Shown here: positions 1 to 45,624 of the stretch, in pieces
How the letters are laid out: the number at the start of each line of letters is the position of its first letter
Position numbering within the stretch: position 1 is the stretch's first letter
Assembly (NCBI GenBank): GCA_033193195.1
Contig: GCA_033193195.1_4326.1
Length of the DNA: 45,624 nucleotides
From: a phage
Strand: one strand, 5' to 3'
Made by a program: the position numbers and the translations under genes
The notes under the pieces: generated by a model
The model's database searches: none
What the model was told of the DNA's origin: nothing
Seen by the model: only the letters and a program-made list of their open reading frames with translations

Positions 1-24
1 AAAAAAACGAGAGAGGATTTCAAA

Positions 25-696
25 ATGGTTGTTTGGTCTTTATTTGATGGTTCAGGGCTGGCTGTGAAAGATTGGGCTGAGGCTGGTCACTAGTGCTACT
101 GTTTCAACTTTGATGAGTCTGACCACGGTAGTTACGGGGATTTAAATGCAAAATTTGAACATGAGAACATCACCTACGTTAATGCCTGGATAGATGGCAA
201 CTTCGACTTTGATGTGAAGCCTGATATCATTTTAGCGTTCCCGCCGTGTACGGATTTAGCCGTGAGCGGGTCAAGGCACTTTGAGCGAAAGCGACTGGTT
301 AACCATAACTTCCAGATTGAAGCTGCGGATACATGTAAAGTTGCTTTTAACTTGGCTAATAAGTACGAAGTCCCATACATGATTGAGAATCCAATCAGCG
401 TACTGTCATCACTCTGGAGAAAGCCTAATAAGACTTTCCACCCATATGAATACGGAGGCTATTTGCCGGAAGATGATTTACACCCGTTTTTTAGCGACCT
501 AATAAAGCCAAGAGACGCATATCCTAAGAAGACATGCATTTGGTATGGCAATGGGTTTAAATGGCCAGAGGCGATTCCTGTGGACGTTAACGATGGATTC
601 TCTGACCAATACAAGAAGCTTGGTGGGAAGAGTAAGAAGACAAAGGTAATTCGCAGTCTAACTCCTCGCGGTTTTGCAAAAGCAGTCTTCATAGCA

Positions 697-714
<18 letters not shown>
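25..714 (+). pseudogene. DNA (cytosine-5) methyltransferase-like gene interrupted by in-frame TAG at 91..93
   Basis: ATG 25 preceded by GAGAGG; N-term MVVWSLFDGSG (motif I-like), then TAG at codon 23, same frame continues to AFPPCTDLAVSG (PC motif IV-like) and MIENP (ENV-like); track ORF 214..714 is the downstream part. Confidence 0.5.
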
Positions 715-1012
<298 letters not shown>

Positions 1013-1013
<1 letters not shown>

Positions 1014-1948
1014 TGGCTCAGGGTATCTATATAGACCTTAATGACGGAAGGAATCCAATGACAATTACCGCAGGGATGAGGGCGTTAAACTTCGCTGGAA
1101 ACTTTAACGTTAATAGTGGTGGCTTTAGTAAGACATTCTCAATTCAGGGAAATGAAGGTGCATCACGTTTTTTAATTCCTAATAATGGTGCCTTCAGCTT
1201 CGAACTTGACAGGGGTGTTGAGGTTTATTATATAAGTGGATTTTCATCAACACCTACATCTGGGACAATCTCAATAGGTTCAGAGAATGGATATTCTGAC
1301 AGGGTCACGTCATTTTCAGGGACTGTTGTTGAGGTCTTGATGGCATCAAGCGGCCAGGGCATATACGTTGCTGATAGTTGTGATTTTGCATCAATAACAA
1401 CTGCTGGCAGGTTGCTAATATGCAAGTACTCTAAAAGGGTAACTTTTACAGGCTCATTCAATCTCCCTATTTATGGAATACCGTTCGGTAAGTGGGATAA
1501 TGATGGAGTTTCAGTTGAGTACAACGGAAGCGGCCAGCTTATTTGCACAAACATAAACACAGGAAATACTGGTGACACCCCAGGAAGTGTAACTATGGAC
1601 CTTGTGATATTTCAGATGGTTGCACCAACGCCTGGGCCTGGCATAAACATTTTCAACTCTAACAATGTTTGCACATTCTCAACATTGACAAGACCATTGG
1701 TTGTGTCTGGATTTATAAGTCTGTCAGGAAGCAATCAATACATAGGTAGTTCATACTTCCCAATACTTAGATGTGGGTTTAACACCAGGGCGACACGTGC
1801 TTACAAGGAGTTGCGAAATAAGGGAATTGTTATGTCCGGTGGATACGTTAGATCTGGTACTGGATCAAGGATTGTGAGATACGAGATTGGTAATAGACCA
1901 GATGTAACCATATCAACTCCATTGCCATACTTGCCTGATATGTATTAA
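1013..1948 (+). CDS. hypothetical protein (beta-rich, Gly/Ser-rich)
   Basis: ATG 1013 overlaps upstream stop (TAATG) with AAGGAG upstream; track start 1004 is GTG. Confidence 0.45.
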
Positions 1949-1952
1949 AGAT

Positions 1953-1975
1953 AAAGCCCCTTTCGGGGCTTTTAT
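1953..1975. terminator. bidirectional rho-independent terminator between convergent genes
   Basis: hairpin AAGCCCC-TTTC-GGGGCTT flanked by T/A runs. Confidence 0.6.
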
Positions 1976-1976
1976 G

Positions 1977-4900
1977 TTAGAACGTGCCTACAATAACTTT
2001 CCCTCCATTCGGTAGGTTAACCGTGATTCCATTGCCGTTAATCTGAACCGTATTGTTAGTTCCGTTAAATGCAAAGTTACCACTATCTGCGTAAAGCCTT
2101 CCATGAATTTCTGCATTACCAGACTTCTCAATCCTCCACCCAGCACTTCCTTGAACAAAGTTGTTTGATTGAATCGAGTTACCAATCTTCGCGTTAGTGA
2201 TTGAACCATCCTGAATCACTGTGCTTTGAATGAATACCTGATTACCTTCAACTACGAAAGGCAATGACCACTGACCGGAACCTGAACTAACACCGTTACT
2301 GATTGCGAACCTGTTAGCATCAAAGATGACCTGACTACGAACATTGCCATCAGAACCAGTTAGCGCCATACTCATGCCAGAACTGTACTCAACGCCATTG
2401 TATTTGAGGCCAAGTTTAATCCCGTACTGAGCACCAATTGAATCGGCAGTAACGTAAGTGTCCAGCTTCTCATTTAACGCAGCCTCATTATCACCTAGCC
2501 TTGCAGATAAAGCAGTGTCCGCAGTGGTCCTTGCTTGCGTCTCTTCCGCTAGCGCCGTATCAATCCTTGTCAATGAAGCTACAATCTCATCATCAATCTG
2601 CGCCTTAAGCTGCGTCAGAGCCTCTACGCGAGCCCTTTCTTCATCGGCGATAAGATTCACAGCCTGAACAAATTCGGCCTTCCTCTTGCCGTTTTCCTTC
2701 GTCATTCTACGCACGTCACCATCATTAGCCAGGGCGTTCTCAATTATTGATTCCGCTTGCGCCTGAATAGCTCCGTTTGACTCAATGGCATTCTGTTGGA
2801 GATACTTGAACCCATCTGAGTTTTCTATATCAACCTTAATATCACCAATGATTGACGACACATCATCGCTTGCCATACCCCTTACAAAATCAGTCCATGG
2901 TGAGACGTTACCAATCTTGTCAATCAGTCGCGCCCTGTACCAGATGACCTTTCCAGCAGGAAGTGTAGTATGCCAGTACTCGTAACTCGGGTAAGGCACC
3001 AGAGTCAGAAGGCTAGCATTCTCTGGTGTATAAGTACCATCACCATTGTCGGCTACTTGCTGCAATTCAGTGTATGACGTATCGGCTGAGTTTTCAGGAA
3101 ATCCCCACTTAACCCTAATGCCGAATATTTCATCATCTGAAGCGGTGATTACTGTAGGTGAAGAAGGGGTCCCAATCTTGCCTGTGAGGCTTACTGAAAC
3201 AATGTCAGACCATGCGGATACGTTTTCAGTATCAGAAACGGCCCTTACGCGAACCTGGTAAATTCCGGCATAGATACCTTCAATATCAACCTCTGTGCTT
3301 GCTGTGCGCGGCACGTTAATCCAGTTTCCGTTCTCCTTGCGCCACTGGACCGTGTAGGTTTTCGCGTACTGAACCTTGTCCCACGTGATTACCATTGTCT
3401 CAACTGATAAACCCTGAACAACCTTACTGTAACTGCTAACCTGAACATTCTCTGGTGCCAGCAGTGTATCCGGCTCGACGATTGAAGTCGGCCTATCAGT
3501 AATGTTTACGCCGTAATCAATTTCGTCGTATTTGTTAGGGTCGTACTCAACCGCTGTAATCGTGTAACCAAACGCATCATCTCCATCGCTGTCTGCTTTT
3601 TGAATACCGGTCACAACATATTGCTGAAGAGCAAGATTTTCCTTATCAATCGCAAATACTGTGTCAGGCTGAGGAGTAAAGCTAAACGCTGTATTAAGTT
3701 GCAGCGTCATACCATCTTCAGATACAGATGCAATGGTCCTGTACTCTGGCATTCCATCAGGCTTGTTAATAAGAATCCTGTCGCCAGCAGCAGCGTCAAT
3801 CTTAAAGGGTACGAAAACCTGCAACCCACTAACAGACTCAATACGCCCAGAAAGATTAAGCGTGTAGTTGCTAGACCATGCCTGGTCATTAACTGCAATC
3901 ACTTCACCAATCATTGGGATCATGCCTTCCAGACCAGTAGTGAAACTGATTGTCTCACTGCGCAAGTTTGTCTTTAACAGCCATCGACCGCGTCTGTTTG
4001 CCTCACTCCTGCGTGTACATCCAATAGCGGTAAGGTCAACAGGGTTGTAACCAAAACGCCTTGTTGCCTCTAACTCGAATACTGGCTCAACATCCTGTTG
4101 GTATGAGTTTTCAACGTCATCAAACTGAACGTTGGCAACCGTGTAAAGTGACTTATCGCTACCAAATGTACGGTTAAAAACACCATCAACAACGTTGTCA
4201 TTGGTGAATACGTACGATGGTTGACGCGGCTTATCGACAACAATCCCTATCTGCTCGCCGTCATAGAATGTCAGCCCACGGAAGATAGAGCAAATATCAC
4301 GGATTACCTGATATGCTTCAACTTTCTGCTGAATGACAACATCACACAGGTAGCGCGGCTCAACTCCACCCTTACCATCTGGAACCATCTGGTCACAGAA
4401 TTGCGCCGCCTCATACAGACCCCACTTATCAATAGTAATGCCAAGCTCTCGCTGGTCAAGTCCGTAACGCTGATTCGTCACCAAGTCGTAAAGAACCCAC
4501 GCCGGGTTATTGGAATACGCCATCTTAAAGGTGCCGTTCCAGGTTCCGCTGTAAGTCCTTGTCTCTGGGTTGTAGTTATTTGGAACGCGAATCAACTTCC
4601 ACTTCTTCTTGATTGAAATCGTCGGGATTCCGTTAGGGAAGAGGTCAGAACTGAACTCAACGTAAACCAGAGCTGTAAGTGGGTAGCGGAATTTAGCATC
4701 AATTACTTCCTGATAGGTCGTAATTTGCATGTCGTTAACCAGCGTCGAACTTTCTGAATCTGCCGTGATCTTACGAACCCTCACCAACGCACTCGAGAAC
4801 TCAGCAGGAAGGTTAACCCTGATACTTCTGTCGTACCCGCTAGTTGTCTTGCCATTAACTACTCCGCGCGTGTACTCAGTGTATGTAGCGCCATCAACGG

Positions 4901-5348
4901 ACAGGTCAATCGCATACTCGCAAGTGGTACCGTTAAGATCTCCGTTACTTTCCTGATTAATCAGACGAGGCCAAAACAGCTTAACCCTAATCGCTGATAG
5001 CTGGGTGTTATTAACAGCAATGATGTAAGGAGTTGAGTTTTTAATCTCCCTGTTCACTTGCACTTCCGAGTTAGCACCCTCTAGCCCGGCAATGTAATCC
5101 TGACTCTGTGTGCCAGGGCGAAACTCTGCCGTTACACCCTCGTAGTTGTATGTGCCATTCTGGTTCTGTACAGGAACGTCAGCAAGGTAAAGGTCCTTTA
5201 GGGAGAATGAGCTATCAACCTCACCATCAGAAACAGCTAGCAAAACCTTAACCTTGTTTACGGATATCAGGTTATCAGGCTGCTCTACAGGTTGGTGCTG
5301 CTTTGGCTGTCCGCCCTTACTTCCATAAATCTTAATTTCTTCCGCCAT
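1977..5348 (-). CDS. central tail fibre / host specificity protein (lambda J-like)
   Basis: 1123-1136 aa, last gene of M-L-K-I-J-like block; start 5348 chosen for GGAG 9 nt upstream (track start 5387 has no SD). Confidence 0.7.
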   Translation of the reverse strand: MAEEIKIYGSKGGQPKQHQPVEQPDNLISVNKVKVLLAVSDGEVDSSFSLKDLYLADVPVQNQNGTYNYEGVTAEFRPGTQSQDYIAGLEGANSEVQVNREIKNSTPYIIAVNNTQLSAIRVKLFWPRLINQESNGDLNGTTCEYAIDLSVDGATYTEYTRGVVNGKTTSGYDRSIRVNLPAEFSSALVRVRKITADSESSTLVNDMQITTYQEVIDAKFRYPLTALVYVEFSSDLFPNGIPTISIKKKWKLIRVPNNYNPETRTYSGTWNGTFKMAYSNNPAWVLYDLVTNQRYGLDQRELGITIDKWGLYEAAQFCDQMVPDGKGGVEPRYLCDVVIQQKVEAYQVIRDICSIFRGLTFYDGEQIGIVVDKPRQPSYVFTNDNVVDGVFNRTFGSDKSLYTVANVQFDDVENSYQQDVEPVFELEATRRFGYNPVDLTAIGCTRRSEANRRGRWLLKTNLRSETISFTTGLEGMIPMIGEVIAVNDQAWSSNYTLNLSGRIESVSGLQVFVPFKIDAAAGDRILINKPDGMPEYRTIASVSEDGMTLQLNTAFSFTPQPDTVFAIDKENLALQQYVVTGIQKADSDGDDAFGYTITAVEYDPNKYDEIDYGVNITDRPTSIVEPDTLLAPENVQVSSYSKVVQGLSVETMVITWDKVQYAKTYTVQWRKENGNWINVPRTASTEVDIEGIYAGIYQVRVRAVSDTENVSAWSDIVSVSLTGKIGTPSSPTVITASDDEIFGIRVKWGFPENSADTSYTELQQVADNGDGTYTPENASLLTLVPYPSYEYWHTTLPAGKVIWYRARLIDKIGNVSPWTDFVRGMASDDVSSIIGDIKVDIENSDGFKYLQQNAIESNGAIQAQAESIIENALANDGDVRRMTKENGKRKAEFVQAVNLIADEERARVEALTQLKAQIDDEIVASLTRIDTALAEETQARTTADTALSARLGDNEAALNEKLDTYVTADSIGAQYGIKLGLKYNGVEYSSGMSMALTGSDGNVRSQVIFDANRFAISNGVSSGSGQWSLPFVVEGNQVFIQSTVIQDGSITNAKIGNSIQSNNFVQGSAGWRIEKSGNAEIHGRLYADSGNFAFNGTNNTVQINGNGITVNLPNGGKVIVGTF

Positions 5349-5395
5349 ATCACATAGCTCCGCATTTGTTTTGACCATTTGTGCCATTCTACACT

Positions 5396-5421
5396 AAATA
5401 AAAAACCCGCACTAGGCGGGT
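5396..5421 (-). terminator. hairpin plus T-run between I-like and J-like genes (possible attenuator)
   Basis: CCCGC-ACTAG-GCGGG followed by T6 on minus strand. Confidence 0.45.
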
Positions 5422-5427
5422 CTTAAT

Positions 5428-6003
5428 TTAAGCGATATCTTCTGAGTAACTCCCAGCACTAAATACAGAGCCGCCAACACTTCGATAACCGTATGGCAAA
5501 CATATTGGGTATCCAGCAGCTACAGTGTTAACAGCCGACCCGAATGCGTATGAAGCCCTGTTTTGCGCAGACTCCTGCGTCTTTAATCCAGTTGCTTGTG
5601 GGGAAAGTAACTGAGCTACACCGCCAGCAGCTAGTGAGATACCAGCACCAAGAACAGCGGTTGCAATACCACCAGTAAGGAAGAAGCTAGCACCAATGAG
5701 CGCCGCACCTATTACTGTCTGGAATAACCCTCCGCTTTTTCTTCCTTGAGGTATTGGCATAATACGAATCTCACCAACTACCTTAAAATCCTTGATACGA
5801 TGTTCATTAAGGTTCTTCCCGTCAGCAAATATTGCGAACCTAGTCCTTTGTCCAGCATGGCTTTGCATGAACTCTTTAAATGCTGGAATGTTTACCGATA
5901 ATGCTCGAAGTGCTTCCGGTACAGACTCCACGCACAACTCATGGACTTTCCCGTACCTTCTGCCAAGTGACAAGCCCAGCTTAACCTTAATCAGTCTCTG
6001 CAT
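5428..6003 (-). CDS. tail assembly protein (lambda I-like)
   Basis: position after K-like gene; hydrophobic Gly/Ala-rich C-terminal half. Confidence 0.5.
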   Translation of the reverse strand: MQRLIKVKLGLSLGRRYGKVHELCVESVPEALRALSVNIPAFKEFMQSHAGQRTRFAIFADGKNLNEHRIKDFKVVGEIRIMPIPQGRKSGGLFQTVIGAALIGASFFLTGGIATAVLGAGISLAAGGVAQLLSPQATGLKTQESAQNRASYAFGSAVNTVAAGYPICLPYGYRSVGGSVFSAGSYSEDIA

Positions 6004-6745
6004 TGTAATTTGCTCCTTCTGGTAAATCTTTGTGGCGAACGATTCGAACCGTGCGCTCGCGCCAGTAATCGCTATAAGTATCTACTTTACTCATCTTTCC
6101 GTAAAGGTGATGCAGGAACTTGTTATCTCCAATGTAGATTCCTGCGTGGTTTGTCGTCTCACTTTGAATCTGCATCATAATCATGGAGCCAACTGGAATA
6201 TCATCAGTTTCTACTAGCTCAAATCCTTCCTTAATCCAATTCTCGTCATAGATATTTTCGCCATACTCCTTGTTCCACCATGGATAATTAACGCGGTAAT
6301 CAGCCAGTTTAACGCCGTGTTTTGCGTGGAATGACATTATCAATCCCCAGCAATCGAAGCTACCCAAACCCCACGGTCTTCCTGCTAGCGGCATATCAAC
6401 TGGTTCAAGGATTCGCAGATCTCCTTCCGGGTAACTAACGATGACATATGGAATCTCGCACTCATTGCAACTGCATATGTCTGCCGGGCTAGGCCTTGTA
6501 GTTGCACCATCTCCAGTGTGTGAGTGAGCTACGTAAACAATTGACTCGCTGTAGCCAAGATTAAAGACAATATTCATGTACTCACTGGCGTCAAGAATGA
6601 ACTCATTTTCAGGGTCTTTCGATGCGTTGGTGATTCTATGGTATTTTTGTGCCATGCCTTTTTGGGTGACTACGCCGCAGCACTCGTTTGGGTAATCCTC
6701 TTTTGCGTGGCGCATGATTTCTAGTTTAACTTTTGGTGTAAGCAT
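5987..6745 (-). CDS. tail tip assembly protein K-like (JAB/MPN + NlpC/P60)
   Basis: E..CCG, AHSHTGDGATTRPSPAD (HxH..S..D JAMM-like), DCWGLI Cys and downstream His; start 6745 with AAGGAG. Confidence 0.7.
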   Translation of the reverse strand: MLTPKVKLEIMRHAKEDYPNECCGVVTQKGMAQKYHRITNASKDPENEFILDASEYMNIVFNLGYSESIVYVAHSHTGDGATTRPSPADICSCNECEIPYVIVSYPEGDLRILEPVDMPLAGRPWGLGSFDCWGLIMSFHAKHGVKLADYRVNYPWWNKEYGENIYDENWIKEGFELVETDDIPVGSMIMMQIQSETTNHAGIYIGDNKFLHHLYGKMSKVDTYSDYWRERTVRIVRHKDLPEGANYNAETD

Positions 6746-6755
6746 TTTAGACTCC

Positions 6756-7511
6756 TTAGTTCTGGTTATTCTTGGCTTGCAAGCTAGCAGAGGCACAACC
6801 TCCAAATGATAGCTGGTTGTTTTCACCAAACCTTAACTTACATGCATCAACAGTTCCGGCGCAGAAATCCAGGCCAGGGTCATCAACCGGATTATTGTCT
6901 TTATCAAAGTATCGATTCCCGGCATAATCACAACCGTTACCACTACGATACCAGCCACGGGAAGCGAAGTAGCATACTGACTGGACTAACCTCGCTGGAA
7001 TATAAATGCCATCCATATCAATTGGGCTAGATAACTCAAAAGAGGCAGTTTTGTAGTCAACCTGCTTTGGACGCTCAATAAAGTAAACCATCTTACGATA
7101 ATCACCATCTGCAATGCTGCCGTCCTCATTGATATTATCCCTGATAGTAACCCAAATTGTCACCTTAGCCTGAACCATGCCATTATACTGACGTATTAGC
7201 GCGGAAACAGCCTGGTCTACGTTTGATAAAATTAGCGTGAGCTTGTTTGCTTTGCCGTCAGAAGTAAGATTAATGCCGCTAATACCGAAAGGCCTGGCTC
7301 CATACTCTTCTCCACGGAAAGTGATTGTCTTGGATGGTAGTGGCTGGCCGGACGCTTGGGCTTGCATGATTTCTTCAGGCGTGTATGAGATGTTCTCCCC
7401 ATGAAACCTGTAAACCCTTGCCCCGAATTTACTTCCGTCAACCTCAATAAGCGTAACTACTTCACCAGGAAAAAGTGATTGAAGCTGGTTTTCAAACTTT
7501 AAACTTGCCAT
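6756..7511 (-). CDS. minor tail protein L-like
   Basis: position; C-terminal Cys cluster (CDYAG..CAGTVDAC..GGC) as in gpL-type proteins. Confidence 0.65.
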   Translation of the reverse strand: MASLKFENQLQSLFPGEVVTLIEVDGSKFGARVYRFHGENISYTPEEIMQAQASGQPLPSKTITFRGEEYGARPFGISGINLTSDGKANKLTLILSNVDQAVSALIRQYNGMVQAKVTIWVTIRDNINEDGSIADGDYRKMVYFIERPKQVDYKTASFELSSPIDMDGIYIPARLVQSVCYFASRGWYRSGNGCDYAGNRYFDKDNNPVDDPGLDFCAGTVDACKLRFGENNQLSFGGCASASLQAKNNQN

Positions 7512-7520
7512 ATTCTCTCC

Positions 7521-7546
7521 AATAAAAAAGGCCCTCTATGGGCCTT
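7521..7546 (-). terminator. hairpin plus T-run between M-like and L-like genes
   Basis: AGGCCC-TCTAT-GGGCCT followed by T6 on minus strand. Confidence 0.45.
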
Positions 7547-7549
7547 AGT

Positions 7550-7900
7550 TTAACCCATTGAAGTAAAAACTTCAGTAAATTGCATGCTAACAGTCTGGAC
7601 TTCTTTTGTGCTAGGAGTGACGCTGATACTATCCTGCTGAATAACAAACAGCTTTAATTCACCCTGTGGCGTAGTCCATGCGAAAGGTTTTACAATGTGA
7701 TCAAAGCAGAAGTTCATTACTGCCTCCCACTCACGACCAACGTAGCTAACCGTATACGTCCTTTTGTTTGTCCTGTATCCTCCAGTACCCCTTTGTTCAA
7801 AGCCGTTGCCAAAGGATACAATTCTAACGTTGTTCTTGTTACTAAATAATGATCCACCGTTGAGAACGTTCAAGCACCAGTTAAATGTTTGCAATGCCAT
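7550..7900 (-). CDS. minor tail protein M-like
   Basis: 116 aa immediately after tape measure gene. Confidence 0.55.
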   Translation of the reverse strand: MALQTFNWCLNVLNGGSLFSNKNNVRIVSFGNGFEQRGTGGYRTNKRTYTVSYVGREWEAVMNFCFDHIVKPFAWTTPQGELKLFVIQQDSISVTPSTKEVQTVSMQFTEVFTSMG

Positions 7901-7931
7901 TTAAAATCCTTAGGGGCCGAAGCCCCGTTAA

Positions 7932-10913
7932 TTAGTTGTAACCCCTCAGATAAGCAAAGGCTCTTCCGCCCTGCTGGAATGACTTGCTGATTTCCTCAGC
8001 AACGATAACCTTAACTCCAGATTCTATCGCCTTAGCATCATTTCCGCCACCAATTCCAGAGTTTACGTTAACCGTCACGCCGCCAACACTGACATTCGTG
8101 CCACCAACAACTCCACCATTAGCATAGCCAGAGGGCCCACCAACAGCGCCGCCATTTGCATAACCTCGCATTAGCTTGTACAGGTTCTTAACGCCAATCC
8201 TGCTTGTAGCTTCTTTTGTGAATACAAACTCACCGCGGTGCACAGTTCCAGCAGGTTGATACTTCCCGCCGTCTCCAGTGTAGCCGCCGCCAGCAAAGCC
8301 AATTGCTGACTTTATTGACTCAAAGGCACTACCTGCTCCAGTGTCACCACCAAAGCTCTTAATTGTAGATTCAATAGCCTTTACCAAAAGTAGCTGAGTT
8401 GCAATTTTCGCAATCATTTTCAGTATGTTTGCCGTGAACTCCCTGAAATTAGTCTCTCCAGTGGTTACAAGGTTTGTAATCTGGTCGGTAATTCCATCAA
8501 AAGCTGCGACAGTCAAATCCTTAGCAATTTGGTTGAAGTCAGTGTACTTCTCAGTTAAGTCAGCAAGCGTTGAAGTTACACCAGCTTGCCAGTCTGACCT
8601 TAGGTTATCTTCCTGCCTGTAGTATTCTTTTCTTGCTTCCAGCAGATTCTGGAAATCAACATCATCTACAGAGCCACCCTTGTTTACCTGATTGGACTCT
8701 AGCGCCTTAAGTTCTCCTGCCCTTTGCCGCTCCCTTTCGGATAGACCCGCAGCAAGTGAAACATTCTTCGCCTCATTGGTAATCTGTATTGTCTTCTTAA
8801 GGTTGTCATCAAGTAACTTGTTTGACCTCTCCTGAAGCACAATCTGGTCACCAAGTTCAGCCTTCTGTTTAGCCTGTTCAAGAATGATATTCTTCTGCGC
8901 AAGTAGCTTAGCCTGTAATTTTGTAAGCGTACCATCCGCTTTCCTTTGCTCAAGTATTGCAAACTTAGCTTCCTCCTGGAATAGCTGCTTGCGTTCGTTA
9001 CTTATTACATCGTTTATCGTCCTGTGCTCTTGTAAAACCTTTAGCTGAGCCTGAAGTGCAAGAACGCCAGATTCATAAGATAAGGTTAAATCCCTTTCTT
9101 CTTTTACTGCCTTGTTCCTCTCACTCCTCGCTTTCTTTATCCCATCAAGCTCATCAGCTAGCGCCTTCCTTCTTGCTGCAAATTCCTTATCTGTTGATGG
9201 TTTGTTGCCAGTTAGGTTGATATCGCTGTTTTCCTTAACATATCCCATCTCTCCCTTTCTGATCCTAGCATCTCGCTCAGCGATGCTTCTTGCTAACTCC
9301 TCGTTTTGCTTCTTGGCTGCATCGACAACCTTTTGCTGCTCAGCAATTATGCCGTTACCTACATCACCAAGCCCCGGTATTGACTGAAGCGTCTTGGTTG
9401 CAGCGATAGCAAATTCACCAAGAAGAATGTCGCCTGAGTTTATAAACGACCTTATCTGCTCAATCGTACCAGCAACAACGTCAGTTATTAAGTTAAGAGC
9501 ACCAAGTGTGCGCTTGCCGATTCTATCCCAAATGTCGCTTACAAACTTTCTGAAGCTATTCCATGCACTTTCAAGGGGGTTAAGGCTTAGCGCAACATCT
9601 TCCAGCCTATTCTCCATAACGTTAGCGAATAGCTCAGTAGCTGCCGTTACAGCTTCTGTCTCTCCTGCTGTCTTCCTCAAGTTCTCTATGTGTTTTAACT
9701 GTCCGGACTGAAGGAAGTTAAATTGCTTATCAAGCTCAGCAAGGCCTTTAACCGGGTCTTTTGTGATCTTGTCAAAGTACCCAAGTATAGTTTTTGAATC
9801 CGTTGATGTAACAGTTGCCCACTGAGCAGTTGCTTTGGTTATCTTATCTATCTGCGTAAGCGTTAGATTACCGTTTGCTACAAGACTATTCGCTATCTCT
9901 TGGATGAGTCCGCGCGTGGCTAGCGTGGAACTCTCAATGCTATCAACAACCTGGTTTATTTGCCCTGTTGATGTGATTGTTGAGTTTCCAACCAGCGTTA
10001 TTGTTGCTGCTAGCTCTCGTGCGTTCCTATCAGCCTGATAAGCAGCAATACCCAAGGCCCCAAGAGCCAGACCCAGAGTCCCAACAACCGCCGTTAATGG
10101 GTTAATGGCTGCCAGTGCAAACCTTGCTGTATTGCCGATACCACCAAAACTATCCTTAATCTGACCGCCCTGCTGGACTGCTACAAGCCAGATTGGCATG
10201 CCGCTAGCAAGAGATGTAACGATATCTGTAATCTGCGCTGGAAGCTGTCGAATTGCTTGCTTGTATTGACCGGCACTAAGCCCAGACTTAACAAAAGCGG
10301 AGCTTTGCTTCTGCAATTGTACCGCAGATGCCTCGGCAGCCTTTCCAATCCTGTCGATAATCGGTGCAGCCTGGTCACTAACTCCTAGCTGAGCAGCCTT
10401 AAGCTGAAGAAGTTCAGTCCTTGTCAGGCTTGCTGCATTCGCCTCGTTCTCAAGAGATTGAATGAACTTTTGCGCTGCTGTTGTTGCTTTCTCTTTATCT
10501 ATTGATGCCTGTAGTGCAGCCCTGCCTTCTTCGCTAAGAGCGGCTTTAGACCTGTTTAGCTTATTGATTTGAGTTTCAATAACAGAGCCAAGCCTGAAGA
10601 ATTCATCATCAGGAACTATCCCGGATTCAAATGCTTTGTCCAAATCTGTTGCTGCTTTCTGCAACTTCAGGAATTTAGCAGCGGTTGGGTCTATGGCTTG
10701 CTGAAGTGATGCGAAAGATTTGCGCTGCTCCTCAAGCTGCCTTGCAGTGTCCCTTGCTTGAGTCTTGGCTACAAGTTCGGCGTTGACGAAGCTATTAATG
10801 CCTGTTGCAGCTTGCTCGTTTGCTTGCCTGAATTTCTGTAAGGATTGCGTACCCTTATCGACCTGAGCTACGTCGACGGCTAGCGTGATACCAGCAATTT
10901 CGTTAGTTGCCAT
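7932..10913 (-). CDS. tail tape measure protein
   Basis: 993 aa, long coiled-coil-type Ala/Gln/Lys-rich regions, Gly-rich C-terminus, follows G/G-T chaperone pair. Confidence 0.85.
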   Translation of the reverse strand: MATNEIAGITLAVDVAQVDKGTQSLQKFRQANEQAATGINSFVNAELVAKTQARDTARQLEEQRKSFASLQQAIDPTAAKFLKLQKAATDLDKAFESGIVPDDEFFRLGSVIETQINKLNRSKAALSEEGRAALQASIDKEKATTAAQKFIQSLENEANAASLTRTELLQLKAAQLGVSDQAAPIIDRIGKAAEASAVQLQKQSSAFVKSGLSAGQYKQAIRQLPAQITDIVTSLASGMPIWLVAVQQGGQIKDSFGGIGNTARFALAAINPLTAVVGTLGLALGALGIAAYQADRNARELAATITLVGNSTITSTGQINQVVDSIESSTLATRGLIQEIANSLVANGNLTLTQIDKITKATAQWATVTSTDSKTILGYFDKITKDPVKGLAELDKQFNFLQSGQLKHIENLRKTAGETEAVTAATELFANVMENRLEDVALSLNPLESAWNSFRKFVSDIWDRIGKRTLGALNLITDVVAGTIEQIRSFINSGDILLGEFAIAATKTLQSIPGLGDVGNGIIAEQQKVVDAAKKQNEELARSIAERDARIRKGEMGYVKENSDINLTGNKPSTDKEFAARRKALADELDGIKKARSERNKAVKEERDLTLSYESGVLALQAQLKVLQEHRTINDVISNERKQLFQEEAKFAILEQRKADGTLTKLQAKLLAQKNIILEQAKQKAELGDQIVLQERSNKLLDDNLKKTIQITNEAKNVSLAAGLSERERQRAGELKALESNQVNKGGSVDDVDFQNLLEARKEYYRQEDNLRSDWQAGVTSTLADLTEKYTDFNQIAKDLTVAAFDGITDQITNLVTTGETNFREFTANILKMIAKIATQLLLVKAIESTIKSFGGDTGAGSAFESIKSAIGFAGGGYTGDGGKYQPAGTVHRGEFVFTKEATSRIGVKNLYKLMRGYANGGAVGGPSGYANGGVVGGTNVSVGGVTVNVNSGIGGGNDAKAIESGVKVIVAEEISKSFQQGGRAFAYLRGYN

Positions 10914-10926
10914 GTTGTCTCCATAA

Positions 10927-10952
10927 TAAAAAAGCCACCCCGAAGGATGGCT
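10927..10952 (-). terminator. imperfect hairpin plus T-run upstream of tape measure gene
   Basis: AGCCACC-CCGAA-GGATGGCT then T6 on minus strand; overlaps stop of 10951..11202. Confidence 0.4.
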
Positions 10953-11202
10953 ATTTCTTGGCGTTCATCATATCTAAGGCTTTAGCCTCAAGTATTCTGA
11001 TGTCGTTAAGTACCATTTCGTCATCATCTATTTTATAGACTTTGAATAAGAATGGAAGGCAATTATAATCAAGGCCTGTGGCACCGCAAGCCCCTACTCG
11101 CCATTGAGTTGACATGGCACAGTACACATCCCAGCTTTGCATCATTGTTTCATCGAAGTATAACTCTTCAGGCTCCTCACCTTCATAATCGGAACGTTTC
11201 AT
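10951..11202 (-). CDS. tail assembly chaperone T-like segment (expressed as G-T fusion by -1 frameshift)
   Basis: ORF in -1 frame relative to 11265..11579; that frame is open from slippery site to this ORF. Confidence 0.6.
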   Translation of the reverse strand: MKRSDYEGEEPEELYFDETMMQSWDVYCAMSTQWRVGACGATGLDYNCLPFLFKVYKIDDDEMVLNDIRILEAKALDMMNAKK

Positions 11203-11264
11203 TCCGATAGCTTCGAGTTCAGCATCCGTTGGCGGTGACTGGTATTGTAAGTATACTGCGCGTT

Positions 11265-11579
11265 TTAGTTTTTTACTCGCTGACCTGCTAGCGCTTTCAT
11301 GTAGCTATCCATCAGTGATGGAACGGCACCAGGGAAAAGGTTGGCAAACTCATCTACGTTCTCATCGGTAAATGGTTCTTCTAAATCCCAGTCAGAGCAG
11401 ATTTCGTTAATCAATTCTTTAGTGCTGAAGTTTTCACGATTAAGAATCTCCTGAAGTTCAGATGATTTCTTGTGCTTAACTGTTAGTACCACCTCTGCAT
11501 CTTCACCATTCGCTAACTGAAACTTAACCGGAAGTTTAAAGTCAGGCAGCGCCTTAAGTGAAAGTTTAAATTTTGCCAT
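11265..11579 (-). CDS. tail assembly chaperone G-like
   Basis: 104 aa acidic protein between major tail and tape measure; ends at slippery site. Confidence 0.65.
   Translation of the reverse strand: MAKFKLSLKALPDFKLPVKFQLANGEDAEVVLTVKHKKSSELQEILNRENFSTKELINEICSDWDLEEPFTDENVDEFANLFPGAVPSLMDSYMKALAGQRVKN
11268..11274 (-). other. -1 programmed frameshift slippery heptamer A_AAA_AAC
   Basis: minus-strand GTA AAA AAC TAA; -1 frame reads KKLKRAVYLQYQSPPTDAELEAIG then MKRSDYEGEE.. Confidence 0.6.
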
Positions 11580-11614
11580 CTCGTTATCTCCTTTGTTTGT
11601 GTTGAATGATTATA

Positions 11615-11863
11615 TTACTTTGATTCGTTTTTTACAATGTTGTGAGCAACTTCGGTGCACACCTCGCGACCATAATGCAGAATCTGATTTGTCTTATCGC
11701 CAGCTACTTTTTCACAATGAGAATATGCACTATTAAATTCATGTTCATACTTTATTGCATCAGAGTTTGCGGTTTCGCCACCAGTTGGGTTAACAATCTG
11801 AATTGCCAGGTAGAAAGCACCAAGAGCAGCAGCAAGTTTGATGATGTTTTTAACGTTGTTCAT
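11615..11863 (-). CDS. small secreted or membrane protein (moron-like insert)
   Basis: N-terminal hydrophobic signal-like segment; own family promoter upstream. Confidence 0.5.
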   Translation of the reverse strand: MNNVKNIIKLAAALGAFYLAIQIVNPTGGETANSDAIKYEHEFNSAYSHCEKVAGDKTNQILHYGREVCTEVAHNIVKNESK

Positions 11864-11896
11864 TTCACTAATATCTCATTTCGTTTCGATGAATGA

Positions 11897-11941
11897 ACTA
11901 TACAGCAATCCGCGATTTGGTCTTTAACAAAAAGTGCTATC
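11897..11941 (-). promoter_or_regulatory. family promoter for 11615..11863
   Basis: minus-strand GATAGCACTTTTTGTTAAAGAC, TATAGT -10, CATCGAAACGAAA leader. Confidence 0.55.
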
Positions 11942-11943
11942 AA

Positions 11944-11967
11944 TAAAAAACCCTCCGAAGAGGGTTT
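11944..11967 (-). terminator. rho-independent terminator after major tail gene
   Basis: AACCCTC-TTCGG-AGGGTT then T6 on minus strand. Confidence 0.7.
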
Positions 11968-11971
11968 ATAT

Positions 11972-12631
11972 TTATGCCAGTTCAGAAGCTACAGAACTCA
12001 ACCTACCACGGATAGATACCGCGATGGATACCGTTTCGATTTCGTTAACACCAATGCTTGGGGTGTCGTTGAAAGCGATAGTGCCAGACTGGAGACGCAT
12101 CTCTCTAGCTCGAGGTACGAACAGACGAATAGCAACAGTAGTACCAGTTTCGTCATAGTTACGCAGAATCGGATATATCGGGTTGGTGTATTCGTGCGCA
12201 AACGTGTAGGTGTTGGTTACCGCAGACTTATAAGTTGGAATCTGCTGCTCACGTTCATCAGATAAACACTGGAAGTTAACGAACTGCTGTTCGCCGCCAT
12301 CAGTGGATACGTCCTGAACACAAGGAACTTCAAACCAAGTAAGAATCTTAACAACTTCACCAGTTAAGCCAGCTGGGAACTTAGTGGTGTTGGAGGTATC
12401 AATACCTTCAACAGTTACGGTTGAACCAGATACCTCGGTAACGCGAACTTGCTTATCAGCCAGCAGGGTCGAAGCTGAGCTGGTAAATAGCAGGTAATCA
12501 CCGCGTGCAATATCAGCAACGCTGGACAAAGTTAAAACAGGAGTAACAGCATTGGAAATTGCAGTTACGTCAATAGTAGCTCCCCTGGAGCCTTCTACGA
12601 AGACCTGAGTGCCATTACTAAGATGGGCCAT
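11972..12631 (-). CDS. major tail protein
   Basis: 219 aa immediately upstream of G/G-T chaperones, followed by strong terminator. Confidence 0.65.
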   Translation of the reverse strand: MAHLSNGTQVFVEGSRGATIDVTAISNAVTPVLTLSSVADIARGDYLLFTSSASTLLADKQVRVTEVSGSTVTVEGIDTSNTTKFPAGLTGEVVKILTWFEVPCVQDVSTDGGEQQFVNFQCLSDEREQQIPTYKSAVTNTYTFAHEYTNPIYPILRNYDETGTTVAIRLFVPRAREMRLQSGTIAFNDTPSIGVNEIETVSIAVSIRGRLSSVASELA

Positions 12632-12642
12632 ATATTTTCCTT

Positions 12643-13041
12643 TTAGTCAAGACGAACATAGAAACGAACTGGAATAAACCAGCCAGATTTTGACTTCACT
12701 ACTGGGTGAACCACGCCGCCCTCATAAATGTAGCCTGTGTCAAGCATTGTACCATCAGTCATGGATTCTGCCAATTGATTAGCAACCCTCCTTGCACTGT
12801 CGACACCATCACCTGGTGAGAAAAAGACGGATACCTGAACCATGCCAACATAGTACTTACACTTGCGACTCAGGCTGTAGGTTACGGTATCTGCCTCTGT
12901 GTAATCGTATTTCAGCCACATACCACCATTATTGGGAGGAGAGAAGGCTACGTTTTCATAGGAAATTGGATACCTGACTGGAAACGTTTTAACCAAATCA
13001 GTCACAAACCTCCTTGCTGCTAAGGATAGCTCATACTGCAT
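12643..13041 (-). CDS. tail terminator protein (U-like), positional call
   Basis: gene order only. Confidence 0.4.
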   Translation of the reverse strand: MQYELSLAARRFVTDLVKTFPVRYPISYENVAFSPPNNGGMWLKYDYTEADTVTYSLSRKCKYYVGMVQVSVFFSPGDGVDSARRVANQLAESMTDGTMLDTGYIYEGGVVHPVVKSKSGWFIPVRFYVRLD

Positions 13042-13487
13042 TATCTTTTACTCCTTGCTTCGGCAACTGCCTCTTCGAAGTATCTTCCTAACCTGATATT
13101 CACAACGCCAAGGACACCTGCTGGAGCTTGTTGTGACGCTCCATACTCAAGGTCAGAGGCGTAATCAAGCCTGTTAGTTATGTAGATAACCTTTGTCGCT
13201 GGTGAATTAGCCACAGCTCGAGCTTGCCTTGCCAGATACCTTTTTGTATCTCCACCTGTTTTGTCGTAATCATTCAGAGACTGGGCGGCTGGGGAGTTCG
13301 CTGTAATCTGCCAGTTAGCCTTAAACCTACCAGTATCAACAGGCGATAAATCAACGATGGCGTTAGCAGCCTTAATTACAGTGCCAGAAACAATATCAGA
13401 GAAGTTATCATCAGCTCTATCAATCCAATCAGCAATACTATTCGTAAATGTAGCCAACCCACCAATATTTCTAGCCATAGGTAGCAA
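13041..13487 (-). CDS. tail completion protein (Z-like), positional call
   Basis: gene order only. Confidence 0.4.
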   Translation of the reverse strand: MLPMARNIGGLATFTNSIADWIDRADDNFSDIVSGTVIKAANAIVDLSPVDTGRFKANWQITANSPAAQSLNDYDKTGGDTKRYLARQARAVANSPATKVIYITNRLDYASDLEYGASQQAPAGVLGVVNIRLGRYFEEAVAEARSKR

Positions 13488-13854
13488 CCCTCCTTAGAAT
13501 TGGTCTGTAAGCCACTATAGTTCCTGTTGGTTTGACTGGCCTCGGGTCGACTACAGTGTAAGTTTCATCGTCAACTATAATCCTGTAGCCCTGCAAGATT
13601 GGGACTTCAGAAGTGAAAATTCCACGCTTGTCACCAAACTGGATATATTCGCCATCAATATCTCTGGTTTTAATCTCCCTCACCAGCCCCTTGATTAATG
13701 CAGTGCCGCCAGCTACAGGAACCTCAACGCCGTCAACAATTTCGACACCACCTTTACCAGTATTCATCGTGAATGTACCATCGCCATCACTAAAGATATT
13801 GATGCCCGTGCGCATTAATGATTCTACTTGGGAGTAATTCATTGGCAACCGCAC
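13471..13854 (-). CDS. head-tail joining protein, positional call
   Basis: gene order only. Confidence 0.4.
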   Translation of the reverse strand: MRLPMNYSQVESLMRTGINIFSDGDGTFTMNTGKGGVEIVDGVEVPVAGGTALIKGLVREIKTRDIDGEYIQFGDKRGIFTSEVPILQGYRIIVDDETYTVVDPRPVKPTGTIVAYRPILRRVATYG

Positions 13855-14249
13855 TCACGCCCAGCGGACGTAATCAAGCCAAATCCGCCGCCTTTCTTGC
13901 GCAGGAGATTCCAGTAAAGTCTGCCCCACGGCGTAGCTGTCAATGATGATTGAGTTTGCGAGGTGGATTCATAGCTGATAGAAAATTCACCGCTCAGGGA
14001 GTAACTTGCCACCTTCTTGCCATAATCATCCAGCGACTCATTCTGCTTAAGCGCGCCATCAAGAAAGGCAATGTGCAGAGTGTATAGCGACAGCGCTTTA
14101 TAAGCATCATCACCAAACTTACTGGTGCAGATGTATAGCTTAGCTAACTCAAGCCATACGTCCAGCGTTTCATCTGGAATATTCTTAAGAGCAGGAACCA
14201 GCGACTTCATAAAGGCTAATGCTTGTTCGTTCATAAAACCTCCATACAA
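13839..14249 (-). CDS. head completion / connector protein, positional call
   Basis: gene order only. Confidence 0.4.
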   Translation of the reverse strand: MYGGFMNEQALAFMKSLVPALKNIPDETLDVWLELAKLYICTSKFGDDAYKALSLYTLHIAFLDGALKQNESLDDYGKKVASYSLSGEFSISYESTSQTQSSLTATPWGRLYWNLLRKKGGGFGLITSAGRECGCQ

Positions 14250-14275
14250 AAACGGACGCCTAAGCGCCCATTTGG

Positions 14276-14521
14276 TTATTTATATTCCTGACCAGTCTGA
14301 GCTTCGTCAATGGTCTTCGGTTCTTTGCGTTTTTTCTTACTGTTGATTTCCTGCGCCACTTCTTTAGTTGCCTTGTAGTCACCTTCAATAGCGAGCTTGC
14401 CTTCAGCAATCAGGCGCTTAAGTCCATCACAAAGTTCATTTGCTTCAATTGTGTCGCCTGGTAAGTATTTGGCACCATTATAAACAATCATGCATGCGCC
14501 AGTGTGTTCTAACTTAATCAT
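14276..14521 (-). CDS. hypothetical protein (head-proximal)
   Basis: 81 aa ORF in operon context. Confidence 0.4.
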   Translation of the reverse strand: MIKLEHTGACMIVYNGAKYLPGDTIEANELCDGLKRLIAEGKLAIEGDYKATKEVAQEINSKKKRKEPKTIDEAQTGQEYK

Positions 14522-14584
14522 TACTTGCTCCTTTGTTTATCTGATTTATTGATTATAACCCAACAGTTCCATTTGGTACAGATG

Positions 14585-14609
14585 TAAAAAAAGCCCTCTT
14601 AGGAGGGCG
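14585..14609 (-). terminator. rho-independent terminator after major capsid gene
   Basis: GCCCTC-CTAA-GAGGGC followed by T7 on minus strand. Confidence 0.75.
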
Positions 14610-14614
14610 ATTCA

Positions 14615-15562
14615 TTACTCAGTAAAGGTAATGCCTTTGATTACTGCGAAAGTTAGAGGCCTATAAATAACCAAGCCTGTGGACTTGGAAGTTACAGGGA
14701 ATCGGAAGTGCAAGTCGCGCGGCTGAGCAGGTAACACGTTAGTCGCTTCTGGAATCTCAATACTAGCATTTAATGCGTTCTTCTCAAATGCCAGTGCAGC
14801 TTTTCCATTTGCGCCATCGTAGTTATCCAGGACCTGCATGTAGCGCAAGGTGATACCTGGGTTATTGCGAGTAAATAACTCACCATAGCTTAAGGTTGTA
14901 TTATCAACCAGTCGCTGCATGTAGCGGCGAGCAGATGCTGGCAACAGAATGTCAGTTACATGGTGCAATCCTTGAGTACTGTTCTCAACCGCGTCAATCA
15001 TTGCGGTAATGTCGTTAACTGCGTTTTGCGGAACGCTCCAATTATGGGTTGCAACTACGTTGTTAATATTCGGATGGTTAAAAACACTTACGATTCCGTG
15101 CGGAGAAGAGCCGGACCATACCAGTTTATCGAGCAGGTTGTCGTGAGCCTCGAAAGCCAGAGCCTGTTTACGAGCAGACAATGGCTGACCAGTATCTGCG
15201 CCAACTTTAATCTCATCAACTGAGATCATAAACGCGTTACCAAAGCGGAATACTTTACCCTGCTTCTCTGTCATGAGCGCATCAACCAACGGCAGGTCGT
15301 CAGAGTAATCAGAGATAATCTGAGCAATACCAACACCATCAAACTCTGGATACTCGAAGTACTTCGCGTGACCAGGGATTTCATTGGTTACAGGAAAGAT
15401 ATTAACAACTGAGTTATCTGAGTATTCTTGTTCGTAAGCGCGATTCAGTGATGCGGTTAACTGCTTAACGGTCCAGATACCAGCAGCATCAGCCTTATCT
15501 ACACCCATTTGCTCAAGGTGAGCGGTGATTTTTGCTTGTTCTGCATCAAATTTAATGGCCAT
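14615..15562 (-). CDS. major capsid protein
   Basis: 315 aa, position after scaffold and decoration-like genes, strong terminator downstream. Confidence 0.7.
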   Translation of the reverse strand: MAIKFDAEQAKITAHLEQMGVDKADAAGIWTVKQLTASLNRAYEQEYSDNSVVNIFPVTNEIPGHAKYFEYPEFDGVGIAQIISDYSDDLPLVDALMTEKQGKVFRFGNAFMISVDEIKVGADTGQPLSARKQALAFEAHDNLLDKLVWSGSSPHGIVSVFNHPNINNVVATHNWSVPQNAVNDITAMIDAVENSTQGLHHVTDILLPASARRYMQRLVDNTTLSYGELFTRNNPGITLRYMQVLDNYDGANGKAALAFEKNALNASIEIPEATNVLPAQPRDLHFRFPVTSKSTGLVIYRPLTFAVIKGITFTE

Positions 15563-15670
15563 TCTTGTTTATTCCTTTTCAGTTAGGTATGTGCGAGTCA
15601 ATTATACACGACTTTGTGGTTGTTACAATAGCATCATACATGAGGATTAAATCTGGATGGCAAAAGACAC

Positions 15671-15693
15671 AAAAAACCTCCCGAAGGAGGCTT
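15671..15693 (-). terminator. rho-independent terminator
   Basis: CCTCC-TTCG-GGAGG then T6 on minus strand. Confidence 0.65.
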
Positions 15694-15711
15694 GTTTAAT
15701 TAATGATAATC

Positions 15712-16209
15712 TTACCTCTGCTTAACCTGAACTTCTACCAGAGGACCATCAACGATATCACCTTGAGTTGGCATTGCGCCATCTGCGGTTGCTGCGGGAA
15801 TGAATCCGCCAGCGAATGTCCAGCCAGTTGCCACGCTGCCAGCTTCTGTGTCTGCAACAACTACGCCAGTTGAATTCACAAAAACGGCAGTACCTAATTT
15901 TGGCGCTACTGTAAGGTTAGTGCGCATCCAGATTCGGCCAGCGGTCATTACGTTAACAGCCTCTTTCACTTTAGCGGTGCCATCTGGAGTCTCGTAATGA
16001 GAACGAACAACTACGCCACAAGCCGAGTTTGCATCAATACCAGTTGCAATAACGGATTTGTGACCATCAACTAACGATTCTAGCGTAGATACTTTAACAG
16101 CTACACCAACAGGAATTGCAGTGGCACCGCCAACTACACACGCGCCATCGATATTATACAGGGAGGTATCAGATATCATACCAGCCAGTGCTACAGAACG
16201 AATTGCCAT
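15712..16209 (-). CDS. head decoration-like protein (positional call)
   Basis: Gly/Ala/Val-rich 165 aa between scaffold and capsid genes. Confidence 0.4.
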   Translation of the reverse strand: MAIRSVALAGMISDTSLYNIDGACVVGGATAIPVGVAVKVSTLESLVDGHKSVIATGIDANSACGVVVRSHYETPDGTAKVKEAVNVMTAGRIWMRTNLTVAPKLGTAVFVNSTGVVVADTEAGSVATGWTFAGGFIPAATADGAMPTQGDIVDGPLVEVQVKQR

Positions 16210-16220
16210 TATCTATCTCC

Positions 16221-17342
16221 TTACTTTTTAATTTTTGCTAAACGAGCGCGCGGGTCTAATTTCTTAGGTGCGTCGGCAGCATCAGATTTGTAGGAAGCTG
16301 CGGTTGCCTTGCGAACTTCAGCCATTTTATCAGAATCTTTGGCAATGTCGAACGCTGCGTCGATGTATGCGTCGGACTTCTCGGAAACATCAAGGCCGGA
16401 AACTTCTTTAACGTATGCTGCTTTTATATCTTTAGCTTCCAGACCATCAGTCTTAACGCCAACCTCTGCGGCTACGGCAACCAGAGCGGCAAGCGCTTCA
16501 GCATCAGCTTTAGCGGCTTTGACTGCTTTCTCGATTTCAGCAGGCATTGCGTCCACCTTGGCTTTCAGTGCATCACGCTCAGCTTCAATGGAGTCAACCT
16601 TAGCTTTCTGTGCTTCAACAGCGGAGTTAATCTTGGAGATGTGGTCTGCAACTTCTTTGGACACCTCAACTTCAACAGAGTCAATCTTAATCTTAACTGT
16701 CATTTTGTTTTCCTTAGTATTTAAATCAACGTTGTCAGTATACGGGTTTTCTTGCTGCCCGTCCATATTTAGCTTAGCAATTCCAGCCCTACCCCTGAAG
16801 ACCATAGCTAAATGGTTTACCTTAATGTCTCTCTGGATTGCGTCGAACTCTTGCCAGTCAGTGGGTATATCCAAACCCTGCGTGTTGTCAGTCCTAAGAA
16901 TGTACTTACCAGTTGCCGGGTCGCCCCAACCTGGAGTTTCATCAAGAACTGCCGAGTAACCTACAGATAATTCCTTAGCGTTACCTGAGCGAGCCTCGTC
17001 AATAGCTTCTTGAGAGTATACGACAATTGGCGCAATTACCGTACTTCCTAGAGCCTCAGCTTTACCAGTTACCGAGCCGACCACTACGTCTTTAGCGTTA
17101 TCGGAGTTTACAAAGACGTGGTCAAGAGTCATTGGCTTACCCTGGTAACTGGCTAGCGACTCCTCTTTGAAGACTTCTTCTGCTGGCCTGAACTCTCGAA
17201 CAGTCGAACCGTCCTCTGTGAAATAAACCTGCACACCAACCCTTGCTACTACTGGCGTATCTACGAGAAAACCATTCTCGTCAATGGTGGCTTTGAATGT
17301 TGCTGTATCAAAGCGATTCTTATACATCCCAATTCTCCTCAC
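16221..17342 (-). CDS. scaffolding protein (possibly with N-terminal protease-like domain)
   Basis: C-terminal Ala/Lys/Glu-rich coiled-coil-like half; position after portal/minor head. Confidence 0.5.
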   Translation of the reverse strand: MRRIGMYKNRFDTATFKATIDENGFLVDTPVVARVGVQVYFTEDGSTVREFRPAEEVFKEESLASYQGKPMTLDHVFVNSDNAKDVVVGSVTGKAEALGSTVIAPIVVYSQEAIDEARSGNAKELSVGYSAVLDETPGWGDPATGKYILRTDNTQGLDIPTDWQEFDAIQRDIKVNHLAMVFRGRAGIAKLNMDGQQENPYTDNVDLNTKENKMTVKIKIDSVEVEVSKEVADHISKINSAVEAQKAKVDSIEAERDALKAKVDAMPAEIEKAVKAAKADAEALAALVAVAAEVGVKTDGLEAKDIKAAYVKEVSGLDVSEKSDAYIDAAFDIAKDSDKMAEVRKATAASYKSDAADAPKKLDPRARLAKIKK

Positions 17343-17375
17343 TAAAATCCATCGAATTCATCTTTCATCCTCATG

Positions 17376-18104
17376 TTATGACTCCCAATCCGGCACAGCC
17401 CAACAACGACAGCCGTATTCCTGACCAGGGAAGAGATCGTTACCGCCCAACCTGAAGCTTAGGCCCTCTTTCTTGAAATGGGTCATTCGCTCCCTTTCAT
17501 CAAGCATGCCGTGCCAAATGTAATGGGTAACACCAGCATCCTCTAGCCTCCTGCGCATGAACGTAGAGTTAATACTGGACGTGATGCCTGAGGCTATATT
17601 AGCAGTTCTCTTGCGGTAAATCTTGTACCTTTCGTTAATCTTAAGGTAGTCACCACTCTGTATGATTGATGCAGACTGAATAAAGTCGTCCTTGATATTG
17701 TTGAGTAACTTTTCAACGGACTTATTTGATGTGTAAAGCCACTGGTTTAAATCCGGCTGATACCAATCTTCATCTCCATTTATACCGTTAAGTCTCAAGT
17801 CCATAACTGACTGAACCGAGCCGCCACCGGTCTTGATTGCCAGCACAAGAAACTGCGATGAATTATACCTGTATATTGACGCTCCAATTGCCGGAAGTGT
17901 AGCTACAACAGAAGCTATAAGCGCTGCTATGATTGCGTCGAGATAATTATCTTCCTGCTCTAGCTCCTCGGCAGTGTCAATCTTAAGCCGCGTAGCTGAT
18001 TCTTTCATTGCAGATATTAGCTCAGTTACCGCAACGCTAAGGTTGCGGTTTACCTGATTCTCAATTGTCTGCGGGTACTTCCAGCGGGTCTTCACTGGTT
18101 TCAT
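17376..18104 (-). CDS. minor head / head morphogenesis protein
   Basis: position directly after portal gene. Confidence 0.45.
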   Translation of the reverse strand: MKPVKTRWKYPQTIENQVNRNLSVAVTELISAMKESATRLKIDTAEELEQEDNYLDAIIAALIASVVATLPAIGASIYRYNSSQFLVLAIKTGGGSVQSVMDLRLNGINGDEDWYQPDLNQWLYTSNKSVEKLLNNIKDDFIQSASIIQSGDYLKINERYKIYRKRTANIASGITSSINSTFMRRRLEDAGVTHYIWHGMLDERERMTHFKKEGLSFRLGGNDLFPGQEYGCRCWAVPDWES

Positions 18105-19365
18105 TGATTGTTACCTCTGTCTCAATTGAACCGTCACCAATCTTAACCTCAGGGGCTAATGCGCGCAAGGTATCTCGTGCTTCGTCTGCATCCATCACGC
18201 CGTTAGTGATAAGAGCAGTAATTGAATCAACGTTATTCTTCAGTGTTTCAGCGCGGTCTTTCTTCGATTCCTGAGCTAGAGGGTTAAACTCAACTGACCA
18301 TTCTTGCTCGGTTGTGATGAACGGGATTAAGAACCCAAGAACTGGAAGTAGCTCTTCGTTACGCTTGCGGTCAATCAACTTATGGAATGTCTCTAGCGCT
18401 GTGTTTTGGCTAGATGATAACCCGCCAACGTTACGACCCTTGAGAATGATTTCATGGATACCGCTCAGAGCAACAATTCTGTCGAACTTCTTATCGAGGA
18501 ATCCATCAATCCCACCAATATCCGAGTTAAGAACGCTGTACTCTTCAGCTTCAGCGTCGATACCAATCGCGCGACCAACGCCAGAGTTATCATCAACCTG
18601 GGCAAGCCTCAACCTGGCCGCACCAAAACCTTCCGCGTCGTCACACAGTTCAGCAAGGCCTTTAGCCTTCCACACCGCCTGCTGCTTGCGGCGCAATAAC
18701 TGAGTTGCCAGTTTCTCACACGTCTGATAATCCTTGATTGATTCAAGCAGGTCAGGAACCAGAACGCTAGCACCCCACCCGTCATTACCGCGACGCAATG
18801 AACTAGGAATCTTCTCGCCATCCATAATGTGAACTCGCGAGTAGTGCACATCATAAAACATGGCGCCACCTTCTGGCGTGATGCGGTACGTTAATGGCTT
18901 ACCGAATCGCACATTGCGAGGGTTTTCCTCCTTAGTCTGAACTCTTACCTGGCTACGCTCATAAACGCGAAGTGATTCAAGTTCCGCGCCTTCACGTACC
19001 GGGCTGGTTAGCGCACGATTGTCCTTAACGATAGCCACAATTGCAGAGCCGCCAAATAACCTCGCCCATGACCATGCGTCAGAGATTGACTCGTTAACCT
19101 TCAGGTAATCCCACCTGGACCAGAATTCACCTTCGTCATCAATACCATCGATATGGAAACCTGCGGCGATTGCTGTCTCCGGTATGGTGTCGACGATGCG
19201 GCGTACAATTGAGTTTGATGCGTACAGTGAATCAGCGAAAGGAGGTGTAAGATACGTGTTGCCAAAGTGCCCGTAAATCTCGCTACCATCACTGGGGCCA
19301 CCAAGAAATTGCGTGGCGTATGAATCTGCTTTTACCATTTTATTTGCTCCAATAAAAAGCCCCAT
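18061..19365 (-). CDS. portal protein
   Basis: 434 aa, downstream of terminase large subunit in packaging module. Confidence 0.7.
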   Translation of the reverse strand: MGLFIGANKMVKADSYATQFLGGPSDGSEIYGHFGNTYLTPPFADSLYASNSIVRRIVDTIPETAIAAGFHIDGIDDEGEFWSRWDYLKVNESISDAWSWARLFGGSAIVAIVKDNRALTSPVREGAELESLRVYERSQVRVQTKEENPRNVRFGKPLTYRITPEGGAMFYDVHYSRVHIMDGEKIPSSLRRGNDGWGASVLVPDLLESIKDYQTCEKLATQLLRRKQQAVWKAKGLAELCDDAEGFGAARLRLAQVDDNSGVGRAIGIDAEAEEYSVLNSDIGGIDGFLDKKFDRIVALSGIHEIILKGRNVGGLSSSQNTALETFHKLIDRKRNEELLPVLGFLIPFITTEQEWSVEFNPLAQESKKDRAETLKNNVDSITALITNGVMDADEARDTLRALAPEVKIGDGSIETEVTINETSEDPLEVPADN

Positions 19366-19376
19366 TTAGGGGCTTA
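19352..19376 (-). terminator. rho-independent terminator
   Basis: AGCCCC-TAAAT-GGGGCT then T5 on minus strand. Confidence 0.55.
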
Positions 19377-19396
19377 GTTTAGCATAGCTTTTATGG

Positions 19397-19750
19397 TTAC
19401 TCGAATTTTACTTCGAAATTGATTGATGATGTTTTCACTCCATTAAGTGTTAACTGGCGAACCTCCCTTCTGACTTCATAAAATGCCTCTTTAGTTACTA
19501 TGTTTTTGTTGATGAAGTATTTAATCCCAGCCTTTTCAACTTTAAAATTATCACCTTTAACGACAAAATCGGTAGGCTCTATAACTTCGAAATCATAAAC
19601 ACTAAGATTAATTACGCCAAAATAGCCTTTATCATCCTTAACTTTGACGTATTCATTATTACTTCCAGACGTTCTTGATAAGTCATAAATCTTACCAACG
19701 GTAAACTCAAAATAACCATCTTTTTTATACCCTTTAAATACTGCTTTCAT
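19397..19750 (-). CDS. hypothetical protein
   Basis: 117 aa with own family promoter upstream. Confidence 0.5.
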   Translation of the reverse strand: MKAVFKGYKKDGYFEFTVGKIYDLSRTSGSNNEYVKVKDDKGYFGVINLSVYDFEVIEPTDFVVKGDNFKVEKAGIKYFINKNIVTKEAFYEVRREVRQLTLNGVKTSSINFEVKFE

Positions 19751-19779
19751 TTTTTTACTCCTCTCGTTTGCGTGAAGTA

Positions 19780-19825
19780 ACTATAATCCATCCTTGGCGG
19801 AGTGTCTTTAGCAAAACGTGCTATT
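19780..19825 (-). promoter_or_regulatory. family promoter for 19397..19750
   Basis: minus-strand AATAGCACGTTTTGCTAAAGAC, TATAGT -10 22 nt downstream. Confidence 0.55.
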
Positions 19826-21440
19826 TGATGCCAGCGAGGCGCATCATCCTCGATTTAGGGTCTTCTGCAATGTTCAGTACCAGGTTGACAGCCATTGTCA
19901 AACAGTCTATCTGGTCATCGTGAACATGTGAATCATCTGCCGTGAATGCCGCAATCTCCGTTAGCAAGCCATTAAGCCAAGTAGCAGACTCCGGAAGGAT
20001 TACGTTACCAGCTTTAATCTGCGGTAATGCACTCATTACGCGAGTCAGCTTATCGTTATCTGGCACGTACGGCTCGATAGGCGTTCGCATAACCCTTCCG
20101 GCTGATTGAATCAGGCCAATACCAGAGGCTTTCTTCTCGATGATGATTTTACGAAGGATGCCATCTATCTGATTGGATGCCCTAGCCATCTTCTCGAAAT
20201 CCAATAACTCAGCCTCGAGCTCAGGAGCTTCAAATTTACCGCGTCGCTGGTCAAGCAGATAAATCTTCCCATCCTTATAACCCCATAGCTGCATGACGCT
20301 AAAGTCGCTGTAACTTTTGGTTGTCATCGCAGTATCAAGGACCATAAACCTGTAATCGTACTTAGCTGGCGGTCGCAGAGTGTCGCTAATGCGTTGAAGC
20401 CAGTCTACGTTAATCAGGTTGCCGCCAAGTGCTACTGGTTCTTGCTGATACTGGCTAAGGAATGTATAGCTATCAGAATCCCACATTGCAATTAGGTCGT
20501 GAACAGATTCCTTGCCAGGGAAATAGCTATAGTACCTAACACCATCACGCTCAATATATTCGCTTGATAGAACGTCATCAATGAATTGCTGCTTAATCCA
20601 GTCAGGAAGCGTGTCGACGTAATCCTCAGTTACGAGCGCCGGTATCTTAATCAAGTCGAAGCTAATACCCATACCGCCATTCATCATGAACCACGTACTA
20701 TCGTTCACATGAAGGCGCTGTTGGATAGAGATAATCGGCGTCGCCTTGCCTTTTACCGAGCTAGCCCTACGAGAACGTATGGTGTTCTTTAGCATCACAT
20801 GGTTGTTGGCACGGAATACAGCCGAAAGCATATCTGCAGGTTTGTCAAAATCATCTAACAGTACCGCACCACTATACGAATCGGTTATATATCCACCCCT
20901 TGCGCCTGTAATTTGGCCGCCAGTGGCTTTAGAGATTGACTCAAACCTGACCTTGCCATAGTCATCCAGGACCTGTAGCTCATCATCCTTACACGTACCA
21001 AACTTACATGGGAACAACTCCTGGAACTCAACAGACTTAATTAAGTCGCGCACACGCTTGGAGTTACGCTTAACCAGTGAGTCAGCATACGATATATTCA
21101 GGTTCCTTACCTTTCTCAACTTAACCATTGAGTAGGCTGGGAAGTGAATTGAGGCTATCTCTGTTTTTCCGCTACCTGGTGCTATGTTAATGATAGTGTC
21201 CTTGCGCTCACCTGCTATAATCTCGTCAATGATTCTGCAAAGGTATTTATGATGCCAGTTTGGGATGTACCGCTCTCCCTGAGTTAGCTGGAACCACACC
21301 CGCAAGAATCCCTCGAAGCTATGAGTGGATATCGCCTTAACCGCCATCTTTTCTGCTGGCGTCATTTCCTCCCAAACTAAATTAGCCATAATTTCACCAA
21401 TCCAACCATCACGCCAATTAAGAATCCAGTTGTGAAGCAT
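19821..21440 (-). CDS. terminase large subunit
   Basis: P-loop IAPGSGKT, C-terminal nuclease-like acidic residues, 539 aa. Confidence 0.85.
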   Translation of the reverse strand: MLHNWILNWRDGWIGEIMANLVWEEMTPAEKMAVKAISTHSFEGFLRVWFQLTQGERYIPNWHHKYLCRIIDEIIAGERKDTIINIAPGSGKTEIASIHFPAYSMVKLRKVRNLNISYADSLVKRNSKRVRDLIKSVEFQELFPCKFGTCKDDELQVLDDYGKVRFESISKATGGQITGARGGYITDSYSGAVLLDDFDKPADMLSAVFRANNHVMLKNTIRSRRASSVKGKATPIISIQQRLHVNDSTWFMMNGGMGISFDLIKIPALVTEDYVDTLPDWIKQQFIDDVLSSEYIERDGVRYYSYFPGKESVHDLIAMWDSDSYTFLSQYQQEPVALGGNLINVDWLQRISDTLRPPAKYDYRFMVLDTAMTTKSYSDFSVMQLWGYKDGKIYLLDQRRGKFEAPELEAELLDFEKMARASNQIDGILRKIIIEKKASGIGLIQSAGRVMRTPIEPYVPDNDKLTRVMSALPQIKAGNVILPESATWLNGLLTEIAAFTADDSHVHDDQIDCLTMAVNLVLNIAEDPKSRMMRLAGIK

Positions 21441-21509
21441 GTAGCTGCCATCATGTAATACACCAATAACGCCTTCATTAATTTGATCACGCCAATCTAC
21501 CCCATGTTA

Positions 21510-22034
21510 TTACAGCTTACTAATCACAGACTCCAGAGCTTCCTTCATCGTTTCGACGTCGTTAGCAGAAGAGTTATTGCTTATAGTGATCTCCTGCGGT
21601 TTGTCGATTCCAAGCTCCTTGGAAATCATGCCGGGGTTAACAATGCCAGACGCTGCCAGCTGATACTTCTGCTCTCGAATCACGGAATCAATGAATGTCA
21701 TCACATCGTCATAACCCGCAGACTTCCTCCATTTCTCAATGGCACTTGAAGTAACGCCGCAGTAAAGGCAGAACCCTGTTAACGTGAATACTCGTGGCTT
21801 ATGCACAAGGCTCTCAGTGACCACGCCCTGGAAGCTGGCCGTCTCAGCCGCTTTGATTGCATTATCCTCTGCCCATGAGAAGTATTTCACAGCCAAGTCG
21901 AATAACTGTTCTGGGGTCATGATTCTGTTTTTGGCTAGAGTTGTAATGTCGGAATATTTCTTGTTGTACATAGCCTTGAAGTTGCCAGAGCGAATCTTTT
22001 CTTGCGCATGGCTGGTGAAGTTTTCGTCTTTCAT
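21510..22034 (-). CDS. terminase small subunit
   Basis: 174 aa immediately upstream of large subunit. Confidence 0.6.
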   Translation of the reverse strand: MKDENFTSHAQEKIRSGNFKAMYNKKYSDITTLAKNRIMTPEQLFDLAVKYFSWAEDNAIKAAETASFQGVVTESLVHKPRVFTLTGFCLYCGVTSSAIEKWRKSAGYDDVMTFIDSVIREQKYQLAASGIVNPGMISKELGIDKPQEITISNNSSANDVETMKEALESVISKL

Positions 22035-22081
22035 TTTGTTACCTCCTTTGTTTAGAGATGCATTATATCATATAGCAAACG

Positions 22082-22105
22082 AAAAAAAGCCCTCAAGAAG
22101 AGGGC
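22082..22105 (-). terminator. rho-independent terminator
   Basis: GCCCTC-TTCTT-GAGGGC then T7 on minus strand. Confidence 0.6.
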
Positions 22106-22158
22106 AAAGTATCGAACAACAACGAGAGATAGAAAACAAACAGAGAGTAGAACTTCTT

Positions 22159-22347
22159 TTACTTTCGCTCACGAACGTAAGCTACTAGGAATTTGTGGTA
22201 ATCCGGGTCGGCACCAGACATTACCTTAACTTTCGCTACTGCTTCCTCTGAGGACTTAGCAGTAACCGACGCGATAAATTCTTGAGTGCAACTTTTGCAA
22301 CTACGACCCATTAATCGGATTGAAAGCTTAACATCCCAGAGCTGCAT
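22159..22347 (-). CDS. hypothetical protein
   Basis: 62 aa ORF. Confidence 0.4.
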   Translation of the reverse strand: MQLWDVKLSIRLMGRSCKSCTQEFIASVTAKSSEEAVAKVKVMSGADPDYHKFLVAYVRERK

Positions 22348-22540
22348 TTTTTATCTTACCGCTCTGATTGCTATAGTTTTGAGTTTCTCTTTCAAGCTCG
22401 AGATAACCTTTAATATCCGCGCTAACTGAAACCCCGCCAATCACACCCTTTAAGCATTTATGTTCACGGTCAAGTGTTGCGTTGAATTTTTGGGAAGTGC
22501 CGCTTTCAATATCTTTTACGATGATTGTTACTTTTTTCAT
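22328..22540 (-). CDS. hypothetical protein
   Basis: 70 aa ORF. Confidence 0.4.
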   Translation of the reverse strand: MKKVTIIVKDIESGTSQKFNATLDREHKCLKGVIGGVSVSADIKGYLELERETQNYSNQSGKIKNAALGC

Positions 22541-22571
22541 TTAATCCCCCAGGATTATTGGTTTCTTAATT

Positions 22572-22647
22572 TGGTGTTCCGCACTGGACTCGAACCAGTA
22601 ACTAAGACTTAGGAGGTCTTTGCGTTATCCTGTTACGCCAGCAGAAC
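22572..22647 (-). tRNA. tRNA-Arg (anticodon CCU, decodes AGG)
   Basis: 76 nt cloverleaf by hand: acceptor GTTCTGC/GCGGAAC (one G-U), D stem GCGT/ACGC with GG loop, anticodon stem AAGAC/GTCTT, loop CTCCTAA, T stem ACTGG/CCAGT, T loop TTCGAGT, encoded CCA. Confidence 0.8.
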
Positions 22648-22835
22648 AAATCCTTGAGTAGCGATTGCGCTATTGAAGGATTGCTGGTTACGCTTCCAGC
22701 GTCGAGTTTCTCGACCGATTTCGCCATATACGCTGCTTAGTGAGCTATGGACTTTGTGTTGCGCTCAGTGCGCCGTTGCCACTTGGTGGCCTCGTCTGTC
22801 TACAGTTGTTAATGTACCAGTCAGGGTTAGATGTG

Positions 22836-23036
22836 TCAACTTACTCTTTCGAATTTCCCATAATTCTGGTCATACGGGTAGTCAATGCTCACCAATTCGC
22901 CATTATCGCTGTAGCAGAATACGTGGCCAGTCTTCGATACCTTTTCGACCTGGTAATCGCATCCATATATGAAGTCATCCGATGCCGCCTTTGTGCACTT
23001 GATAGCATCGCCTTTCTTAATAATTTTATTTATCAA
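22836..23036 (-). CDS. hypothetical protein
   Basis: 66 aa ORF. Confidence 0.4.
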   Translation of the reverse strand: MINKIIKKGDAIKCTKAASDDFIYGCDYQVEKVSKTGHVFCYSDNGELVSIDYPYDQNYGKFERVS

Positions 23037-23257
23037 AACTCCTCAGTGATAAGCATCTTGCCACAATATTTGCACTCGTAAAATGAGCAACTCTCACCGA
23101 TTGATAGACCCTGTTTTGTTGACTCATAATACCCAGCATTTAGCGCTTTAATGTCAAAATCGTTAATGATTGACGTGAACGCGTAAACGTATCGATGTTT
23201 GTGATTATTGTCGTTATCACTCATAAAGGCTATTCCCATTCTCATCATGACCCACAC
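23033..23257 (-). CDS. hypothetical protein (Cys-containing)
   Basis: 74 aa ORF. Confidence 0.4.
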   Translation of the reverse strand: MWVMMRMGIAFMSDNDNNHKHRYVYAFTSIINDFDIKALNAGYYESTKQGLSIGESCSFYECKYCGKMLITEEF

Positions 23258-23453
23258 GCCCTCGACGATAGCCCGCTATCCACACAAACTTATCACGTGC
23301 GATTATCGTGGATACCGGCCCCCATATCTGAGTGATAAGCGCCGCAACAACCTTATCATCTTTCTTTTTTGCGCCCAATTTGCCGTATTCGTCATTCAGC
23401 TTGTCAGCCTGTCGCTTAACTGCGTTAAAGTATGCGTCGTCTAACCCGAACAT
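23217..23453 (-). CDS. hypothetical protein
   Basis: 78 aa ORF with family promoter upstream. Confidence 0.45.
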   Translation of the reverse strand: MFGLDDAYFNAVKRQADKLNDEYGKLGAKKKDDKVVAALITQIWGPVSTIIARDKFVWIAGYRRGRVGHDENGNSLYE

Positions 23454-23482
23454 TTTCTAACCTCTTGCTGTTTGATATATAA

Positions 23483-23528
23483 ATTATATGGCATCCATGC
23501 CTTTGGTGTTTAGCTATTCGTGCTGTTT
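23483..23528 (-). promoter_or_regulatory. family promoter for 23217..23453
   Basis: minus-strand AACAGCACGAATAGCTAAACAC, palindrome GGCATGGATGCC in spacer, TATAAT -10. Confidence 0.55.
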
Positions 23529-23975
23529 ATTTTATCTTCACGCTCCTTCCATAGATTCATCAGCTCGAAGTACATCATGGCAACCTCGCCAGTCTTAGCC
23601 TCATCCATCATCCGTTTAGCCCACTGGCTTTGTGTTTCGTAGTTATCCATTAGTAAACAAGAGCCTCGTGGTTTGCTATGTAAAGCTCCTCATCGTGCTT
23701 GTTTTTAATGAAGTACCCATTGCCATCTTCGCTAGGCTATGCATAGAATACGTCGCCATGCTTTAAGCGCGCCATATAATCATCCTGGCCAATGTATACG
23801 ATCTTAATCATGCAATCACCTCACTTAAATTATAGTTCGTTAGAATCGCTTTTAGCGTCATCTACGGCTGCTGAAATCATGTAAATAATCATGAAGCCCA
23901 AATGACCAGAGTAACTATGGCAATGCTTCAACCAGAACTTCATCCATCATTAACCCAGTATTCATTTCTCTATCC

Positions 23976-24398
23976 TCAGATTTTGTTAATTTGCTCAAAC
24001 TTCTCAAACCAGAAAACAACTGGATCCTCCACTATGGAGATGAGGCCGAACCGCTCTGCCGTGCGAAAATTCATGCTGCTCTTACGCCCGCGAGCGACTT
24101 GAAGAGACACCTGTTCCCTGAACATTTCAAGGGAATAGCAAGCTTTCATGAGGTTGCATGGAGCACATGCAGGGTAAAGGTTTTCCATTCGATCAGCTTG
24201 TGGTCGATTAAACTCACCTGTCGCCTTCAGCTTGAAAGTTCCTTTCTCCGCTGCCTTCATGCATACCTCAGATTTACGTAGCACCGGTTCAACATGGTCA
24301 GCATGCCAGCCTTTCTCAGGTAGTTCACACCCACAATAAGCGCAGCGACCACCGAACTTGCCCTTCAACTCTTCCCTTTGAGATTTGCTTAATTTCAT
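23976..24398 (-). CDS. HNH endonuclease
   Basis: CAYCGC..WHADHVEPV..N..CAPCN zinc/HNH motif pattern. Confidence 0.75.
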   Translation of the reverse strand: MKLSKSQREELKGKFGGRCAYCGCELPEKGWHADHVEPVLRKSEVCMKAAEKGTFKLKATGEFNRPQADRMENLYPACAPCNLMKACYSLEMFREQVSLQVARGRKSSMNFRTAERFGLISIVEDPVVFWFEKFEQINKI

Positions 24399-24408
24399 TT
24401 TATAAACC

Positions 24409-24588
24409 TTAAATTTTATTCAATTGATCAAGAATCTCGAAAGCCAGTTCTCGAGCTTGCTCTTCATTTAAGTGGATAGTATGAACCTCAGGTTCATCAT
24501 GCAAACCGAAAGCCTGGGCGATGATAAATGTTGTGTAACCATCGAAGTTGTTAGCCTGGAGCTTGGCGGCTGATTGTCTAAAACGCAT
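24409..24588 (-). CDS. hypothetical protein
   Basis: ATG 24588 after GAGGA; track start 24594 is TTG. Confidence 0.4.
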   Translation of the reverse strand: MRFRQSAAKLQANNFDGYTTFIIAQAFGLHDEPEVHTIHLNEEQARELAFEILDQLNKI

Positions 24589-24620
24589 CGTCAATTCCTC
24601 ATCTCGTTTTGATGGGATAA

Positions 24621-24664
24621 GTATAACAACCTATCCCAATTCATGTTTAGCAAAAAGTGCTATT
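24621..24664 (-). promoter_or_regulatory. family promoter for 24409..24588
   Basis: minus-strand AATAGCACTTTTTGCTAAACAT, TTATAC -10-like. Confidence 0.5.
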
Positions 24665-24764
24665 TCCATTCAGGAGTGACTTAGCTTTCCGATAAAACTC
24701 CATAGCCGCCTCAACCTCCTCCTCACCGTACCGAAAGTGGTATGGTAGTCTACTAGGATACCTA

Positions 24765-25286
24765 CTATTTAGTCTCCTTAATCATTTCCTGGTATGCGTT
24801 AATCATTGATACTGCACCCTTAAGTTCATCACCTTCAAGACCAGCGACGCTTGGTGATAGTTTCAACAATCGAGCCTTGAACCTTTCAATGGTAGCCGCC
24901 TCCCTCTCTTGCTCTGCTTTGCTTCTTGAGCCGGATTTTACAGCGCCAGGAACCAGGCTAAGTGATGCGCAGTATGTCTCACTCTCGCCCTCAAAGTCGG
25001 TAAAACTAAGTGAGAACCTTGAGCGCACGTCAGCCGCCTTAATCTCAGGCATTCGGCTTACGGTGTTTGAAACGTATGACGCTTTTAGTTTTGGCATGTG
25101 GTATTCACCACCAGGTAGAACCTCCTCACCACTTAGCGATACGAACGTCTCACGACTCATGCCGAAGTATTGACGAGCAATCATGGTCACAGGGACTGTG
25201 CACACTTTGTCTTCTGACTTGAGCGCCTGACTCGCCATGTATCGAATGATTTCACCCAAACTTACTGCTTCTTTATGTTCTGACAT
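24765..25286 (-). CDS. hypothetical protein, first gene of leftward unit from control region A
   Basis: 173 aa ORF; sigma70-like TTGATA-N16-TACCAT upstream. Confidence 0.5.
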   Translation of the reverse strand: MSEHKEAVSLGEIIRYMASQALKSEDKVCTVPVTMIARQYFGMSRETFVSLSGEEVLPGGEYHMPKLKASYVSNTVSRMPEIKAADVRSRFSLSFTDFEGESETYCASLSLVPGAVKSGSRSKAEQEREAATIERFKARLLKLSPSVAGLEGDELKGAVSMINAYQEMIKETK

Positions 25287-25886
25287 ATTCGTTACTCCTG
25301 ATTGGTTGCTCTTCGTTAAGATGAAACCATGGTATCATGAATATACGCGTTATCAAGTGTTATGTTGTGTTTATATCTGCATTGGTTACGCTTTTTGACC
25401 TCTCAGCCCAGCTATAGCTGGTGTAATTACCCTGTGTAAGATTTTACGCGGATTCGCCGGGGGTATGCATATGTATCTATATAGATAAAATTAGTAGTTT
25501 TCATAGAAAAACTATCGACCCATCAATACGACCAATCTACACCATATACATACATATATATAATAATAATAATAATATAGTAAAAGGTTGATATATATAG
25601 ATATTATTATGTAACCATTGCGTAATCTAGCGTGGTAGGCGTGTATGATTCTTCGGAAGCGCACCTCATATACACACCATAACTTCGATAACGTGTATAT
25701 CCAAATTGGCTCAGCAAGAATCAAAATCAACTTGTATGGTAGTTCATCCACCATTCATTCACCCTCACATCAATCATTGCAAATCCCGCAACAATCAAAA
25801 ACATCATTGCATTCGATGCAATATTGTTATATGTGCAATAGTAAGATTAATCATTGCAATATCTGCAACAATAGATAAATCCAACG
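25287..25886. promoter_or_regulatory. control region A: AT-rich noncoding divergent-promoter region, paralogous to 45108..45572
   Basis: shared blocks with region B (CAGCCCAGCTATAGCT; ATAATAATAATAATA..GGTTGATATATATAGATATTATTATGTAAC); palindrome TATCTATATAGATA; TTGCAA-core repeats 25760..25880. Confidence 0.6.
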
Positions 25887-25932
25887 AATAGCACTTTTTG
25901 CTAAAGACATTTAGGTATTGCGGAGTTATAGT
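25887..25932 (+). promoter_or_regulatory. family promoter for rightward early unit
   Basis: AATAGCACTTTTTGCTAAAGAC, TATAGT 25927..25932. Confidence 0.55.
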
Positions 25933-25959
25933 TCGCTCCTCAACAACGAGGAGGGATAT

Positions 25960-26154
25960 GTGAAGGTAAAAATAATAGCGCTAAGTAAGACAGATGGGTT
26001 TGACGATGACGAATACGAATTCTACGGCCTTGAACCTGGAGGTGTTTACGAGGTAGTGGCAATATACGAAGAACTTGAATCAATGGTGATAAAGAACAAG
26101 AATGGTAAACACGTAATGGTATACAACCACGAGGTAGAGTACTGTGAAGATTAA
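25960..26154 (+). CDS. small hypothetical protein (paralog of 26329 gene)
   Basis: GTG 25960 after GAGGAGGG; track ATG 25918 lies upstream of predicted -10. Confidence 0.45.
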   Translation: MKVKIIALSKTDGFDDDEYEFYGLEPGGVYEVVAIYEELESMVIKNKNGKHVMVYNHEVEYCED

Positions 26155-26328
26155 TAGAGAGGAGTTAAAACACGAATGCGACCTGATTGGATTGAACGAA
26201 GATTATACAGACATGGTGTTGCGCGGACGCATCGATATCGACCTTGCTAAGCAACTCCAGTAAGATGATGAGCATATGTGCTGTGATGGCCTTTGATGCG
26301 ACGACTGCATACCATTTTAAGGAATGAG

Positions 26329-26505
26329 ATGATGAAAATTAAGATTGTTAAGTTTGATACTATTTAAACACCAGAATATTACGGCATTGAGATTGGTGGT
26401 GTTTACGATGTATTCATGGAACACGAAAATGGAACTGTTGTAATAATGGATGGTAAAGCCAAGCCATTAGTTATCCACCCTGGAGAGTTTGAGGTAGTAA
26501 AATGA
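26329..26505 (+). pseudogene. small paralogous gene with in-frame TAA at 26365..26367
   Basis: MMKIKIVKFDTI-stop-TPEYYGIEIGGVYDV.. parallels KVKII..EFYGLEPGGVYEV of upstream gene; AAGGAA SD. Confidence 0.45.
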
Positions 26506-26705
26506 AACTATTATGCACTAACATAATTAAAGACTTTAACGATGCCTTCAATAAGGGTTCTGAATACAACGCTACCGAGTTTAAAAATAATATGCGCCTT
26601 GTTACCGGCGAACGTCCACACAAGCATCACAACACGTTCCATGCGCTTAAATGCCTTGATTACGTAATCATCCACGGCATCGCAACTTTCAAGGTGATTG
26701 AATAA
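26502..26705 (+). CDS. hypothetical protein
   Basis: 67 aa, ATGA overlap with upstream gene. Confidence 0.5.
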   Translation: MKLLCTNIIKDFNDAFNKGSEYNATEFKNNMRLVTGERPHKHHNTFHALKCLDYVIIHGIATFKVIE

Positions 26706-26869
26706 TGCTTTTACCATCTGAGATAAACTATTTCGATCTGGAAGTCATAAGTGCTTACAGCGGAAAGGGTTGGCCTTGCGGGGACTGGTTTAACGAGGAC
26801 CTGCTTGAGTCTCACGAGATTATGTTGAAGGCAATTGAGAAGGCCAGAAAAAATAGCACTAATTGCTAA
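26705..26869 (+). CDS. small hypothetical protein ending inside promoter element (..KNSTNC)
   Basis: TAATG overlap start; stop TAA is part of AATAGCACTAATTGCTAA. Confidence 0.4.
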   Translation: MLLPSEINYFDLEVISAYSGKGWPCGDWFNEDLLESHEIMLKAIEKARKNSTNC

Positions 26870-26896
26870 AACTCACCGCCACTGATGGCGTATATT
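26852..26896 (+). promoter_or_regulatory. family promoter
   Basis: AATAGCACTAATTGCTAAAAC, TATATT 26891..26896, leader CATCGAAACGAAAGAGAG. Confidence 0.55.
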
Positions 26897-26928
26897 TACT
26901 CCATCGAAACGAAAGAGAGCAAGAGATC

Positions 26929-27090
26929 ATGTTCGACAACTTTTATGACGAGATGGAAGAGGCGGTTCTCAGGGCGTCGCTAGATGGTAAGATTTACGGT
27001 TTAGTTCAGAAGTTTGATAAGATTGTTGTGCGTATTGTGCGCAAATCAGTACCAAACAAATTCATGTTGACAACTAAGAGATTAAAATAA
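26929..27090 (+). CDS. small hypothetical protein
   Basis: ATG 26929 downstream of predicted start site; track start 26863 lies inside the promoter. Confidence 0.45.
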   Translation: MFDNFYDEMEEAVLRASLDGKIYGLVQKFDKIVVRIVRKSVPNKFMLTTKRLK

Positions 27091-27479
27091 TGACTACTAC
27101 GATAACCAAAAATTTCATTAGCAACGACAACAAGCTATTTAAAGCTCGCGTTAAAAAGATTCACCAGTGGGTTAACGGTGTCGCTGAGGAAGTTGAATTT
27201 GAGCAAATCAAAAAAGACGGCAAATGGATCAACCTGGAAGAACGTGGAAAATACATTAAAACCAAAACTCTTTACTGCACAAAGGTTAACCATAAGTCTG
27301 GCGTTAAGAAAGACTTCAAAGAAGGTAAGCGATACCAGGTCAACATGCATAGCGGACTTGGTCAGTCAGCTGGATACATTTACGATGAAGATGGCAACGC
27401 CTGGCAGCTATATCGCAGCGAATATGTTGGCTTTTATACGTTGTGTGAAACTTACCACTTTGAGGCTCAATACAAATGA
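27090..27479 (+). CDS. hypothetical protein
   Basis: 129 aa ORF. Confidence 0.5.
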   Translation: MTTTITKNFISNDNKLFKARVKKIHQWVNGVAEEVEFEQIKKDGKWINLEERGKYIKTKTLYCTKVNHKSGVKKDFKEGKRYQVNMHSGLGQSAGYIYDEDGNAWQLYRSEYVGFYTLCETYHFEAQYK

Positions 27480-27646
27480 AATTATACATTGTAAGTGGTT
27501 GCACACACTATGATGGAAGCGAAGTGATTGCCGCTTTCGATGAAGAATTCAAAGCACAGGAGTTTAAATATAACAAAGAAATATCTTCAGAAAATCACTT
27601 TGACTACTACAAGATAGATTGCATCTTACTAAATAGCACTAATTGA
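27476..27646 (+). CDS. small hypothetical protein ending inside promoter element (..LNSTN)
   Basis: ATGA overlap start; 56 aa; stop TGA within AATAGCACTAATTGA. Confidence 0.35.
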   Translation: MKLYIVSGCTHYDGSEVIAAFDEEFKAQEFKYNKEISSENHFDYYKIDCILLNSTN

Positions 27647-27676
27647 TAATGCATTATAAGCGGCTATTGATATAAT
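27632..27676 (+). promoter_or_regulatory. family promoter for 27706 gene
   Basis: AATAGCACTAATTGATAATG, TATAAT 27671..27676. Confidence 0.55.
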
Positions 27677-27705
27677 GGCCGCTCAGAACAACACGGAGAG
27701 AAGTA

Positions 27706-29289
27706 ATGTTTGATTTCAACGAAGATAAACTATCTGTTGAGCAGGTTATGGCAATCGCTGCCAATGAAAACCTACCACCGCTTCGCGTGGCTATTAATGC
27801 CAATGGCTATCGACATTCTCAATCGTTCTGGAAAGCACCTGTCGAGATTGATACAGGTAATGATAAGTATCCAGTAATCTCACTCGGTAATGATATTGAT
27901 GTTGTTGGTAAGCTATCGGCTAATATCGCTCGCTCGGTTCAGTTCCCTGAGTCGTCAGCTTACATGCACTTTCTTGGTTGTGTTTCTGCTGCAATGCTTG
28001 GGCGTTTTACTGTCGAGTATCATGGAACCCAACAGCCAACATCTTTGTACGTGGTAACAAGTCAGCCGCCTTCAACTGGTAAATCAGCCATTAACTCGCT
28101 ATCAATTGCGCCGATGATTGCTGAGACTGAGCGGTTGAATAAAGTACGTAAACGTGATCGAAAAAAGATTATTGCTAAACTGTCCGCTCTGGCTAAAGAG
28201 ATGAAGCAGGAGAAATCACCTTCTGAAATGGCTTCACTTTTTGAGGAGAAGGAGGATTTAGAGGAGAAGCTCGAGAAGCTATGCGATATAGTATTCCCTG
28301 TCTCCGATACTACTCCGGAAGGTCTTGCGCGAATCAACAATCGCCAGGGTAATTTTGCGGTAATCTCTGATGAGGCTACTAGCGTCAACTCACTGTTAGG
28401 CATGACTTACGGTGATGGCTCGAAGAAAACGAACAGCGAGCTCGTGCTGAAAGCATGGGATGCAGGTAATGTGTCAATTGCCCGTGCGAACGCAGAAAAT
28501 AACATGAGCTTTGTGGCTATGGGATGCATCTCCGTAATTGCTCAGGATGAAACAATCAATGCCATTATGAATGCTGGTGCGCGTGGTATTGGTGTATCTG
28601 AGCGTTTCCTTCTGGTGCGTGAAAAATCATTTCTTGGCGAACGTGTATTTGTTGATGAAAATGGTGATTCAACCTATGAGGCTATTGATGACGGCCTGAA
28701 AGCAGACTATTTCCGTCTTGTTCATGAGATTATGAATGAAGTTGAAGTGAAACTTACTGTAAGCGCGTCATCAATGCGTTACCTTAACCGCGCTCGTCAA
28801 GAGATGGAGCCTCATCTTGGTGATGGTGGCAAGTATTCTCACACAATGTTGCGCGGTGCTCTTGGTAAGTTTGATAAGCAAGCAATCCGCATCGCTTCTG
28901 TTCTGCACGTAATTCGTAACTGGTTCTCACCAGCCGGATCCAGCCCTCAAAAGTCAAGAGAGATTGAACTGGATACAATGCAGGAAGCGGTTATGATTTT
29001 CAACGAACTAAGCAAGACTTATTTATCATCCGCTAGTGCTGCTGGTCATGCTGGTGACAATGCCGAGATGAACAAGCTGGTTGATATCCTGATTAAGCAG
29101 GGCAAGAATGGTAAAGGTGTTGTTGGTGTTCGCTCGTTGTATGAGGCTGCACGCAAGGTTAAACCTTTTGAAGCTCAGGCTGGAATTATGACTCGCATTA
29201 AGGACCACTTGATTCCTATGCTTGATGAGAAAAACTACACATGCCTGATTGGTGATAAAATTTACATTAATCCACTATTGCTGGGGTAA
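27706..29289 (+). CDS. P-loop NTPase, possibly replication-associated
   Basis: QPPSTGKS Walker A-like motif, 527 aa. Confidence 0.5.
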   Translation: MFDFNEDKLSVEQVMAIAANENLPPLRVAINANGYRHSQSFWKAPVEIDTGNDKYPVISLGNDIDVVGKLSANIARSVQFPESSAYMHFLGCVSAAMLGRFTVEYHGTQQPTSLYVVTSQPPSTGKSAINSLSIAPMIAETERLNKVRKRDRKKIIAKLSALAKEMKQEKSPSEMASLFEEKEDLEEKLEKLCDIVFPVSDTTPEGLARINNRQGNFAVISDEATSVNSLLGMTYGDGSKKTNSELVLKAWDAGNVSIARANAENNMSFVAMGCISVIAQDETINAIMNAGARGIGVSERFLLVREKSFLGERVFVDENGDSTYEAIDDGLKADYFRLVHEIMNEVEVKLTVSASSMRYLNRARQEMEPHLGDGGKYSHTMLRGALGKFDKQAIRIASVLHVIRNWFSPAGSSPQKSREIELDTMQEAVMIFNELSKTYLSSASAAGHAGDNAEMNKLVDILIKQGKNGKGVVGVRSLYEAARKVKPFEAQAGIMTRIKDHLIPMLDEKNYTCLIGDKIYINPLLLG

Positions 29290-29292
29290 TTT

Positions 29293-29628
29293 ATGTACCT
29301 GCTCGACCTGTATAATTTCTGCGAAGGATACAAGAACTTCAACCGCCAGCACCTGGCAAGATTCATCTATAAGCACAAGGATTGCGCAAGGATGGCCAAG
29401 GCTGCCGGGGTTGATGAAAGGTATTTTGCCTCAAGTTGCTCGAAGGAGTTTATGGCGAGAATGCTTACGGCTGGGTATCTTGATGGAGTTAATGGAGTGT
29501 ACTGGTGTAAGGGTTCAATTAAGCGACCATTTCAGTTTGAATTCATGAGCCTTGAAGGTAGGTCCAGTGATTACGTCAGTGAGATGATGAACATAGCCAA
29601 CATGAGTGATGACGAATTGTTTGCATAA
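29293..29628 (+). CDS. hypothetical protein
   Basis: 111 aa ORF. Confidence 0.5.
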   Translation: MYLLDLYNFCEGYKNFNRQHLARFIYKHKDCARMAKAAGVDERYFASSCSKEFMARMLTAGYLDGVNGVYWCKGSIKRPFQFEFMSLEGRSSDYVSEMMNIANMSDDELFA

Positions 29629-29632
29629 AAAT

Positions 29633-29660
29633 AGCCCCATTACGGGGCTTTTTTGTTTTT
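29633..29660. terminator. bidirectional terminator between convergent units
   Basis: AGCCCC-ATTA-CGGGGCT followed by T6GT5. Confidence 0.65.
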
Positions 29661-30026
29661 CCTGAATATCATTAAGAGCAGAATGATGATGACGCAAAAC
29701 ATGATTCCACTCCCAATCCACGGGATTGCAGACGAATCATTGTTGGTGATTTCAATCTTCTCAGCCGTGATTGTTGATGCCTTGATTGAGTTATCAGAAG
29801 TCTTTTTACCGCTTGAACTATCAAGAGTGTCAACCTTAGAGTTCTTCACTTCAGCCTTTGCGCTGGAACTTGAATCAACCTTATTAGTTAGCCCTACTCC
29901 AACCTTGTTATTCTCCGCACCTGCTTGAGCGCTAATCTCTGGCTTACTACCAATCAACCCGGTCAGCGCATGAGTTGCCGAGCAACCAGAAAGTATAATT
30001 ACCTCAGCAATTAACGCAGCCTTCAT
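29640..30026 (-). CDS. candidate unimolecular spanin (lipoprotein signal + C-terminal TMD)
   Basis: N-term lipobox ILSGC, C-term hydrophobic IPWIGSGIMFCVIIILLLMIF, adjacent to endolysin. Confidence 0.55.
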   Translation of the reverse strand: MKAALIAEVIILSGCSATHALTGLIGSKPEISAQAGAENNKVGVGLTNKVDSSSSAKAEVKNSKVDTLDSSSGKKTSDNSIKASTITAEKIEITNNDSSAIPWIGSGIMFCVIIILLLMIFRKNKKAP

Positions 30027-30508
30027 TTACCCACCCCACTTAAGCATAATTTAATCTCCTCGTTGCGCCTGTTAACTAGACCTTTAACAACTTTTAGCTT
30101 GCCATTTACTCGAGCTTTATTCCAGGAGGCGAGAGCATTACAACCCTCTTCAATCTTGCCCTGATTAATCAGCCTTACTGCCGTTGACTTCCTCATTGCA
30201 GCGCCACCAACGTTGTAGCTAAAGCTGATTAACGCCGCCCTTGTCTGTGGAGAGATTGGGTAAGTTACTGCATCCTGCACATACTTTCCATGAATCTGGA
30301 TGTGTTTCTCCAGTAAGTTCCTGCACTCCCTTGCACTGTACTTTTTACCCCACACCACATCAGGACCAGTGATACCTGAACAAACCGTAGGAATGCCTGA
30401 AATGTCCATGTAAGGCTTGTATTCCACACCTTCTACTAGCTCAATAATCGGCGCTGCGATGTATATTGCTGCTGCCGTCGCTGCACTAATTACCAGCTTC
30501 TGCTTCAT
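30023..30508 (-). CDS. endolysin, lysozyme-like with N-terminal SAR-type segment
   Basis: weakly hydrophobic Ala/Gly-rich N-term; E-x8-D-x5-T catalytic spacing. Confidence 0.75.
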   Translation of the reverse strand: MKQKLVISAATAAAIYIAAPIIELVEGVEYKPYMDISGIPTVCSGITGPDVVWGKKYSARECRNLLEKHIQIHGKYVQDAVTYPISPQTRAALISFSYNVGGAAMRKSTAVRLINQGKIEEGCNALASWNKARVNGKLKVVKGLVNRRNEEIKLCLSGVGK

Positions 30509-30723
30509 TACTTACTCCTAATATTGATAGCTGTTTTTAAATCTCCTGACTCTAGCGCTTTCCTGATTGCCTGACTGTCCTTAAACTTCCAATATGCTCC
30601 CCACAGCCCGAAAACAACAAGAGCCACAAGGCTGATTATTGCTATAGTCATTTGACCAGTTGCGGCACCAGTTACAGCGGCTCCGCCGGTTGATGCCGTG
30701 GCGGCGTTAATTACTTCCCTCAT
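30508..30723 (-). CDS. holin candidate
   Basis: 71 aa from ATG 30723 with GGTGA SD; one strong TMD; TAATG overlap with endolysin. Confidence 0.55.
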   Translation of the reverse strand: MREVINAATASTGGAAVTGAATGQMTIAIISLVALVVFGLWGAYWKFKDSQAIRKALESGDLKTAINIRSK

Positions 30724-30796
30724 GTGATCACCTTTAAATCCTAATTTGTCAATACATAGTGCAAATATCATACATTAGGCGGTGGCAAATTATAAG

Positions 30797-30824
30797 CAAA
30801 AAAAGGGGAGCCAAAAGGCCCCCC
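30797..30824 (-). terminator. hairpin plus T-run
   Basis: GGGGGGCC-TTTT-GGCTCCCC then T7 on minus strand. Confidence 0.5.
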
Positions 30825-30850
30825 GCATGCAAATCTATGTTTTTGATGTG

Positions 30851-31024
30851 TTAATCTTCGATAATAAATTCCACCAAAGAGCCATCAATCGGCGCAAGGA
30901 TGTGAGTCATATCGTCACCGTAAACTTTGTAGTAACCGTCACCTAGAGACTCTGCGCTGTACGGCTGGTTTTCGGTGAACGGCAGTGTCTTTGAGTTGTT
31001 TTTAACGCAGTATAATTTAGTCAT
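30851..31024 (-). CDS. small hypothetical protein (57 aa, not in track)
   Basis: ATG 31024 after GAGGA; family promoter upstream. Confidence 0.4.
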   Translation of the reverse strand: MTKLYCVKNNSKTLPFTENQPYSAESLGDGYYKVYGDDMTHILAPIDGSLVEFIIED

Positions 31025-31055
31025 TTTTGAATCCTCTGTTGTTTTCGATGTAGTA

Positions 31056-31100
31056 ATTATGCCGGATTACTCCGGCGATTGTTTAGCAATTCGTGCTATT
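31056..31100 (-). promoter_or_regulatory. family promoter overlapping 3' end of dNMP kinase gene
   Basis: minus-strand AATAGCACGAATTGCTAAACAA, CATAAT, leader CATCGAAAACAAC. Confidence 0.5.
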
Positions 31101-31637
31101 GATTGCACTAATTACTTTTTCTGAAGTTCTTTTAATATCACCTTCAATAACATCAACATCAATCTCTCTTGCGCAGACGCAACTAAGGTATGACCTACTA
31201 TCTCCTTCGAAAGTATAACCAGGTCTGTGAAGCCTAATCAATGTAACCTCAACACCGTTGCCAATCAGTGGTTCGATTTCACTCGCAAATCCACCGTCTG
31301 AACAAATGTAGCATCCATCACCAAGTGATTGCGCTAGCCTTTTACCGAAAACATCATCACCAAAGACTGGCTTCATAACTGACTCACTAATCCAAATCAT
31401 AAATTCACGAACCGTCATTCCACCAAGAAATTCATGTGGTGATTCTTTGTACTCTCGGTCATCGTAATTCTTAATAAATTCATCAAACTCATCGCTTGAT
31501 AGTATTCCTTTTGCAACATTAAACATTGGTGACTTGAATGAAACCTTATCCTTGCAAATTCCAAGATTAACAATGATATCTGCAACTGTATCTTTTCCAG
31601 CACCAGGGGGTGCATTAAGGATGATTAACTTTTTCAT
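31083..31637 (-). CDS. deoxynucleoside monophosphate kinase-like P-loop kinase
   Basis: ILNAPPGAGKDT Walker A; start 31637 with GGAGA; ends ..NSTNC inside promoter element. Confidence 0.5.
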   Translation of the reverse strand: MKKLIILNAPPGAGKDTVADIIVNLGICKDKVSFKSPMFNVAKGILSSDEFDEFIKNYDDREYKESPHEFLGGMTVREFMIWISESVMKPVFGDDVFGKRLAQSLGDGCYICSDGGFASEIEPLIGNGVEVTLIRLHRPGYTFEGDSRSYLSCVCAREIDVDVIEGDIKRTSEKVISAINSTNC

Positions 31638-31638
31638 T

Positions 31639-32112
31639 TTATTCTCCGTGAGATTCGCAGTCCTTTGGTAATTCTTTATATTCACAAACTGACATTACAG
31701 TATATCCGCAATTCCTTAGGTGACTGATAACATTAGGATTATCCTCAAAGATTATCACACTTGCTTTGTCACCATTACACAAATCATTTAGCCACATCTC
31801 TTTAATGATATAGTCATTTCTGTTATCCAATCTACTCCTCATATATATTCCATCATAATTAATATTATTATACTGAAGCCATTCAAGCGTCATACATTCG
31901 ACTTCGTCACTTCTTGAAGTCATGATGTAAACTGGCGATAACTCAGCTAACGCATTCATCATGTTTATCATTGGAATTATCGGTGAATCTCCAGAACAGG
32001 CTCTATTGTAATCACTCCAACTTGAAGTCAAGTGAAGGTCACTAGATGGTAATAGGTGGCTTCTATGTTCATTGTTAGCAATAGTTCCATCAATATCAAA
32101 CACGTAAATCAT
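31639..32112 (-). CDS. HAD-family 5'(3')-deoxyribonucleotidase-like
   Basis: N-terminal FDIDGTI (DxDGT) motif. Confidence 0.55.
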   Translation of the reverse strand: MIYVFDIDGTIANNEHRSHLLPSSDLHLTSSWSDYNRACSGDSPIIPMINMMNALAELSPVYIMTSRSDEVECMTLEWLQYNNINYDGIYMRSRLDNRNDYIIKEMWLNDLCNGDKASVIIFEDNPNVISHLRNCGYTVMSVCEYKELPKDCESHGE

Positions 32113-32167
32113 TACAACTCCCCATCTCGTTATCGTTTATTCATTTGGCCTCAATCCTTTGAGGCTT

Positions 32168-32187
32168 TATTAACAAAAAGTGCTATT
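32168..32187 (-). promoter_or_regulatory. family upstream element (no clear -10)
   Basis: minus-strand AATAGCACTTTTTGTTAATAA then hairpin GCCTCAAAGGATTGAGGC. Confidence 0.4.
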
Positions 32188-33319
32188 ACTTAAACATTTC
32201 AGGTCGGCAAGTGAATCGACCAACTTCACCGTACTCTGAGCTATAGATAATTACTGAGGCCTGACGATAAGAGCGATACCCTCTGTTTGAGCTGTACGCA
32301 TCTTTAGCACCCAACTGACCGTGTGACTCATCAATTCCAAGATTACCCTCAGTAACCGTCTGATGATGATAATGGCCACTATGTGTATAAACGTATTCAG
32401 CATTACCAAATGCTTTGCGATGGTCGCGCGCAAGAGTTGAAAGACGAGTGTCAGGCTTTCGCAATTCATGACCATGGCAGTAACCCAACAATGTTTTACC
32501 AAACTCCGTCACGTGAAGAGCGGCTGGTGAGACATCAACATTTACACGAGGCTCATCCATGTAGAAGGCAGCCATTGCAGCTCGAAGCCAAATCATCCCA
32601 GAAAGGTCGTGGTTGCCTGGTATAATCTGAACCTCAACCTCTTTATGCTTGTCAAGCATCTTACTGACGGCGCGGCGAGTTGCACGAACAGCTACGTAGA
32701 CAAGTTTATGATAACGGCTATCTTGATCAAGTACGTGCTTGCTGGTTGGAGTTACAGCTTCCATTCCATCCGAGTGAAGGAAGTCTCCACCAATCAGTAA
32801 TACGGCTTTTGATGAATTCGGGGCCTTAGCAACTGCATAATCAAAGTATTGGTTAAGCACTCGCTCTGCAATTTCTGTACTGTAGTTCTCCCCACACTCT
32901 GCATGGTGAGCCATTGCGCCAATATGCATATCAAACACGGGGTAGAGGCTCAAGGTGTCCTCATAGCTTGATTCACTGAGTGGTTTCGGAGTCTCTCGAG
33001 GGAGCTCATCTGTAAGCGCCTGAACAATCTGCTGAAGCATCTCTTCTTGTTTCTGTTCGTCGATGGAAGTTTTAACCCAGCGCAGCTTCTCATTACCATC
33101 CGCATCAATCATTGTTGAAGTGCCTTTAACAAGATAGCCATCAGGAACTAGCTTCTTGATGCCTTCATTACCATGCCCAACCCCACTCTTAGCCAACTTG
33201 CTACGACGAAGCTCAACGTTTCGAATGTTCATTCCGTACTTCTCTGCAATCGCCTTGTTAGTCAGGCCGTTTTTCAGTTCTTCGATCAACTGCTCGTTGG
33301 TAATCTTTGCTGCTGCCAT
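32186..33319 (-). CDS. metallophosphoesterase with N-terminal HTH-like segment
   Basis: GDFLHSDG and GNHD motifs typical of calcineurin-like phosphoesterases. Confidence 0.5.
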   Translation of the reverse strand: MAAAKITNEQLIEELKNGLTNKAIAEKYGMNIRNVELRRSKLAKSGVGHGNEGIKKLVPDGYLVKGTSTMIDADGNEKLRWVKTSIDEQKQEEMLQQIVQALTDELPRETPKPLSESSYEDTLSLYPVFDMHIGAMAHHAECGENYSTEIAERVLNQYFDYAVAKAPNSSKAVLLIGGDFLHSDGMEAVTPTSKHVLDQDSRYHKLVYVAVRATRRAVSKMLDKHKEVEVQIIPGNHDLSGMIWLRAAMAAFYMDEPRVNVDVSPAALHVTEFGKTLLGYCHGHELRKPDTRLSTLARDHRKAFGNAEYVYTHSGHYHHQTVTEGNLGIDESHGQLGAKDAYSSNRGYRSYRQASVIIYSSEYGEVGRFTCRPEMFK

Positions 33320-33400
33320 TTTTAAGTCCTTAGTTCATCACGATAAAATATAAGATAGTAAAGCTAACCAGTGGTGCTAATGCTGCTAGGGCTACGTACC

Positions 33401-33652
33401 TCATTCAACCTCTTTTAACCAGAAATCCAACAAATCAGCACTAATTGCTAATTTTTGGTCCATGTCTGTCATGCACAGATTACCGCACGCTGGAGAGTAG
33501 TAAATCTGTACCCATTTACCGTCCTTCGTCTTCGCGTTAACATCCACATAGTCAGGTGGAAACCAGTCATCAATAGGTATCGCTATAAACCTGGCTCCGC
33601 TACTACCATGCACTAAATCATAATGCTTTGGCTGGAAATCTAATCCAAACAT
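33401..33652 (-). CDS. hypothetical protein
   Basis: 83 aa ORF. Confidence 0.4.
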   Translation of the reverse strand: MFGLDFQPKHYDLVHGSSGARFIAIPIDDWFPPDYVDVNAKTKDGKWVQIYYSPACGNLCMTDMDQKLAISADLLDFWLKEVE

Positions 33653-33654
33653 AA

Positions 33655-33897
33655 TTAACCCTTCGTTATCTTAAATTTGAATCCCTTCTCTTTCAGGAAC
33701 TCATTCGTGTTTATCGTGACGCCAGGTTTAACCCTGAGATACTTGCGCGGCCTTTCATCCATGTACGTAAACTTACCGTTGAAGATGACACTGATATCTT
33801 TTATATCGAAGTACTTAGATATCATCTTAATGTCGTCCTGAATGCCAGCCTCTGCGCAGTGGGCCCAGACTGCGTCCCGTCCTGTTTCAACTATCAT
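33655..33897 (-). CDS. hypothetical protein
   Basis: 80 aa ORF. Confidence 0.4.
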   Translation of the reverse strand: MIVETGRDAVWAHCAEAGIQDDIKMISKYFDIKDISVIFNGKFTYMDERPRKYLRVKPGVTINTNEFLKEKGFKFKITKG

Positions 33898-34018
33898 AAG
33901 CCGTATGCCAATTTCAGATATTCACGAGCGCACATCCATGACCACTCTGATTTATTCTTAACCGCATCAATCGCATAAACTTGCGCAATCTCGAACATCT
34001 CCTTATCTACGATTTTCA

Positions 34019-34240
34019 TTATTCAAAATCCTCCGGGCAATCTTTTTTCATATCTGCGATATCTGCAACCATGCGGTCGCGCCACGTTTCGATATCGGTT
34101 CGCAAGTAATCTTCCTCAAAACTGTAATCAAGGCACCAGGCCAAATCCCAAACATCACCTTTATATCCAGCCTTGTGTAATTCCTGGGCCGACATCGCCT
34201 GAAAGAGTTCCCATTGCTTGTCAAAAGTTAAAATTGCCAT
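34019..34240 (-). CDS. hypothetical protein
   Basis: 73 aa ORF. Confidence 0.4.
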   Translation of the reverse strand: MAILTFDKQWELFQAMSAQELHKAGYKGDVWDLAWCLDYSFEEDYLRTDIETWRDRMVADIADMKKDCPEDFE

Positions 34241-34245
34241 TACTC

Positions 34246-34440
34246 TTATACCTCATCAAATTTTTCGCCGAATTCGTTTTTAACAGTTTCCAGATCATAT
34301 TTGTAAGTTGGGCTAACTTCGAATGCATATGTGCAGTCTTCAATGTCAACCAAAACATAACCATCTTCAGTTACTTGCATCTCGTAGATGTAGCCAGTCT
34401 TGCGTGATTCGTAGAATTTACCAGTATAGATAGTAGCCAT
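34246..34440 (-). CDS. hypothetical protein
   Basis: 64 aa; family promoter and leader directly upstream. Confidence 0.45.
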   Translation of the reverse strand: MATIYTGKFYESRKTGYIYEMQVTEDGYVLVDIEDCTYAFEVSPTYKYDLETVKNEFGEKFDEV

Positions 34441-34478
34441 TTTCTTTCTCTCTTTGTGTGTTTCGTTTCGATGAGTTG

Positions 34479-34525
34479 ATAATACACCAACTCACCAATT
34501 CGTCTTTAGCAATTCGTGCTATTTT
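34479..34525 (-). promoter_or_regulatory. family promoter for 34246..34440
   Basis: minus-strand AATAGCACGAATTGCTAAAGAC, TATTAT, CATCGAAACGAAACACAC. Confidence 0.6.
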
Positions 34526-34938
34526 CTTATCATCTCTGCGAATGCCGCAAGAAAACCCTCTCTTCCATAAGCAACCGCTGCGAAACCGCCTGATTCCCTT
34601 ACGCTTTTTAGGAATGACTTTTGCTCATTGCTAACTGGGCTTGCTTGCGTTTTGCCAGCCCTCTTTAACTCTATGGCGCCAAATGGATAACCGCCACGCA
34701 ATGACTCAGGTATCAAGAATAAGCAGTCTGAAACACCTTTAAGGAGGCCCTTAGCCTGGTCTTTCCTTGCCTGGCCAATGCTCTTTTTATTTTCGTTAAT
34801 CGTGTGCCAGTAAACAATCTGCGGATAGTTGTATTTCACCCAGTCAGAGCAAAATATTTGTTCGTCATCTTCCTTTGGGCATGACTTTACAGGGCCGCCG
34901 TAGAACTCGATGTAATCAATTTTGTCTGTAATTTTCAT
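34519..34938 (-). CDS. VRR-NUC-like PD-(D/E)xK nuclease
   Basis: D..LFLIPE..GAIELK motif pattern; stop TAG lies inside promoter element. Confidence 0.5.
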   Translation of the reverse strand: MKITDKIDYIEFYGGPVKSCPKEDDEQIFCSDWVKYNYPQIVYWHTINENKKSIGQARKDQAKGLLKGVSDCLFLIPESLRGGYPFGAIELKRAGKTQASPVSNEQKSFLKSVRESGGFAAVAYGREGFLAAFAEMIRK

Positions 34939-34939
34939 G

Positions 34940-36649
34940 TTAATCCTCCATCGTGAATGATTTGTTGGCGATAATGTCTTGAGACTTCTGGTTTTTACGG
35001 TGTGTGATTCTCAATGGGGCACGGAATAGATGTGCATTTGTCATAATCATTCTAGCATTACGCAATCTGCCAATTCTGAATGCCTCAGTCCTGTTATCGA
35101 TGTGTGTTAAGCAGAAAGCCTTCCATTTAACAGAGCAAACGCGATGGTCTGATTCAGGGAAGAATGTTTCATAAGCTCGGAACTTATCTCCACTATGAGC
35201 CATTACCTCATATGAAGCAACGATCCCTGACTGGTTCTTTGTTAACCCAATCTTGAAGTCATAAACTCGCAACCAGTCCCCCTTACGATACATTTTTCCT
35301 GATAACTTAGCATTCGGGTCTATGAGCATCTCACCACAGCATCTGCAATTCTTAGCTGCAATATCATTCTTCTCACCGCATCCTTTCTTAATGATAGCTT
35401 TGGTCTGTGGGTCCACTATATCTTCACACAGTCTAAACTGAAAGAAGTGCTCACAGCGCTTCCCGTCAATTACGTTATTGCAGCGCCTGGCTAATGGAGA
35501 GTTCACATAAGAGCATGCCTGACAGATTCTTGGCTCACCAACACGCTTTCTTGCTGACCTAAATTTCTGGTCTTGTACCTCTTCTATAATTGGGTCGAAG
35601 TAAAGTTCAGCCATATCATCAAGCGTTCCAGCAAAATCAAGAACAACATGGTCATCTTTTACCATTCCAGCTTCTTTGTGCTTCTTCTTAAGGATACGCA
35701 TACCACGACCAAGCAACTGAATGAGTAGAGTAATGCTACCAACCTTCCTCAGGATAATGCTTGTATCCCACGGGGGGCAGTTTACGCCAGTTGTGAGGCA
35801 ACCAATCTGAAATATGAACTTATATTCTCCGTTGGCTGCCTTCTCAAGTATCTCTCTACGCTTATTCTCACCAGTGGAGTTGGTAACTATCGCCCAAGTA
35901 ACACCTTCTGGAAGTGCGGCTGCCGCCTCCTCGCAATGCTGTTTGCTAGCGCAAGTTACCAATGCAGCATTCCTTGTTTCCATAAACCTAGCAGCAAATC
36001 CCATTATCTTTTGTGTCATCGTTTGGTTTTCGTGAATCTTTGCAGCCATCGCATCCATTTCTTTCTTGCTGAAGTCCTTAACCCCATCACTTCCATCAGG
36101 AGTGAACTCACTAAGGTCGTAGCCCAAATCACCAACTTCACCGTAGACAGTAGGAACAACGAACCCCAAGTCAACAAGGTAGCTGGTTGGCACTTGCATT
36201 ACAGTTTTGCGCCAGAATCCACGGACATTTGGGTTACTAACTACAATGTGGTCGTTGTTACGGTACGGGCTACCAGTTAACCCAAAGATACGAAGTTCGC
36301 GACCGTACTTCTCCTTGCATCGACGCTTCATTTCGGTAATGATTAACGTGTATTGCGCGCGACCAGTGCCAAGAAGCCCGGTATTCACACCATCCTTAAA
36401 GACCATCTCACCCTTCTTCGTGCTCATCTGCTCGAATGTTTCCTCATTCTCTTCAGCTTCTACGATATCCATATGGTCCACCATGTGGCAATTATGTGCC
36501 ACGACCCCGTCAGCAATGAAATTATGGTGCTCAGGCATCTCTATATCCCAAACAAGTTCCTTGCCAATGGGTGAGATGTCTTTAATTTTGCTTGATTTTG
36601 TATTCCACGCCATTTTACATGTGCTTACTAATTCTCTTAAAAAACTCAT
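34940..36649 (-). CDS. SF2 helicase C-terminal fragment preceded by intein C-terminal splicing segment
   Basis: N-term ..ELVWDIEMPEHHNFIADGVVAHN then CHMVDH; helicase motifs LTGSP and QLLGRGMR; C-terminal Cys-rich zinc-finger-like region; ATG 36649 with GAGG upstream. Confidence 0.75.
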   Translation of the reverse strand: MSFLRELVSTCKMAWNTKSSKIKDISPIGKELVWDIEMPEHHNFIADGVVAHNCHMVDHMDIVEAEENEETFEQMSTKKGEMVFKDGVNTGLLGTGRAQYTLIITEMKRRCKEKYGRELRIFGLTGSPYRNNDHIVVSNPNVRGFWRKTVMQVPTSYLVDLGFVVPTVYGEVGDLGYDLSEFTPDGSDGVKDFSKKEMDAMAAKIHENQTMTQKIMGFAARFMETRNAALVTCASKQHCEEAAAALPEGVTWAIVTNSTGENKRREILEKAANGEYKFIFQIGCLTTGVNCPPWDTSIILRKVGSITLLIQLLGRGMRILKKKHKEAGMVKDDHVVLDFAGTLDDMAELYFDPIIEEVQDQKFRSARKRVGEPRICQACSYVNSPLARRCNNVIDGKRCEHFFQFRLCEDIVDPQTKAIIKKGCGEKNDIAAKNCRCCGEMLIDPNAKLSGKMYRKGDWLRVYDFKIGLTKNQSGIVASYEVMAHSGDKFRAYETFFPESDHRVCSVKWKAFCLTHIDNRTEAFRIGRLRNARMIMTNAHLFRAPLRITHRKNQKSQDIIANKSFTMED

Positions 36650-37629
36650 CTTGTGCCGACCTCGTTGTTATTGATACTGAGTAAAGCTCTCTCTTTTTCT
36701 TGCCGCAAATATAGCTTATAACCTTAACTCCGTCATTAGCAATAAATGCTATTAGCGCATCAACTACTGATTGAACTTCACGCCTGCTAAATGATTCGGT
36801 GTGGATTTCTACAACCCTCCCCCCTGAGCTTACAGTGCAATGACCATCATCACCAAAGTAAGCAGCCCAACCAACTGGATCAAGCTCTCTGCATATCTTT
36901 CCAATATCGTAACCATCCTTAGAATTTCCGTACTTATCAGCATATGAATCCAGAACTTTCGTACATGATGTTGATACGCAAAACCAGTTGTCGCCAAATC
37001 CAGGGTTTTTCTTCTCCCTGTATCTAGGGTTTAGTTTTGCAAACCTTTCAACCTTGCTTAGTGCGTGCTCCTTATTTCCATATTCCAAGATAGCCTATGC
37101 GTTCCTTTTTCTGTATTTTTAATCAAGCAACCATCACCAGCCATTGCCGCAAGAATGTTTTGATGTAAAAAGTCATCAACCTCCATTTATGGGTTGACGG
37201 TTGAATTATGATGCCCCGTTCTGTAATCCAAATAGAAATCGAAAGGGTTCTTAAGAAGTACGCCTAACCCCTTGCTTGAATGCGGCATAACTTTTTCACC
37301 ACAGCCACACTTGCACGCAGAAGCTTTTTCGTAAATTTGTCCTGCGAGCCGTCTAGCGACAGATTCATCCCAATACGAAGTTTTCCCGCTTCTACCCAGC
37401 AGCCGTTCGAATAAAGTTTGTGTGTACTCGTGCATTTTATTTCCTCTCCGCTTTCTAATTTAATTGATAATACATGTCTTACACCATTAGTAAAAACTCT
37501 TTTTGGCTTATGATAGAAGTAATCACCAGTGCTTTCGTTTATGCATTTTATTTTATGATTGATAAGGTCTTCGCTATCAATCCTCATCATCCCTGAATCG
37601 GTGGTTATCATCGTGTCTCCAGTTAAGCA
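36491..37629 (-). other. intein inserted in helicase DECH motif; LAGLIDADG endonuclease core disrupted
   Basis: blocks CLTGDTMITT and CTSTHKL..W in N-extein frame; ILAAMAGDGC and WAAYFGDDGHC in two other frames; in-frame TAA 37187..37189; length 1139 bp is not a multiple of 3. Confidence 0.7.
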
Positions 37630-38073
37630 CTCATCTATCGCGATAACAGCAGGAGCATAGTCACCAAGCCCCTTAAACAAGCCGTTAGCAGCCGTTCCCT
37701 CACTAGCCACTATGGTTGGATAGTAAACTGATTTAACGTTAAGGCCAGCGCAATAGACGCTATTACGGATGCCGAAATTACGAAGTTCCTCTGCGTTCTG
37801 GCTGATAATCTCTGACTGGCGAGATAGGACCATGTAAGGAAGGCCAAGCTGTTCCATTCGTTTCCCAATCATGGCGAGTATAATTGTCTTACCAGCAGAC
37901 ACCGACAGGTCTGCGATGAATGGCGCTTCGTACTTGCCAATAGCCTTACCGATTGCGTCAAATGTCACGCACTGGAATTCGTAAGGCGTTATGTCTCCAA
38001 ACTGGTAATCTTTCTGAATCTGTTTAATTTTCTCTTTATCAAAGTTCGCCACTAAGCGCTCTACTGGAAGCAT
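37264..38073 (-). CDS. SF2 helicase N-terminal fragment fused to intein N-terminal splicing segment
   Basis: Walker A SVSAGKT, ..VIAIDE then CLTGDTMITT; stops 121 codons into intein. Confidence 0.75.
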   Translation of the reverse strand: MLPVERLVANFDKEKIKQIQKDYQFGDITPYEFQCVTFDAIGKAIGKYEAPFIADLSVSAGKTIILAMIGKRMEQLGLPYMVLSRQSEIISQNAEELRNFGIRNSVYCAGLNVKSVYYPTIVASEGTAANGLFKGLGDYAPAVIAIDECLTGDTMITTDSGMMRIDSEDLINHKIKCINESTGDYFYHKPKRVFTNGVRHVLSIKLESGEEIKCTSTHKLYSNGCWVEAGKLRIGMNLSLDGSQDKFTKKLLRASVAVVKKLCRIQARG

Positions 38074-38112
38074 TTTAAATATCCCTACAGTTTGTTAGTT
38101 CGTTGCATTGCT

Positions 38113-38158
38113 GTATAATAACAATTATCGAACCTATTGTTTAACAAAAAATGCTATT
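38113..38158 (-). promoter_or_regulatory. family promoter for helicase N-fragment gene
   Basis: minus-strand AATAGCATTTTTTGTTAAACAAT, TTATAC/TATTAT -10-like. Confidence 0.5.
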
Positions 38159-38169
38159 GAGGTAATGAG

Positions 38170-38643
38170 ATGTGTGAAATTGACAAGCGAACTATCAACG
38201 GCAATAACGGAACCATCCGCACGCAAGACAAGAAACAGCGCAAACGACCGTCAGGCTACTACGTATTGAAAGATGAAGTAAAGGCTGGGCTACGAGCTCG
38301 TCTGGAGATGGTTCTTGATTTCTACGGCACGAAGGCCAATATCGCCAAGCAGTTAAATGTATCTCACCAGACTGTAGAGCAATGGTTTGATCGCGGGATG
38401 ATTTCGGCTAGAGGTGCCCAGAGGGCTCACAATGCATACAAGCGAAATAAGGAAGGCTTTAGAGCTACGTTCTGCCGACCAGACCTGCAATTCGACGGAA
38501 ACGGTAAGCCATTAACGCTTAGATGCAAGAAACGCCATATGCTGCGGGTTGTTACCGAAGCTGAACTAGCAACAAAGCCACCATGTCGACCATGGCGCAA
38601 GAATAAGATTGCCAACGAAGCAGCACGAAAAGCTAAAGATTAA
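38170..38643 (+). CDS. HTH DNA-binding protein, candidate transcription regulator
   Basis: GTKANIAKQLNVSHQTVEQWFDRG helix-turn-helix-like segment; GAGGTAA SD. Confidence 0.55.
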   Translation: MCEIDKRTINGNNGTIRTQDKKQRKRPSGYYVLKDEVKAGLRARLEMVLDFYGTKANIAKQLNVSHQTVEQWFDRGMISARGAQRAHNAYKRNKEGFRATFCRPDLQFDGNGKPLTLRCKKRHMLRVVTEAELATKPPCRPWRKNKIANEAARKAKD

Positions 38644-38649
38644 ATAATT

Positions 38650-38680
38650 GGATGTGCCATAATCGGTACATCCTTTTTTA
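38650..38680 (+). terminator. rho-independent terminator
   Basis: GGATGTGCC-ATAATC-GGTACATCC then T6. Confidence 0.6.
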
Positions 38681-38694
38681 TTGGGGAGAAGAAA

Positions 38695-39174
38695 ATGAAC
38701 TGGCATGATTATTTTTACTATGTAGATGGCAAATTGCATTGAAAGATTAGCACTGCAAGACGTGTTAAGGTTGGCGATGAGTGCAACTCACTATCTACAT
38801 CTGGCTATTACAAAGTGTCTGTTAATGGCTTTAGGACTTATGTACATAGAGTTGTGTGGGAGATGTTTAATGGAGAACTTCAAAATGGCGACTACATTGA
38901 TCATATAAACCATAACAAATTAGATAACAGAATAGAAAACCTAAGAGTAACAACAAATCAAGGTAACTCAAGAAATTGCAAGCTTAGCGTTTTATCAACA
39001 ACTGGTTATTGTGGAGTGGCAAAGCTAAATCACGGAAAATTTAAGGCTTACATCAAGGTTGACGGCAAGCAGCTACACCTTGGTAACTTCGATACTCCAG
39101 AGCAGGCGTATAAAGTAAGAATTGAAGCAGAGAGAAAATACAACTTTCACGAAAATCACGGTTTAAGCAAATGA
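38695..39174 (+). pseudogene. HNH-AP2 homing endonuclease-like gene with in-frame TGA at 38740..38742
   Basis: MNWHDYFYYVDGKLH-stop-KISTARRVKVGD (Trp expected in G.L.WK motif); HRVVWEMFNGEL..DHINHNKLDNRIENLR HNH; YCGVAKLNHGKFKAYIKVDGKQLHLGNF AP2-like; GGGAGA SD. Confidence 0.65.
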
Positions 39175-40094
39175 ATTACGATAAGAATGAAGTTATACCT
39201 AAGATGGCCGGATTGTGGAAATCATTTTATGCAAAGGAACTTGGTTGGAATGATAGACACCTAAGTAAGAAGCACGGACCATGCCCATACTGCTTTGGCA
39301 CTGACAGATTCAGATTTACCGACGAAATAGGCAGTGAAAAAGGAAATGGCGCGGCAATTTGTTCGAAATGCGGAAGTGACTCCGGTATAGGGTGGGTCAT
39401 GAAGTGCACTGGATTGTCCTTCGCCGATTCAGTAAATTTGCTTGGTGACTGGCTGAACTTAACACCAATTGAGGTTATAGTTAAAGCTAACAAGCAAGCA
39501 TCAAGAACGCTGCGTTATAAAATGGGCGCTCAAGTAGACCACAAGAAAGTTCTTGAGGTCATGAAGAGGACTCAGCGAGTTGAATCTAGTCCACTCACGA
39601 CATACGAGGGTATTTATGACGAGTTTGGTTTTGATGTTGGTATAGCTAAAAATGGTTCAATGATTCACGCAATCCCTTGTTCGATGGTTTATGAAGATGG
39701 GCTTAGTGATGAGTTCTGTAACGTAATGTTTATTGATGAGGATTCAAATGTTAAGTTCCTTGCTGGTGATTACACTCGTGATTCTGTTTCCGTTATTGGT
39801 TCTAAGCAGGATGATAGTTATACTTATGTTGTTGACAATTATATTGATGGCATACGTGTTCACCTTGCTACTGGTGGGCGCGAAGTGTTTGTTGCTTTCT
39901 CCTGTTACAATATGGAGATGGTTATCCACCGAGACAAGTCAAGGAAGTTCAGAATTGCTTGCCGTGATTCTGATATCGATATCCTTGCTGTTGCTGACGA
40001 TAGGTGTGTTGATGTGGTGATTCCTAACGACGGTAAGTCATTTAAAACAGGCATACGAAAGAAAGTGTACAAAGCCAACGACTTGCTAAACTAA
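39171..40094 (+). CDS. DNA primase (zinc-ribbon + TOPRIM-like)
   Basis: HGPCPYCFGTDRFRF..CSKCGSDSG zinc-binding pattern; acidic D.D and DG motifs in C-terminal half. Confidence 0.6.
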   Translation: MNYDKNEVIPKMAGLWKSFYAKELGWNDRHLSKKHGPCPYCFGTDRFRFTDEIGSEKGNGAAICSKCGSDSGIGWVMKCTGLSFADSVNLLGDWLNLTPIEVIVKANKQASRTLRYKMGAQVDHKKVLEVMKRTQRVESSPLTTYEGIYDEFGFDVGIAKNGSMIHAIPCSMVYEDGLSDEFCNVMFIDEDSNVKFLAGDYTRDSVSVIGSKQDDSYTYVVDNYIDGIRVHLATGGREVFVAFSCYNMEMVIHRDKSRKFRIACRDSDIDILAVADDRCVDVVIPNDGKSFKTGIRKKVYKANDLLN

Positions 40095-40116
40095 CCTCCT
40101 TCGGGAGGTTTTTTAT
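40093..40116 (+). terminator. rho-independent terminator
   Basis: AACCTCC-TTCG-GGAGGTT then T6. Confidence 0.75.
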
Positions 40117-40137
40117 TGCCTGAAAGATGGTAGAATG

Positions 40138-40160
40138 AATTTTAGCAATTCGTGCTATTT
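40138..40160. promoter_or_regulatory. orphan copy of family element in opposite orientation to the downstream gene
   Basis: TTTAGCAATTCGTGCTATTTT with no consensus -10 in either direction. Confidence 0.4.
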
Positions 40161-40179
40161 TACAAATGGAGACTTTACA

Positions 40180-42714
40180 ATGGCAATTTATGACTTAGGA
40201 ACAGCATCACTAGCCTCAAATGGCGAGGTTACTGGCGTAGGTACTACATGGAAAGCACCTCTTACACTGATTCGTGTAGGTGCTACTATCATTTTCAAAA
40301 CCAGCCCTCTGAAAATTTACACCATCTCTGAAATCATCAGCGATACTCAGGTTAATGTTTATAATCCAAGTTCTGAAACTGTTCCCGCTGGTACTGGTTA
40401 CGCAATTCTTGCTCATGATGGAATTACTGTTCAGGGGTTGGCGCAGGATGTTGCGGAAACATTGCGTTACTACCAGTCAAAAGAGACTTCTATTGAAAGT
40501 CTACTGCAATTTATTGGTCAAGATACTTTTGATTGGCCTCGTTTTGAACAACTGGCAACTCAGTCAACTACCGGAGCTGCCGAGGCGCTTGCTAGTCAGA
40601 TCTCTGCCGCTGAGAGTGCCTCTACAGCGGTAGGTGCTAGCAATAACGCACAAAATTCATATAACAGGACGGTTGAAGCAATAAATGCGGCTGGAAATAC
40701 AGCGGCTGTTGCTTACTTTGCTAATCACGGAATAGGTAGCACGACAACGCCATTACTTACCTCTTTAGATTGGCAAACAATGCAATTTTATTCCGGAGGT
40801 CGTTATCAGTGCACACTTGGGAATATGTTAAACACCCCAAAAGAAATTAGTTCAATGTTTCCGGTTTCAACAACTCCTATTTGTATTGATGTTATTGCAA
40901 CTAGGGGTGTTAATTCGGCTAATGTATTAAGGTTATCTCCGTCTACTGGGTCAAACTCAAATTTTAGGATTGCAGATGTCACAATTTCTGGTGCGACTGG
41001 ATCTAGGGTTTTTTATGTAAGGGAAGTACTAAGCTTGCCTGGCGGTGATGCTGCAACTGGTGGATCAAGCGCGTCAAGGGTTAGGGGGTTGCTTGATGTT
41101 TACTCAAAATCCGAGACGTTTCAAAAATCATTGAATCTTTCAGACATTGCAGATAAGTCCGTGGCAAGAACCAACCTTGATGTTTACTCAAAGGGTGAGG
41201 TGTCATCAATTTTAAATACAGATTCAAAAAGCACATCAAGCTATAGAGGCTCAATATCTTCAGCAATAGAAGCCGCTGGCGATGGCGGGTCGGTAGTTAT
41301 AAGCCCGGGAACTTATGAGAGTAATAACTACTCCTTTGCTGGCAGTAACATATCAGGCTCTGGATATAATACCGTAATAAGTGTTAAACCTTTTGAAACC
41401 GGACTCACCTCAACGCTATCTGTTCCGCACTGGAGGCAAAAGCATTTATCGGATTTGCAGTTTACAGGTACTGCAATACAAGGTAATAACGGCTTTCAAT
41501 TCCCGGATGACCCTTATGCTGGAAGGGTTGTATTGGATAGGCTTTACTTCAATGACCTGGATGTTGGTATAAGGAAAAATGCTGGCAACATTGGAAATAC
41601 CTACAGAAACGTAAGTATTAGAAATGCGAATTACGGGTATCGAGCCAAAGCTCATGACAAAATGCATATAGGAGCGGACACTTTATACGGATACCACTCA
41701 GATACAATCTATCAATATTCAGTAATGCTAGATGCGACAAGCACAAGTAGCGCAACGAACCCTGTTGCTGGAGGAATTGGTGGGTGGTGGATTAGGGATT
41801 CAATAATGGAGGCCTCTGCTGGCGGCGGTATAAGGTTAAAGAATAAACCTGGAGATTGCCCAACATCACCTTGCGGATTGTCTAACGTATGGTTTGAAGC
41901 GATAGCAACTGGGGGAGCAATTAACGTAGGTGAGGGAGCTGAACTCCCAAGGGTTTTGAAGCTCATCGATACGTCCGTTTTCTTTGCTGAGCATTCTTAT
42001 ATTAATAACATTGAGTTATCAAATTCAAACCTTGTTACTTACGGTTGCAGGTTTGATAACGCTGATGGGCATCAAAGTTTCTCTCTTGATTCGAACAGTA
42101 TTATTTTTGCTAAGGATGCATACCTGAATGGATCTTCAACATCAAGCGTTATAGTTGAGTCACTGGTATCACAGACAGCCAAGATAACGGGTACATCTGA
42201 CTTATCTGTTAGAGGATATGTTACTAAAGGTCGAGTTTTTAATCCCGATTCCGGAACTGTTTTAGTCAGGAGGCCTTTTGGTACTGGTGGGAACAACTTT
42301 GGTGGAACAGGGTCGTCAATTGAAGGTTCTGATACAAGGGGTATACACTCGCAATCATCTGGATACTACGAATTTGCTGGTGCGGCTCAGTACGAATTGA
42401 TAAATGGTGGCTTTAATATAACTTCCGGAAAATGGTATGCTTGGGGTATTTCTGCAAACAGGATTCAAGGCGGTGCTGATGGTATTATAAACATTTTTGG
42501 TAGCGCATCATTAGGCCGTGTGTTTACTGAGGGTGGTAAGTGGGTTCATACATTTGGCGTTGGTCAGGCTTCGGTTTCTGGCGTTGCAAACCTTAACATT
42601 AACCTCAATGGATTAACTGGTATGGTATTAAGCCTTGCTGATTATTTTGTTGTAGAATTTGATAATCAAAGGGACGCCTTGATATTTGCAAACTCAAGAG
42701 TTTCTCTTGCATAA
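40180..42714 (+). CDS. tail fibre / tailspike-like protein (lateral fibre candidate)
   Basis: 845 aa, Gly/Ser/Thr/Asn-rich repeats; start 40180 with GGAGA SD (track start 40135 lies inside the motif). Confidence 0.55.
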   Translation: MAIYDLGTASLASNGEVTGVGTTWKAPLTLIRVGATIIFKTSPLKIYTISEIISDTQVNVYNPSSETVPAGTGYAILAHDGITVQGLAQDVAETLRYYQSKETSIESLLQFIGQDTFDWPRFEQLATQSTTGAAEALASQISAAESASTAVGASNNAQNSYNRTVEAINAAGNTAAVAYFANHGIGSTTTPLLTSLDWQTMQFYSGGRYQCTLGNMLNTPKEISSMFPVSTTPICIDVIATRGVNSANVLRLSPSTGSNSNFRIADVTISGATGSRVFYVREVLSLPGGDAATGGSSASRVRGLLDVYSKSETFQKSLNLSDIADKSVARTNLDVYSKGEVSSILNTDSKSTSSYRGSISSAIEAAGDGGSVVISPGTYESNNYSFAGSNISGSGYNTVISVKPFETGLTSTLSVPHWRQKHLSDLQFTGTAIQGNNGFQFPDDPYAGRVVLDRLYFNDLDVGIRKNAGNIGNTYRNVSIRNANYGYRAKAHDKMHIGADTLYGYHSDTIYQYSVMLDATSTSSATNPVAGGIGGWWIRDSIMEASAGGGIRLKNKPGDCPTSPCGLSNVWFEAIATGGAINVGEGAELPRVLKLIDTSVFFAEHSYINNIELSNSNLVTYGCRFDNADGHQSFSLDSNSIIFAKDAYLNGSSTSSVIVESLVSQTAKITGTSDLSVRGYVTKGRVFNPDSGTVLVRRPFGTGGNNFGGTGSSIEGSDTRGIHSQSSGYYEFAGAAQYELINGGFNITSGKWYAWGISANRIQGGADGIINIFGSASLGRVFTEGGKWVHTFGVGQASVSGVANLNINLNGLTGMVLSLADYFVVEFDNQRDALIFANSRVSLA

Positions 42715-42742
42715 AAAAAGCCCCGAAAGGGGCTTTATCTTT
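42713..42742. terminator. bidirectional terminator
   Basis: A7-AGCCCC-GAAA-GGGGCT-TTATCTTTT. Confidence 0.7.
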
Positions 42743-42744
42743 TA

Positions 42745-43176
42745 TCAGAATGGAATATCTCCGTCGAATGTGTTTTGCTGTTGTGGTTGTTGCTGTTGCT
42801 GTTGCGGTTGATGGCGCTGTTGTTGCTCTGTATTTTTATGTTGCTGTACACCATCACCACGCTGACTAAACTCAAGACGAGGATTGTTCATGTTAATTGT
42901 TATGTAAGTCTTGCCATCTTTATCTCGAACATCTAATGCTAACGTCTCACAACTTACGCTAACAATCTTCCCTTCCTGAAACGCCTCGTTATACCATGCA
43001 AGCATTGATTCCTTTGCGAAGAAGACGGCACGATAGTTGCTATACTGAGATTGACCATCTTTATCCTTGTAACGCTCACTTAAATCAACCGCGTACATCT
43101 TCCAACTTCCATTTGCATTCTGACCTTCTTTAGTGAAAGGAGCGCGACGGATAACACCAGTGATTACATGACTCAT
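42745..43176 (-). CDS. single-stranded DNA-binding protein
   Basis: OB-fold-like N-terminal half, Gln/Pro-rich linker, acidic C-terminal tail DGDIPF. Confidence 0.8.
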   Translation of the reverse strand: MSHVITGVIRRAPFTKEGQNANGSWKMYAVDLSERYKDKDGQSQYSNYRAVFFAKESMLAWYNEAFQEGKIVSVSCETLALDVRDKDGKTYITINMNNPRLEFSQRGDGVQQHKNTEQQQRHQPQQQQQQPQQQNTFDGDIPF

Positions 43177-43216
43177 TTTCTTTCTCTCTTAATGTTGGGG
43201 CCGCAGCCCCGTTAAA

Positions 43217-43867
43217 TTAGAATGTGTCGATTTCTTGAGATTGCACTTCAACTTTTTCTTCTTGAACAGACTTTTGTGCAACCTGTTTAGGTTTTGCAGG
43301 ATTGAAGCCGTTAGTTGCATTAGCCTGAATCTCTGCCTTACGCTCAATAATGTGAGGCTCAAGCACTAACCAGCCGGCTGGATCAAGTGACTGCTTCGCC
43401 TCTTTGTAAACATCACGGAGGTCATCAAGAGTACTGCACTTAGCCAAGTCTTTCTTGAATGAGTTGATGCCTTTAACTGCTAACTGACCATCATCATCTG
43501 CCTGGCTTAAACCTAACGCCGCTGTGATTGCGTAACGGCGAGCGTATGTAAGTGATGACCCATAACCTTGAGCATCTTGCTTACTGATTGGGACGATTGT
43601 CAGGAAGCTAACCCACTCCCCAGACTCTGCGTGATAAACGGTTGTTTCAACCTTAATACGAGTGCTTACATCATCATCAATCATCGACTGAAACATCACC
43701 AGTCCGCTATCAGCCAAGCCTGGCTCTACAGCTGCTAAAACATCATCTAAAGTAGCGTACTTATTCTTGAGGTGTGAGTTCTGCTTAGACTTTTCAGCCT
43801 TAGCAAACTTTGATTTAGCCTCGAATAACGCCTTCAATACTTGCTTGTTTTGCTCAGAAGTTTTCAT
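43217..43867 (-). CDS. Erf-like single-strand annealing protein
   Basis: start 43867 downstream of predicted start site; central region typical of Erf-type annealases by eye. Confidence 0.5.
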   Translation of the reverse strand: MKTSEQNKQVLKALFEAKSKFAKAEKSKQNSHLKNKYATLDDVLAAVEPGLADSGLVMFQSMIDDDVSTRIKVETTVYHAESGEWVSFLTIVPISKQDAQGYGSSLTYARRYAITAALGLSQADDDGQLAVKGINSFKKDLAKCSTLDDLRDVYKEAKQSLDPAGWLVLEPHIIERKAEIQANATNGFNPAKPKQVAQKSVQEEKVEVQSQEIDTF

Positions 43868-43897
43868 TCCCCATCTCTCTTTCGTTTCGATGGGGTA

Positions 43898-43944
43898 ATG
43901 ATACCCCACCTGTTAATTTTGTCTTTAGCAATTAGTGCTATTTT
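43898..43944 (-). promoter_or_regulatory. family promoter for annealase/SSB unit
   Basis: minus-strand AATAGCACTAATTGCTAAAGAC, TATCAT, CATCGAAACGAAAGAGAG. Confidence 0.6.
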
Positions 43945-44909
43945 AGAAGTTCTTGATACTGCTTACTTACCCACTCAGGAATCATCAAATCTTGCTCTGT
44001 AATCCCATTGCTATACCCAGGCCATACATCAAGCTTCTTGCACTGTTTGTATGTTGCTAGTGCCTCTAAATATTGTAAGCGCCCAATGCGAAGCTGCTCA
44101 TCCGTAAGCGTGTAGCACATAGGTAAGTAAGGCTCCGTTTTTTCCTGCACCAGAAGTCGAGCCACAACCTTACGCTTCTCGCTGAATGCCTTCACAAACA
44201 AATCACGCTGAAGGCTCATCTTGCAAAGGTATCCATGGTCATAAGCCGACTTACCAAATCCTCTAGGACTTGCATCTGCTGTGGTTTTGTAGTCATGGAT
44301 ATAGACAACGCCATCAACAACATCTACGTGATCAAGCCTAACCTTAACACCACACCCAAGAATCTCACCAAAGATTGATAGCTCTTTCTGTGCTGTTGGT
44401 GAGTTAATAATCGCATCGTAAGCTGGGATATTAGTCAGAACCTCGCGCATTGAGATTACCTTATCGTAATCTTTCGCAGTAACGAGCTCTTTGCCACTAA
44501 TTAACGCCTTAGCGCTCTCCTGCTGCTCAATTAACCATTTAACAGGCCAATCCTCACCAGATTTATACATCATCTCCACGAGCTCGCTATATCCCTTCCC
44601 TGACGTGCCTGAAACTCCAACTTTTTTAAGCGCTGCGGATAAAGCCGTTTGGCTAGTAATCAATCCTTCCACTTCGTCAAAGTCAGTAGCTCGCATGTAT
44701 GTTGAGTCAAACACCTCGCGCTCTAGCATCATGCAGTGACTTAGTGTGCCAAACTTAAGTGCTGCGCTAGAGTTATTGAGCTGCTTAAACTTCCATTTAG
44801 CTGGTGAGGTAGCAAGAATCTCAGCCAGTGAAGAGCCAGAGATATGGTCTTGCTCTTCGTGATATGATTCATTTGTTAGCTCGTCGTTCGTATAAACTTT
44901 AAATGTCAT
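43938..44909 (-). CDS. recombination exonuclease (PD-(D/E)xK-type)
   Basis: D..VYIHDYKTT core; paired with annealase and SSB. Confidence 0.5.
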   Translation of the reverse strand: MTFKVYTNDELTNESYHEEQDHISGSSLAEILATSPAKWKFKQLNNSSAALKFGTLSHCMMLEREVFDSTYMRATDFDEVEGLITSQTALSAALKKVGVSGTSGKGYSELVEMMYKSGEDWPVKWLIEQQESAKALISGKELVTAKDYDKVISMREVLTNIPAYDAIINSPTAQKELSIFGEILGCGVKVRLDHVDVVDGVVYIHDYKTTADASPRGFGKSAYDHGYLCKMSLQRDLFVKAFSEKRKVVARLLVQEKTEPYLPMCYTLTDEQLRIGRLQYLEALATYKQCKKLDVWPGYSNGITEQDLMIPEWVSKQYQELLK

Positions 44910-44912
44910 GGT

Positions 44913-45107
44913 TCAATCCTTAATTTTAACAATCTTAATAGCTTTCAAATCTTCTTCAGTGAAGTATCCTGTCAGCAACTCCTTGGCCTCTTCCTTTGTC
45001 TCGAATTGGTCGGCTTCAGATTTGTTGGTAGTGTATCCAGCGGGGCCACCAAAGTAGCAATCGCCGAACAGTGCGTTGTTTTTCTCTTTAATAATGAAGT
45101 ATGGCAT
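44913..45107 (-). CDS. hypothetical protein, first gene of leftward unit from control region B
   Basis: 64 aa; TTGGAC..ATCATT promoter-like and ATCGAAAGCACGC leader upstream. Confidence 0.45.
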   Translation of the reverse strand: MPYFIIKEKNNALFGDCYFGGPAGYTTNKSEADQFETKEEAKELLTGYFTEEDLKAIKIVKIKD

Positions 45108-45572
45108 TTCTCTATCTCTCTATTTTTGCGTGCTTTCGATTAGTTAATGATGCCGCACGCAAGACACACAGTCCAATTGGTATCACCGATTAATTAATCA
45201 AGTATACGCGTATAAATCCGTAACTACGTGTAGACATTGCCATTAGTTACGTTTTTCACCACTTCAGCCCAGCTATAGCTCAATGTAAATAGTGCGTATA
45301 CCGTGTATACCGATTTTTGCGGAGGGTGCATAGGTATATGCGCCACGCAATACTGTATAAAATCACATTATATAAAAATTATAACCGGAACACTCCAGAA
45401 CAGTAGTTACATGATATACACAGTAATATATATAATAATAATAATAAGAGTAAATGGTTGATATATATAGATATTATTATGTAACTATGGCGTATCAAAG
45501 CGTAACTAGGCGTATACGATTTCCCGCTGATGCATATGGTATACATAGAGTTACATCGGTTACGCGTAACCA
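45108..45572. promoter_or_regulatory. control region B: AT-rich noncoding divergent-promoter region paralogous to region A
   Basis: same conserved blocks as 25380..25650; palindrome GGTTACGCGTAACC at 45558..45571. Confidence 0.6.
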
Positions 45573-45615
45573 ACAGCACGAATAGCTAAAACTAATCCGC
45601 AAAACCATGTATAGT
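45573..45615 (+). promoter_or_regulatory. family promoter at window end, oriented toward window start
   Basis: AACAGCACGAATAGCTAAAAC, TATAGT 45610..45615. Confidence 0.5.
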
Positions 45616-45624
45616 TGGTCACAC

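Follow-up and report, generated by a model that had tools for sequence, protein, structure and literature searches.

In the stretch of phage DNA analysed here (45,624 nt in full, referred to below as the window), a reading frame opened by an ATG at position 25 is interrupted by a TAG at 91-93 and then remains open to a TAA at 712-714, and the question raised by this locus is whether the interrupted gene has been lost recently, has been misread during sequencing, or is expressed in spite of its stop codon. These three explanations had been offered by a sequence-only reading of the locus, which had also described the ATG at 25 with its Shine-Dalgarno sequence, the TAG and the same frame continuing to 714, all of which were confirmed in the sequence. 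The 22 sense codons ahead of the amber codon are MVVWSLFDGSGLAVKDWAEAGH, and a further 206 sense codons lie between the TAG and the TAA. When read through the TAG, the ORF, which is that of a methyltransferase, comprises 229 codons and is collinear with intact homologues of 229 aa.

The interrupted gene and its protein family

The window spans a complete circular genome, the two ends of which join seamlessly in the 45,654-bp Logan contig DRR502069_167, and from its matches the phage is classed as a T1-like E. coli siphovirus of the Drexlerviridae, of Braunvirinae type. Over most of the genome the best GenBank matches are phages ES and AN_ECEAS (about 89-92%), both of which belong to the Drexlerviridae/Braunvirinae, and over the first 1.1 kb they are JeanPiccard, AugustePiccard, and BEK2; a search of E. 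coli complete genomes and plasmids returned no match. Closer relatives were reached through contigs that encode an identical neighbouring 64-aa protein. Two of these contigs, SRR28073326_17961 (L190) and DRR162437_16429 (L191; 45,621 bp), derive from unrelated runs and carry the same intact 229-codon gene with 96.6-96.7% DNA identity to window positions 1-760. The features of the interrupted gene are as follows:

13..17, plus strand: Shine-Dalgarno sequence GAGGA, read from the sequence, 7 nt 5' of the ATG and kept in intact relatives
25..90, plus strand: translatable first 22 methyltransferase codons, including the AdoMet-binding motif I, identical in the intact L190 and L191
91..93, plus strand: premature amber TAG (E23amber), G>T at 91 relative to the GAG of the closest relatives
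94..714, plus strand: untranslated remainder of the gene, 206 sense codons and the TAA, otherwise intact (from the sequence and the homologue alignment)

The conserved methyltransferase motifs fall on both sides of the stop. Motif I, FDGSG, occupies codons 7-11 (nt 43-57) 5' of it, and the catalytic PPC (codons 73-75, nt 241-249), the ENP (codons 121-123, nt 385-393), and a KK pair at nt 526-531 are all located 3' of it, which upholds the earlier claim that the amber codon sits between the AdoMet-binding motif and the catalytic PC motif. The earliest in-frame start beyond the amber codon is a GTG at 214, and because no in-frame start precedes it, the amber allele is a null allele. Stop-start re-initiation at a GTG overlapping the TAG (93-95) was also considered and was rejected, as this codon is out of frame and opens an ORF of only six codons.

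Positions 25-714 are assigned to the phage "Dcm-like" family, as a gene for a compact C5-cytosine DNA methyltransferase of DNMT3-like type, because of the motifs, the fold, and the homology to a characterised relative, the match to Pfam PF00145 lying below the gathering threshold (14.6 bits against 22, E 0.022) and covering the N-terminal 90 residues only; a precomputed PF00145 match exists for a few family members. The protein matches phrog_757 "DNA methyltransferase" (E 4e-86), and an NCBIfam search and a PDB sequence search with the methyltransferase gave zero matches. FDGSG is invariant in 120 homologues, and PPC and ENP are invariant in the family. An AlphaFold model of an 89%-identical homologue (P0001; pLDDT 88.3, pTM 0.87) was compared with the PDB by Foldseek, and the top 49 matches were the catalytic domains of DNMT3A, DNMT3B, and DNMT3C, the best being those of DNMT3A and DNMT3B (E about 3e-6, probability 1.0, TM 0.4-0.54). 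Aligned with KarlJaspers bas06_0055 over its full length, the window protein shows 58% identity (E 1e-95), with window residues C75, E121, K168, and K169 aligning with KarlJaspers C82, E128, K175, and K176. The methyltransferase-like identity proposed from the letters of the sequence is therefore borne out by phrog_757, the motifs, the modelled fold, and the homology to KarlJaspers. The family is large: the protein collection contains at least 1,996 of its clusters, and there are homologues in 1,528 GenBank phage records, 1,466 of which hold a near full-length protein.

With the eukaryotic DNMT3A and DNMT3B (PDB 6F57, 2QRV, and 8TE1, among others) the phage protein has motif I, the PC catalytic loop, and an ENV-type motif in common, but the sequence identity is only 12-18%, and the phage protein, which is shorter by about 50 residues, lacks both regulatory domains and a partner subunit. 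Chemistry like that of E. coli Dcm and the other bacterial C5-methyltransferases of PF00145 would be expected, although the window enzyme (about 229 aa) is much smaller than E. coli Dcm and is not accompanied by a Vsr partner gene.

Origin, reality and age of the amber codon

Within positions 1-136 the window differs from L190 and L191 at a single site, position 91, at which both relatives have a G and consequently a GAG codon (Glu) in place of the TAG, and because this is the sole mismatch the stop arose by one G>T transversion, E23amber. In the GenBank relatives with 84-86% identity codon 23 is ACT or ACA (Thr), three bases away from TAG, and among 120 homologues residue 23 is T in 69, K in 23, S in 6, D in 6, E in 4, and Q in 4. 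The homologue alignment that the sequence-only reading had proposed as a guide to the expected sense codon therefore gives Glu (GAG) for the nearest relatives, whereas those further away have Thr or Lys. Two other origins were considered. A three-base substitution was dropped, as the closer relatives read GAG, and with dS at about 0.8 each comparison is expected to contain one to three codons that differ at all three bases. Similarly, a 5-methylcytosine deamination hotspot (CAG to TAG at CCAGG) was ruled out, since the ancestral codon is GAG and the context is not CCWGG.

Apart from the stop, the gene has the character of an intact one. The dN/dS against intact homologues is 0.05-0.10, equal to that among the intact homologues themselves, and 3 of 100 highly conserved columns deviate in the window as compared with 0-4 in intact controls; on inspection, the deviating I124 and S157 are common to the JeanPiccard clade and H94 is common to L190 and L191. 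Ten synonymous and ten missense codon differences, in addition to the stop, distinguish the window from L190 and L191, and by comparison with the outgroups six of the missense changes fall on the intact L190/L191 lineage and the other four on that of the window. Functional relatives have the same Shine-Dalgarno sequence and upstream promoter motif as the window. Secondary decay in the form of more stops, frameshifts, or a raised dN/dS was sought in the gene and none was found, from which it follows that the mutation is recent. The "recent inactivation" of the earlier reading is thus well supported, with a GAG in the closest relatives that is one base from TAG and the remainder of the gene undecayed; as far as can be judged from sequence comparison, the lesion is recent, or later decay has yet to follow.

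The same TAG allele occurs base for base in Logan contigs of two runs, namely DRR502069_167, which covers the whole genome and is 100% identical across the TAG, and DRR502114_66146 (2,949 bp), which is 100% identical to window positions 42867-45624 and 1-191; the runs DRR502069 and DRR502114 apparently belong to one project series and are possibly not fully independent, and the allele is known from assemblies. Exact-pattern scans for the TAG allele in IMG/VR and a metagenome collection found none, and scans with NNN at codon 23 returned only ACT alleles and chance matches. A sequencing or assembly error, by which the true codon at 91-93 would be a sense codon (GAG) and the gene intact, would be compatible with a change of a single base relative to the closest relatives and with support that comes from assemblies, not reads, but it is very unlikely given that the identical TAG was assembled from both runs, and with it the base-call error suggested by the sequence-only reading. 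In addition, the 166-aa ORF downstream of the stop is also recorded from an ENA source, and the homologues of annotated AN_ECEAS genes elsewhere in the window have no internal stops, the stops met in that comparison being in unannotated frames or upstream of annotated starts, which argues that the assembly is not generally error-prone. Deliberate construction of an amber mutant was also weighed because the TAG makes the only SpeI site of the genome (ACTAGT) within an 8-bp palindrome, CACTAGTG, each of the two sequences occurring once in the genome, at the stop, and because codon 23 differs at all three bases from the 84%-identical GenBank relatives. This explanation deserves next to no credence, since a single G>T separates the allele from its nearest relatives (CACGAGTG to CACTAGTG), the flanking CAC...GTG accounts for the palindrome, and the contig indices 167, 66146, and 75377 are those of large multi-contig assemblies, which resemble environmental or gut metagenomes and not a cloned construct.

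Expression in spite of the stop could occur either through the TAG or from a start beyond it. The sole tRNA of the genome is a tRNA-Arg(CCT), which reads AGG and is encoded on the minus strand at 22572-22647 (ARAGORN and Rfam agree), and an Rfam scan of the genome found no family besides it. TAG terminates 8 of 51 long ORFs, including those of the terminase large subunit and an exonuclease VIII-like protein; reading TAG as sense raises the coding coverage only from 83.5% to 87.4%, with a similar gain when TGA or TAA is read as sense. A TAG at codon 23 was found in none of 120 proteins, 80 IMG/VR loci, and the DNA relatives. With no suppressor tRNA and with TAG as an ordinary terminator, programmed suppression is unsupported, and the suppression-dependent expression entertained earlier falls with it, the stop not being conserved in relatives. 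A leakier version, in which a low level of read-through gives some enzyme and could hold the Dcm dose under a defence-triggering threshold, draws on the intactness of the remaining gene and its expression signals and on the variability of residue 23 (T, K, S, D, E, Q), at which insertion of Gln, Tyr, or Lys would probably leave an active protein; as the residue is permissive, any read-through product would probably be active, and an amber-suppressor laboratory host would probably restore active enzyme. Trace near-cognate read-through of UAG may occur. Leaky or suppressor-dependent expression is nevertheless improbable in a high degree, for the genome lacks a suppressor tRNA, TAG is the genuine stop of those 8 long genes, no relative has an amber at codon 23, and a U follows the stop, which is an efficient termination context in E. 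coli; moreover, the intactness of the gene is equally explained by a young mutation. Translation of the 166-codon ORF alone, from GTG 214 to 714, as a functional N-terminally truncated protein is harder still to credit. Gene callers annotate a 166-aa product here because GTG 214 is the first in-frame start after the TAG, and the annotation of phage MM01 is a 190-aa N-terminally truncated version, but the 166-codon product would lack motif I and the entire first beta-alpha-beta unit of the Rossmann fold (from the modelled secondary structure) and would for that reason be predicted to be unable to bind AdoMet normally. Furthermore, no purine run resembling a Shine-Dalgarno sequence was seen ahead of GTG 214, this codon is a plain internal Val in intact homologues, and over 1,400 of the phage homologues have the full length. 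What the window holds is, with high probability, a real and recent null allele (E23amber), produced by a single G>T change in a Dcm-like methyltransferase gene that forms a dispensable cassette of a T1-like phage.

A repeated, probably promoter-associated motif and the methyltransferase cassette

The gene is bracketed by two copies of a 19-bp motif, AATAGCAC-NNN-TTGCTAAA, which contains the inverted repeat TAGCA-N5-TGCTA and is present in 16 copies in the window as compared with 0.06 expected by chance. In the usual layout the motif is followed about 22 nt downstream, at fixed spacing, by a -10-like hexamer, and then by a CATCGAAACGAAA-type leader, a Shine-Dalgarno sequence, and a start codon, an arrangement from which we infer that the motif is promoter-associated. 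The palindrome is centred near -42 and looks like the binding site of a dimeric regulator in the position of a class-II activator, and not like a -35 box. In the literature that could be searched, no paper contains the motif sequence. The copies and the features of the cassette are listed below, each motif copy in the first two lines being given by the 5'-most base on its own strand, which for minus-strand sites is the larger coordinate:

697+, 11941-, 19825-, 23527-, 24664-, 25887+, 26852+, 27632+ (strand by sign): copies of the 19-bp motif
31100-, 32187-, 34523-, 36753-, 38158-, 40159-, 43942-, 45572+ (strand by sign): remaining copies of the motif
45572..45590, plus strand: upstream motif copy AACAGCACGAATAGCTAAA, left edge of the methyltransferase cassette (motif scan)
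45610..45615, plus strand: -10-like TATAGT, putative methyltransferase promoter, read from the sequence, with the spacing seen at other copies
697..715, plus strand: second motif copy, overlapping the last codons and stop of the methyltransferase gene, right edge of the cassette (motif scan)
736-741, plus strand: -10-like TATGAT, which with the motif at 697-715 makes a putative promoter of the next gene
783..1013, plus strand: phage lipoprotein gene, PF24052 (profile match), with promoter-like signals of its own

With promoter-like signals of its own, the lipoprotein gene may escape polar effects of the nonsense codon. A generic scan for sigma-70 promoters and terminators around the gene gave nothing above background, with no terminator between the methyltransferase and lipoprotein genes.

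At the corresponding position ES and AN_ECEAS possess a single motif copy without a methyltransferase gene, in contrast to the two copies of the window, which fits gain or loss of the cassette through recombination between motif copies. On this comparison the methyltransferase gene is classed as an accessory, dispensable promoter-plus-gene cassette bracketed by two motif copies. The sequence of 18-19 bp that the 3' end of the methyltransferase gene and the region preceding the gene have in common with ES was also considered as a "gene remnant" or deletion scar, and this was rejected, as it is the promoter-associated motif with its 16 copies and ES keeps the promoter of the lipoprotein gene.

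Motif copies also bracket gene cassettes in JeanPiccard, BEK2, A110b, and AugustePiccard. The genes bas02_0026 of JeanPiccard and bas01_0030 of AugustePiccard, "Dcm-like C5 cytosine methyltransferase" in the BASEL collection, form an orthologous cassette, and both encode 229 aa. The order common to these two phages and the window is the exonuclease VIII side, methyltransferase, lipoprotein, DUF6453, and J-like tail tip. Their genes have 84-86% DNA identity to the window, and the proteins about 91% when the window gene is read through its stop; both are uninterrupted, with Thr (ACT) at codon 23 where the window has TAG.

The right edge of the cassette differs between the window and its closest relatives. 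Positions 697-741 read AATAGCACGAATAGATAAA ... TATGAT in the window and AATAGCACCAATTGCTAAA ... TATCAT in L190 and L191, and these changes also turn the last residue of the methyltransferase from Cys into Arg. The C-terminal end of the methyltransferase is thus tied to the promoter of the gene next to it.

Elsewhere in the genome, the DNA helicase gene is split (34940-38073, minus strand). A first ORF of 269 aa (38073..37264), which ends in TAG, encodes the N-terminal part and the N-terminal half of an intein (DEC|LTGDT..., positions 17-88 of the Intein_splicing profile), and a second ORF of 569 aa (36649..34940) encodes the C-terminal half of the intein (...VVAHN|C, profile positions 117-155) followed by Helicase_C. 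Between the two halves, in other frames, are an 82-aa ORF and a 157-aa ORF with a near-threshold match to LAGLIDADG_2. The same split of the helicase is present in the annotation of AN_ECEAS. This arrangement resembles a "fractured gene" in which a split intein is combined with a free-standing homing endonuclease; a decayed intein is the alternative. In addition, two ORFs of AN_ECEAS are 32-41% identical to positions 38695-39162 (plus strand), where the window has an in-frame stop, and one of the two is annotated as "homing endonuclease" (44521-44997); this region may be a decayed copy of a homing-endonuclease gene.

Loss of the methyltransferase and its possible meaning

The change of G to T at position 91 converts Glu-23 (GAG) into an amber codon and ends translation after 22 residues, so that of the conserved elements only AdoMet motif I is made and the catalytic Cys75, Glu121, and Lys168/169 are never translated. 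The phage would then presumably no longer methylate its own cytosines. Such a loss may be neutral or of low cost in dcm+ hosts, and it may be favoured on hosts with methylation-sensing abortive infection of the retron Ec86 (Eco1) type.

The latter possibility comes from phage K42, whose genome is 95.4% identical to that of KarlJaspers and whose 711-bp dcm gene encodes a product that methylates the stem-loop of retron Ec86 msDNA and thereby triggers defence, 5-methylcytosine on the msDNA having been reported by LC-MS (10.1101/2023.08.16.553469). The residues mutated in the study of the K42 enzyme are C82, E128, K175, and K176, and its CCWGG specificity is an assumption of the retron study (10.1101/2023.08.16.553469); the window contains 74 CCWGG sites. 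In all four of four phages that escaped Ec86, dcm was disrupted or down-regulated, the lesions including a 2.2-kb deletion, a 1-bp deletion leading to a premature stop, and a point mutation 9 bp upstream of the dcm start (10.1101/2023.08.16.553469). The window protein and the Dcm of K42 and KarlJaspers (Bas06) belong to one family and have the catalytic Cys, Glu, and Lys-Lys in common at aligned positions, and both phages are Drexlerviridae, but the window phage is Braunvirinae-like and KarlJaspers is a Hanrivervirus, and the methyltransferase gene of the window has a different genomic position from that of KarlJaspers, adjoining the tail-tip gene module. As in the laboratory escapers, the window gene has been lost through a small lesion that gives a premature stop; the window allele, however, is a natural nonsense mutation known from assemblies, whereas the K42 escapers were selected in the laboratory.

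Other lesions of the gene are found among relatives. For example, codons 1-17 are missing in MM01, frameshifts occur near codon 28 in Salmonella phage PRF-SP4 (OL773676.2) and near codon 90 in Enterobacter phage N5822 (MW032452.1), and an IMG/VR genome (IMGVR_UViG_2974595650_000001) has a TAA at codon 61 (about 1678-1680); some of these four lesions could be sequencing errors in the deposited genomes. No simple link was found between the methyltransferase genes of Drexlerviridae and resistance to restriction (Maffei et al., 2021; PMC8594841), which agrees with a methyltransferase gene that is dispensable in many settings.

E23amber is an ordinary young pseudogene in a gene family that is already known, and the null allele itself is new. 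For annotation, the appropriate label is that of a Dcm-like methyltransferase pseudogene (E23amber) in place of a 166-aa hypothetical protein, and the phage is predicted to be without cytosine self-methylation. An adaptive reading, in which a wild lineage, known from two sequencing runs, escapes Dcm-sensing abortive infection of the Ec86/Eco1 type by inactivating the anti-restriction methyltransferase that it encodes ("trigger loss"), is suggested by analogy with the escapers and is possible, albeit rather unlikely; if it were true, the variable presence of the cassette across Drexlerviridae would record the same arms race. The window provides a clean, natural, and very young null allele in the gene family identified in the laboratory as the Ec86 trigger, together with intact sister alleles that are 96.7% identical, and this pair of TAG and GAG alleles offers material for testing natural trigger loss and for measuring what phage Dcm costs and what it brings against restriction systems and retrons.

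Follow-up and report, generated by a model that had tools for sequence, protein, structure and literature searches.

Between its tail tube and tape measure genes this phage has two overlapping reading frames: are they expressed as separate proteins, or are they joined by a programmed -1 frameshift into a fusion of the lambda G-T kind? The question was addressed in the whole stretch of DNA that was analysed (45,624 nt, contig GCA_033193195.1_4326.1), here called the window, in which all features described below are read on the minus strand. The phage DNA is approximately 93% identical to that of the Drexlerviridae phages ES, CY1 and TR2, and on this sequence relationship the window is assigned to a T1-like siphophage (Drexlerviridae, Braunvirinae-like).

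The upstream synteny anchor was the major tail (tube) protein gene (12631..11972, 219 aa; phrog_584; PF08813 Phage_tail_3, E 4.3e-66), followed by an extra 82-aa ORF, the G-like tail assembly chaperone ORF (11579..11265, 104 aa and stop), the T-like segment in the -1 frame (11268..10951, 105 codons and TAG), and the downstream anchor, the tape measure protein gene (10913..7932, 993 aa; phrog_24, E 6.9e-246). G starts at the ATG at 11579, which is preceded by AAGGAG. The 37 nt that separate the stop of T from the start of the tape measure gene hold a hairpin resembling a terminator (10933..10952; 8-bp stem, UUCG loop, T run), found by a consensus scan and of putative function; T1 (19508..19527) and Stevie (10774..10792) each have an annotated terminator at the corresponding place.

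Slip site and protein families

An earlier note had reported that the G-like ORF ends GTA AAA AAC TAA, and this was confirmed (3' end ...CAG CGA GTA AAA AAC TAA). The slippery heptamer A_AAA_AAC lies at 11268..11274 (the A of GTA, then AAA and AAC), in the X_XXY_YYZ register of the G frame, and the stop codon TAA (11267..11265) adjoins it directly on the 3' side and shares bases with CTA (Leu), the codon with which reading in the -1 frame begins. From there the -1 frame (CTA AAA CGC GCA GTA TAC TTA CAA...) is open for 105 sense codons until TAG at 10953..10951 and, as the note had also stated, runs into an 83-aa ATG ORF (11202..10951) contained within it. G and T overlap by 40 nt, and A_AAA_AAC is the sole in-frame heptamer in the overlap. 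The predicted fusion (10951..11579) would have 209 aa, 104 from G and 105 from the -1 frame.

Thirteen copies of the string AAAAAAC are present in the 45.6-kb window, whose G+C content is 43.7%. Among 66 putative genes chosen greedily (13,602 codons), 37 in-frame X_XXY_YYZ heptamers were counted, and only the one at the G end precedes a long -1 ORF: 105 codons there, then 64 and 44, with most of the rest shorter than 10. Since the 105-codon ORF is unique among the 37, the arrangement is more than chance. The second in-frame A_AAA_AAC (11633..11627), in the neighbouring 82-aa ORF, served as an internal control. It was rejected as a second recoding site because its -1 frame stays open for only 7 codons and the motif lacks conservation, being already gone in a relative with an 84% identical copy of the 82-aa ORF.

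G matched PF08748 (Phage_TAC_4) over its full length (E 1.2e-32, 113.2 bits, Pfam gathering threshold 21.1) and also phrog_569, and the product of the -1 frame matched PF08809/DUF1799 (E 2.3e-14, 53.8 bits, gathering threshold 26). The -1 ORF is conserved in >1,100 phage records. Both halves aligned to phrog_17368 (213 positions), G covering positions 1-107 and the product of the -1 frame positions 109-211 (E 8e-50); as a single PHROG spans both halves, fused proteins are already present in phage databases.

When the fused 209-aa sequence was used as the query, the whole-database protein search yielded two partial DUF1799 proteins (123 and 136 aa) as its only matches, with no named fusion among them, and the PDB sequence search returned nothing at E up to 1. 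No NCBIfam family for the pair was found. Rfam, searched over 10800..12100 at E up to 1, gave no match at the slip site and only a sub-threshold rsmX near the tube-gene terminator. The AlphaFold2 model of G, built from the single sequence, had a beta-hairpin and four helices at a mean pLDDT of 60.4, gave no Foldseek match in the PDB at E < 0.6, and was set aside for its low confidence.

Conservation and RNA signals at the G end

The 104 loci collected from relatives were reduced to 92 distinct regions, 89 of which had the same -1 layout. All 89 keep the order of the ORFs and the -1 relation, and each has a slippery motif at the same codon. The motif X_XXA_AAC followed by a stop was present in 67, as A_AAA_AAC (65) or as G_GGA_AAC TGA (2; Ralstonia phage Dina and a Stenotrophomonas phage, G identity 26-36%); 17 relatives had A_AAA_GTY TAA and five A_AAG_GTC TAA. 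The motif at the G end persisted down to 26% protein identity to the G of the window.

It was kept at the nucleotide level, with the encoded residue varying. In all 89, codon -3 has as its wobble base the nucleotide with which the slip codon begins (A before AAA or AAG, G before GGA), although the residue that codon -3 encodes changes (V, A, T, R, E), whereas neighbouring four-fold codons use all four bases. Without exception, the G stop (TAA 85, TGA 4) comes directly after the sense codon that follows the slip codon, and the -1 codon overlapping it is Leu in every case (CTA 70, TTA 15, CTG 4).

RNA structure 3' of the heptamer is confined to some lineages. In Stevie and in most of the Tempevirinae and Tunavirinae, a hairpin of 12 pairs starts 6-7 nt past the heptamer, with deltaG of about -15 to -19 kcal/mol and z-scores between -2.7 and -5, and at least 10 of its 12 pairs are formed in 40 of the 89 relatives. 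The T1/Stevie hairpin sequence is GGGCGGUUUAUCUG...CAGAAACCGCCC. In the window, six of the 12 pairs are possible, and the 60 nt that follow the heptamer have a folding energy of -7.9 kcal/mol (z -0.03), no better than shuffles. On the 5' side, a weak AGGU, a candidate Shine-Dalgarno-like stimulator, lies 9 nt upstream of the heptamer; it comes from the Ala-Gly codons GCA GGT, the wobbles of which vary freely in relatives. The heptamer and the adjacent stop are the only recognisable signals in the window's clade.

Proposed mechanism and alternatives

A slip of the ribosome on A_AAA_AAC very probably gives a minority 209-aa G-T fusion with DUF1799 as its C-terminal half, as judged from the frames, families and conservation described above. 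Most ribosomes translating G would terminate at TAA and release the 104-aa protein, and a small fraction would slip one base back on the heptamer (11274..11268) and read the -1 frame to 10951. We infer that it is the ribosome that slips. If the analogy with lambda gpG/gpGT holds (PMC5009743), the tape measure protein would be covered by many copies of G and a few of G-T, with the T domain bringing in the tail tube protein, and both G and G-T would be absent from the virion; the two domains would thus divide the labour as in lambda. The efficiency of the slip is probably low, no more than a few percent, because A_AAA_AAC counts as one of the weaker heptamers in E. coli and no 3' hairpin is present in the window, and with so weak a heptamer the fusion yield may be very low. 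The adjacent stop would contribute by slowing the ribosome.

Canonical tandem slippage decodes AAC as Asn before the slip, and the predicted junction is ..RVKN-LKRAV.. (..VKN-LKRAVYLQ..). The trans-frame peptide proposed earlier, ..VKKLKRAVYLQ.., is a plain conceptual -1 translation and did not hold up as the product of such a slip: the ..RVKK-LKRAV.. junction would form only if tRNA-Lys slipped in the P site before the arrival of Asn-tRNA, or on an mRNA with an extra A. The predicted junction peptide after a tandem -1 slip (Glu-C or Asp-N) is SYMKALAGQRVKNLKRAVYLQYQSPPTD.

Frameshifting may be coupled to termination (a 'shifty stop'), with the G to G-T ratio set by release-factor kinetics at UAA-A and not by RNA structure. 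This coupling may apply given the invariant slippery codon one codon before the G stop and the 3' hairpin lost in the window's clade, and it is put forward tentatively, as doubtful.

A further alternative, which we hold to be unlikely yet worth weighing, is a ribosomal slip of a single tRNA: P-site tRNA-Lys would re-pair on A_AAA, not in tandem, while the A site is empty or, after translocation, holds the stop, and the junction would then be ..VKK-L.. or depend on termination kinetics. The slippery tetramer at codon -2 (A_AAA, A_AAG or G_GGA) is the one feature common to all 89 relatives, the second slippery codon being absent in 22 and the stop position invariant, and IS elements are known to use the tetramers A_AAG and A_AAA (PMC4066793). 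Set against this, tetramers are generally less efficient than heptamers (PMC4066793), and the 67 relatives with the full heptamer have AAC, never AAT or another codon, from which it can be argued that the A-site codon also matters.

If T were instead an 83-aa protein translated by itself from the ATG at 11202, the heptamer would be irrelevant. Such a start exists in the window and in 18 of the 92 distinct relatives, so some independent synthesis of T is possible in this clade, and close relatives (ES, CY1, IMM-001 and others) are annotated in GenBank with two separate CDSs, 'tail assembly chaperone' and 'TfmS' or 'minor tail protein'. As the main route to T this is nevertheless improbable. At the position of the 11202 ATG, T1, Stevie, Henu7 and vojen have Leu codons; the first T-frame ATG falls at +65, +122, +149, +221 or +272 by lineage, with +122 to +272 where the 11202 equivalent is missing, and in these sequences T has no conserved independent start. 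The ATG at 11202 has no usably spaced Shine-Dalgarno sequence, only a GGA abutting it, and lies inside a predicted 9-bp hairpin.

The codons upstream of this ATG also speak against an independent start. Over the 21 codons from the slip site to the first -1-frame ATG, the window and relative L012 differ by 11 synonymous changes and one non-synonymous change in the -1 frame; scored in either other frame, the same differences are 0 synonymous and 12 non-synonymous. For relatives L010 to L004, 9-12 synonymous changes stood against 1-4 non-synonymous ones in the -1 frame, and almost all were non-synonymous in the other two. This substitution pattern indicates that strong purifying selection acts in the -1 frame right after the G stop, upstream of any start codon. 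Moreover, the peptide LKRAVYL begins exactly at the slip site in all relatives, and the curators of Stevie joined both ORFs.

Slippage of RNA polymerase on the A6 run, adding one A to some mRNAs, would place ..VKK-LKRAV.. in a single frame. The slip site is indeed a homopolymer run, AAAAAA, and one inserted A gives exactly the conceptual peptide proposed earlier. Efficient slippage by E. coli RNA polymerase, however, reportedly needs runs of about nine or more A/T (Baranov et al. 2005), a length for which A6 is too short. Homologous sites have runs of only 3-4 identical bases, at which tRNA re-pairing still fits and polymerase slippage does not, and every relative with a heptamer obeys the X_XXY_YYZ register of the G frame, to which transcription is indifferent; this explanation is thus very improbable. 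That the heptamer is a chance A-rich string before a decayed or non-coding frame, as the 13 copies of AAAAAAC and the clearly fortuitous second in-frame copy might suggest, is effectively refuted by the Pfam domain, wide conservation and codon-position substitution pattern of the -1 ORF and by its standing as the sole long one behind any of the 37 heptamers. Ribosomal slippage on the heptamer is retained as the preferred reading.

Annotation and known systems

On the sequence evidence, the programmed -1 frameshift at G/T is real, strongly conserved and already known. The main value of the result is for annotation: the correct description would be a joined CDS with ribosomal slippage at 11268, in place of the two genes of the GenBank records of close relatives, and the T region is unannotated in some Drexlerviridae records (vojen, herni). 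Nothing is added to the biology of G/G-T frameshifting as such. For recoding specialists, the family comparison is a natural data set, in which three designs of the slip site at a single codon are combined with a neighbouring stop that never moves and a 3' hairpin present or absent by lineage, and which could be used to probe how a low, fixed frameshift rate is maintained.

The cassettes of dnaX and of the IS911/IS3 type likewise use -1 slippage of tRNA-Lys on an A-rich heptamer. They have A_AAA_AAG, a Shine-Dalgarno-like element about 10 nt upstream, a 3' hairpin or pseudoknot, and efficiencies of tens of percent, whereas the window has AAC, no 3' structure and only the weak, non-conserved AGGU upstream. 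The structure by which these cassettes are recognised, a stable hairpin or pseudoknot that lies 5-9 nt from the heptamer on its 3' side, is absent from the window. The insA-insB' frameshift of IS1 is reported to take place on A_AAA_AAC (Sekine & Ohtsubo 1989) and is said to have been described also by Escoubas et al. (1991). The same heptamer is proven there in E. coli without an established RNA stimulator and with low-level fusion (PMC4066793); the protein, a transposase, is unrelated.

Among Drexlerviridae, the closest annotated case is Stevie (CPT_Stevie15/16, KM236241; Tlsvirus), in which a two-piece joined CDS, 'tape measure chaperone', has 632 nt and encodes approximately 210 aa; this length and the 213 positions of phrog_17368 agree with the predicted 209-aa fusion. 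The chaperone frameshift is mentioned in the genome paper of this Citrobacter phage, and in E. coli phage U136B the chaperone pair is annotated likewise, with the frameshift mentioned (PMC8104045). Direct evidence of the G-T fusion protein in T1-like phages was not found in the literature searched, and the case for it is a comparative one throughout. The genes of Stevie and the window are orthologous (identity 54% for G and 69% for T) and share the same GTAAAAAACTAA, with an identical ...CGN GTA AAA AAC TAA ending, the same -1 relation, the same position between tube and tape measure genes, and a terminator after T. Stevie differs in having the 3' hairpin that the window's clade lacks; the window has the extra 82-aa ORF between tube and G, and its close relatives, unlike Stevie, are annotated without the join.

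The G / G-T pair made by programmed -1 frameshift is reportedly defined by Xu, Hendrix & Duda (2004), and the lambda gpG/gpGT system itself is said to be described by Levin, Hendrix & Casjens (1993) and Xu, Hendrix & Duda (2004, 2013, 2014). The locus has the corresponding position, a -1 overlap with a slippery heptamer, conservation despite divergence, and a T without its own conserved start. The chaperone reading of the earlier note is thus supported by the protein families, the location between tube and tape measure genes, the comparative evidence and the joined CDS of Stevie. Lambda, too, has two overlapping ORFs flanked by its tube and tape measure genes, and a -1 shift on X_XXA_AAN near the end of G gives a longer product with an extra C-terminal domain. 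Lambda needs G and GT at about 30:1 (PMC5009743), so a low shift rate would be expected here as well. The slip sites differ, being G_GGA_AAG with five sense codons before the stop in lambda and A_AAA_AAC flush with the stop in the window, and so do the families: lambda G and T match only PF06894 and PF06223, and the window has PF08748 and PF08809. When a nine-sequence G-T alignment was compared with lambda GT by hhalign, the probability was 0.3%, with a match of only 13 columns; as no homology to lambda G/T is detectable, the roles of the two domains are transferred by analogy only. By that analogy, the pair in the window would work like lambda G/GT from outside the lambda sequence families.

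Slip site and reading frames of the chaperone region

All genes of the chaperone region are carried on the minus strand. The G ORF (11579..11265, 104 aa), with AAGGAG upstream of its start, ends in GCA GGT CAG CGA GTA AAA AAC TAA, where the heptamer A_AAA_AAC (11274..11268) stands in the X_XXY_YYZ register and is abutted by the stop TAA (11267..11265). From the slip site, the -1 frame reads CTA AAA CGC GCA GTA TAC TTA CAA and continues for 105 sense codons to TAG (10953..10951); the 83-aa ORF 11202..10951 is the portion of this frame after its first ATG. G and the open -1 frame overlap by 40 nt, and no second heptamer was found within this overlap. The earlier note had proposed a programmed -1 frameshift joining these G-like and T-like ORFs, and its coordinates and sequence statements were all reproduced by ORF, translation and sequence checks. 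The comparative evidence (layout, slip site and -1-frame selection) supports the G/G-T chaperone interpretation, and such a frameshift very probably joins G and T in this phage.

In Pfam, G gave a full-length match to PF08748 (E 1.2e-32; Phage_TAC_4, tail assembly chaperone) and the -1 product matched PF08809 (DUF1799; E 2.3e-14). In PHROGs, G covered positions 1-107 and the -1 product positions 109-211 of phrog_17368 (213 positions); as this family spans both halves, fused proteins of the G-T type are already present in phage databases. The tail tube gene (12631..11972, minus strand; PF08813, E 4e-66) lies upstream of G and the 993-aa tape measure gene (10913..7932, minus strand; phrog_24, E 7e-246) downstream of T, and the DNA of the region is ~93% identical to Escherichia phages ES, AN_ECEAS, Rao1, CY1 and TR2 (Drexlerviridae, Braunvirinae). 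With the fusion sequence as query, a large protein-database search gave two partial matches only and a PDB sequence search none; NCBIfam returned zero families, and Rfam nothing at the slip site. G was also modelled with single-sequence AlphaFold2 (pLDDT 60); a Foldseek search with the model gave no significant match.

A set of 66 putative genes of the window, chosen by greedy selection (13,602 codons), contained 37 in-frame X_XXY_YYZ heptamers. A long -1 ORF (105 codons) followed the heptamer at 11274 only; the next were 64 and 44 codons, and most were under 10. AAAAAAC as such is frequent and occurs 13 times in the 45.6 kb of the window. A second in-frame A_AAA_AAC (11633..11627, minus strand), with the same 9-mer GTAAAAAAC, lies close to the end of an 82-aa ORF and was rejected as a recoding site: its -1 frame runs for only 7 codons, and the motif is lost in a relative with an 84%-identical 82-aa ORF, relatives having GCA AAA GAA. 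This copy is a chance occurrence and is usable as an internal negative control. An in-frame G_GGA_AAA (37381..37387, minus strand) was located inside a 269-aa ORF, 114 nt ahead of its stop; its -1 frame is open for 64 codons, the second-longest such extension in the window, and is probably due to chance.

The 82-aa ORF (11615..11863, minus strand), situated between the tube gene and G, has a hydrophobic N-terminus (MNNVKNIIKLAAALGAFYLAIQIV...) and matched phrog_22925 (function unassigned in PHROGs) and no Pfam family. It was found in the window's clade and in the IMG/VR loci L011-L017 (50-56% identity); no ORF is annotated in the short tube-G gap of T1 and Stevie. It resembles an accessory gene that was inserted here, and its product may be a membrane or secreted protein; the label 'exonuclease' in one relative's record is probably a misannotation. 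Two minus-strand hairpins resemble terminators (8-bp stem, UUCG loop, T run): one follows the tube gene (11948..11967) and the other the T stop (10933..10952, just before the tape measure start). Terminators are annotated at both equivalent positions in T1 and Stevie. The putative terminator that separates the chaperone genes from the tape measure gene may cause partial termination or serve to stabilise RNA. About 30 nt ahead of the G start, a sigma-70-like promoter match (11609..11637, minus strand; TTGTAA, 17 nt, TATAAT; 10 of 12) runs across the 3' end of the 82-aa ORF, and L011-L017 have a comparable TTGCAA...TAGAAT at the same place.

Slip-site variation among relatives and the probable route of slippage

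The tblastn search with the conceptual fusion gave 1,133 phage records, 912 of which covered at least 80% in two pieces. The comparison set of 104 loci (annotated phage records and IMG/VR contigs) was reduced to 92 distinct regions, and the layout of G followed by T in the -1 frame was present in 89 of them. Two IMG/VR contigs (L064 and L087) read GTAAAAACTAA at the slip site, with A5 instead of A6, which breaks the normal frame relation; the cause is most likely a homopolymer miscall in sequencing or a fault of the assembly, and not biology. The third region was a partial match, and all three deviations are likely artefacts.

G ended in NNA AAA AAC followed by TAA or TGA in 65 of the 89 regions (including T1, Stevie, Henu7, vojen and Rtp) and in NNG GGA AAC TGA in two (Ralstonia phage Dina and a Stenotrophomonas phage; 26-36% G identity). 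The ending was GCA AAA GTY TAA in 17 Klebsiella Webervirus regions (from loci L005, L007-L009 and L089-L103) and GCA AAG GTC TAA in five others (L048, L060-L063; 57% G identity to the window); these two groups have no heptamer and carry the tetramer A_AAA or A_AAG alone, one codon further from the stop. The design of the slip site has turned over inside the family. The wobble base ahead of the slip codon was A before AAA or AAG and G before GGA in 89/89, unlike nearby four-fold codons, which use all four bases; the residue of that codon varied (V, A, T, R, E). The last sense codon was AAC in all 67 heptamer sites and never AAT, the G stop always stood one codon past the slip codon, and the -1 codon overlapping it was always Leu (CTA, TTA or CTG, never CTT or CTC), with CTT, CTG and CTC freely used at other Leu positions nearby. 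The fixed wobble base, the avoidance of AAT and the constancy of the stop and Leu codon speak for selection that acts on the nucleotide sequence itself.

In the proposed mechanism, the ribosome would read GTA-AAA-AAC in the G frame, tRNA-Lys and tRNA-Asn would move back by one base to pair with A-AAA-AAA, and translation would resume at CTA (Leu). The trans-frame peptide ..VKKLKR.. predicted in the earlier note holds as a bare -1 translation, but the canonical tandem slip would give the junction ..RVKN LKRAVYLQ... The peptide ..VKKLKR.. would instead be produced by a single-tRNA P-site slip, in which tRNA-Lys alone shifts before Asn-tRNA binds; the 22 tetramer-only relatives (A_AAA_G, A_AAG_G) indicate that a single Lys-tRNA slip at the slip codon can suffice, and this is perhaps the route in the window too, although rather improbably so. 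Transcriptional slippage, by which an extra A in the mRNA would give the same ..VKKLKR.. junction, is unlikely: the window's run stops at A6, and at the homologous G_GGA_AAC and tetramer sites just 3-4 identical bases stand in a row. A_AAA_AAC ranks with the weaker heptamers in E. coli, but IS1-family elements nevertheless use it, and the IS cluster with this heptamer is a proven example for which no stimulator has been established (PMC4066793). A low frameshift rate would fit the biology, because lambda requires G and GT at about 30:1 (PMC5009743).

Selection on the T frame and candidate stimulatory signals

In the window, 21 codons separate the slip site from the first -1-frame ATG. Compared with L010-L017 (relative loci with 67-71% G identity), these codons had 9-11 synonymous and 1 non-synonymous differences in the -1 frame, versus 0 synonymous and 10-12 non-synonymous in either other frame, the differences being mostly at -1-frame third positions. 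The peptide LKRAVYL(x)YQ starts exactly at the slip site family-wide. T could alternatively be translated independently from the ATG at 11202, where GenBank relatives start 'TfmS'. T1, Stevie, Henu7 and vojen have Leu codons at this position, the first T-frame ATG lies at +65, +122, +149, +221 or +272 depending on the lineage, and the T region has no annotation at all in some records. No usable Shine-Dalgarno sequence was found for this ATG in the window, where only GGA abuts it, and a predicted 9-bp hairpin (11208..11188, minus strand; AUCGGAAUG-AAA-CGUUCCGAU) contains the ATG in its 5' arm. Given the variable or lost ATG, the -1-frame selection ahead of it, the Shine-Dalgarno result and the hairpin, independent T translation is therefore not the conserved route. 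By eye, this hairpin is weaker in the relative L003 and mostly gone in L010. As a stimulator of the frameshift it was rejected, being too distant (~60 nt from the slip site).

A conserved hairpin of 12 pairs starts 6-7 nt past the heptamer in many relatives (consensus GGGCGGUUUAYCUG-N6-CAGAARCCGCCC), for example in L022 (T1), L023 (Stevie), L006 (Henu7) and L024-L059. In 40/89 relatives, including T1, Stevie and Henu7, 10 or more of the 12 pairs form; deltaG lies between -14 and -20 kcal/mol, and z ranges from about -2.6 to -5. Phage Psq-1 (L019) has a stem of other sequence, GGCGGCG/CGCCGCC, at the equivalent position. The window and its closest relatives are unable to form the 12-pair hairpin (6 of 12 pairs possible, non-contiguous), its 5' arm having been removed by synonymous changes in R-A-V (CGC GCA GTA), and the 60 nt 3' of the window heptamer fold at -7.9 kcal/mol (z -0.03). 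A possible upstream stimulator, AGGU 9 nt before the heptamer, is part of an Ala-Gly codon pair, and the wobble bases of this pair are freely variable in relatives. The heptamer and the abutting stop are thus the only clearly recognisable signals in the window. The invariance of the stop suggests that it may stimulate slippage. The invariant geometry of slip codon, one codon and stop, together with the turnover of slip-site type and 3' hairpin, could mean, as a tentative possibility, that the ratio of G to G-T in the hairpin-less clade is controlled through coupling to termination.

Comparison with known tail chaperone frameshifts

Members of this virus family were already known to have the G/G-T frameshift. 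T1 and three inspected close relatives of the window have G and T annotated as two separate genes, and in practice the finding calls for a corrected annotation of the window's phage lineage; the invariant slip codon-codon-stop geometry, with slip-site and hairpin turnover, is a mildly novel angle. Lambda is the functional paradigm of G/G-T and matches the window pair in this respect, but its G and T belong to PF06894 and PF06223, and the window pair is outside these sequence families (hhalign of the 9-sequence G-T alignment against lambda GT, probability 0.3%). For the T1-like phage Rogue1, Kropinski and colleagues hypothesised a G-T fusion and remarked only that the classical lambda site GGGAAAG was missing (PMC3496638). 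The closest known case is the orthologous one of Citrobacter phage Stevie (Drexlerviridae), which has the identical ...GTA AAA AAC TAA and whose record gives a 'tape measure chaperone' CDS joined from two pieces (10144..10775) and a short form (10144..10458); the frameshift is also noted in the paper on the Stevie genome, and phage U136B is annotated in the same way (PMC8104045).

Follow-up and report, generated by a model that had tools for sequence, protein, structure and literature searches.

A cargo-swapping slot in the tail operon of T1-like phages and a small, predicted exported protein that may act in superinfection exclusion

Why should a gene whose product appears to leave the cytoplasm stand between two genes of a phage tail operon? 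The question is raised by an 82-residue reading frame, designated ORF82, in the stretch of phage DNA analysed here (45,624 nucleotides, contig GCA_033193195.1_4326.1; hereafter the window). The window phage belongs to the Braunvirinae, a T1-like group of the Drexlerviridae, and its tail genes lie on the minus strand in the order major tail gene, UUCG-loop terminator, family promoter, ORF82, chaperone genes G and T, second terminator, and tape measure protein (TMP) gene. A first-pass annotation had set the frame between the major tail and G genes, where we find it with neighbors recognized by Pfam models PF08813 and PF08748 (Table 1), and had described it as a moron-like insert encoding a secreted protein, equipped with a private promoter and flanking terminators, and unrelated in function to the structural genes around it.

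Table 1. Coordinates of ORF82 and of the features around it in the window
Feature	Coordinates	Strand	Evidence or remark
Major tail (tube) protein gene, upstream neighbor of the slot	11972..12631	-	PF08813 tail tube protein, E 4e-66; phrog_584
Major-tail terminator	11940..11967	-	8-bp stem 11948-11967, UUCG loop, T-run 11940-11947
Family promoter and conserved leader	11877..11940	-	leave-one-out HMM, repeat family D1, pattern scan
ORF82, 82 aa, ATG start	11615..11863	-	stop codon 11615-11617; exported-protein prediction
ORF82 signal peptide, codons 1-32 (predicted)	11768-11863	-	
ORF82 mature domain, about 50 aa, two-helix, invariant Cys50 and Cys69	11618-11767	-	
Sigma-70-like promoter TTGTAA-17-TATAAT, inside ORF82 3' end and spacer	11609..11637	-	10/12 consensus matches
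Tail assembly chaperone G	11265..11579	-	PF08748 Phage_TAC_4, E 1e-32
Chaperone T part (DUF1799)	10951..11202	-	PF08809, E 5e-14
Terminator at the end of the ORF82-G-T unit, ahead of the TMP gene	10933..10952	-	-15.5 kcal/mol, z -4.6
TMP central region, residues ~285-600	9114..10061	-	type co-varies with slot cargo
TMP gene, 993 aa	7932-10913	-	

The gene and its transcription signals

The ORF82 frame is open, at about 82 to 88 amino acids, in all 82 phage records that have a homolog, and its dN/dS values range from 0.09 to 0.40. The codon log-likelihood is 0.415 per codon in this frame, as high as for G and T, against at most 0.007 in the five other frames of the two strands. GC content is 39.0%, compared to a gene mean of 43.0 +/- 4.0 (rank 10 of 66). 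An antisense frame of 84 residues at 11642-11896 (+) was considered and set aside; it is interrupted in ES and CY1 and has a poor codon score.

The terminator annotated upstream of ORF82 at 11944..11967 is borne out as a UUCG stem followed by a T-run. It folds at -12.3 kcal/mol (z -3.55), which none of 200 shuffled sequences equaled, and the sole Rfam result is a sub-threshold rsmX match lying over it. In T1, KP36, e4/1c, and KarlJaspers, too, the major tail gene is followed by an equivalent terminator. Because relatives that have no insert nonetheless have the terminator, we judge it, by sequence comparison, to be ancestral and to belong to the major tail gene rather than to the insert. The spacer between the ORF82 stop codon and the start of G (11580-11614, 35 nt) is unstructured, at 0 kcal/mol; with no terminator there, transcripts should run on into G and T. 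The terminators do not enclose ORF82 by itself: the upstream one is ancestral, and the next one downstream lies beyond G and T.

A promoter at 11897..11941 had likewise been assigned to a family of repeats, and this assignment holds. A profile HMM was trained on the window's 13 other copies, the copy under test being left out, and it scored that copy at 42.9 bits (E 2e-12), while the best of 30 shuffled sequences reached 10.1 bits; the family has 14-15 copies in the window. The copy ahead of ORF82 consists of a box, ATAGCAC-N5-TGTTAAAGAC, at 11920-11940, a -35-like AAGACC at 11919-11924, a 16-nt spacer, a -10 element, TATAGT, at 11897-11902, and a leader, CATCGAAACGAAA, at 11879-11891. It is conserved upstream of every type of gene that occupies this position in Braunvirinae, and a forward copy occurs at the position only where such a gene is present; to judge from these sequence comparisons, the first-pass term "private promoter" is apt. 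Members of the same family also precede small unannotated ORFs and genes for replication, lysis, and structural proteins. The timing of ORF82 expression cannot be read from the promoter, because the family serves genes of so many classes. The transcript is predicted to start near 11890, with ORF82 as first cistron, and would extend through G and T to the terminator at 10933-10952.

A second promoter, sigma-70-like, is embedded in the 3' end of ORF82. It is conserved in other ORF82 clades as TTGCAA-17-TAGAAT or TACAAT, TGTTATAAT is found at the equivalent place in e4/1c and C119, and in EC3a a phiSITE promoter is annotated at the site. It is probably the ancestral promoter of G and T, with transcripts predicted to begin near 11602.

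Occupants of the slot

Five phages from four other Drexlerviridae groups (T1, KP36, e4/1c, C119, and KarlJaspers) have an empty slot, in which 74-113 nt separate the major tail gene from the chaperone genes, while in Braunvirinae the slot is occupied. Its contents vary: Rtp, AugustePiccard, RobRod40, MM01, and TR1 carry unrelated lipoprotein genes there. A common promoter and leader precede ORF82, rtp34 (lipobox LLAG↓C), the TR1 lipoprotein gene, or a 46-residue ORF with two TM segments that is followed in turn by ORF82. The 46-residue ORF is also found elsewhere in the phiA2-1 genome.

The presence-or-absence check suggested at first pass has thus returned empty or swapped slots, rather than a structural gene conserved in all relatives. 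It is extremely improbable that ORF82 is either a conserved component of tail structure or assembly or a spurious frame. Its place inside the tail operon and its cotranscription with G and T would suit a structural role, but it is absent from the five phages listed above, which have the same tail genes, unrelated proteins replace it in the slot, and an export signal would be incompatible with tail assembly in the cytoplasm; a spurious frame would fit neither the purifying selection nor the codon usage. ORF82 is instead very probably a real accessory gene, and its slot a hotspot at which Braunvirinae phages swap cargo. With similarly high confidence, the exchangeable part can be delimited as a cargo unit, made up of the family promoter and one small gene for an exported protein, that comes after the ancestral major-tail terminator and ahead of G's promoter and ribosome binding site, which are ancestral too.

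The description as a moron-like insert, judged by the criteria for morons as defined in PMC3594210, is largely right, because the slot is empty elsewhere, its cargo is swapped, and signal sequences are exchanged in chimeras. ORF82 is an extra gene at a syntenic position with its own promoter, but it has no terminator of its own, its GC content and codon usage are native, and its phage family is described as virulent. The term probably does not apply in its sense of a gene expressed from a prophage, because the Drexlerviridae, including the closest relatives of the window phage, are described as virulent (PMC8421802).

The export signal and the search for relatives

The N-terminus of ORF82 reads MNNVKNIIK, then a hydrophobic core of 12-15 residues, then NPTGG-ETA, and then NS. 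Positive charges in the n-region are K5 and K9, the core from L10 to I21 or V24 forms the h-region (LAAALGAFYLAIQIV) and is rich in Ala and Gly (LAAALGAFYLAI), and NPTGG forms the turn. The Ala at position -1 (Ala32) is invariant among ORF82 homologs, most of which have A-T-A; at position -3 most have Ala, Ser, or Thr, but the window copy, P0002, and ACG-M12 have Glu. The first Cys is residue 50, and there is no lipobox. SignalP 4.1 and TMHMM are both positive for MSK_000011, a homolog 56% identical to ORF82 (PMC8421802). A natural chimera, P0036, carries an ORF82 signal of the ACG-M12 type on a mature domain of the TR1 type, where it replaces the lipoprotein signal, and the ORF82 N-terminus is therefore an interchangeable export module.

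Of the features expected of a cleavable Sec signal, the n-region, hydrophobic core, helix breaker, and invariant Ala at -1 are present in the N-terminus noted at first pass as signal-like, whereas position -3, where a small residue is expected, is Glu; the product is, as judged from these features, one that carries a Sec-type export signal. Cleavage may occur after Ala32 or, alternatively, after Gly29, and the signal may also stay uncleaved as an anchor. Such a signal is predicted to place a two-helix domain of about 50 residues, with two invariant cysteines, in the periplasm, where it would be free, or anchored if the signal were retained. Location in or outside the cytoplasmic membrane is a prediction from the export signal together with its exchange for a lipoprotein signal. 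SDS-PAGE of MSK virions is uninformative for the ORF82 homolog, since the bands were matched by size alone.

For ORF82, Pfam and PADLOC returned nothing, and PHROGs returned a single family, phrog_22925, of unknown function, which matches over the full length (E 4.7e-28, residues 1-82 of 82). Among 5.8 billion proteins, a k-mer search brought up eight close relatives and no others. An exhaustive HMMER scan of 1.84 billion representatives added one sister cluster and one match of 2454 residues; the latter, a eukaryotic protein of Sushi/CUB repeats, owed its score to the sum over seven of them and was rejected as spurious. No profile match in the PDB had an E value below 0.2. With a pLDDT of 67 the AF2 model is weak, and its comparison with BFVD and PDB by Foldseek yielded no match at E <= 0.001. 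Remote homology between ORF82 and the rtp34-type lipoproteins was also rejected, at an hhalign probability of 0.2%. Literature searches retrieved no paper on phage gene rtp34 (the one match is an unrelated cell-biology paper) and no mention of bas02_0014 or phrog_22925.

Cargo, tape measure type, and possible functions

The family of the cargo gene follows the type of the TMP central domain. ORF82 occurs only with a central domain of type A, B, or D (16/16 loci), while the mature domain of the lipoproteins is found, in 11 of 12 loci, together with the unrelated type C (15-21% identity); the exception is a chimera in L030, in which a lipoprotein-type domain is combined with TMP type A. What lies between cargo and TMP center, that is G, T, and the TMP N-terminus, assorts independently of the cargo: G of TR1 is 99% identical to that of the window, and EC3a shares 93-99% identity with the Rtp group over G, T, and TMP residues 1-170. 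A naive Fisher test gives p 6e-7, a value that overstates the association because the loci are not phylogenetically independent; perhaps four to six independent lineages stand behind it. Co-evolution on a finer scale was looked for and not found, as ORF82 of ACG-M12 and of EC3a are 49% identical while their TMP centers are 98% identical, and the association holds at the level of families only. Both TMP types also occur in phages whose slot is empty. A metagenome scan for loci with C-type TMP found none, and scans of IMG/VR returned mostly the isolates already in hand. In view of the co-variation, the statement that the insert is functionally unrelated to its structural neighbors may be too strong.

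The reading we favor, tentatively, from this analysis is that ORF82 may be a superinfection-exclusion factor that acts at the injection stage, after adsorption, and is matched to TMP type. It is favored because the cargo tracks the type of the TMP center and not the outer-membrane receptor. The protein would act in the periplasm, or else at the inner membrane, to interfere with the TMP channel of a later phage of the same type, either directly or by way of a host factor used by that TMP type, a mode of action also proposed for HK97 gp15 and TP-J34 Ltp. For phages whose TMP has the other central domain, this part would fall to the rtp34-type lipoproteins. More doubtful is the general scheme in which one slot holds interchangeable periplasmic factors (ORF82, two types of lipoprotein, and signal-swapped chimeras), each matched to one of two unrelated TMP centers and each blocking the trans-periplasmic DNA conduit. 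ORF82 has no match to an annotated exclusion family in Pfam, PHROGs, or PADLOC, and none by sequence or fold to a characterized exclusion protein (Pfam, PADLOC, PDB, and Foldseek); this does not count against the mechanism, because injection-stage exclusion proteins such as HK97 gp15, TP-J34 Ltp, and P22 SieA form no single homologous family.

The receptor data on which this preference partly rests also bear on the idea that ORF82 masks an outer-membrane receptor in the manner of T1 Cor, T5 Llp, or Rtp45. Like these, ORF82 would be a small exported protein of a virulent siphovirus, here a T1-like one, and the slot's other cargos are lipoproteins. However, linkage to the receptor-binding locus and variation with the receptor characterize the genes for Cor, Llp, and Rtp45, whereas ORF82 sits in the tail-shaft module, has no lipobox before its first Cys at residue 50, and does not track the receptor. 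One cargo family is found with different receptors, and different cargos with the same one: LptD is the receptor both of AugustePiccard, with its lipoprotein cargo, and of JeanPiccard, with ORF82, and FepA is that of IME253, which also has ORF82 (PMC8594841). Moreover, a separate lipoprotein gene at 783-1013 already adjoins the receptor-binding locus of the window phage, and Rtp45 is itself the characterized LptD-linked lipoprotein of Rtp (PMC12685063). Receptor masking by ORF82 is accordingly highly unlikely, and a receptor-linked function was rejected on the BASEL receptor data.

Another reading takes the co-variation with TMP as evidence of a service to the phage's own infection, in which ORF82 would seal the TMP conduit or repair the envelope, as an early plug against leakage and premature cell death. 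This fits the co-variation, the predicted periplasmic location, and the promoter-proximal place of the gene, but phages with an empty slot and the same TMP types apparently manage without it. We know of no precedent for such sealing in T1-like phages, and we regard the proposal as improbable.

A further possibility is that ORF82 modulates the envelope or counters a defense, neutralizing an envelope-associated host or prophage defense, or a periplasmic protease or nuclease, instead of acting on incoming phages. ORF82, an exported accessory gene, evolves fast: from clade to clade its product keeps 50-57% amino acid identity, the major tail protein 83-87%. It also sits in a hotspot where different cargos alternate, as arms-race loci typically do. 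Such a role would, however, leave the association with the TMP central domain unexplained, and no PADLOC or anti-defense family matches; we consider it unlikely.

The T4 proteins Spackle, Imm, and RI combine an N-terminal signal or anchor with a small helical periplasmic domain, an architecture like that of ORF82, although PDB and Foldseek searches gave no significant match to any chain searched that would indicate kinship with them. The resemblance to RI, a weakly hydrophobic N-terminal domain joined to a small periplasmic domain, suggests that ORF82 could tune the timing of lysis, as an RI-like antiholin or a modulator of a SAR endolysin that senses superinfection or adjusts holin and endolysin. 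The Ala/Gly-rich h-region does resemble a signal-anchor-release domain, and the window phage encodes, at 30023-30771, a holin and an endolysin of the SAR type. Nevertheless, this lysis cassette is 18 kb away and unlinked to ORF82, lipid-anchored lipoproteins can fill the slot instead, and the window and TR1, in spite of their differing cargos, have holins that share 93% identity. A role in lysis timing seems poorly probable on these grounds.

The way in which siphovirus DNA crosses the periplasm, and the part TMP plays there, are poorly understood. If exclusion by ORF82 and its alternates is indeed specific to TMP type, then ORF82 with TMP types A/B and the lipoproteins with type C would constitute matched pairs of inhibitor and target with which to dissect that crossing, in E. 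coli phages that are easily handled, such as BASEL Bas01-03 and TR1-3. Among virulent phages of the T1-like kind, it would also be the first exclusion system that acts at the injection stage, and it would give a genetic handle on the TMP center in the periplasm. There would be practical relevance to the design of phage cocktails, because mutual exclusion may arise between phages alike in cargo and in TMP type, and to T1-like phages as contaminants of fermentations. Should the function prove different, the locus would still provide a clean example, in a virulent phage, of a cargo-swapping hotspot with modular export signals.

Two characterized systems resemble the exclusion proposed for ORF82. 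The first is gp15 of HK97, a moron-encoded superinfection-exclusion protein of the inner membrane (Cumby et al. 2012, as cited in PMC3594210), whose specificity is described as depending on the tail/TMP region of the incoming phage (PMC3594210, PMC10883804). As these accounts present it, the gp15 gene, like ORF82, is small and envelope-targeted, lies in a siphovirus tail operon beside chaperone and TMP genes, has its own promoter, and is absent from syntenic relatives, and the dependence on tail/TMP parallels the co-variation of cargo and TMP at the ORF82 slot. The same accounts place it between the chaperone and TMP genes, whereas ORF82 lies between the major tail and chaperone genes, and give it a terminator of its own, deviant GC, and expression from the prophage, where ORF82 has no such terminator, a native composition, and a place in a phage family described as virulent. 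The second is Ltp of TP-J34, a lipoprotein exclusion factor that targets TMP (Bebeacua et al. 2013, as cited in PMC3952083 and PMC10883804); it is reported to block DNA injection, with escape mapping to TMP (PMC10883804). Both Ltp and, by prediction, the ORF82 product are exported beyond the cytoplasmic membrane. Ltp, as described in these sources, is a lipoprotein, as are the alternative cargos of the slot but not ORF82 itself, and it is expressed from the prophage of a temperate phage of Gram-positive bacteria. Sequence and fold searches of the PDB with ORF82 gave no match, any deposited Ltp structure included.

Closest in genomic setting are the uncharacterized rtp34-type lipoproteins of Rtp, AugustePiccard, RobRod40, MM01, and TR1, which share with ORF82 the slot, promoter, leader, and export, and which exchange signal peptides with it in natural chimeras. 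Their mature domains are unrelated to that of ORF82 (17-26% identity by BLASTP, besides the hhalign result given above). Unlike ORF82, they are lipid-anchored, and they are paired with a different TMP central domain.

The ORF82 insert in the tail operon

The window derives from a T1-like siphovirus of the family Drexlerviridae, subfamily Braunvirinae, and its closest records are Escherichia phages ES, AN_ECEAS, CY1, Rao1, and TR1-3, with 88-93% nucleotide identity over the region. ORF82, the 82-aa ORF between the genes for the major tail protein (MTP) and chaperone G, is a genuine gene. A tblastn search finds a full-length homolog of its protein in 82 phage records, in the same slot between these two genes in every record inspected. 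Its dN/dS against five relatives is 0.09-0.40, and its codon log-likelihood ratio per codon is 0.415 in frame, compared with 0.375 for G, 0.22 for T, and no more than 0.007 for the five other frames on both strands. The protein is assigned to phrog_22925, a family of unknown function. An overlapping antisense ORF of 84 aa was rejected, as stops interrupt its frame in CY1 and ES.

Features discussed in the text, in window coordinates unless another phage is named
Feature	Position	Strand	Remark
Tail terminator protein gene	12643-13041	-	
MTP gene	11972-12631	-	PF08813
UUCG-loop terminator	11948-11967		8-bp stem, then T-run
Family promoter, ORF82 copy	11877-11940	-	
ORF82	11615-11863	-	ATG start, 82 aa
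Homolog of old G promoter element	11637-11609		TTGTAA-17-TATAAT, within ORF82 3' end
Chaperone G gene	11265-11579	-	PF08748
Chaperone T gene	10951-11202	-	DUF1799
Terminator between T and TMP genes	10933-10952	-	
Tape-measure protein (TMP) gene	7932-10913	-	993 aa
TMP central third	9114-10061	-	replaceable module
Family promoter, example copies	43878-43943, 34460-34525, 19760-19827	-	14-15 sites in all
Family promoter, example copies	26851-26916, 694-760	+	
Family promoters with hairpin	43940, 34521, 31098, 24662, 32185	-	
Family promoters with hairpin	26854, 27634	+	
Inverted 20-mer box, T1 (locus L007)	~1775-1796		no insert
Inverted 20-mer box, KarlJaspers (locus L010)	~1770-1791		no insert
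Related inverted box	40141-40160		
46-aa ORF, CY1 (locus L001)	~2486-2623	-	also TR2, TR3, Rao1
46-aa ORF, phiA2-1	32135-32272		
Lipoprotein gene	783-1013	+	76 aa, lipobox MMVG/C, phrog_4281
'Membrane protein' gene	1004-1948	+	314 aa, phrog_1265
ORFs without TR1 counterpart	17376-18104, 19397-19750, 36615-37088, 23976-24398	-	among others
Direct repeats, families D3 and D12	25367-25633, 45228-45503		AT-rich, 53 and 96 nt

The first-pass annotation described a moron-like insert comprising a terminator, a promoter, and the ORF, with terminators on both flanks. All three elements lie where it placed them, and examination of the position in related phages bore out the insertion: ORF82 is absent from T1 (Tunavirinae), KP36 (Webervirus), e4/1c and C119 (Rogunavirinae), and KarlJaspers (Tempevirinae), whose slot is empty and whose MTP-to-G gap spans only 74-113 nt. 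This absence speaks against a structural role, one of the rival explanations. The upstream terminator is strong (-12.3 kcal/mol, z -3.55; none of 200 shuffles as stable). Because the five relatives with an empty slot also have a terminator between the MTP gene and G, it is ancestral and lies outside the insert. They share, in addition, a -10-like element immediately ahead of the ribosome-binding site of G (e.g. TGTTATAAT in e4/1c and C119), whose window homolog is embedded in ORF82 and is kept as TTGCAA-17-TAGAAT or TACAAT in the other ORF82 clades. Both elements predate the insert, and the added unit is therefore a promoter plus a cargo ORF (the gene occupying the slot), with the old terminator on one side and the old promoter of G on the other.

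Only the upstream member of the supposed terminator pair stands. Folding finds no structure in the 35 nt from the ORF82 stop to the G start codon, and the next terminator comes only past G and T. The moron label likewise fits in part: there is extra DNA, whose promoter was seen only where cargo is present, but ORF82 lacks the terminator of its own and the foreign composition that belong to the definition (GC 39.0% vs 43.0 +/- 4.0), and, as its phage family is described as virulent, the expression of morons from prophages probably does not apply.

The family promoter

The promoter of ORF82 belongs to a family of 14-15 copies on both strands of the window, with the consensus AATAGCAC-N4-TTGCTAAAGAC, a spacer of 16-17 nt, a TATAAT-like hexamer, and, about 8 nt further on, the leader CATCGAAACGA, conserved after every copy. 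Scored with a profile built from 13 other copies, it reaches 42.9 bits (E 2e-12), which ranks it in the upper half of the family, whereas 30 shuffled windows reach 10.1 bits at best. Small unannotated ORFs have family copies in front of them, and so do replication genes, the lysis cassette, the receptor-binding locus, and the portal region. We take it to be a promoter of general use to the phage, recognized by host RNA polymerase, and so uninformative on timing.

The promoter box holds a 5-bp palindrome, TAGCA-N5-TGCTA. Its distance from the -10 hexamer, 22 nt on the upstream side, makes the adjacent aaGACa the probable -35; the box itself resembles a -35 less than it does an UP-like element or a site bound by a dimeric regulator. 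Strong hairpins (z <= -3) occur in seven of 14 family promoters, with a weaker eighth (z -2.3); their stem sequence differs in each, and most span the spacer or the -10 region, while a few sit immediately ahead of the -10. Folding of the 14 found no such hairpin in the ORF82 copy. In T1 and KarlJaspers, the ribosome-binding site of G is directly preceded by an exact inverted copy of the 20-mer box that lies upstream of ORF82 (TTGATAGCACTTTTTGTTAA). A related inverted box in the window follows a terminator, just upstream of the start of an 859-aa tail-fiber-like ORF, and its orientation means that it cannot be the -35 of that gene.

A predicted exported protein in a slot of changing cargo

ORF82 begins with a positive n-region (K5, K9), a hydrophobic core of 12-15 residues (LAAALGAFYLAIQIV), the turn NPTGG, and an invariant Ala32. 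SignalP 4.1 and TMHMM are positive for MSK_000011, a 56%-identical homolog in phage MSK (PMC8421802). Residues before N33 read A-T-A in most homologs; because the window copy reads E-T-A, cleavage of its signal is likely but not certain. The mature protein, about 50 residues, is predicted to form a helical hairpin (AF2 pLDDT 67), and its two cysteines are invariant across aligned homologs. ORF82 changes faster than its neighbors (between-clade identity 50-57% vs 83-87% for MTP). Its first 28 codons are far more conserved than the remainder at synonymous and non-synonymous sites alike, a pattern we put down in part to conservation, at the nucleotide level, of the start region together with the promoter and leader. 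Database and fold searches gave no functional lead, and no literature on this protein family or on rtp34 was found; action in counter-defense or envelope modulation is a rival explanation for such an exported protein.

The terminator, promoter, and leader are common to all Braunvirinae examined, while the cargo that follows varies: the slot is a swapping hotspot. It may hold ORF82, in three clades 48-57% identical to one another (window, CY1, and ES; EC3a, JeanPiccard, 12210I, and others; ACG-M12, with an 88-aa variant), an rtp34-type lipoprotein of 128 aa with lipobox LLAG/C (Rtp, AugustePiccard, RobRod40, MM01), or a second lipoprotein type of 126 aa, 32% identical to rtp34 (TR1 and several assembled contigs). 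Kinship between ORF82 and the lipoproteins was rejected (hhalign probability 0.2%). TR1 shares its genus with CY1, yet it has a lipoprotein where CY1 and the window have ORF82, and the G of TR1 is 99% identical to that of the window despite the different cargo. Two natural chimeras were found: P0036 carries an ACG-M12-type ORF82 N-terminus as far as INPTGE, followed by a TR1-type mature domain, and in P0040 a non-lipoprotein signal precedes an rtp34-like domain. As sequences, these chimeras show that the ORF82 N-terminus can serve as an exchangeable export module.

In CY1, TR2, TR3, and Rao1, an unannotated 46-aa ORF (phrog_16572) with two predicted TM helices lies between the promoter and ORF82. 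Its genomic place differs in phiA2-1, so it appears to move between slots.

Receptor, tape-measure type, and a possible function

Cargo family does not follow the outer-membrane receptor. LptD is the receptor of both AugustePiccard, with lipoprotein cargo, and JeanPiccard, with ORF82, and FepA is that of IME253, also with ORF82 (PMC8594841). Since, in addition, a lipoprotein gene distinct from the cargo lies next to the receptor-binding locus of the window, it is unlikely that ORF82 masks a receptor in the manner of Cor or Llp. That lipoprotein gene overlaps the start of the phrog_1265 gene, downstream of the gpJ homolog, and a family promoter precedes the two; by position, the pair are counterparts of the receptor-binding and exclusion pair rtp44/rtp45.

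What cargo family does follow is the TMP central domain (residues ~285-600). The centers of ORF82 phages (types A and B plus a third subtype) are unrelated to those of lipoprotein phages, which are of type C (15-21% identity), whereas the flanking segments of the TMP are 60-99% identical. Between Rtp-type and window-type phages, the N- and C-terminal parts of the TMP are 60-97% identical. Among loci that are not independent of one another, an A/B-family center accompanies ORF82 in 16 of 16 examined (three judged on partial TMP sequence and TMP length only), and a type C center accompanies a lipoprotein-type mature domain in 11 of 12, a set reaching down to 50% identity in the lipoproteins and 41% in the TMP centers. 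The exception is the chimera at locus L030, with a lipoprotein-type domain and TMP type A. Six phage-database records have a C-type center at >=87% identity, and they are exactly the six lipoprotein records. The genes between cargo and TMP center ignore the partition: T comes in 83-aa and 103-aa forms, and either is found with both cargo families. Because the linked elements are not adjacent, the pattern suggests co-selection. Fine-scale co-evolution was absent in the comparison of ACG-M12 with EC3a (ORF82 49% identical, TMP centers 98%), and both TMP types are also found in phages with an empty slot. The central module begins just past two hydrophobic TM-like segments, and both types of center occur across Drexlerviridae.

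Export precludes contact during cytoplasmic tail assembly, so an exported ORF82 could meet only TMP ejected into the envelope. We tentatively propose that ORF82 is an exported post-adsorption exclusion factor, which would keep later arrivals of the same phage type from using their TMP-dependent DNA conduit. Exclusion through the TMP conduit is the most economical reading, if still a doubtful one; rivals are that ORF82 seals the phage's own entry channel or sets the timing of lysis. The closest positional precedent for exclusion is HK97 gp15, a small inner-membrane protein whose gene lies in the tail operon beside the chaperone and TMP genes; the tail tube and TMP genes of HK022 let hybrid phages escape it (PMC3594210; PMC10883804). 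ORF82 may also be likened to Ltp of TP-J34, a lipoprotein whose block is overcome by changes in TMP (PMC10883804). We rate ORF82 as belonging to an already known kind, accessory exported-protein genes inserted in tail operons; the parts worth experiment are the swappable export signals and the apparent match between cargo and TMP type.

The genome is highly mosaic. Compared with TR1, its TMP is 48% identical and the 314-aa gene beside the receptor-binding locus 43%, while the neighboring G and T are 96-99% identical. Several window ORFs have no counterpart in TR1, which carries HNH endonuclease genes at other places. The D3 and D12 direct repeats are 74-75% identical and spaced about 19.9 kb.

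Follow-up and report, generated by a model that had tools for sequence, protein, structure and literature searches.

Among coliphages, one arginine tRNA gene is a recognised hallmark of both the Rogue1-like and the Rtp-like groups. The ortholog in Rogue1 was described as an arginyl-tRNA for the "rare codon AGG", and so was that of JK06 (Kropinski et al. 2012, PMC3496638). One arginyl-tRNA was also found in each of AHP24, AHS24, AHP42 and AKS96 (Niu et al. 2014, PMC4070988), "1 tRNA" was given as a feature of the genus in the paper on UDF157lw (PMC10838988), the UCU tRNA of SU57 was suggested to aid the translation of AGA (PMC7718038), and in the TR1 paper it was proposed that the tRNA "could compensate" for the host (PMC10450929). 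The tRNA itself is already known, having been published for relatives since 2012, and is not novel. In the papers found on the tRNA of these phages there were no codon counts, no comparative analysis and no experiments on expression, aminoacylation or knockout. What is added here is quantitative support for the published AGG/AGA suggestion, down to the conserved residues of orthologs.

The gene studied here lies on a stretch of 45,624 nucleotides, called the window below, and its description as phage-encoded holds good, the window being DNA of a T1-like siphophage of Escherichia coli (Drexlerviridae). The nearest records are the phages ES, IMM-001, AN_ECEAS, TR2 and TR3, with about 85-93% identity in mosaic blocks; two of them, AN_ECEAS and IMM-001, are listed as Braunvirinae. 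The minus strand carries, read from 22034 to 1977, the terS, terL, portal, protease, capsid, tail, tape measure and J genes in an order which agrees with the T1 and Rtp annotation, while the replication, lysis and tail-fibre genes lie elsewhere in the window. The tail module (tail terminator, major tail, tape measure, minor tail proteins and J), placed by synteny with T1 and Rtp, occupies 1977..13041 (-); the lysis cassette of holin, endolysin and spanin, recognised by endolysin PHROG 7 and by orthology with the lysis genes of T1 and Rtp, occupies 29640..30771 (-); and the tail fibre gene, assigned by PHROG tail fibre families, is found at 40135..42714 (+). The tRNA gene sits 0.5 kb upstream of terS. 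It shares with the Rogue1-type tRNA the anticodon, the site upstream of terS and the published AGG reading, and the tRNAs of Rogue1 and JK06 (Rogunavirus) and of AHP24, AHS24, AHP42 and AKS96 are its orthologs, 92-97% identical over 76 nt. The differences from Rogue1 are in the other genes of the window, which are nearer to Braunvirinae, and in the leader upstream of the tRNA. The Rtp-like Braunvirinae (Rtp, IME253, CEB_EC3a, DTL, SU57, Msk, ETEP102 and FP) have a tRNA-Arg(UCU) at the same genomic site, but they differ in the anticodon, UCU and not CCU, and in having more AGA and about half the AGG.

Several other features of the window deserve a record. An HNH endonuclease ORF at 23976-24398 (-), which belongs to the block of small genes upstream of the tRNA, and, at the left end, an ORF at 214-714 (+) that resembles DNA methyltransferases are typical T1-like accessory genes. 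An AT-rich segment at about 25300-26000, where coding passes from one strand to the other and the GC skew reverses its sign, may serve in regulation or as an origin, with promoters that diverge, and the ORF at 25512-25754, with its low-complexity runs of Tyr and Ile, is probably no gene. A PNKP phosphatase domain (PF25109; PHROG polynucleotide kinase) is encoded at 31639-32112 (-) by an ortholog of T1 'pnk', which is overlapped by a dNMP-kinase-like ORF at 31083-31685 (-), the pair spanning 31083-32112. Pnkp of the T4 type acts in tRNA repair, but no RNA ligase was seen.

The tRNA-Arg(CCU) gene occupies 22572..22647 on the minus strand and is 76 nt long with the CCA encoded, and the original prediction of a cloverleaf with anticodon CCT was right in coordinates, strand and length. 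ARAGORN, run over the whole window, accepts it as tRNA-Arg(CCT) and finds no other tRNA. Rfam agrees, with a match to RF00005 at 22575..22647 (-) which scores 58.9 bits (E = 2.5e-10; the gathering score is 29), is full length (model positions 1-71 of 71) and is the only Rfam match in the window. The gene reads GTTCTGC TG GCGT AACAGGATA ACGC A AAGAC CTCCTAA GTCTT AGTT ACTGG TTCGAGT CCAGT GCGGAAC A CCA, with stems of 7, 4, 5 and 5 bp and a D-loop of AACAGGAUA, in which an A directly follows G18G19. The anticodon (C34 C35 U36) lies at 22611..22613 and is read from 22613 to 22611 on the minus strand, within a loop CUCCUAA of 7 nt that has U33 and A37, as both ARAGORN and direct reading show. By direct reading the gene also has the T-loop TTCGA, G18G19 and a discriminator A followed by CCA in the DNA. 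The minimum free energy structure reproduces the cloverleaf exactly (-21.8 kcal/mol), but with a z-score of only -1.6 relative to shuffled sequences the folding energy alone is not diagnostic for a tRNA.

Stronger evidence comes from covariation in 20 phage homologs with a mean column identity of 85%. In their alignment 99.0% of the cells of the stems are paired and double-sided changes occur in 12 of the 21 pairs, a level which none of 500 shuffles reaches, while pairing with slid partners gives just 26-49%. The structure of the tRNA is thus under selection. Across the homologs T8, G18, G19, C32, T33, A37 and A38 are invariant, as is the CCA of the 3' end (...GCGGAAC-A-CCA) in 20 of 20; A14 and the G of the T-loop TTCGA, both present in the window tRNA, are kept in at least 90%. 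The tRNA has the conserved nucleotides for tertiary interactions, namely U8, A14, G18G19, the T-loop TTCRA, U33 and a purine at 37. The arginyl-tRNA synthetase (ArgRS) of E. coli recognises A20 of the D-loop, C35, a U or G at 36 and either purine at 73, and the window tRNA has A20, C35, U36 and A73. The tRNA gene is real and is under purifying selection.

A consensus scan found a sigma-70-type promoter-like site at 22811..22839 (-), with TTGACA, 17 nt and a TG-extended TACATT (10 of 12 matches), about 165 nt upstream of the 5' end of the tRNA, and the leader between the two takes up 22648..22810 (-). An alignment of 9 phages with the CCT form shows both boxes, TTGAC at -35 and TAnnnT at -10, fixed in position, whereas the leader from the promoter-like site to the tRNA has diverged; the conservation of the boxes despite the divergence of the leader argues that there is probably a dedicated promoter of the host type for the tRNA. 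Downstream, a 70-aa ORF of PHROG 16862 (22328..22540, minus strand) starts 32 nt after the tRNA and is probably co-transcribed with it; small ORFs similar to it follow the tRNA in Rogue1, Rtp, SU57 and phiEB49. A 62-aa ORF of PHROG 2919 (22159..22347, minus strand) is the last gene before a terminator-like GC hairpin with a T run at 22089..22105 (-), which lies between the tRNA unit and terS; in T1 a rho-independent terminator is annotated at the corresponding position ahead of terS. A Pfam search of the small ORFs beside the tRNA gave no match, and their PHROG families are all of unknown function. A 41-aa ORF at 22602-22727, which overlaps the tRNA, is probably spurious; in IMM-001 its counterpart across the 5' half of the tRNA is annotated as a CDS for a 'hypothetical protein'.

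As a query the 76-nt sequence matches 121 phage records, 103 of them at a coverage of at least 80%. Nearly all are T1-like phages of Escherichia or Shigella, and many already annotate a tRNA-Arg. Since IMG/VR gave only 9 exact pattern matches, the diversity of the tRNA was taken from the GenBank phage set. The same site, 0.3-0.9 kb upstream of terS, is used in Rogue1, Rtp, SU57, phiEB49, Opt-79, BUCT-XGG-1, ETEP102 and FP. In the two closest GenBank genomes, AN_ECEAS and IMM-001, a tRNA 100% identical to that of the window is present (positions 1201-1276 of each locus) and unannotated, and the finding of a tRNA absent from their annotation is a by-product of this work. T1 and 24 loci of T1-proper phages are without the tRNA. 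A covariance model built from the 20 homologs detected no degraded remnant in the T1 genome or in the 24 tRNA-less T1-like loci, so there is no evidence for a recent loss of the tRNA in those loci. In IMG/VR, 19 nt of the T-arm and acceptor string recur exactly in L042 (7011-7029), but neither ARAGORN nor the covariance model recognised a tRNA there; this match lies within unrelated coding DNA of a metagenomic viral contig and was taken as coincidence.

Across relatives, the site upstream of terS is also a hotspot for other tRNAs. Sd1 has an extra tRNA-Trp(CCA) there (L012, 8633-8706), phiEB49 an extra tRNA-Val(AAC) (L055, 1578-1654), and a metagenomic relative, L036, a cluster Arg-Ser-Ser-Asn-Trp-Met (8322-8969), while Opt-79 shows an odd tRNA-like call of 93 nt with a two-base 'anticodon' (L050, 1591-1683).

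The arginine tRNA at this site occurs in two anticodon forms. The CCT form is found in the window, Rogue1, Sf12, phiKP26, Sd1, phiEB49, Opt-79, BUCT-XGG-1, AHS24 and two IMG/VR contigs, and the TCT form in Rtp, IME253, CEB_EC3a, DTL, SU57, Msk, ETEP102, FP, a phage of the Korf collection and one IMG/VR contig. The T-arm and the 3' acceptor strand of the two forms are alike at 28 of 31 positions, and compensatory changes separate them in the acceptor, D and anticodon stems (pairs 2:71, 12:23, 13:22 and 28:42). The window tRNA is identical to the Rtp-type TCT form at 60-64 of 77-78 positions (78-82%), and the latter matches E. coli argU at 63 of 77 positions overall and at 37 of 39 across the D and anticodon arms. 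When the window tRNA is aligned directly with the host genes, identity is 48/76 (63%) with argW and 47/77 (61%) with argU, and blastn with the 76 nt matched none of 5,426 complete E. coli genomes; a recent capture of host argW is ruled out by these two results. Most economically, the phage lineage would have started from an argU-like tRNA, in which U34 later became C. In E. coli K-12, argW (L001, 2310-2384) and argU (L056, 424-500) adjoin the cryptic prophages CPS-53 and DLP12, and these junctions are known integration sites.

A simple assignment of the anticodon by subfamily, CCT to Rogunavirinae and TCT to Braunvirinae, was considered and is wrong, for the nearest Braunvirinae relatives of the window carry CCT. 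The terL of the window (19821-21440) is 89% identical to the terL of the TCT-bearing IME253 (L007, 9998-11563) and of CEB_EC3a; despite this IME253-like terL, the tRNA is of the Rogue1-type CCT form (96-97% identical). Such a mosaic suggests an exchange of the tRNA cassette between Drexlerviridae lineages, or else an ancestral polymorphism.

For codon usage, genes were called by a greedy longest-ORF heuristic, and the counts in the window were made from ORFs of at least 80 aa. AGG is the commonest arginine codon of the window, with 184 of 600 arginine codons (30.7%) or 14.8 per 1000 codons, while AGA makes up 17% and CGG 1.7% of the arginine codons. In two 50-kb samples of E. coli K-12 counted by the same heuristic, AGG occurs at 1.2 and 2.9 per 1000, that is 2.1% and 4.6% of arginine codons. 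The codon counts thus bear out the proposal that AGG is a codon rare in the host. Host tRNA-Arg(CCU), the product of argW, which is annotated in E. coli K-12, is a low-abundance, single-gene species. Within the phage the excess is concentrated in late genes, in line with the late gene translation of the original prediction: AGG accounts for 137 of 339 arginine codons (40%) there and for 22 of 177 (12%) in replication and recombination genes (odds ratio 4.8, p = 1.6e-11). Among the late modules the share is 46% in the tail, 10/12 in lysis and 29% in head and packaging. The tail module together with the tail fibre gene, in which AGG makes up 87 of 188 arginine codons, is the main consumer, and the AGG-rich genes include the tape measure (28/45), J (22/51), tail fibre (21/34), endolysin (6/8) and holin (3/3) genes. 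At the other end are the genes for the DNA helicase (0/26), a repair exonuclease (0/21), a transcriptional regulator (1/18) and exonuclease VIII (1/10). The most abundant virion proteins are AGG-poor as well (major capsid 1/11, major tail 2/11, portal 4/27), and since the most highly expressed late genes avoid AGG, the tRNA may let the codon be tolerated without making it optimal.

An origin of the excess in ORFs called on the wrong strand was rejected: AGG in the other frames is not depleted, and the excess appears in genes whose PHROG or T1 orthology is secure and with the annotated CDS of T1 and Rtp. Five tandem AGG-AGG pairs were seen, all in late genes (12643-13041, 13471-13854, 17376-18104 and 40135-42714), a number not clearly above the roughly estimated 2.5 expected by chance. 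Tandem AGG is a classic context for stalling and frameshifting in E. coli if tRNA-Arg(CCU) is limiting.

The relation between tRNA and codon was then followed across relatives, using loci of about 20 kb around terL relatives from IMG/VR grouped by tRNA state. Loci with the CCT tRNA have 10.0-14.8 AGG per 1000 codons, those with the TCT tRNA 5.8-9.0 AGG and 8.2-11.9 AGA per 1000, and 23 loci without the tRNA 2.8-8.7 AGG per 1000, with a median of 4.5 (CCT versus no tRNA, p = 1e-4 in a rank test which ignores shared ancestry). Both AGG and AGA are little used in the relatives that lack a tRNA. The more distant L036, whose terL is 56% identical, independently combines a CCT tRNA, within its six-tRNA cluster, with 12.1 AGG per 1000. 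With annotated CDS, the AGG share in T1, which has no tRNA, is 10.4% in late against 7.0% in replication genes, a difference that is not significant, while in Rtp, with its UCU tRNA, AGA and AGG together reach 45% in late against 22% in replication genes. Replication genes are thus alike in T1, Rtp and the window, and it is the late genes that differ with the tRNA state.

The same difference is found at individual residues. At 242 arginine positions conserved between orthologs of the window and T1, AGG is used 69 times in the window and 14 times in T1; the discordant positions number 64 against 9 (p = 2e-11), and the 64 sites are mostly CGN in T1. Compared with Rtp over 351 conserved arginine positions, the window has 96 AGG against 48 and 43 AGA against 62. 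With IME253, whose proteins are 78-92% identical, the counts over 172 positions are 46 against 22 for AGG and 14 against 24 for AGA, and 15 AGG codons of the window are AGA in IME253. Even in terL alone, at 89% protein identity, the ratio of AGG to AGA is 8/1 in the window and 2/6 in IME253. The AGG difference among relatives is synonymous, and base composition is not the explanation because the G+C content is about 0.44-0.46 in all these phages. Among relatives the usage of AGG and AGA therefore tracks both the presence of the tRNA and its anticodon, by statistics which ignore shared ancestry, and this agrees with the idea of supplementation put forward at the outset.

Our preferred reading, to which we give a probability of about 0.8, is that the gene makes a functional phage tRNA-Arg(CCU) which decodes AGG and raises the AGG-reading capacity for late genes. 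The host RNA polymerase would probably transcribe it from its own sigma-70-type promoter, located where the small-gene block meets the packaging and structural genes. The leader would then be removed by 5' processing, presumably by RNase P, the precursor would be trimmed to the encoded CCA end, and the host ArgRS would charge the product. The extra tRNA would serve the late mRNAs, in which AGG is about ten times as dense as in host genes, and both the timing of this supply and a benefit to phage fitness are presumed. The near absence of AGG from the replication genes fits with early genes being read by the host pool alone. Along with the anticodon, the usage of AGA versus AGG by the phage has shifted. 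At about 5 AGG per 1000 codons T1-proper phages grow on E. coli without the tRNA, so that the tRNA is not needed at that level; it may permit a drift to AGG, or an AGG load may select for the tRNA.

Three other readings were weighed. The tRNA could be a passenger without present function, the remnant of an integration site or of a gene once acquired from a host or from another phage, in favour of which one may cite the viability of the T1-proper relatives without it and its position at a hotspot where other tRNAs come and go. We regard this as scarcely credible: compensatory double changes are found in 12 of 21 pairs with 99% of cells still paired, the T-loop, the GG of the D-loop, the anticodon loop and the CCA are invariant, the promoter boxes have been kept while the leader diverged, and codon usage co-varies with the anticodon; moreover, T1-like phages are virulent and no integrase is present among the annotated genes of the window. 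It is also very improbable, if somewhat less so, that the tRNA serves mainly in counter-defence, replacing or outlasting a host tRNA-Arg that is cleaved or depleted during infection by colicin D or a similar anticodon nuclease, or by other immune effectors directed at tRNAs, with codon usage being secondary. Such a role is a general hypothesis for phage tRNAs, with colicin D among the tRNases of E. coli (PMC10264068); phage tRNAs neutralise some retron and other defence effectors (PMC11555353); the activated retron Eco2 cuts several host tRNAs including tRNA-Arg (PMC12916289); and the gene with the PNKP phosphatase domain hints weakly that damage to tRNAs is of importance to this family. However, the sign proposed as diagnostic of counter-defence, a difference in the anticodon loop (van den Berg et al. 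2023), is absent here, for CUCCUAA is the loop of argW. Nor would this role predict the ten-fold excess of AGG, its concentration in late genes or the shift between AGA and AGG linked with the anticodon, and we found no known defence specific to the minor CCU isoacceptor.

The remaining reading is compatible with supplementation and would add a translational timer to it, in which the AGG-loaded late and lysis genes wait until the phage tRNA has accumulated. An analogue is bldA, the tRNA-Leu(UUA) of Streptomyces. It would be in keeping with a timer that AGG is nearly absent from replication genes and dominant in the lysis, tape measure and tail fibre genes, that the contrast between late and early genes grows with the tRNA state from T1 through Rtp to the window, that the tRNA has its own putative promoter at the start of the late region, and that all the tandem AGG pairs are in late genes. 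A simple relaxation, with early genes bound to the host pool and late genes not, gives the same pattern, however, the capsid and major tail genes are late yet AGG-poor, and the number of tandem pairs is not clearly above chance; we thus consider a timer unlikely. Doubtful, too, is a bolder proposal in which the tRNA and AGG would together form a temporal gate on translation, the replication genes being kept clear of AGG for the host tRNA pool while the yield of the AGG-saturated tail and lysis genes, and with it the moment of lysis, would hang on the build-up of the phage tRNA; separately, the single shift of U34 to C within one phage tRNA lineage may have been followed by a genome-wide recoding of AGA to AGG. 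Such recoding is visible even between phages with proteins about 80-90% identical, which would make the family a natural experiment in the co-evolution of tRNAs and codons.

The Drexlerviridae are a compact system in which codon compensation can be set against the anti-defence view of phage tRNAs, because there is a single tRNA per phage and close relatives differ in tRNA state. The results are also relevant to phage engineering, and heterologous expression of the tail or lysis proteins would need supplementation with argW. The window tRNA and E. coli argW have the same anticodon, an identical anticodon loop and the same arginine identity nucleotides A20, C35, U36 and A73; unlike in these features, it is just 63% and 61% identical to argW and argU over the whole molecule. 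Rosetta and pRARE expression strains supply arginine tRNAs for rare codons. The same logic, to provide a tRNA for a codon which the host seldom uses and the phage or the expressed gene uses often, applies to these strains, to the window and to the codon-compensating tRNAs of phages generally (Bailly-Bechet et al. 2007, as cited in PMC10264068). With its single tRNA and a ten-fold excess of the matching codon in late genes, the window is an unusually clear example of this logic, which is less clear in the large tRNA sets of T4-like and T5-like phages.

Follow-up and report, generated by a model that had tools for sequence, protein, structure and literature searches.

The window, by which we mean the whole stretch of 45,624 nucleotides that was analysed, has the gene order of phage Rtp, and its end runs on into its start, as it does in the relative A110b and in one IMG/VR contig. 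This continuity identifies the window as the complete, circularly permuted genome of an Rtp-like (T1-like) virulent siphophage of the Drexlerviridae. The nearest relatives found by blastn among GenBank phages are Escherichia phages ES and AN_ECEAS, followed by Rtp, IME542, G8 and MSK; in the same collection, more than 130 Drexlerviridae records match the two intergenic regions studied here, A and B. Region A lies between the rtp1 homologue, which codes for a DUF7174 protein (24765-25286, minus strand), and a rightward block that begins at 25918 (plus strand), consists of small early genes and leads to the gene of a DUF3987 helicase. Region B has as neighbours a gene at 44913-45107 (minus strand) and one starting at position 25 (plus strand): its side of the genome crosses the window end, which is the circular-permutation junction, and is contiguous in relatives. 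Leftward of B runs the rtp46/recE/erf/ssb operon; rightward come a methylase-like ORF, a cor-like lipoprotein gene and rtp44. The accessory genes beside B vary: they code for a methylase in the window, for a DNA-binding protein in EC3a and for an anti-repressor in Rogue1.

The two regions share one non-coding segment:
25338..25715, plus strand: module A, about 378 nt, non-coding, colinear with module B and with the aligned orthologues (7 of A, 13 of B)
45198..45575, plus strand: module B, the second copy of the module of about 378 nt

The original prediction held the regions, each of about 0.5 kb and placed between a leftward and a rightward transcription unit, to be paralogous. The flanking genes confirm the placement, and the paralogy is borne out beyond the claim, with 72% identity, a z of about 60 and the pair present in four subfamilies. 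The extents have to be narrowed: the shared part covers about 378 nt (25338-25715), and what follows in A, up to 25886, has no equivalent in B. In a global alignment of 25338-25715 with 45198-45575, the identity is 72% over 356 aligned positions, and the score lies about 57-63 standard deviations above those of shuffles that keep local composition in bins of 10-40 nucleotides. Tested alone, the sequence to the left of the AT-rich core still reaches a z of 16, and the sequence to its right, a z of 12. Blastn of A against B returns one segment of 116 nt (82%, E 5e-25) and one of 41 nt (88%, E 1e-6), the latter of GC-normal sequence. The prediction had named mere AT-rich low complexity as the finding that would undo it; the shuffles and the significant non-AT flanks rule out such an artefact. 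When A is compared by blastn with the whole window, B is the sole match, and no third copy is present.

The conserved blocks quoted in the original prediction are all found where they were said to be, in the same order in A and B, and so are the palindromes TATCTATATAGATA at 25474 and GGTTACGCGTAACC at 45558. The order common to both modules begins on the left with a TTACGCGT-type palindrome, GTAAY/GTTAT, GTTACGYTTTT, CAGCCCAGCTATAGCT, CGTGTATA repeats and a TCCGCGGA-like element; it continues through the core with TATACA, (ATA)5-6 and AGTAAAAGGTTGATATATATAGATATT..TGTAAC, and after the core with three GCGTA repeats in 10-bp phase, a second CCGCGGA-like element, and GTATACA..GTTACA..TTACGYGTA. 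A 30-mer, GGTTGATATATATAGATATTATTATGTAAC, is identical in both copies, at 25586 and 45456, with the (ATA)n tracts just upstream of it and the GCGT repeats just downstream. These alignments indicate that A and B are ancient paralogous copies of one non-coding module.

An IMG/VR pattern scan yielded 10 loci only, and orthologues were drawn from GenBank phage records: sets of 8 A and 13 B sequences were extracted and aligned. Among the B orthologues, identity is 77-94%, which is the level of the adjacent coding DNA; among the A orthologues it is 48-80%. Identity between A and B is about 0.58 within genomes and about 0.58 between genomes. This equality rules out that A and B evolve in concert or convert each other, and describes old duplicates that evolve independently, without homogenisation; as far as the alignments tell, both copies have been kept by selection since an ancient duplication. 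In each of the four subfamilies that were sampled (Braunvirinae, Rogunavirinae, Tunavirinae and Tempevirinae), the pair occupies syntenic sites. A and B match each other at 75% over 91 nt in T1, of the Tunavirinae (E 4.5e-10), at 68% over 123 nt and 66% over 103 nt in TLS, of the Tempevirinae, and at 82% over 68 nt in Rogue1, of the Rogunavirinae. In these three phages the A copy is at the left end of the genome and the B copy is upstream of recE; in TLS, module B lies between two same-strand genes and heads one operon only.

Each module is bracketed by TACGCGTA-type palindromes, nearly unique to the modules, or by imperfect inverted arms of about 35 nt:
25338..25374, unstranded: outer arm on the left of module A, TGAATATACGCGTTATC...GTTATGTTGTGTTTAT, repeated in inverted orientation at 25668-25703
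25668..25703, unstranded: outer arm on the right of module A, ATATACACACCATAAC...GATAACGTGTATATCCA
45203..45214, unstranded: left palindrome of module B, TATACGCGTATA
45558..45571, unstranded: right palindrome of module B, GGTTACGCGTAACC

A repeat search resolves the arms of module A into inverted repeats of 17 nt (88%) and 16 nt (88%), and their complementarity is kept between the A and B types by double changes at two positions. Bounding arms of about 35 nt, two copies in direct orientation and a cluster of variable accessory genes beside B could suggest the relic of a mobile element, similar to a MITE with terminal inverted repeats, that was inserted twice; a packaging or recombination signal present twice would be a related explanation. 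We hold this to be very improbable. The syntenic positions in four subfamilies and the level of divergence fit ancient vertical descent, no target-site duplication is visible at A or at B, and no copy of the module turned up in the plasmids searched, nor a third one in the window. The strong purifying selection on the internal blocks argues for a function. As for a duplicated packaging signal, the virion ends of relatives fall outside the shared module, and at A only, in the segment that follows it:
25716..25886, unstranded: A-specific segment, probable pac region, without counterpart in B

This segment is the best-conserved stretch of the A orthologue alignment, and contains two 27-nt direct repeats (25769-25795 and 25846-25872) around an inverted repeat at 25800-25828 with CATTGCA/TGCAAT motifs. 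The ends mapped onto it are those of database records and of a published PhageTerm run, all on relatives of this phage. The start of the T1 record, a terminal-repeat end, aligns at about 25826, and that of the Rtp record at 25828; the PhageTerm start of MSK (PMC8421802) aligns at 25739. All three ends are thus within 25739-25828, with none at the shared module and none at B. The segment probably corresponds to the pac region at the left end of the T1 genome, since the starts of the T1 and Rtp records and the MSK peak align there (PMC8421802, PMC7718038); unlike the modules, this counterpart lies outside the A/B paralogy and nothing corresponds to it in B. Of the packaging signal once suspected in both regions, what stands is a probable pac region, confined to 25716-25886, to the exclusion of the shared module and of B.

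The third component of region A is a promoter repeat. Promoters directed outwards are predicted on both strands at A and at B:
25329..25356, minus strand: P_A-left, sigma-70 promoter of the rtp1-like (DUF7174) early-left operon, with -35 TTGATA, a 16-nt spacer and extended -10 TGaTACCAT (PWM score 11.6)
45147..45181, minus strand: P_B-left, promoter of the rtp46/recE/erf/ssb operon, with TGGACT, 17 nt and CATCAT (PWM score 7.0 in the window)
25888..25932, plus strand: rightward promoter A, of the 21-nt-repeat type, ATAGCACTTTTTGCTAAAGACA, with -35 AAGACA, 17 nt and -10 TATAGT (25904-25932)
45573..45615, plus strand: rightward promoter B, of the 21-nt-repeat type, ACAGCACGAATAGCTAAAA, 17 nt and TATAGT at 45610-45615, predicted to drive the genes that lie over the window junction, from position 25 rightward

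P_A-left is predicted at the same alignment column in all eight A orthologues, with a mean score of 11.3; its -10 varies within TAnnAT only, with the TG retained, and its spacer holds the palindrome ATACGCGT (TACGCGT). The position of P_B-left is kept in 12 of the 13 B orthologues, with a mean score of 10.1 and TATAGT as the -10 in most relatives; a second leftward site is present in 8 of the 13. The 21-nt repeat aaATAGCACnnnTTGnTAAAA, of which the window has 16 copies for 0.39 expected, is a published intergenic repeat of the Drexlerviridae whose function was left open (German et al. 2024, PMC11447400). As with the published element, the copies that form the right bound of each region (25888 and 45573) are oriented with transcription and upstream of a start codon; it differs from the module in being a separate element, outside the shared 378 nt. 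We read it as the -35 and upstream part of predicted sigma-70-type promoters (AAGACA-17-TATAGT). Region A is now split three ways, into the shared module, the pac segment and this known promoter repeat.

The predicted promoters sit at or beyond the module edges, and only P_A-left overlaps a module, in the first 19 or so nucleotides of A. Inside the modules, a PWM scan of all orthologues gives weak and ambiguous sigma-70 matches only, in the (ATA)n tract; a standard sigma-70 promoter in the invariant 30-mer is ruled out, its TTGATA and TATTAT/TATAAT being just 11 nt apart. The idea of bidirectional promoter hubs survives in part: the conserved leftward promoters and the rightward ones of the 21-nt type are there, but the shared module itself is not a promoter pair. 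With the promoters at or beyond its edges, the module appears dispensable for the basic promoters, and since module B of TLS is between same-strand genes, divergent promotion cannot be its conserved function.

The modules are not genes for proteins. In most orthologues, stops or frameshifts interrupt each of the four overlapping ORFs, in agreement with the initial opinion that these low-complexity ORFs are spurious; a 16-codon ATA-rich mini-ORF in B is also rejected, neither its frame nor its ATG being kept in the A copies. Could they be genes for RNAs? One could imagine paralogous structured RNAs, transcribed for example from a weak core promoter, or a structured leader: RNAalifold gives energies far lower than those of column-shuffled controls (z from -4 to -12), and four predicted pairs show double changes that preserve pairing. 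However, the consensus structure over 442 columns reaches just -14.6 kcal/mol, and its covariation term is -1.1; A has an SCI of 0.17, and the B set, whose members are nearly identical, one of 0.56. The signal stems from the palindromes and from the long-range arms, more than 300 nt apart, which equally suit DNA sites. There is no convincing promoter/terminator pair, and the conserved core, with its 85% AT, folds poorly as RNA. A search of Rfam with the modules gave no match. The modules do not have a conserved fold with covariation, and an RNA product seems improbable.

The following elements make up the inside of the modules:
25404..25419, unstranded: block CAGCCCAGCTATAGCT of A, which contains the 10-bp palindrome AGCTATAGCT, exact in A and B
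45265..45280, unstranded: block CAGCCCAGCTATAGCT of B, with the palindrome AGCTATAGCT
25474: palindrome TATCTATATAGATA of region A
45294..45310, plus strand: left iteron pair of B, GCGTATAC / GTGTATAC, 9 bp apart
25534..25613, unstranded: AT-rich core A, 85% AT, with TATACA, (ATA)n, then TTGATATATATAGATATTAT, near-invariant in all orthologues
45408..45487, unstranded: AT-rich core B, 84% AT, about 85 nt being invariant in the 13 B orthologues
25581-25593, minus strand: match to the IHF core consensus in core A, TATCAACCTTTTA
45451-45463, minus strand: pattern match to the IHF core consensus in core B
45414, in core B: DnaA-box-like ATATACACA, 8/9 match
25609..25646, plus strand: right iteron set of A, TGTAAC/GCGTAA/GCGTGG/GCGTGT, with starts at 25610, 25620, 25630 and 25639 (spacing 10, 10 and 9 bp), kept in alignments
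45479..45517, plus strand: right iteron set of B, TGTAAC, GCGTAT, GCGTAA, GCGTAT, with starts at 45480, 45490, 45500 and 45510, in exact 10-bp phase

By nearest-neighbour energies, cores A and B rank first and second in the genome for the instability of an 80-bp duplex, with z of 5.5 and 5.3, the next segment being at 3.9. In ES, Rtp, Msk, T145P1, A110b, T1, TLS and Rogue1, likewise, no 80-bp duplex is less stable than those of the A and B cores: over all nine genomes, the window included, their z ranges from 4.4 to 6.3, and the third-ranked segment never exceeds 3.9. Such duplex instability is what would be expected of the DNA unwinding element of an iteron-type origin, and both cores have it. 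The IHF core consensus, WATCAANNNNTTR, has four matches in the genome, two of which lie in core A and core B, at positions that are homologous; the cores of Rtp-like phages match it, but it is not found in those of T1 or TLS. DnaA boxes reach 8/9 matches at best and are mildly enriched, and GATC sites show no clustering within the modules.

The phased direct repeats that would be expected of an iteron-type origin are present in A and B, where they adjoin the core, and are rare elsewhere; their units are short (6-9 bp). In the window, TACGCGT occurs five times in the modules and once elsewhere (p about 8e-11), and GCGTATA five times in the modules and three times elsewhere; eight of the 17 genome matches to GYGTAWAY are inside the modules, which represent 1.7% of the genome. 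Block CAGCCCAGCTATAGCT is largely kept in the 13 B orthologues and in four of seven A orthologues, and is degenerate in the A copies of T145P1, A110b and IME542. The motif itself changes along the family. Rogue1 has TACGCGT four times in its modules and never outside; the module motif of T1 is (C)GTGTAACA(G), with six TGTAACA in the modules and none elsewhere (p about 5e-15), and that of TLS is GTGAACA/TGGAACA. The flanking motif thus differs between subfamilies, yet it is always common to A and B. Drift with sharing between the two copies is the pattern expected if the sites are read by a phage protein that co-evolves with them.

Two genes of the phage are of interest as sources of proteins that could act on the modules:
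27706..29289, plus strand: DUF3987 MCM-like (SF6) helicase with a C-terminal winged helix, candidate replicative helicase, transcribed rightward from region A
38170..38643, plus strand: Cro/MerR-like HTH regulator of the rtp52 / T1 gp23 family, candidate trans-factor for the module motifs or the 21-nt repeats

The DUF3987 protein has 527 amino acids, and its model (pLDDT 88.7) contains an AAA+ core and a C-terminal winged helix, with the succession helix-strand-helix-helix-strand-strand; the top Foldseek matches of the model are MCM2-7 subunits. Proteins with DUF3987 are reported to be SF6 helicases of 5'-3' polarity that act with a primase in the replication of mobile elements (PMC11724360). 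The phage also encodes a zinc-ribbon primase (39171-40094), DnaG/P4-alpha-like, and, going by the model, it has a replisome of the type of mobile genetic elements: an MCM-like SF6 winged-helix helicase and a primase. The HTH regulator is 54% identical to T1 gp23, and its family is present in T1, TLS and Rogue1. The candidates for an initiator are the winged helix of the DUF3987 protein, the rtp52-like HTH protein and the DUF7174 protein. The putative recognition helix of the helicase is acidic/hydrophobic, and sequence searches of the PDB with these three proteins gave nothing usable. The DUF7174 protein (rtp1) is excluded as a universal partner, T1 having no homologue of it.

The origin of replication of T1-like phages has not been identified, and recent genome papers describe iteron-like repeats as absent from them (PMC11447400, PMC7718038). 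It is tempting to propose that A and B are paired origin-like nucleoprotein sites, each with a melting element and iterons, that would serve the MCM-like helicase and the primase. This reading, which the original prediction had raised as a possibility and to which we would give somewhat less than an even chance, is the best fit to the anatomy, from which we infer protein binding, melting and initiation. In this proposal, a sequence-specific protein of the phage would bind the repeats and co-evolve with them, because the motif differs by subfamily and yet is always common to A and B. The AT core may open with the help of bending, intrinsic or by IHF, and of divergent early transcription, and the MCM-like DUF3987 helicase and the DnaG/P4-alpha-like primase would then be loaded at the modules. 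The two sites could be two origins, or an origin and a cis-enhancer bridged by one protein, as in P4 ori/crr. The palindrome within the spacer of P_A-left suggests that the same repeat-binding protein may also throttle early-left transcription, the roles of origin and operator being perhaps coupled.

In its fullest form, the conjecture is that the modules are the missing replication origins of the T1-like phages, in a bipartite arrangement (two origins, or ori and a crr-like enhancer) in which a lineage-specific iteron binder and a melting core load the MCM-like helicase, the same sites gating early transcription; we advance this form more tentatively still. Several observations speak against an origin. 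The repeats are short (5-8 bp) and few, and their binder is a candidate only. The acidic/hydrophobic recognition helix of the helicase and its lack of similarity to the P4 origin-binding domain in the searches made count against it too, as do the T1 and TLS cores, which lack the IHF consensus, and the imperfect, weakly enriched DnaA boxes. Two origins 20 kb apart would be an unusual requirement. The strong RecE/Erf of T1-like phages could support a replication that is largely recombination-dependent. Finally, AT-richness, palindromes, an operator in a promoter spacer and an IHF site equally suit a hub of transcription control.

This last possibility deserves to be spelled out. A regulator, such as the rtp52/gp23 HTH protein or the DUF7174 protein, would join with IHF to loop the DNA and so repress the divergent early operons or set their timing; the AT core would be an UP-element or a weak divergent promoter pair, and the modules would have no role in replication. 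That the modules are purely an operator hub of this kind is quite possible, if doubtful, and nearly as likely as the origin-like reading. Both regions have strong conserved leftward promoters and rightward promoters of the 21-nt-repeat type, and the TACGCGT palindrome in the spacer of P_A-left occupies a classic repressor position. The inverted outer arms, about 330 nt apart, suit looping, and an IHF consensus is at the centre of the module. Both strands of (ATA)n carry weak conserved sigma-70-like matches, GTTACA-N17-19-TATAAT and TTTACT-N18-TATATT, and AGCTATAGCT contains two inverted ATAGC half-sites, like the ATAGCAC head of the 21-nt promoter repeat. However, some 380 nt at coding-like conservation far exceed the needs of an operator, the promoters are at or outside the module edges, and module B of TLS precedes one operon only. 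The module motifs are found at no other promoter of the genome, so that they are not the regulon of a general regulator. Nor does repression need a fixed (ATA)n length and an extreme minimum of stability in four subfamilies.

Under either assumption, the analysis yields two precise candidate sites, family-wide, of about 380 bp each and with defined motifs. Should these sites prove to be origins, they would establish how a virulent phage recruits an MCM-like (SF6) helicase, and give handles to engineer or block these phages; should they prove to be transcription hubs, they would establish what the early regulatory switch of the Drexlerviridae is. T1 belongs to the classic series of seven T phages, and its relatives, the T1-like phages, are notorious for contaminating laboratories and fermenters.

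Assuming that the modules are indeed origin-like, three known systems offer points of comparison. The plasmid origins of pSC101, R6K gamma and P1 oriR combine an AT-rich DUE and an IHF site with direct-repeat iterons, and with inverted half-repeats over an autoregulated promoter; their iterons, of about 19-22 bp and two helical turns apart, are bound by Rep-family winged-helix proteins. The TACGCGT palindrome inside the P_A-left spacer is a likeness to this arrangement, but the repeats here are of 6-9 bp and one turn apart, and no Rep homologue was found in this phage.

In phage P4, ori and crr are separated cis elements with the same short iterons, both bound by the alpha protein, a single polypeptide that unites primase, SF3 helicase and winged helix. 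Here, the primase and the MCM-like (SF6) helicase are separate proteins, and neither sequence nor fold searches reveal a likeness between the helicase and the origin-binding domain of P4 alpha. The primases of T1-like phages are nevertheless annotated as P4-alpha-like, and the TLS module motif GTGAACA/TGTTCAC resembles the P4 octamer, TGTTCACC.

A parallel in layout comes from the PICIs of E. coli, which have comparable pri-rep proteins. Their ori, like that of the SaPIs, differs from the present case in being single and adjoining the pri-rep gene: here there are two modules, 2 kb and about 20 kb from the helicase gene, the repeats are shorter, and the helicase is only a candidate for their binder. 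The plan, however, is the same: the PICI origin is formed of two iteron sets around an AT-rich region (PMC6092414), and in PICIs and SaPIs, as in modules A and B, two sets of short repeats surround a putative AT-rich melting region (PMC6092414, Fig. 2 legend).

The published 21-nt repeat of the Drexlerviridae (PMC11447400), ATAGCACnnnTTGCTAAAR, occurs 16 times in the window, against 0.39 copies expected, including the following.

698, 11922, 19806, 24645, 25888, 26853, 31081, 34504, 43923 and 45573: copies of the 21-nt repeat
40140-40158 (-): perfect copy, between the primase (+) and tail-fibre (+) genes

At the two sites that were examined, the 3' end of the repeat is a -35-like hexamer, AAGACA (TAAAAC at the B site), and a -10 hexamer, TATAGT, lies 17 nt downstream of it: this arrangement suggests that the phage's standard promoters have the repeat as their upstream half. 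The copy at 40140-40158 points into the primase gene in antisense orientation, an exception among the copies that were viewed in their gene context: the others, about a dozen, all face the same way as their genes. A similar motif lies within modules A and B, the two paralogous non-coding copies of about 378 nt.

25410-25419 (module A) and 45271-45280 (module B): conserved palindrome AGCTATAGCT

The palindrome consists of two inverted ATAGC half-sites, similar to ATAGCAC, the best-conserved head of the 21-nt repeat, and one factor might read both AGCTATAGCT and the repeat.

We now turn to the gene to the right of module B, which varies among phages (3210-3857 in the relative L003, 27017-27646 in the relative L022, 25-714 in the window).

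25-714 (+): cytosine-methyltransferase-like ORF, right of module B

This adjoining gene is a methylase in the window and in A110b, a DNA-binding protein in EC3a and a pRha anti-repressor in Rogue1, and there is no such accessory gene beside module B in ES or Rtp: the module B edge looks like a hotspot of accessory-gene exchange. The methyltransferase-like ORF contains an in-frame TAG at codon 23 (window 91-93), a codon that is ACT (Thr) in the relatives A110b and L010. Three adjacent substitutions, from ACACTT to ACTAGT, yield the stop and a SpeI site together. Possible accounts of the TAG are a natural knockout, an amber mutation introduced by engineering, and read-through.

Another gene, which stands as three ORFs in the ORF list, lies further along.

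34940-38073 (-): rtp53-type SNF2/DEAD helicase gene with putative intein

Judging from motif matches to Hint (37264-38073 and 34940-36649) and to LAGLIDADG_2 (36615-37088), an intein carrying a LAGLIDADG homing endonuclease appears to split the gene.

Two features can be compared with other phages of the group.

22572-22647 (-): single tRNA-Arg (anticodon CCU)

A single tRNA-Arg (CCU) is likewise reported in other T1-like phages. As for GATC sites, there are none within modules A and B, and only 37 in the whole 45.6-kb window, where about 178 would be expected from its length; for T1 and TLS, on the other hand, published work gives more than 200 methylated GATC sites.

Follow-up and report, generated by a model that had tools for sequence, protein, structure and literature searches.

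The divergent intergenic region of an Rtp-like phage genome carries a compact array of four 23-bp palindromes, built from eight copies of the half-site ATYRTTGC, which is well supported as a set of sites for a DNA-binding protein, with binding itself predicted from the sequence. At a probability of about 0.4, this array constitutes the non-encapsidated, promoter-side half of a packaging-initiation (pac) region bound by the P22-gp3-like small terminase.

Genomic setting of the array

The window, i.e. the whole 45.6-kb stretch of DNA analysed, represents an essentially complete Rtp-like genome of the Drexlerviridae (T1-like siphophages), and the record closest to the region is that of Escherichia phage ES (97.7% identity). 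The array lies within a divergent intergenic region of ~630 bp, bounded by the following genes:

24765..25286, minus strand: DUF7174 gene (Pfam PF23796, phrog_4841), homologue of rtp1, T1 ST77 and TLS gp01
25960..26154, plus strand: first rightward gene, function not assigned, with a GTG start and the ribosome-binding site GGAGGG at 25950-25955

Leftward on the minus strand, the DUF7174 gene is accompanied by small genes, tRNA-Arg, the small terminase, the large terminase and the morphogenesis genes, and rightward on the plus strand, small genes and a helicase run from 25960. Rtp, T1 and TLS share this layout, in which a long gap separates the DUF7174 gene from the rightward small-gene cluster, and a DUF7174 homologue adjoins the intergenic region at the matching position in all three.

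Architecture of the palindromic array

Repeat finding and pattern searches resolve the repeated unit as an 8-bp half-site, ATYRTTGC, arranged in four 23-bp palindromes of the form ATYRTTGC-N7-GCAAYRAT:

25773..25795, centre 25784: site 1, ATCATTGC-AAATCCC-GCAACAAT, no mismatch to the 23-bp pattern
25803..25825, centre 25814: site 2, ATCATTGC-ATTCGAT-GCAATATT, one mismatch; recovered as inverted repeat I11
25820..25842, centre 25831: site 3, AATATTGT-TATATGT-GCAATAGT, three mismatches
25850..25872, centre 25861: site 4, ATCATTGC-AATATCT-GCAACAAT, no mismatch

The centres are spaced 30, 17 and 30 bp apart, and the dyad axis of the whole array falls at 25822/25823. Sites 2 and 3 share a 6-bp overlap, and sites 1 and 4 are near-copies that form a 27-nt direct repeat (D1; 81% identity, 77 bp apart). 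The left half of site 3 is degenerate in the window phage (TTGT) and reads TTGC in 18 of 19 relatives.

The motif is restricted to this locus. Across the whole 45.6 kb, every copy of the 23-bp pattern with no or one mismatch lies within 25773-25872, and exact ATCATTGCA occurs three times, always inside 25773-25858. The exact core TTGC-N7-GCAA is found five times in the window, three of them at the array, against 1.5 expected for the entire window; eight YRTTGC fall within 100 bp, compared with a maximum of five across 500 first-order Markov simulations; and the 121-bp cluster holds 6 of the window's 52 copies of TGCAAT. The clustering of the half-sites is not a product of chance.

The original prediction had described this cluster as palindromic sites with a TTGCAA core, placed just upstream of a promoter element. 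The four strings quoted for it are all present (ATCATTGCAAAT at 25773-25784, CATTGCATTCGATGCAATATTG at 25805-25826, GTGCAATAG at 25833-25841 and ATCATTGCAATATCTGCAACAATAG at 25850-25874), its near-perfect inverted repeat is site 2 (I11), the cluster ends 14 bp short of ATAGCAC at 25888, and the remark that Region B has no equivalent is consistent with a motif restricted to the array locus. The label of the core does not hold: TTGCAA as a unit is present in two sites only and is not enriched in the window (21 found, 26.5 expected), the true unit being inverted ATYRTTGC pairs. The term iteron, also proposed, does not apply in its strict sense, the units being inverted pairs and not phased direct repeats.

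Two short elements border the four sites:

25755..25760, no strand assigned: TCATTC, unchanged in 19 of 19 aligned phages, at the left border of the conserved block
25873..25881, minus strand: GATTTATCT, a 9-nt identity to the P22 pac core, 1 bp from site 4

TCATTC is located between the mapped genome ends of relatives and site 1. About five 9-mer matches of the latter kind are expected by chance window-wide, and the resemblance to P22 pac extends to 12 of 22 positions overall; the GATTTAT within it is kept in relatives, and ATAAA.C is invariant in the alignments. AATC/GATT repeats cluster near the ends in the window phage, T1 and TLS.

Conservation among Drexlerviridae

About 130 phage records carry the array block. 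In alignments of 16 and then 19 array-bearing phages, covering Braunvirinae, Rogunavirinae and Nouzillyvirus, the intergenic region consists of two conserved islands amid fast-evolving DNA, one at 25540-25650 and the other, comprising the array and the promoter box, at 25755-25910. The first is described as follows:

25540..25650: second conserved non-coding block, an AT-rich tract of (ATA)n/TATATATAGATAT with three GCGT(A) repeats after it, spaced at 9-10 bp

This block contains invariant columns in the 16-phage alignment and, relative to the mapped end, falls on the side that is encapsidated; T1 has GGCGTAAT twice.

The array's 100 bp align without indels in all 17-19 phages compared, which represent at least three lineages of Drexlerviridae. 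The half-sites carry 1.80 bits, whereas the N7 spacers and the linkers between sites carry 1.33 bits (Mann-Whitney p = 1e-5, a value that is indicative only, since the aligned sequences share ancestry), and they are as conserved as the promoter element, for which the same alignment gives 1.89 bits in the box and 0.49 bits in the promoter spacer. Specifically, the right half-site of site 1 is invariant in 19 phages, its left half reads TTTC in one clade and its N7 is variable; site 2 combines conserved half-sites with a variable spacer centre; and site 4 is almost invariant among relatives. The array and the promoter box are inherited together as a single recombination module.

None of the 24 stem pairs has changed on both sides, every departure breaks pairing, and the observed values are no higher than those of shuffles. 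An Rfam search of the array region returns no match, and no ORF at the array is conserved in frame. Because the half-sites are conserved, the spacing is rigid and compensatory changes are absent, recognition by a protein is favoured over an RNA structure or a cruciform, and on the same grounds the first part of the earlier proposal, an array for a DNA-binding protein, stands.

In more distant relatives the array is retained only in part. Sites 1 and 2, again 30 bp apart, are found in T1 and in a T1-like contig from IMG/VR, where an unrelated ATTCCA/TGGAAT cluster takes the place of sites 3 and 4 ahead of the promoter box. The TLS intergenic region contains no TTGC-N7-GCAA site with one mismatch allowed, and instead harbours AATCA runs and two copies of AGACCAATCGGTCT. 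Because T1 keeps sites 1-2 and replaces sites 3-4, and TLS is without the motif, the promoter-proximal DNA is lineage-specific, and the promoter-distal, end-proximal sites persist deeper in the family.

Scanning IMG/VR through the DUF7174 neighbour yields only five loci, which are duplicates of GenBank phages, and scanning through the small terminase yields 44 loci, mostly Klebsiella-type, in which the DUF7174 gene and the intergenic region fall beyond the 7-kb flank. The loose pattern TTGC-N7-GCAA-N15-TTGC-N7-GCAA gives 120 hits, almost all of them coding tandem repeats; the real matches are phiEB49, Rtp, one T1-like contig and the unrelated phage L153, in which four TTGC-N7-GCAA sites lie between divergent XRE-type HTH genes in a CI/Cro-type switch. 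No description of the present array was found in the searchable literature.

Position relative to the adjacent promoter

To the right of the array, the following elements form the start of the rightward operon:

25888..25907, plus strand: promoter box ATAGCACTTTTTGCTAAAGA, which fits the marbox consensus; the element placed at 25887 in the original prediction
25904..25932, plus strand: predicted rightward promoter, -35 AAGACA and -10 TATAGT (promoter scan)

The -10 TATAGT occupies 25927-25932, 19 bp beyond the 20-bp box. The box recurs throughout the window, with 12 exact matches to the marbox consensus versus 0.09 expected; its family-wide form, ATAGCACnnnTTGCTAAA, is present in 12 exact and about four near copies, and 13 of 16 copies have a TAnnnT -10 at 17-19 bp past the 20-bp box. 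It corresponds to the 21-nt repeat of TLS, the function of which the TLS authors leave as an open question.

Measured from the predicted start, the array sites are centred at about -78, -108, -125 and -155, outside the core promoter and clear of its -35, its -10 and the activator box. No array accompanies the other ATAGCAC promoters of the window, at least 15 in number, and no acceptable sigma-70 -35/-10 pair is present inside the array on either strand, as judged by promoter scan and reading of the sequence. The second part of the earlier proposal, control of early transcription, fits the geometry poorly, in view of these positions (-78 to -155), of at least 15 like promoters without an array and of the retention in T1 of two promoter-distal sites only. 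Candidate sigma-54, Fur, IHF, DnaA and CRP sites in the array are all poor when compared by eye with the consensuses.

Coincidence with the genome ends of relatives

The left flank of the array corresponds to the genome ends of several relatives:

25739..25748, minus strand: position homologous to the pac ends derived by experiment in relatives, placed by homology; packaging leftward

For MSK, PhageTerm placed the pac terminus at 36,862 and packaging in the forward direction (PMC8421802); this base aligns to window position 25739, and the UDF157lw record, re-organised to its PhageTerm terminus (PMC10838988), has a break that aligns to 25746/47. The Rao1 record, as deposited, breaks at 25747/48; no description of the method behind this break was found. 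The three phages represent different lineages, and their ends fall within 9 bp of one another, at 26-34 bp to the left of site 1. In MSK and UDF157lw, the packaged DNA runs leftward, to the DUF7174 and terminase genes, and the array is on the unpackaged side of the cuts.

The T1 RefSeq record, in which 1..2800 is annotated as a terminal repeat, opens with GTTGCATGGTGTGCAAC, assigned to T1 site 2 and directly following its GCAAC, the first base corresponding to window 25822, on the dyad axis of the array (25822/23). The Rogue1 record copies the T1 start position, and that of Rtp has its first base another 6 bp along; ~80 bp separate the start of the T1 record from the PhageTerm ends. Elsewhere, T1-like pac has been mapped only roughly: the TLS site was restriction-mapped to the equivalent intergenic region and assigned by resemblance to P22, the SU57 authors place the end within the corresponding untranslated region with pac "not identified", and earlier work took ATATA repeats as a T1 pac feature (per PMC8421802). 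Altogether, at least 11 of ~130 records break within 25700-25900 versus ~0.6 expected randomly, an excess that partly reflects depositor convention.

Braunvirinae and Rogunavirinae do not share the sequence at the MSK/UDF157lw cut although the cut position is homologous, which suggests that the cut is measured from a conserved neighbour; the array block is the closest conserved element to the mapped cut. Since the physical ends of relatives lie at the array, a packaging-initiation role is at least as likely as transcriptional control.

A candidate packaging-initiation region

The protein proposed to engage the array in packaging is encoded 3.8 kb to its left:

21510..22034, minus strand: small terminase, P22 gp3 homologue, candidate binder (phrog_606; Pfam GP3_package; PDB 3P9A, E = 2e-14)

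The small terminase, alone or as part of a complex, would bind the eight ATYRTTGC half-sites late in infection, these being fixed in spacing over ~100 bp. The first cut of the series would then be made by the large terminase, ~25-45 bp left of the array (about 25739-25748), or in T1 perhaps at the dyad axis. Packaging would run leftward, taking in the AT-rich block and then the DUF7174 and terminase genes, and occupation of the array could, as a secondary effect, also damp the promoter at 25888. The AT-rich/GCGT block at 25540-25650 is possibly the encapsidated half of a bipartite pac region.

From the anatomy of the array, the uniqueness of its motif, its conservation pattern and its coincidence with the mapped ends of relatives, all of which are observed, we infer protein binding, the terminase as binder and the cut position in the window phage. 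Packaging initiation is preferred because the array is outside the core promoter, is unique among at least 16 like promoters, is retained at its distal sites in T1 and, above all, coincides with genome ends. It is also favoured because conservation is of footprint type with rigid spacing, and because two conserved blocks (25540-25650 and 25755-25880) flank the mapped cut. As expected of a pac element, the array coincides by homology with a series-initiation end (25739-25748; T1 start at 25822/23) and is unique in the genome, with all ATCATTGCA copies and all copies with no or one mismatch at 25773-25872.

Weaker hints in the same direction are the gp3 homology, the P22-pac core match at 25873-25881 and the AATC/GATT clusters. 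Several observations point the other way: half-sites ~11 bp apart within palindromes are the signature of a dimeric HTH regulator; the array is on the unpackaged side of the MSK/UDF157lw cuts; the T1 start and the PhageTerm ends are ~80 bp apart, the T1 and Rtp starts being as deposited; and the array and the promoter box travel as one recombination module. In addition, the terminase diverges more than the array. It is 62-67% identical among phages whose arrays are ~85-90% identical, and its putative recognition helix is variable in the alignment, with no assignable specificity; the TLS small terminase is 52% identical, yet TLS lacks a TTGC-N7-GCAA site.

Among known packaging systems, SPP1 pac (pacL-pacC-pacR) and P1 pac (hexamer arrays flanking the cut) are headful systems with ~100-bp repeat arrays on either side. 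As in these, conserved blocks flank the mapped cut here, with one array outside the first packaged chromosome, and the element is unique in the genome and upstream of morphogenesis genes. Unlike them, the window array is composed of four 23-bp palindromes and not of direct boxes or hexamers, its binding and cleavage are predicted, and the window small terminase belongs to the P22 gp3 family, unlike SPP1 G1P and P1 PacA. The location of the array on the unpackaged side is likewise unlike lambda cosB and like SPP1 pacL.

The P22 pac sequence is the 22-bp GAAGATTTATCTGAAGTCGTTA, recognised by gp3 (PMC11447400). The window phage resembles P22 in its gp3-homologous small terminase (PDB 3P9A) and, by homology with its relatives, in series-initiation ends scattered across some tens of bp; the 9-nt identity to the pac core is a further, weak likeness. 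In P22, pac is one asymmetric site that lies within the gene for the small terminase, whereas the candidate region here is intergenic, 3.8 kb from that gene, and palindromic; with 12 of 22 positions matching P22 pac, only GATTTAT is kept in relatives.

Under either the packaging or the operator reading, the kind of element is already known. What is new is a precisely delimited, conserved and unique candidate recognition array together with a consensus first-cut position, through which pac recognition becomes testable. Among generalised transducers, T1-like phages (Drexlerviridae) are a classic case, and they are also notorious as contaminants of laboratories; the uses of such an element would include T1-based packaging and transduction vectors and a consistent orientation of genome records.

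Packaging and operator functions are compatible and not mutually exclusive. A dual-purpose switch, in which the terminase or a terminase-regulator complex reads the array, starts packaging and shuts off the rightward operon, is distinctly improbable; if true, it would couple transcription and encapsidation at the genome end, and would provide the first sequence-level pac recognition in Drexlerviridae, with a gp3-type terminase reading palindromes far from its own gene.

Operator function and candidate regulators

The second reading, which we consider rather unlikely on balance, is that of an operator array for a dimeric phage HTH regulator, four dimers of which, perhaps cooperatively or by looping, would modulate the promoter at 25888-25932 and thereby the small-gene/helicase operon. 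Candidates for this regulator are the Rtp52 homologue and a small early protein not recognised as such:

38170..38643, plus strand: HTH regulator of 157 aa, Rtp52 homologue, alternative candidate binder (phrog_2856 "transcriptional regulator")

This protein shows a weak Cro-type HTH match at residues 47-80 and is the only recognisable transcription factor in the window; Pfam and PHROG scans found no other DNA-binding protein among the 50 ORFs, which itself speaks against an operator. Wietzorrek et al. reportedly proposed that an Rtp52-type HTH protein binds the promoter-box inverted repeats.

The sites have what is expected of operators, namely dyad symmetry and conserved half-sites (1.80 bits) around unconstrained N7 centres (1.33 bits), and the inheritance of the array and the promoter box as one module agrees with such a role. 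The core geometry is TTGC-N7-GCAA in the array and TAGC-N7-GCTA in nine exact promoter copies, with 9 bp from GC to GC in both, so that a relative of the promoter-binding protein could read the sites. The TLS 21-nt repeat and the "Rtp52 inverted repeats" of Rtp (ATAGCACnnnTTGnTAAA) come from the same phage family, and one copy adjoins the array; their half-site core is one base apart from that of the array (TAGC vs TTGC), with equal 9-bp GC-to-GC distance. In contrast to the array, which is single and not at promoter distance, the TLS/Rtp repeat is asymmetric and occurs at 12-16 promoters at a fixed distance to the -10.

The L153 switch shows that HTH dimers use exactly the TTGC-N7-GCAA geometry, and its operator array has a core identical to that of the window. 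Like lambdoid CI/Cro operators such as those of L153, the array consists of several dyad-symmetric sites of 15-23 bp at fixed spacing between divergent genes, in which the half-sites are conserved and the centres vary; unlike CI/Cro arrays, it does not overlap a core promoter and has no adjacent regulator gene, and the phage is virulent. Against this parallel, the L153 regulators and the window HTH protein share no similarity.

The distribution of the HTH regulator, found at 79-86% identity in ~127 records, nearly matches the set of 130 array-bearing records. The small terminase shows the same identity drop outside the array-bearing phages, and because this break is shared by both proteins, co-distribution does not discriminate between the two binders. 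Further evidence against an operator is provided by the position of the sites (about -78, -108, -125 and -155), which neither overlaps the core promoter nor suits an activator acting on RNA polymerase, with no promoter inside the array; by the presence of the array at only one of at least 16 like promoters; and by the retention in T1 of just the two distal sites. An operator also leaves the coincidence with genome ends unexplained. If the array is nonetheless an operator, it would be the first promoter-specific control element in a family where nearly all promoters look alike.

Replication-origin, host-regulator and structural alternatives

A replication-origin element, in which a phage replication protein would bind inverted pentamer pairs and the AT-rich block 160-230 bp to the left would unwind, is highly unlikely. 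The SV40 origin, with its bound GAGGC pairs, offers a parallel. In keeping with this reading, the intergenic region also contains a conserved AT-rich tract with GCGT(A) repeats and is located between divergent promoters, and the motif is unique in the genome. No initiator-type protein is found, the replication module consisting of a zinc-ribbon primase, helicases, ERF, an exonuclease and an SSB-like ORF; the units are inverted instead of phased direct iterons, the AT-rich tract is at least 160 bp off, and the GCGT repeats beside that tract make a better origin candidate than the array. GC skew tracks gene orientation across the window and marks no origin.

Sites for a host regulator, most plausibly the LacI-family repressor CytR, would tie the phage to host nucleoside status, and the chance of this is slimmer still. 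CytR operators combine TTGCA/TGCAA half-sites at variable distances; the protein normally requires flanking CRP sites and is scarce in the cell. Its motifs are TGCAA-N2-3-TTGCA, the palindrome TTGCAA or GTTGCATT octamers (PMC3454398). The array has TGCAA-TA-TTGY at 25817-25827 and two TTGCAA palindromes, and ATTGCATT at 25806-25813 matches the octamer at 7 of 8 positions, a resemblance to the inverted TTGCA/TGCAA half-sites and TTGCAA palindrome of E. coli CytR operators (PMC3454398) that is one of motif alone. Unlike those operators, the array has no flanking CRP sites, with no TGTGA-N6-TCACA-like pair seen when the sequence is read by eye, and it is built as a rigid 30/17/30 array from a longer half-site, ATYRTTGC, whose conserved ATYR 5' of TTGC lies outside the CytR octamer.

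An RNA or DNA hairpin or cruciform, a small ORF or functionless sequence is largely refuted: an 8-bp stem closed by a 7-nt loop is conceivable at every palindrome, folding as DNA is weak (z-score -1.9) and ORFs of 61-77 aa overlap the array region, but none of the 24 pairs shows compensatory change and Rfam gives no match, the longest ORF alters frame and strand among relatives, and neutral sequence would not remain indel-free with 1.8-bit half-sites across subfamilies.

Flanking genes and the leftward promoter

At the left end of the intergenic region, the promoter scan places a further element:

25329..25356, minus strand: predicted leftward sigma-70 promoter of the DUF7174 gene, with an extended -10 (TTGATA-16-TG-TACCAT)

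In relatives, the -35 TTGA and a TAnnnT -10 of this promoter are kept despite differing sequence. The DUF7174 alignment is too divergent to serve as a search query. In the first rightward gene, the phrog_14327 match covers residues 16-78 of the longer ORF, and C119 starts with ATGAAGGTAAAA at the equivalent place.

Promoter box and host activator likeness

The promoter box at the right edge of the palindrome array, the equivalent of the 21-nt repeat of phage TLS, agrees with the E. coli marbox consensus (AYnGCACnnWnnRYYAAAY) at all constrained positions. Exact matches to this consensus number 12 in the window, vs 0.09 expected, and are accompanied by about four near copies.

25888-25907: promoter box ATAGCACnnnTTGCTAAA, the copy adjoining the array
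5370, 11923, 19807, 23509, 24646, 26853, 31082, 34505, 40141, 43924 and 45573: the 11 other exact copies of the promoter box
740-755, 19752-19765 (-), 26905-26918, 34455-34470 (-) and 43875-43888 (-): examples of the leader motif CATCGAAACGA(A/G)A
25329-25356 (-): canonical extended -10 sigma-70 promoter (TTGATA-16-TG-TACCAT), serving the DUF7174 gene

In 13 of the 16 copies, 17–19 bp separate the 20-bp box from a TAnnnT -10 hexamer downstream, which is the geometry of class II MarA/SoxS/Rob promoters. The marbox fit together with this class II spacing raises the possibility that host Rob, MarA or SoxS, or else a phage mimic, is recruited by these phages. The function of the 21-nt repeat was given as an open question in the TLS paper. 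About 8–12 nt 3' of the -10 element, most box-bearing promoters carry the conserved leader motif, and many transcripts are predicted to begin at this motif or close to it. The DUF7174 promoter is among the few here without an ATAGCAC box, and relatives of the phage retain the -35 TTGA and a TAnnnT -10 despite differing sequence.

Candidate terminase signals and homology breakpoints

Around the mapped or deposited genome ends, AATCA/AATC elements cluster on the + strand, reading GATT(T) in the packaging direction. Five such elements lie in a 131-bp span inside 25719-25882 in the window, four within 76 bp at the record junction of phage T1, and five within 42 bp at that of TLS; another AATCA cluster is found in the window at about 23778-23930. 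In addition, the sequence at 25873-25881 (-) matches the core of P22 pac over 9 nt (GATTTATCT). As judged from sequence, the AATC/GATT clusters and the pac-core match may constitute a family-wide terminase signal overlaid on the palindromes.

Homology between lineages breaks at the edges of the module formed by the array and its promoter, with the left boundary at about 25755 in Nouzillyvirus and divergence beginning after 25909 in many relatives, and T1 diverges at the dyad axis of the array. The position of these breakpoints points to recombination at the packaging ends or close to them.

Second conserved island

25540-25650: second conserved non-coding island, made up of an (ATA)n/TATATATAGATAT AT-rich tract and, after it, GCGT(A) repeats at 25620, 25630 and 25639

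This island is invariant across 16 relatives, and T1 carries two copies of GGCGTAAT. It could serve as an origin of replication, or as the half of pac on the encapsidated side. According to the MSK paper (PMC8421802), ATATA repeats were indicated as the T1 pac feature in earlier literature.

Similar palindromes elsewhere

The sole further near-match to the 23-bp palindrome in the window, ATCATCGCCGCAGCAGCAATCAT at 807-829 with two mismatches, falls within the phage lipoprotein (cor-like) gene 783..1013 and is probably due to chance. An unrelated viral contig (IMGVR_UViG_3300005937_000016, 1192-1294) contains four TTGC-N7-GCAA sites spaced 31, 30 and 27 bp apart and flanked by divergent XRE-family HTH genes (955..1209 (-) and 1299..1670 (+)); by its layout it looks like a CI/Cro-type switch with the same half-site core as the array.

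Apparently interrupted helicase gene

A helicase gene (34940-38073 (-)) is apparently split by an intein with a LAGLIDADG homing endonuclease, and is read as three ORFs.

37264..38073 (-): ORF with Hint N-terminal part
36615..37088 (-): LAGLIDADG ORF
34940..36649 (-): ORF with intein C-terminal part and Helicase_C

Follow-up and report, generated by a model that had tools for sequence, protein, structure and literature searches.

A private ochre codon in a small early gene of an Rtp-like coliphage genome probably marks one of several decaying accessory genes

The stretch of DNA analysed here, hereafter the window (45,624 nucleotides; NCBI GenBank assembly GCA_033193195.1, contig GCA_033193195.1_4326.1), carries on its plus strand a run of small genes in which two members of the phrog_14327 family lie on either side of a gene of another family. 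Copy 1 (25960..26154) is intact, is preceded by a strong Shine-Dalgarno sequence, GAGGAGGG, and encodes from a GTG start the 64-aa protein that the original prediction had placed there. The next gene encodes 58 aa and belongs to phrog_9053 (26144..26320), with a C-terminal CCxxxxCxxC motif (CCDGLGCDDC) in its product, and after it come copy 2 (26329..26505) and a 67-aa gene of phrog_4448 (26502..26705). Copy 2 begins with the ATG at 26329, or with that at 26332 as called in relatives, and a Shine-Dalgarno sequence, AAGGA, is found 6-9 nt 5′ of its two ATGs. The sequence reads ATG ATG AAA ATT AAG ATT GTT AAG TTT GAT ACT ATT TAA ACA CCA GAA TAT TAC GGC, with an ochre codon in frame at 26365..26367, exactly as predicted from the letters, and the frame, the same on both sides of the TAA, closes at the TGA at 26503-26505.

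The window represents a complete genome of an Rtp-like Escherichia coli phage of the subfamily Braunvirinae (Drexlerviridae), obtained from metagenomic runs. The GenBank phages matched by megablast and tblastn, namely ES, TR1/TR2, BEK2/3, JeanPiccard, JulesPiccard and 2725-N35, all fall within this subfamily. Exact-protein look-ups led to the Logan contig DRR502069_167 (45,654 nt), which is the window in circularly permuted form and is 100% identical to it in every stretch fetched. Exact-pattern scans of IMG/VR, JGI metagenomes and GTDB genomes gave no match for the copy 2 locus; the literature yielded no mention of the run DRR502069 and nothing relevant on pseudogenes of Drexlerviridae.

The relatives of copy 2 leave little ambiguity about the ancestral state of the codon. 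The GenBank orthologs in BEK2, A110b, 2725-N35 and JeanPiccard, with 74-79% amino acid identity, have TAC at the position of the stop in all four cases, and the same codon is found in three independent contigs, ENA ERZ28636460, GCA_048607545.1 and Logan SRR19064797, making seven of seven relatives with tyrosine. Each of the 18 homolog clusters in a database of 5.8 billion proteins is full length, and ten contigs carry the intact 57-aa copy 2 protein (P0001). Since the relatives all have TAC and the homolog clusters are all full length, the stop is derived and private to the window lineage, and the nonsense codon claimed for one of the two copies is genuine. The change is a single C>A transversion at 26367 that turned the conserved Tyr12 codon TAC into TAA. 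Compared over positions 25940-26518 (579 nt), the window differs from the same three contigs at only three bases, 26262, 26294 and 26367, and each of the three is a nonsense change specific to the window; in the three contigs the gene calls give the 58-aa gene and copy 2 as intact, with lengths of 58 and 57 aa. Translation of copy 2 would stop after 12-13 residues, before any foldable portion is made, so that the full-length product is presumably absent from this lineage. The gene is presumably dispensable: in ES, TR2 and the contigs L014 and L016, copy 2 is absent or replaced, and in ERR4228857 it is fused to copy 1.

The two copies are clearly homologous. The pairwise protein alignment that had been suggested as a check gives 37% identity over 60 aa (BLASTP, E 2e-6), and both proteins match the phrog_14327 profile significantly and over its full length, copy 1 with an E-value of 1.2e-31 (profile positions 1-63) and copy 2, once Tyr is put in place of the stop, with 3.7e-7 (positions 1-61). 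At the DNA level the similarity is confined to a conserved core of copy 2, EYYGIEIGGVYDV (26374..26412), a 39-nt direct repeat of 26017-26055 in copy 1 with 79% identity. The original prediction saw in the pair a tandem duplication with one copy carrying a nonsense codon; homology and the nonsense codon both stand, while the copies are not adjacent, being separated by the 58-aa gene, and with this intervening gene and an amino acid identity of only 37% the pair is not the product of a recent tandem event. Rather, the family is an old, mosaic, multi-copy one: relatives hold one to three phrog_14327-type members in variable order. Copy 1 is full length compared with relatives and is found 100% identical on five contigs (P0019). 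A natural recombinant of the two copies also speaks for their similarity: the Logan contig ERR4228857_434 encodes at 3001..3189 an in-frame chimera of 62 aa (P0004) whose N-terminal part derives from copy 1 and C-terminal part from copy 2, with the crossover in the TACGGC that both cores have in common and with loss of the intervening 58-aa gene. Such paralogs thus mediate deletions. The family itself (PHROGs v4, unknown function) consists of small early proteins of Rtp-like Braunvirinae coliphages, such as BEK2 QGH76758.1 and JeanPiccard bas02_0059. Copy 2 resembles the hypothetical proteins of BEK2 and JeanPiccard in sequence and in gene neighbourhood, but unlike the phrog_14327 members it has TAA where all of them have Tyr, which makes it a null allele of the family.

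The genes on both sides of copy 2 differ in their fate. In the 58-aa gene two private in-frame stops are present, a TAA at 26261-26263 that replaces the TCA codon of Ser40 through 26262 C>A, and a TGA at 26294-26296 that replaces the GGA codon of Gly51 through 26294 G>T, and as judged from the sequence the gene would be inactivated or truncated by them. Downstream, the 67-aa gene starts with an ATG that overlaps the copy 2 TGA (as ATGA), yet it has a Shine-Dalgarno sequence of its own, GAGG at 26489-26492, and its expression therefore need not depend on copy 2; it is probably still translated from this site. The 67-aa gene carries several private missense changes, with D>N, D>N and Q>H. Likewise, a gene of 117 aa that lies between those for the portal and the terminase (19400..19750, minus strand) has six private missense changes and zero synonymous ones, and both genes look relaxed or fast-evolving in the window lineage.

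The nonsense codon is no special trait of the pair; it is one of about ten lineage-specific inactivating mutations distributed over at least seven non-essential genes. Disruptions were searched for by tblastn with the annotated proteins of BEK2 and TR2 and the called genes of two 97%-identical contigs, L014 and L015 (the latter being ERZ28636460); queries were restricted to annotated or called genes, as queries with all open reading frames were too noisy because of spurious frames. Stops and frameshifts were found only in non-essential genes, comprising four small early genes, an HNH endonuclease gene, a Dcm-like methyltransferase gene and a 135-aa gene. Among the early genes on the minus strand, a 53-aa gene (23653..23811) has a private GAG>TAG change at Glu25 (codon 23737-23739, base 23739), and a 44-aa gene (23833..23965) has both a private TGG>TAG change at Trp17 (codon 23915-23917, base 23916) and, at 23900, an insertion of 1 nt. 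A 65-aa early gene (22839..23033, minus strand) has lost its start codon, ATG having become ATA by 23031 C>T; the gene is called in L014 and L015 and uncalled in the window's own contig (L013). The HNH endonuclease gene (38695..39174, plus strand) has a private TGG>TGA change at Trp16 (38740-38742), which is the single difference from phage TR1, 98.3% identical there. The Dcm-like C5 cytosine methyltransferase gene (25..714, plus strand) has an in-frame TAG at 91-93, codon 23, located 3′ of motif I, where relatives have Thr (ACT or ACA). Finally, the homolog of a 135-aa gene of TR2 (44919..45331, minus strand) contains three stops, TAG at 45226 and TAA at 45196 and 45142, as well as a frameshift, and just a 64-aa C-terminal ORF is still called; the stops at 45226 and 45196 are common to the GenBank phage ES, and the decay of this gene is therefore older.

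In contrast, the large structural and replication genes are all intact. With the methyltransferase and the HNH endonuclease as the sole exceptions, all BEK2 and TR2 proteins of more than 150 aa with a counterpart in the window align in a single frame with no stops. The helicase aligns as two stop-free pieces flanking an insertion: its region (34940..38073, minus strand) is split, compared with a single 664-aa gene in BEK2 and TR2, and the inserted sequence contains a 269-aa ORF (37264..38073) as well as ORFs that match LAGLIDADG weakly (36615..37088), which suggests an insert of the homing-endonuclease, intron or intein type. Stops at 7903, 7912 and 30029 were traced to differences in start sites and are not disruptions. 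The restriction-site-like contexts of some of the stops (ACTAGT at 91, TTAATTAA at 45196) brought up the idea of engineered stops, which was dropped because the stops at 45196 and 45226 are shared with ES and the contig has its origin in complex metagenome assemblies.

The distribution of the private changes over the genome provides a view of the forces behind these losses. A difference was counted as private when it set the window apart from two or more close relatives that match one another, dense recombination tracts being excluded. The 67 differences thus obtained comprise 23 G:C>A:T, 22 G:C>T:A, 12 A:T>G:C and 7 A:T>C:G changes, along with one G:C>C:G, one A:T>T:A and one 1-nt indel. In this bias the changes follow raw spontaneous mutation, which in bacteria is known to run from G:C toward A:T, and oxidised guanine is expected to produce G:C>T:A changes. 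Of the 22 G:C>T:A changes, none falls in the portal, MuF-like and large terminase genes (3.6 kb), whereas 11 of them are located in small accessory genes, four of these being nonsense. The ratio of non-synonymous (including nonsense) to synonymous changes is 20:6 in accessory genes versus 6:15 in core genes (Fisher P = 0.0013), and the six synonymous changes in the accessory genes compare with 6.1 expected under neutrality. From the accessory/core contrast and a synonymous count at the neutral expectation it follows that the private changes are real mutations, filtered from essential genes by selection and tolerated in dispensable ones, and the accessory pattern fits neutral decay of dispensable genes. 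The ORF at 26332..26505 is thus likely an ordinary pseudogene of a dispensable early accessory gene, which encoded a 57-aa protein of unknown function with a predicted SH3-like β-barrel fold and was lost as part of the decay in this lineage, where recent private mutations would pile up nearly neutrally in non-essential genes and be purged from essential ones.

The allele is not confined to a single assembly. Logan contigs of DRR502069 (20 kb compared) and DRR502114 (two contigs, 7.7 kb) are 100% identical to the window, and contigs of both have the same TAA at 26365..26367; as the two sequencing runs give identical bases, a random read error at the stop is unlikely, with the proviso that the allele-bearing runs probably stem from one project and are possibly not fully independent. 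A systematic artefact of sequencing or assembly, in which the true base is C (TAC) and DNA damage or a fault specific to the platform led to a false A at 26367, would agree with the abundance of G:C>T:A and G:C>A:T among the private changes, since template oxidation typically yields C>A and G>T, as does cross-talk between the A/C and G/T channels, and also with the low k-mer coverage of one lineage assembly (NODE_1355, cov 6.6). However, the separate ENA assembly ERZ25893016 has only one mismatch in 13.6 kb of neighbouring sequence that covers the other early-gene stops, much as the contigs of the two runs are identical, and neither the avoidance of essential genes nor the contrast in non-synonymous to synonymous changes between core and accessory genes is expected of errors, so that an artefact is considered very unlikely. 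Even less probable is that the full-length protein is still made by recoding of the TAA, be it through programmed readthrough or through a suppressor tRNA of the host or the phage. Misreading of UAA by a near-cognate tRNA-Tyr would indeed give back the ancestral residue, yet both E. coli release factors recognise UAA, the stop is conserved in no relative, and the sole tRNA of the genome is a tRNA-Arg(CCT) (22572..22647, minus strand) that is also annotated in phage TR2, with no suppressor tRNA detected in the genome by ARAGORN. Moreover, the disruptions in the genome include TAA, TAG, TGA, a frameshift and a start-codon loss, which no single recoding mechanism would cover; taken with the lack of a suppressor tRNA, the occurrence of all three stop types means that there is no evidence of recoding. 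Neither strand of 25200-27200 gave an Rfam match at E-values up to 1, and re-initiation at the next in-frame ATG, 26416, which would yield just 29 aa, finds no suitably spaced Shine-Dalgarno sequence.

A more serious competitor to neutral decay is adaptive loss, according to which the small early proteins do harm in the present host, for instance by setting off abortive infection or other defences, and the knock-outs swept the lineage. Five neighbouring small early genes are disrupted, and nonsense changes are more frequent than expected: five are observed among 26 coding changes versus about two expected (P ~0.04), which corresponds to an excess of about 2.5-fold over the spectrum-adjusted neutral expectation, while the finding that three of three private changes within 25940-26518 are nonsense has a P of ~0.007 if only G:C>T:A changes are considered and of 1.4e-4 under a uniform spectrum. 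The excess leaves room for selection favouring loss, although as evidence it is weak. On the other hand, two of the genes are each disrupted twice, more than selection for loss would need, the synonymous and missense counts of the same genes fit neutrality, and the HNH endonuclease and methyltransferase genes are disrupted as well despite being unrelated. Furthermore, the families concerned have no known role as defence triggers, with no Pfam or NCBIfam match and with PHROGs of no known function. Adaptive loss is therefore regarded as unlikely, and a rather slim chance is given to its more elaborate form, in which the cluster of five early knock-outs represents a multi-gene escape from a defence that senses SH3-like and zinc-finger-like proteins.

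Decay of dispensable genes, in turn, would place copy 2 next to the classical ochre mutants and pseudogenes of non-essential phage genes, with which it shares the conversion of a sense codon into TAA by one base change, a dispensable gene and the absence of a suppressor. Unlike the classical mutants, it belongs to a natural, metagenome-derived lineage and is accompanied by about ten other inactivating mutations, and the number of pseudogenes in the window exceeds that usual for compact phage genomes. More than 10% of the genes of this phage have fresh inactivating mutations, with the essential ones spared and a spectrum rich in G:C>T:A, and it is the number of non-essential genes knocked out within one phage genome that is mildly unusual. 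For annotation, the copy 2 ORF and the 58-aa gene should be marked as pseudogenes and not as recoded or readthrough genes. The wider pattern is of mild interest for phage population genetics in that it reveals which early genes are expendable to the phage, and it provides naturally occurring knock-outs in families without a known function, such as phrog_14327, phrog_9053 and others, to which the chimera of copies 1 and 2 adds an illustration of deletions driven by paralogs.

What the intact gene encoded can be described in terms of a predicted fold. Neither of the two copies, nor the 58-aa or the 67-aa gene, had a match in sequence searches of Pfam, NCBIfam and the PDB. The intact copy 2 protein is predicted to be a small SH3-like β-barrel, and the predicted model has five strands and superposes on SH3 or KOW domains. 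The similarity to SH3, KOW and retroviral integrase C-terminal domains is a resemblance in fold only, with a sequence identity of merely 2-19% to SH3-like domains, and it gives no function.

Some further features of the surrounding sequence are worth recording. A private G:C>T:A change at 22767 lies in uncalled sequence just upstream of the tRNA-Arg(CCT) gene. Between the early operons, which are divergent, the AT-rich intergenic region has two 27-nt direct repeats at 25769-25795 and 25846-25872, which read ATCAATCATTGCAA...GCAACAAT and are 81% identical, and several AT-rich inverted repeats are present in the same region at 25474-25613; the direct and inverted repeats could be operator or promoter elements. 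The contig of the assembly ERZ25893016 ends at 25562, inside this region.
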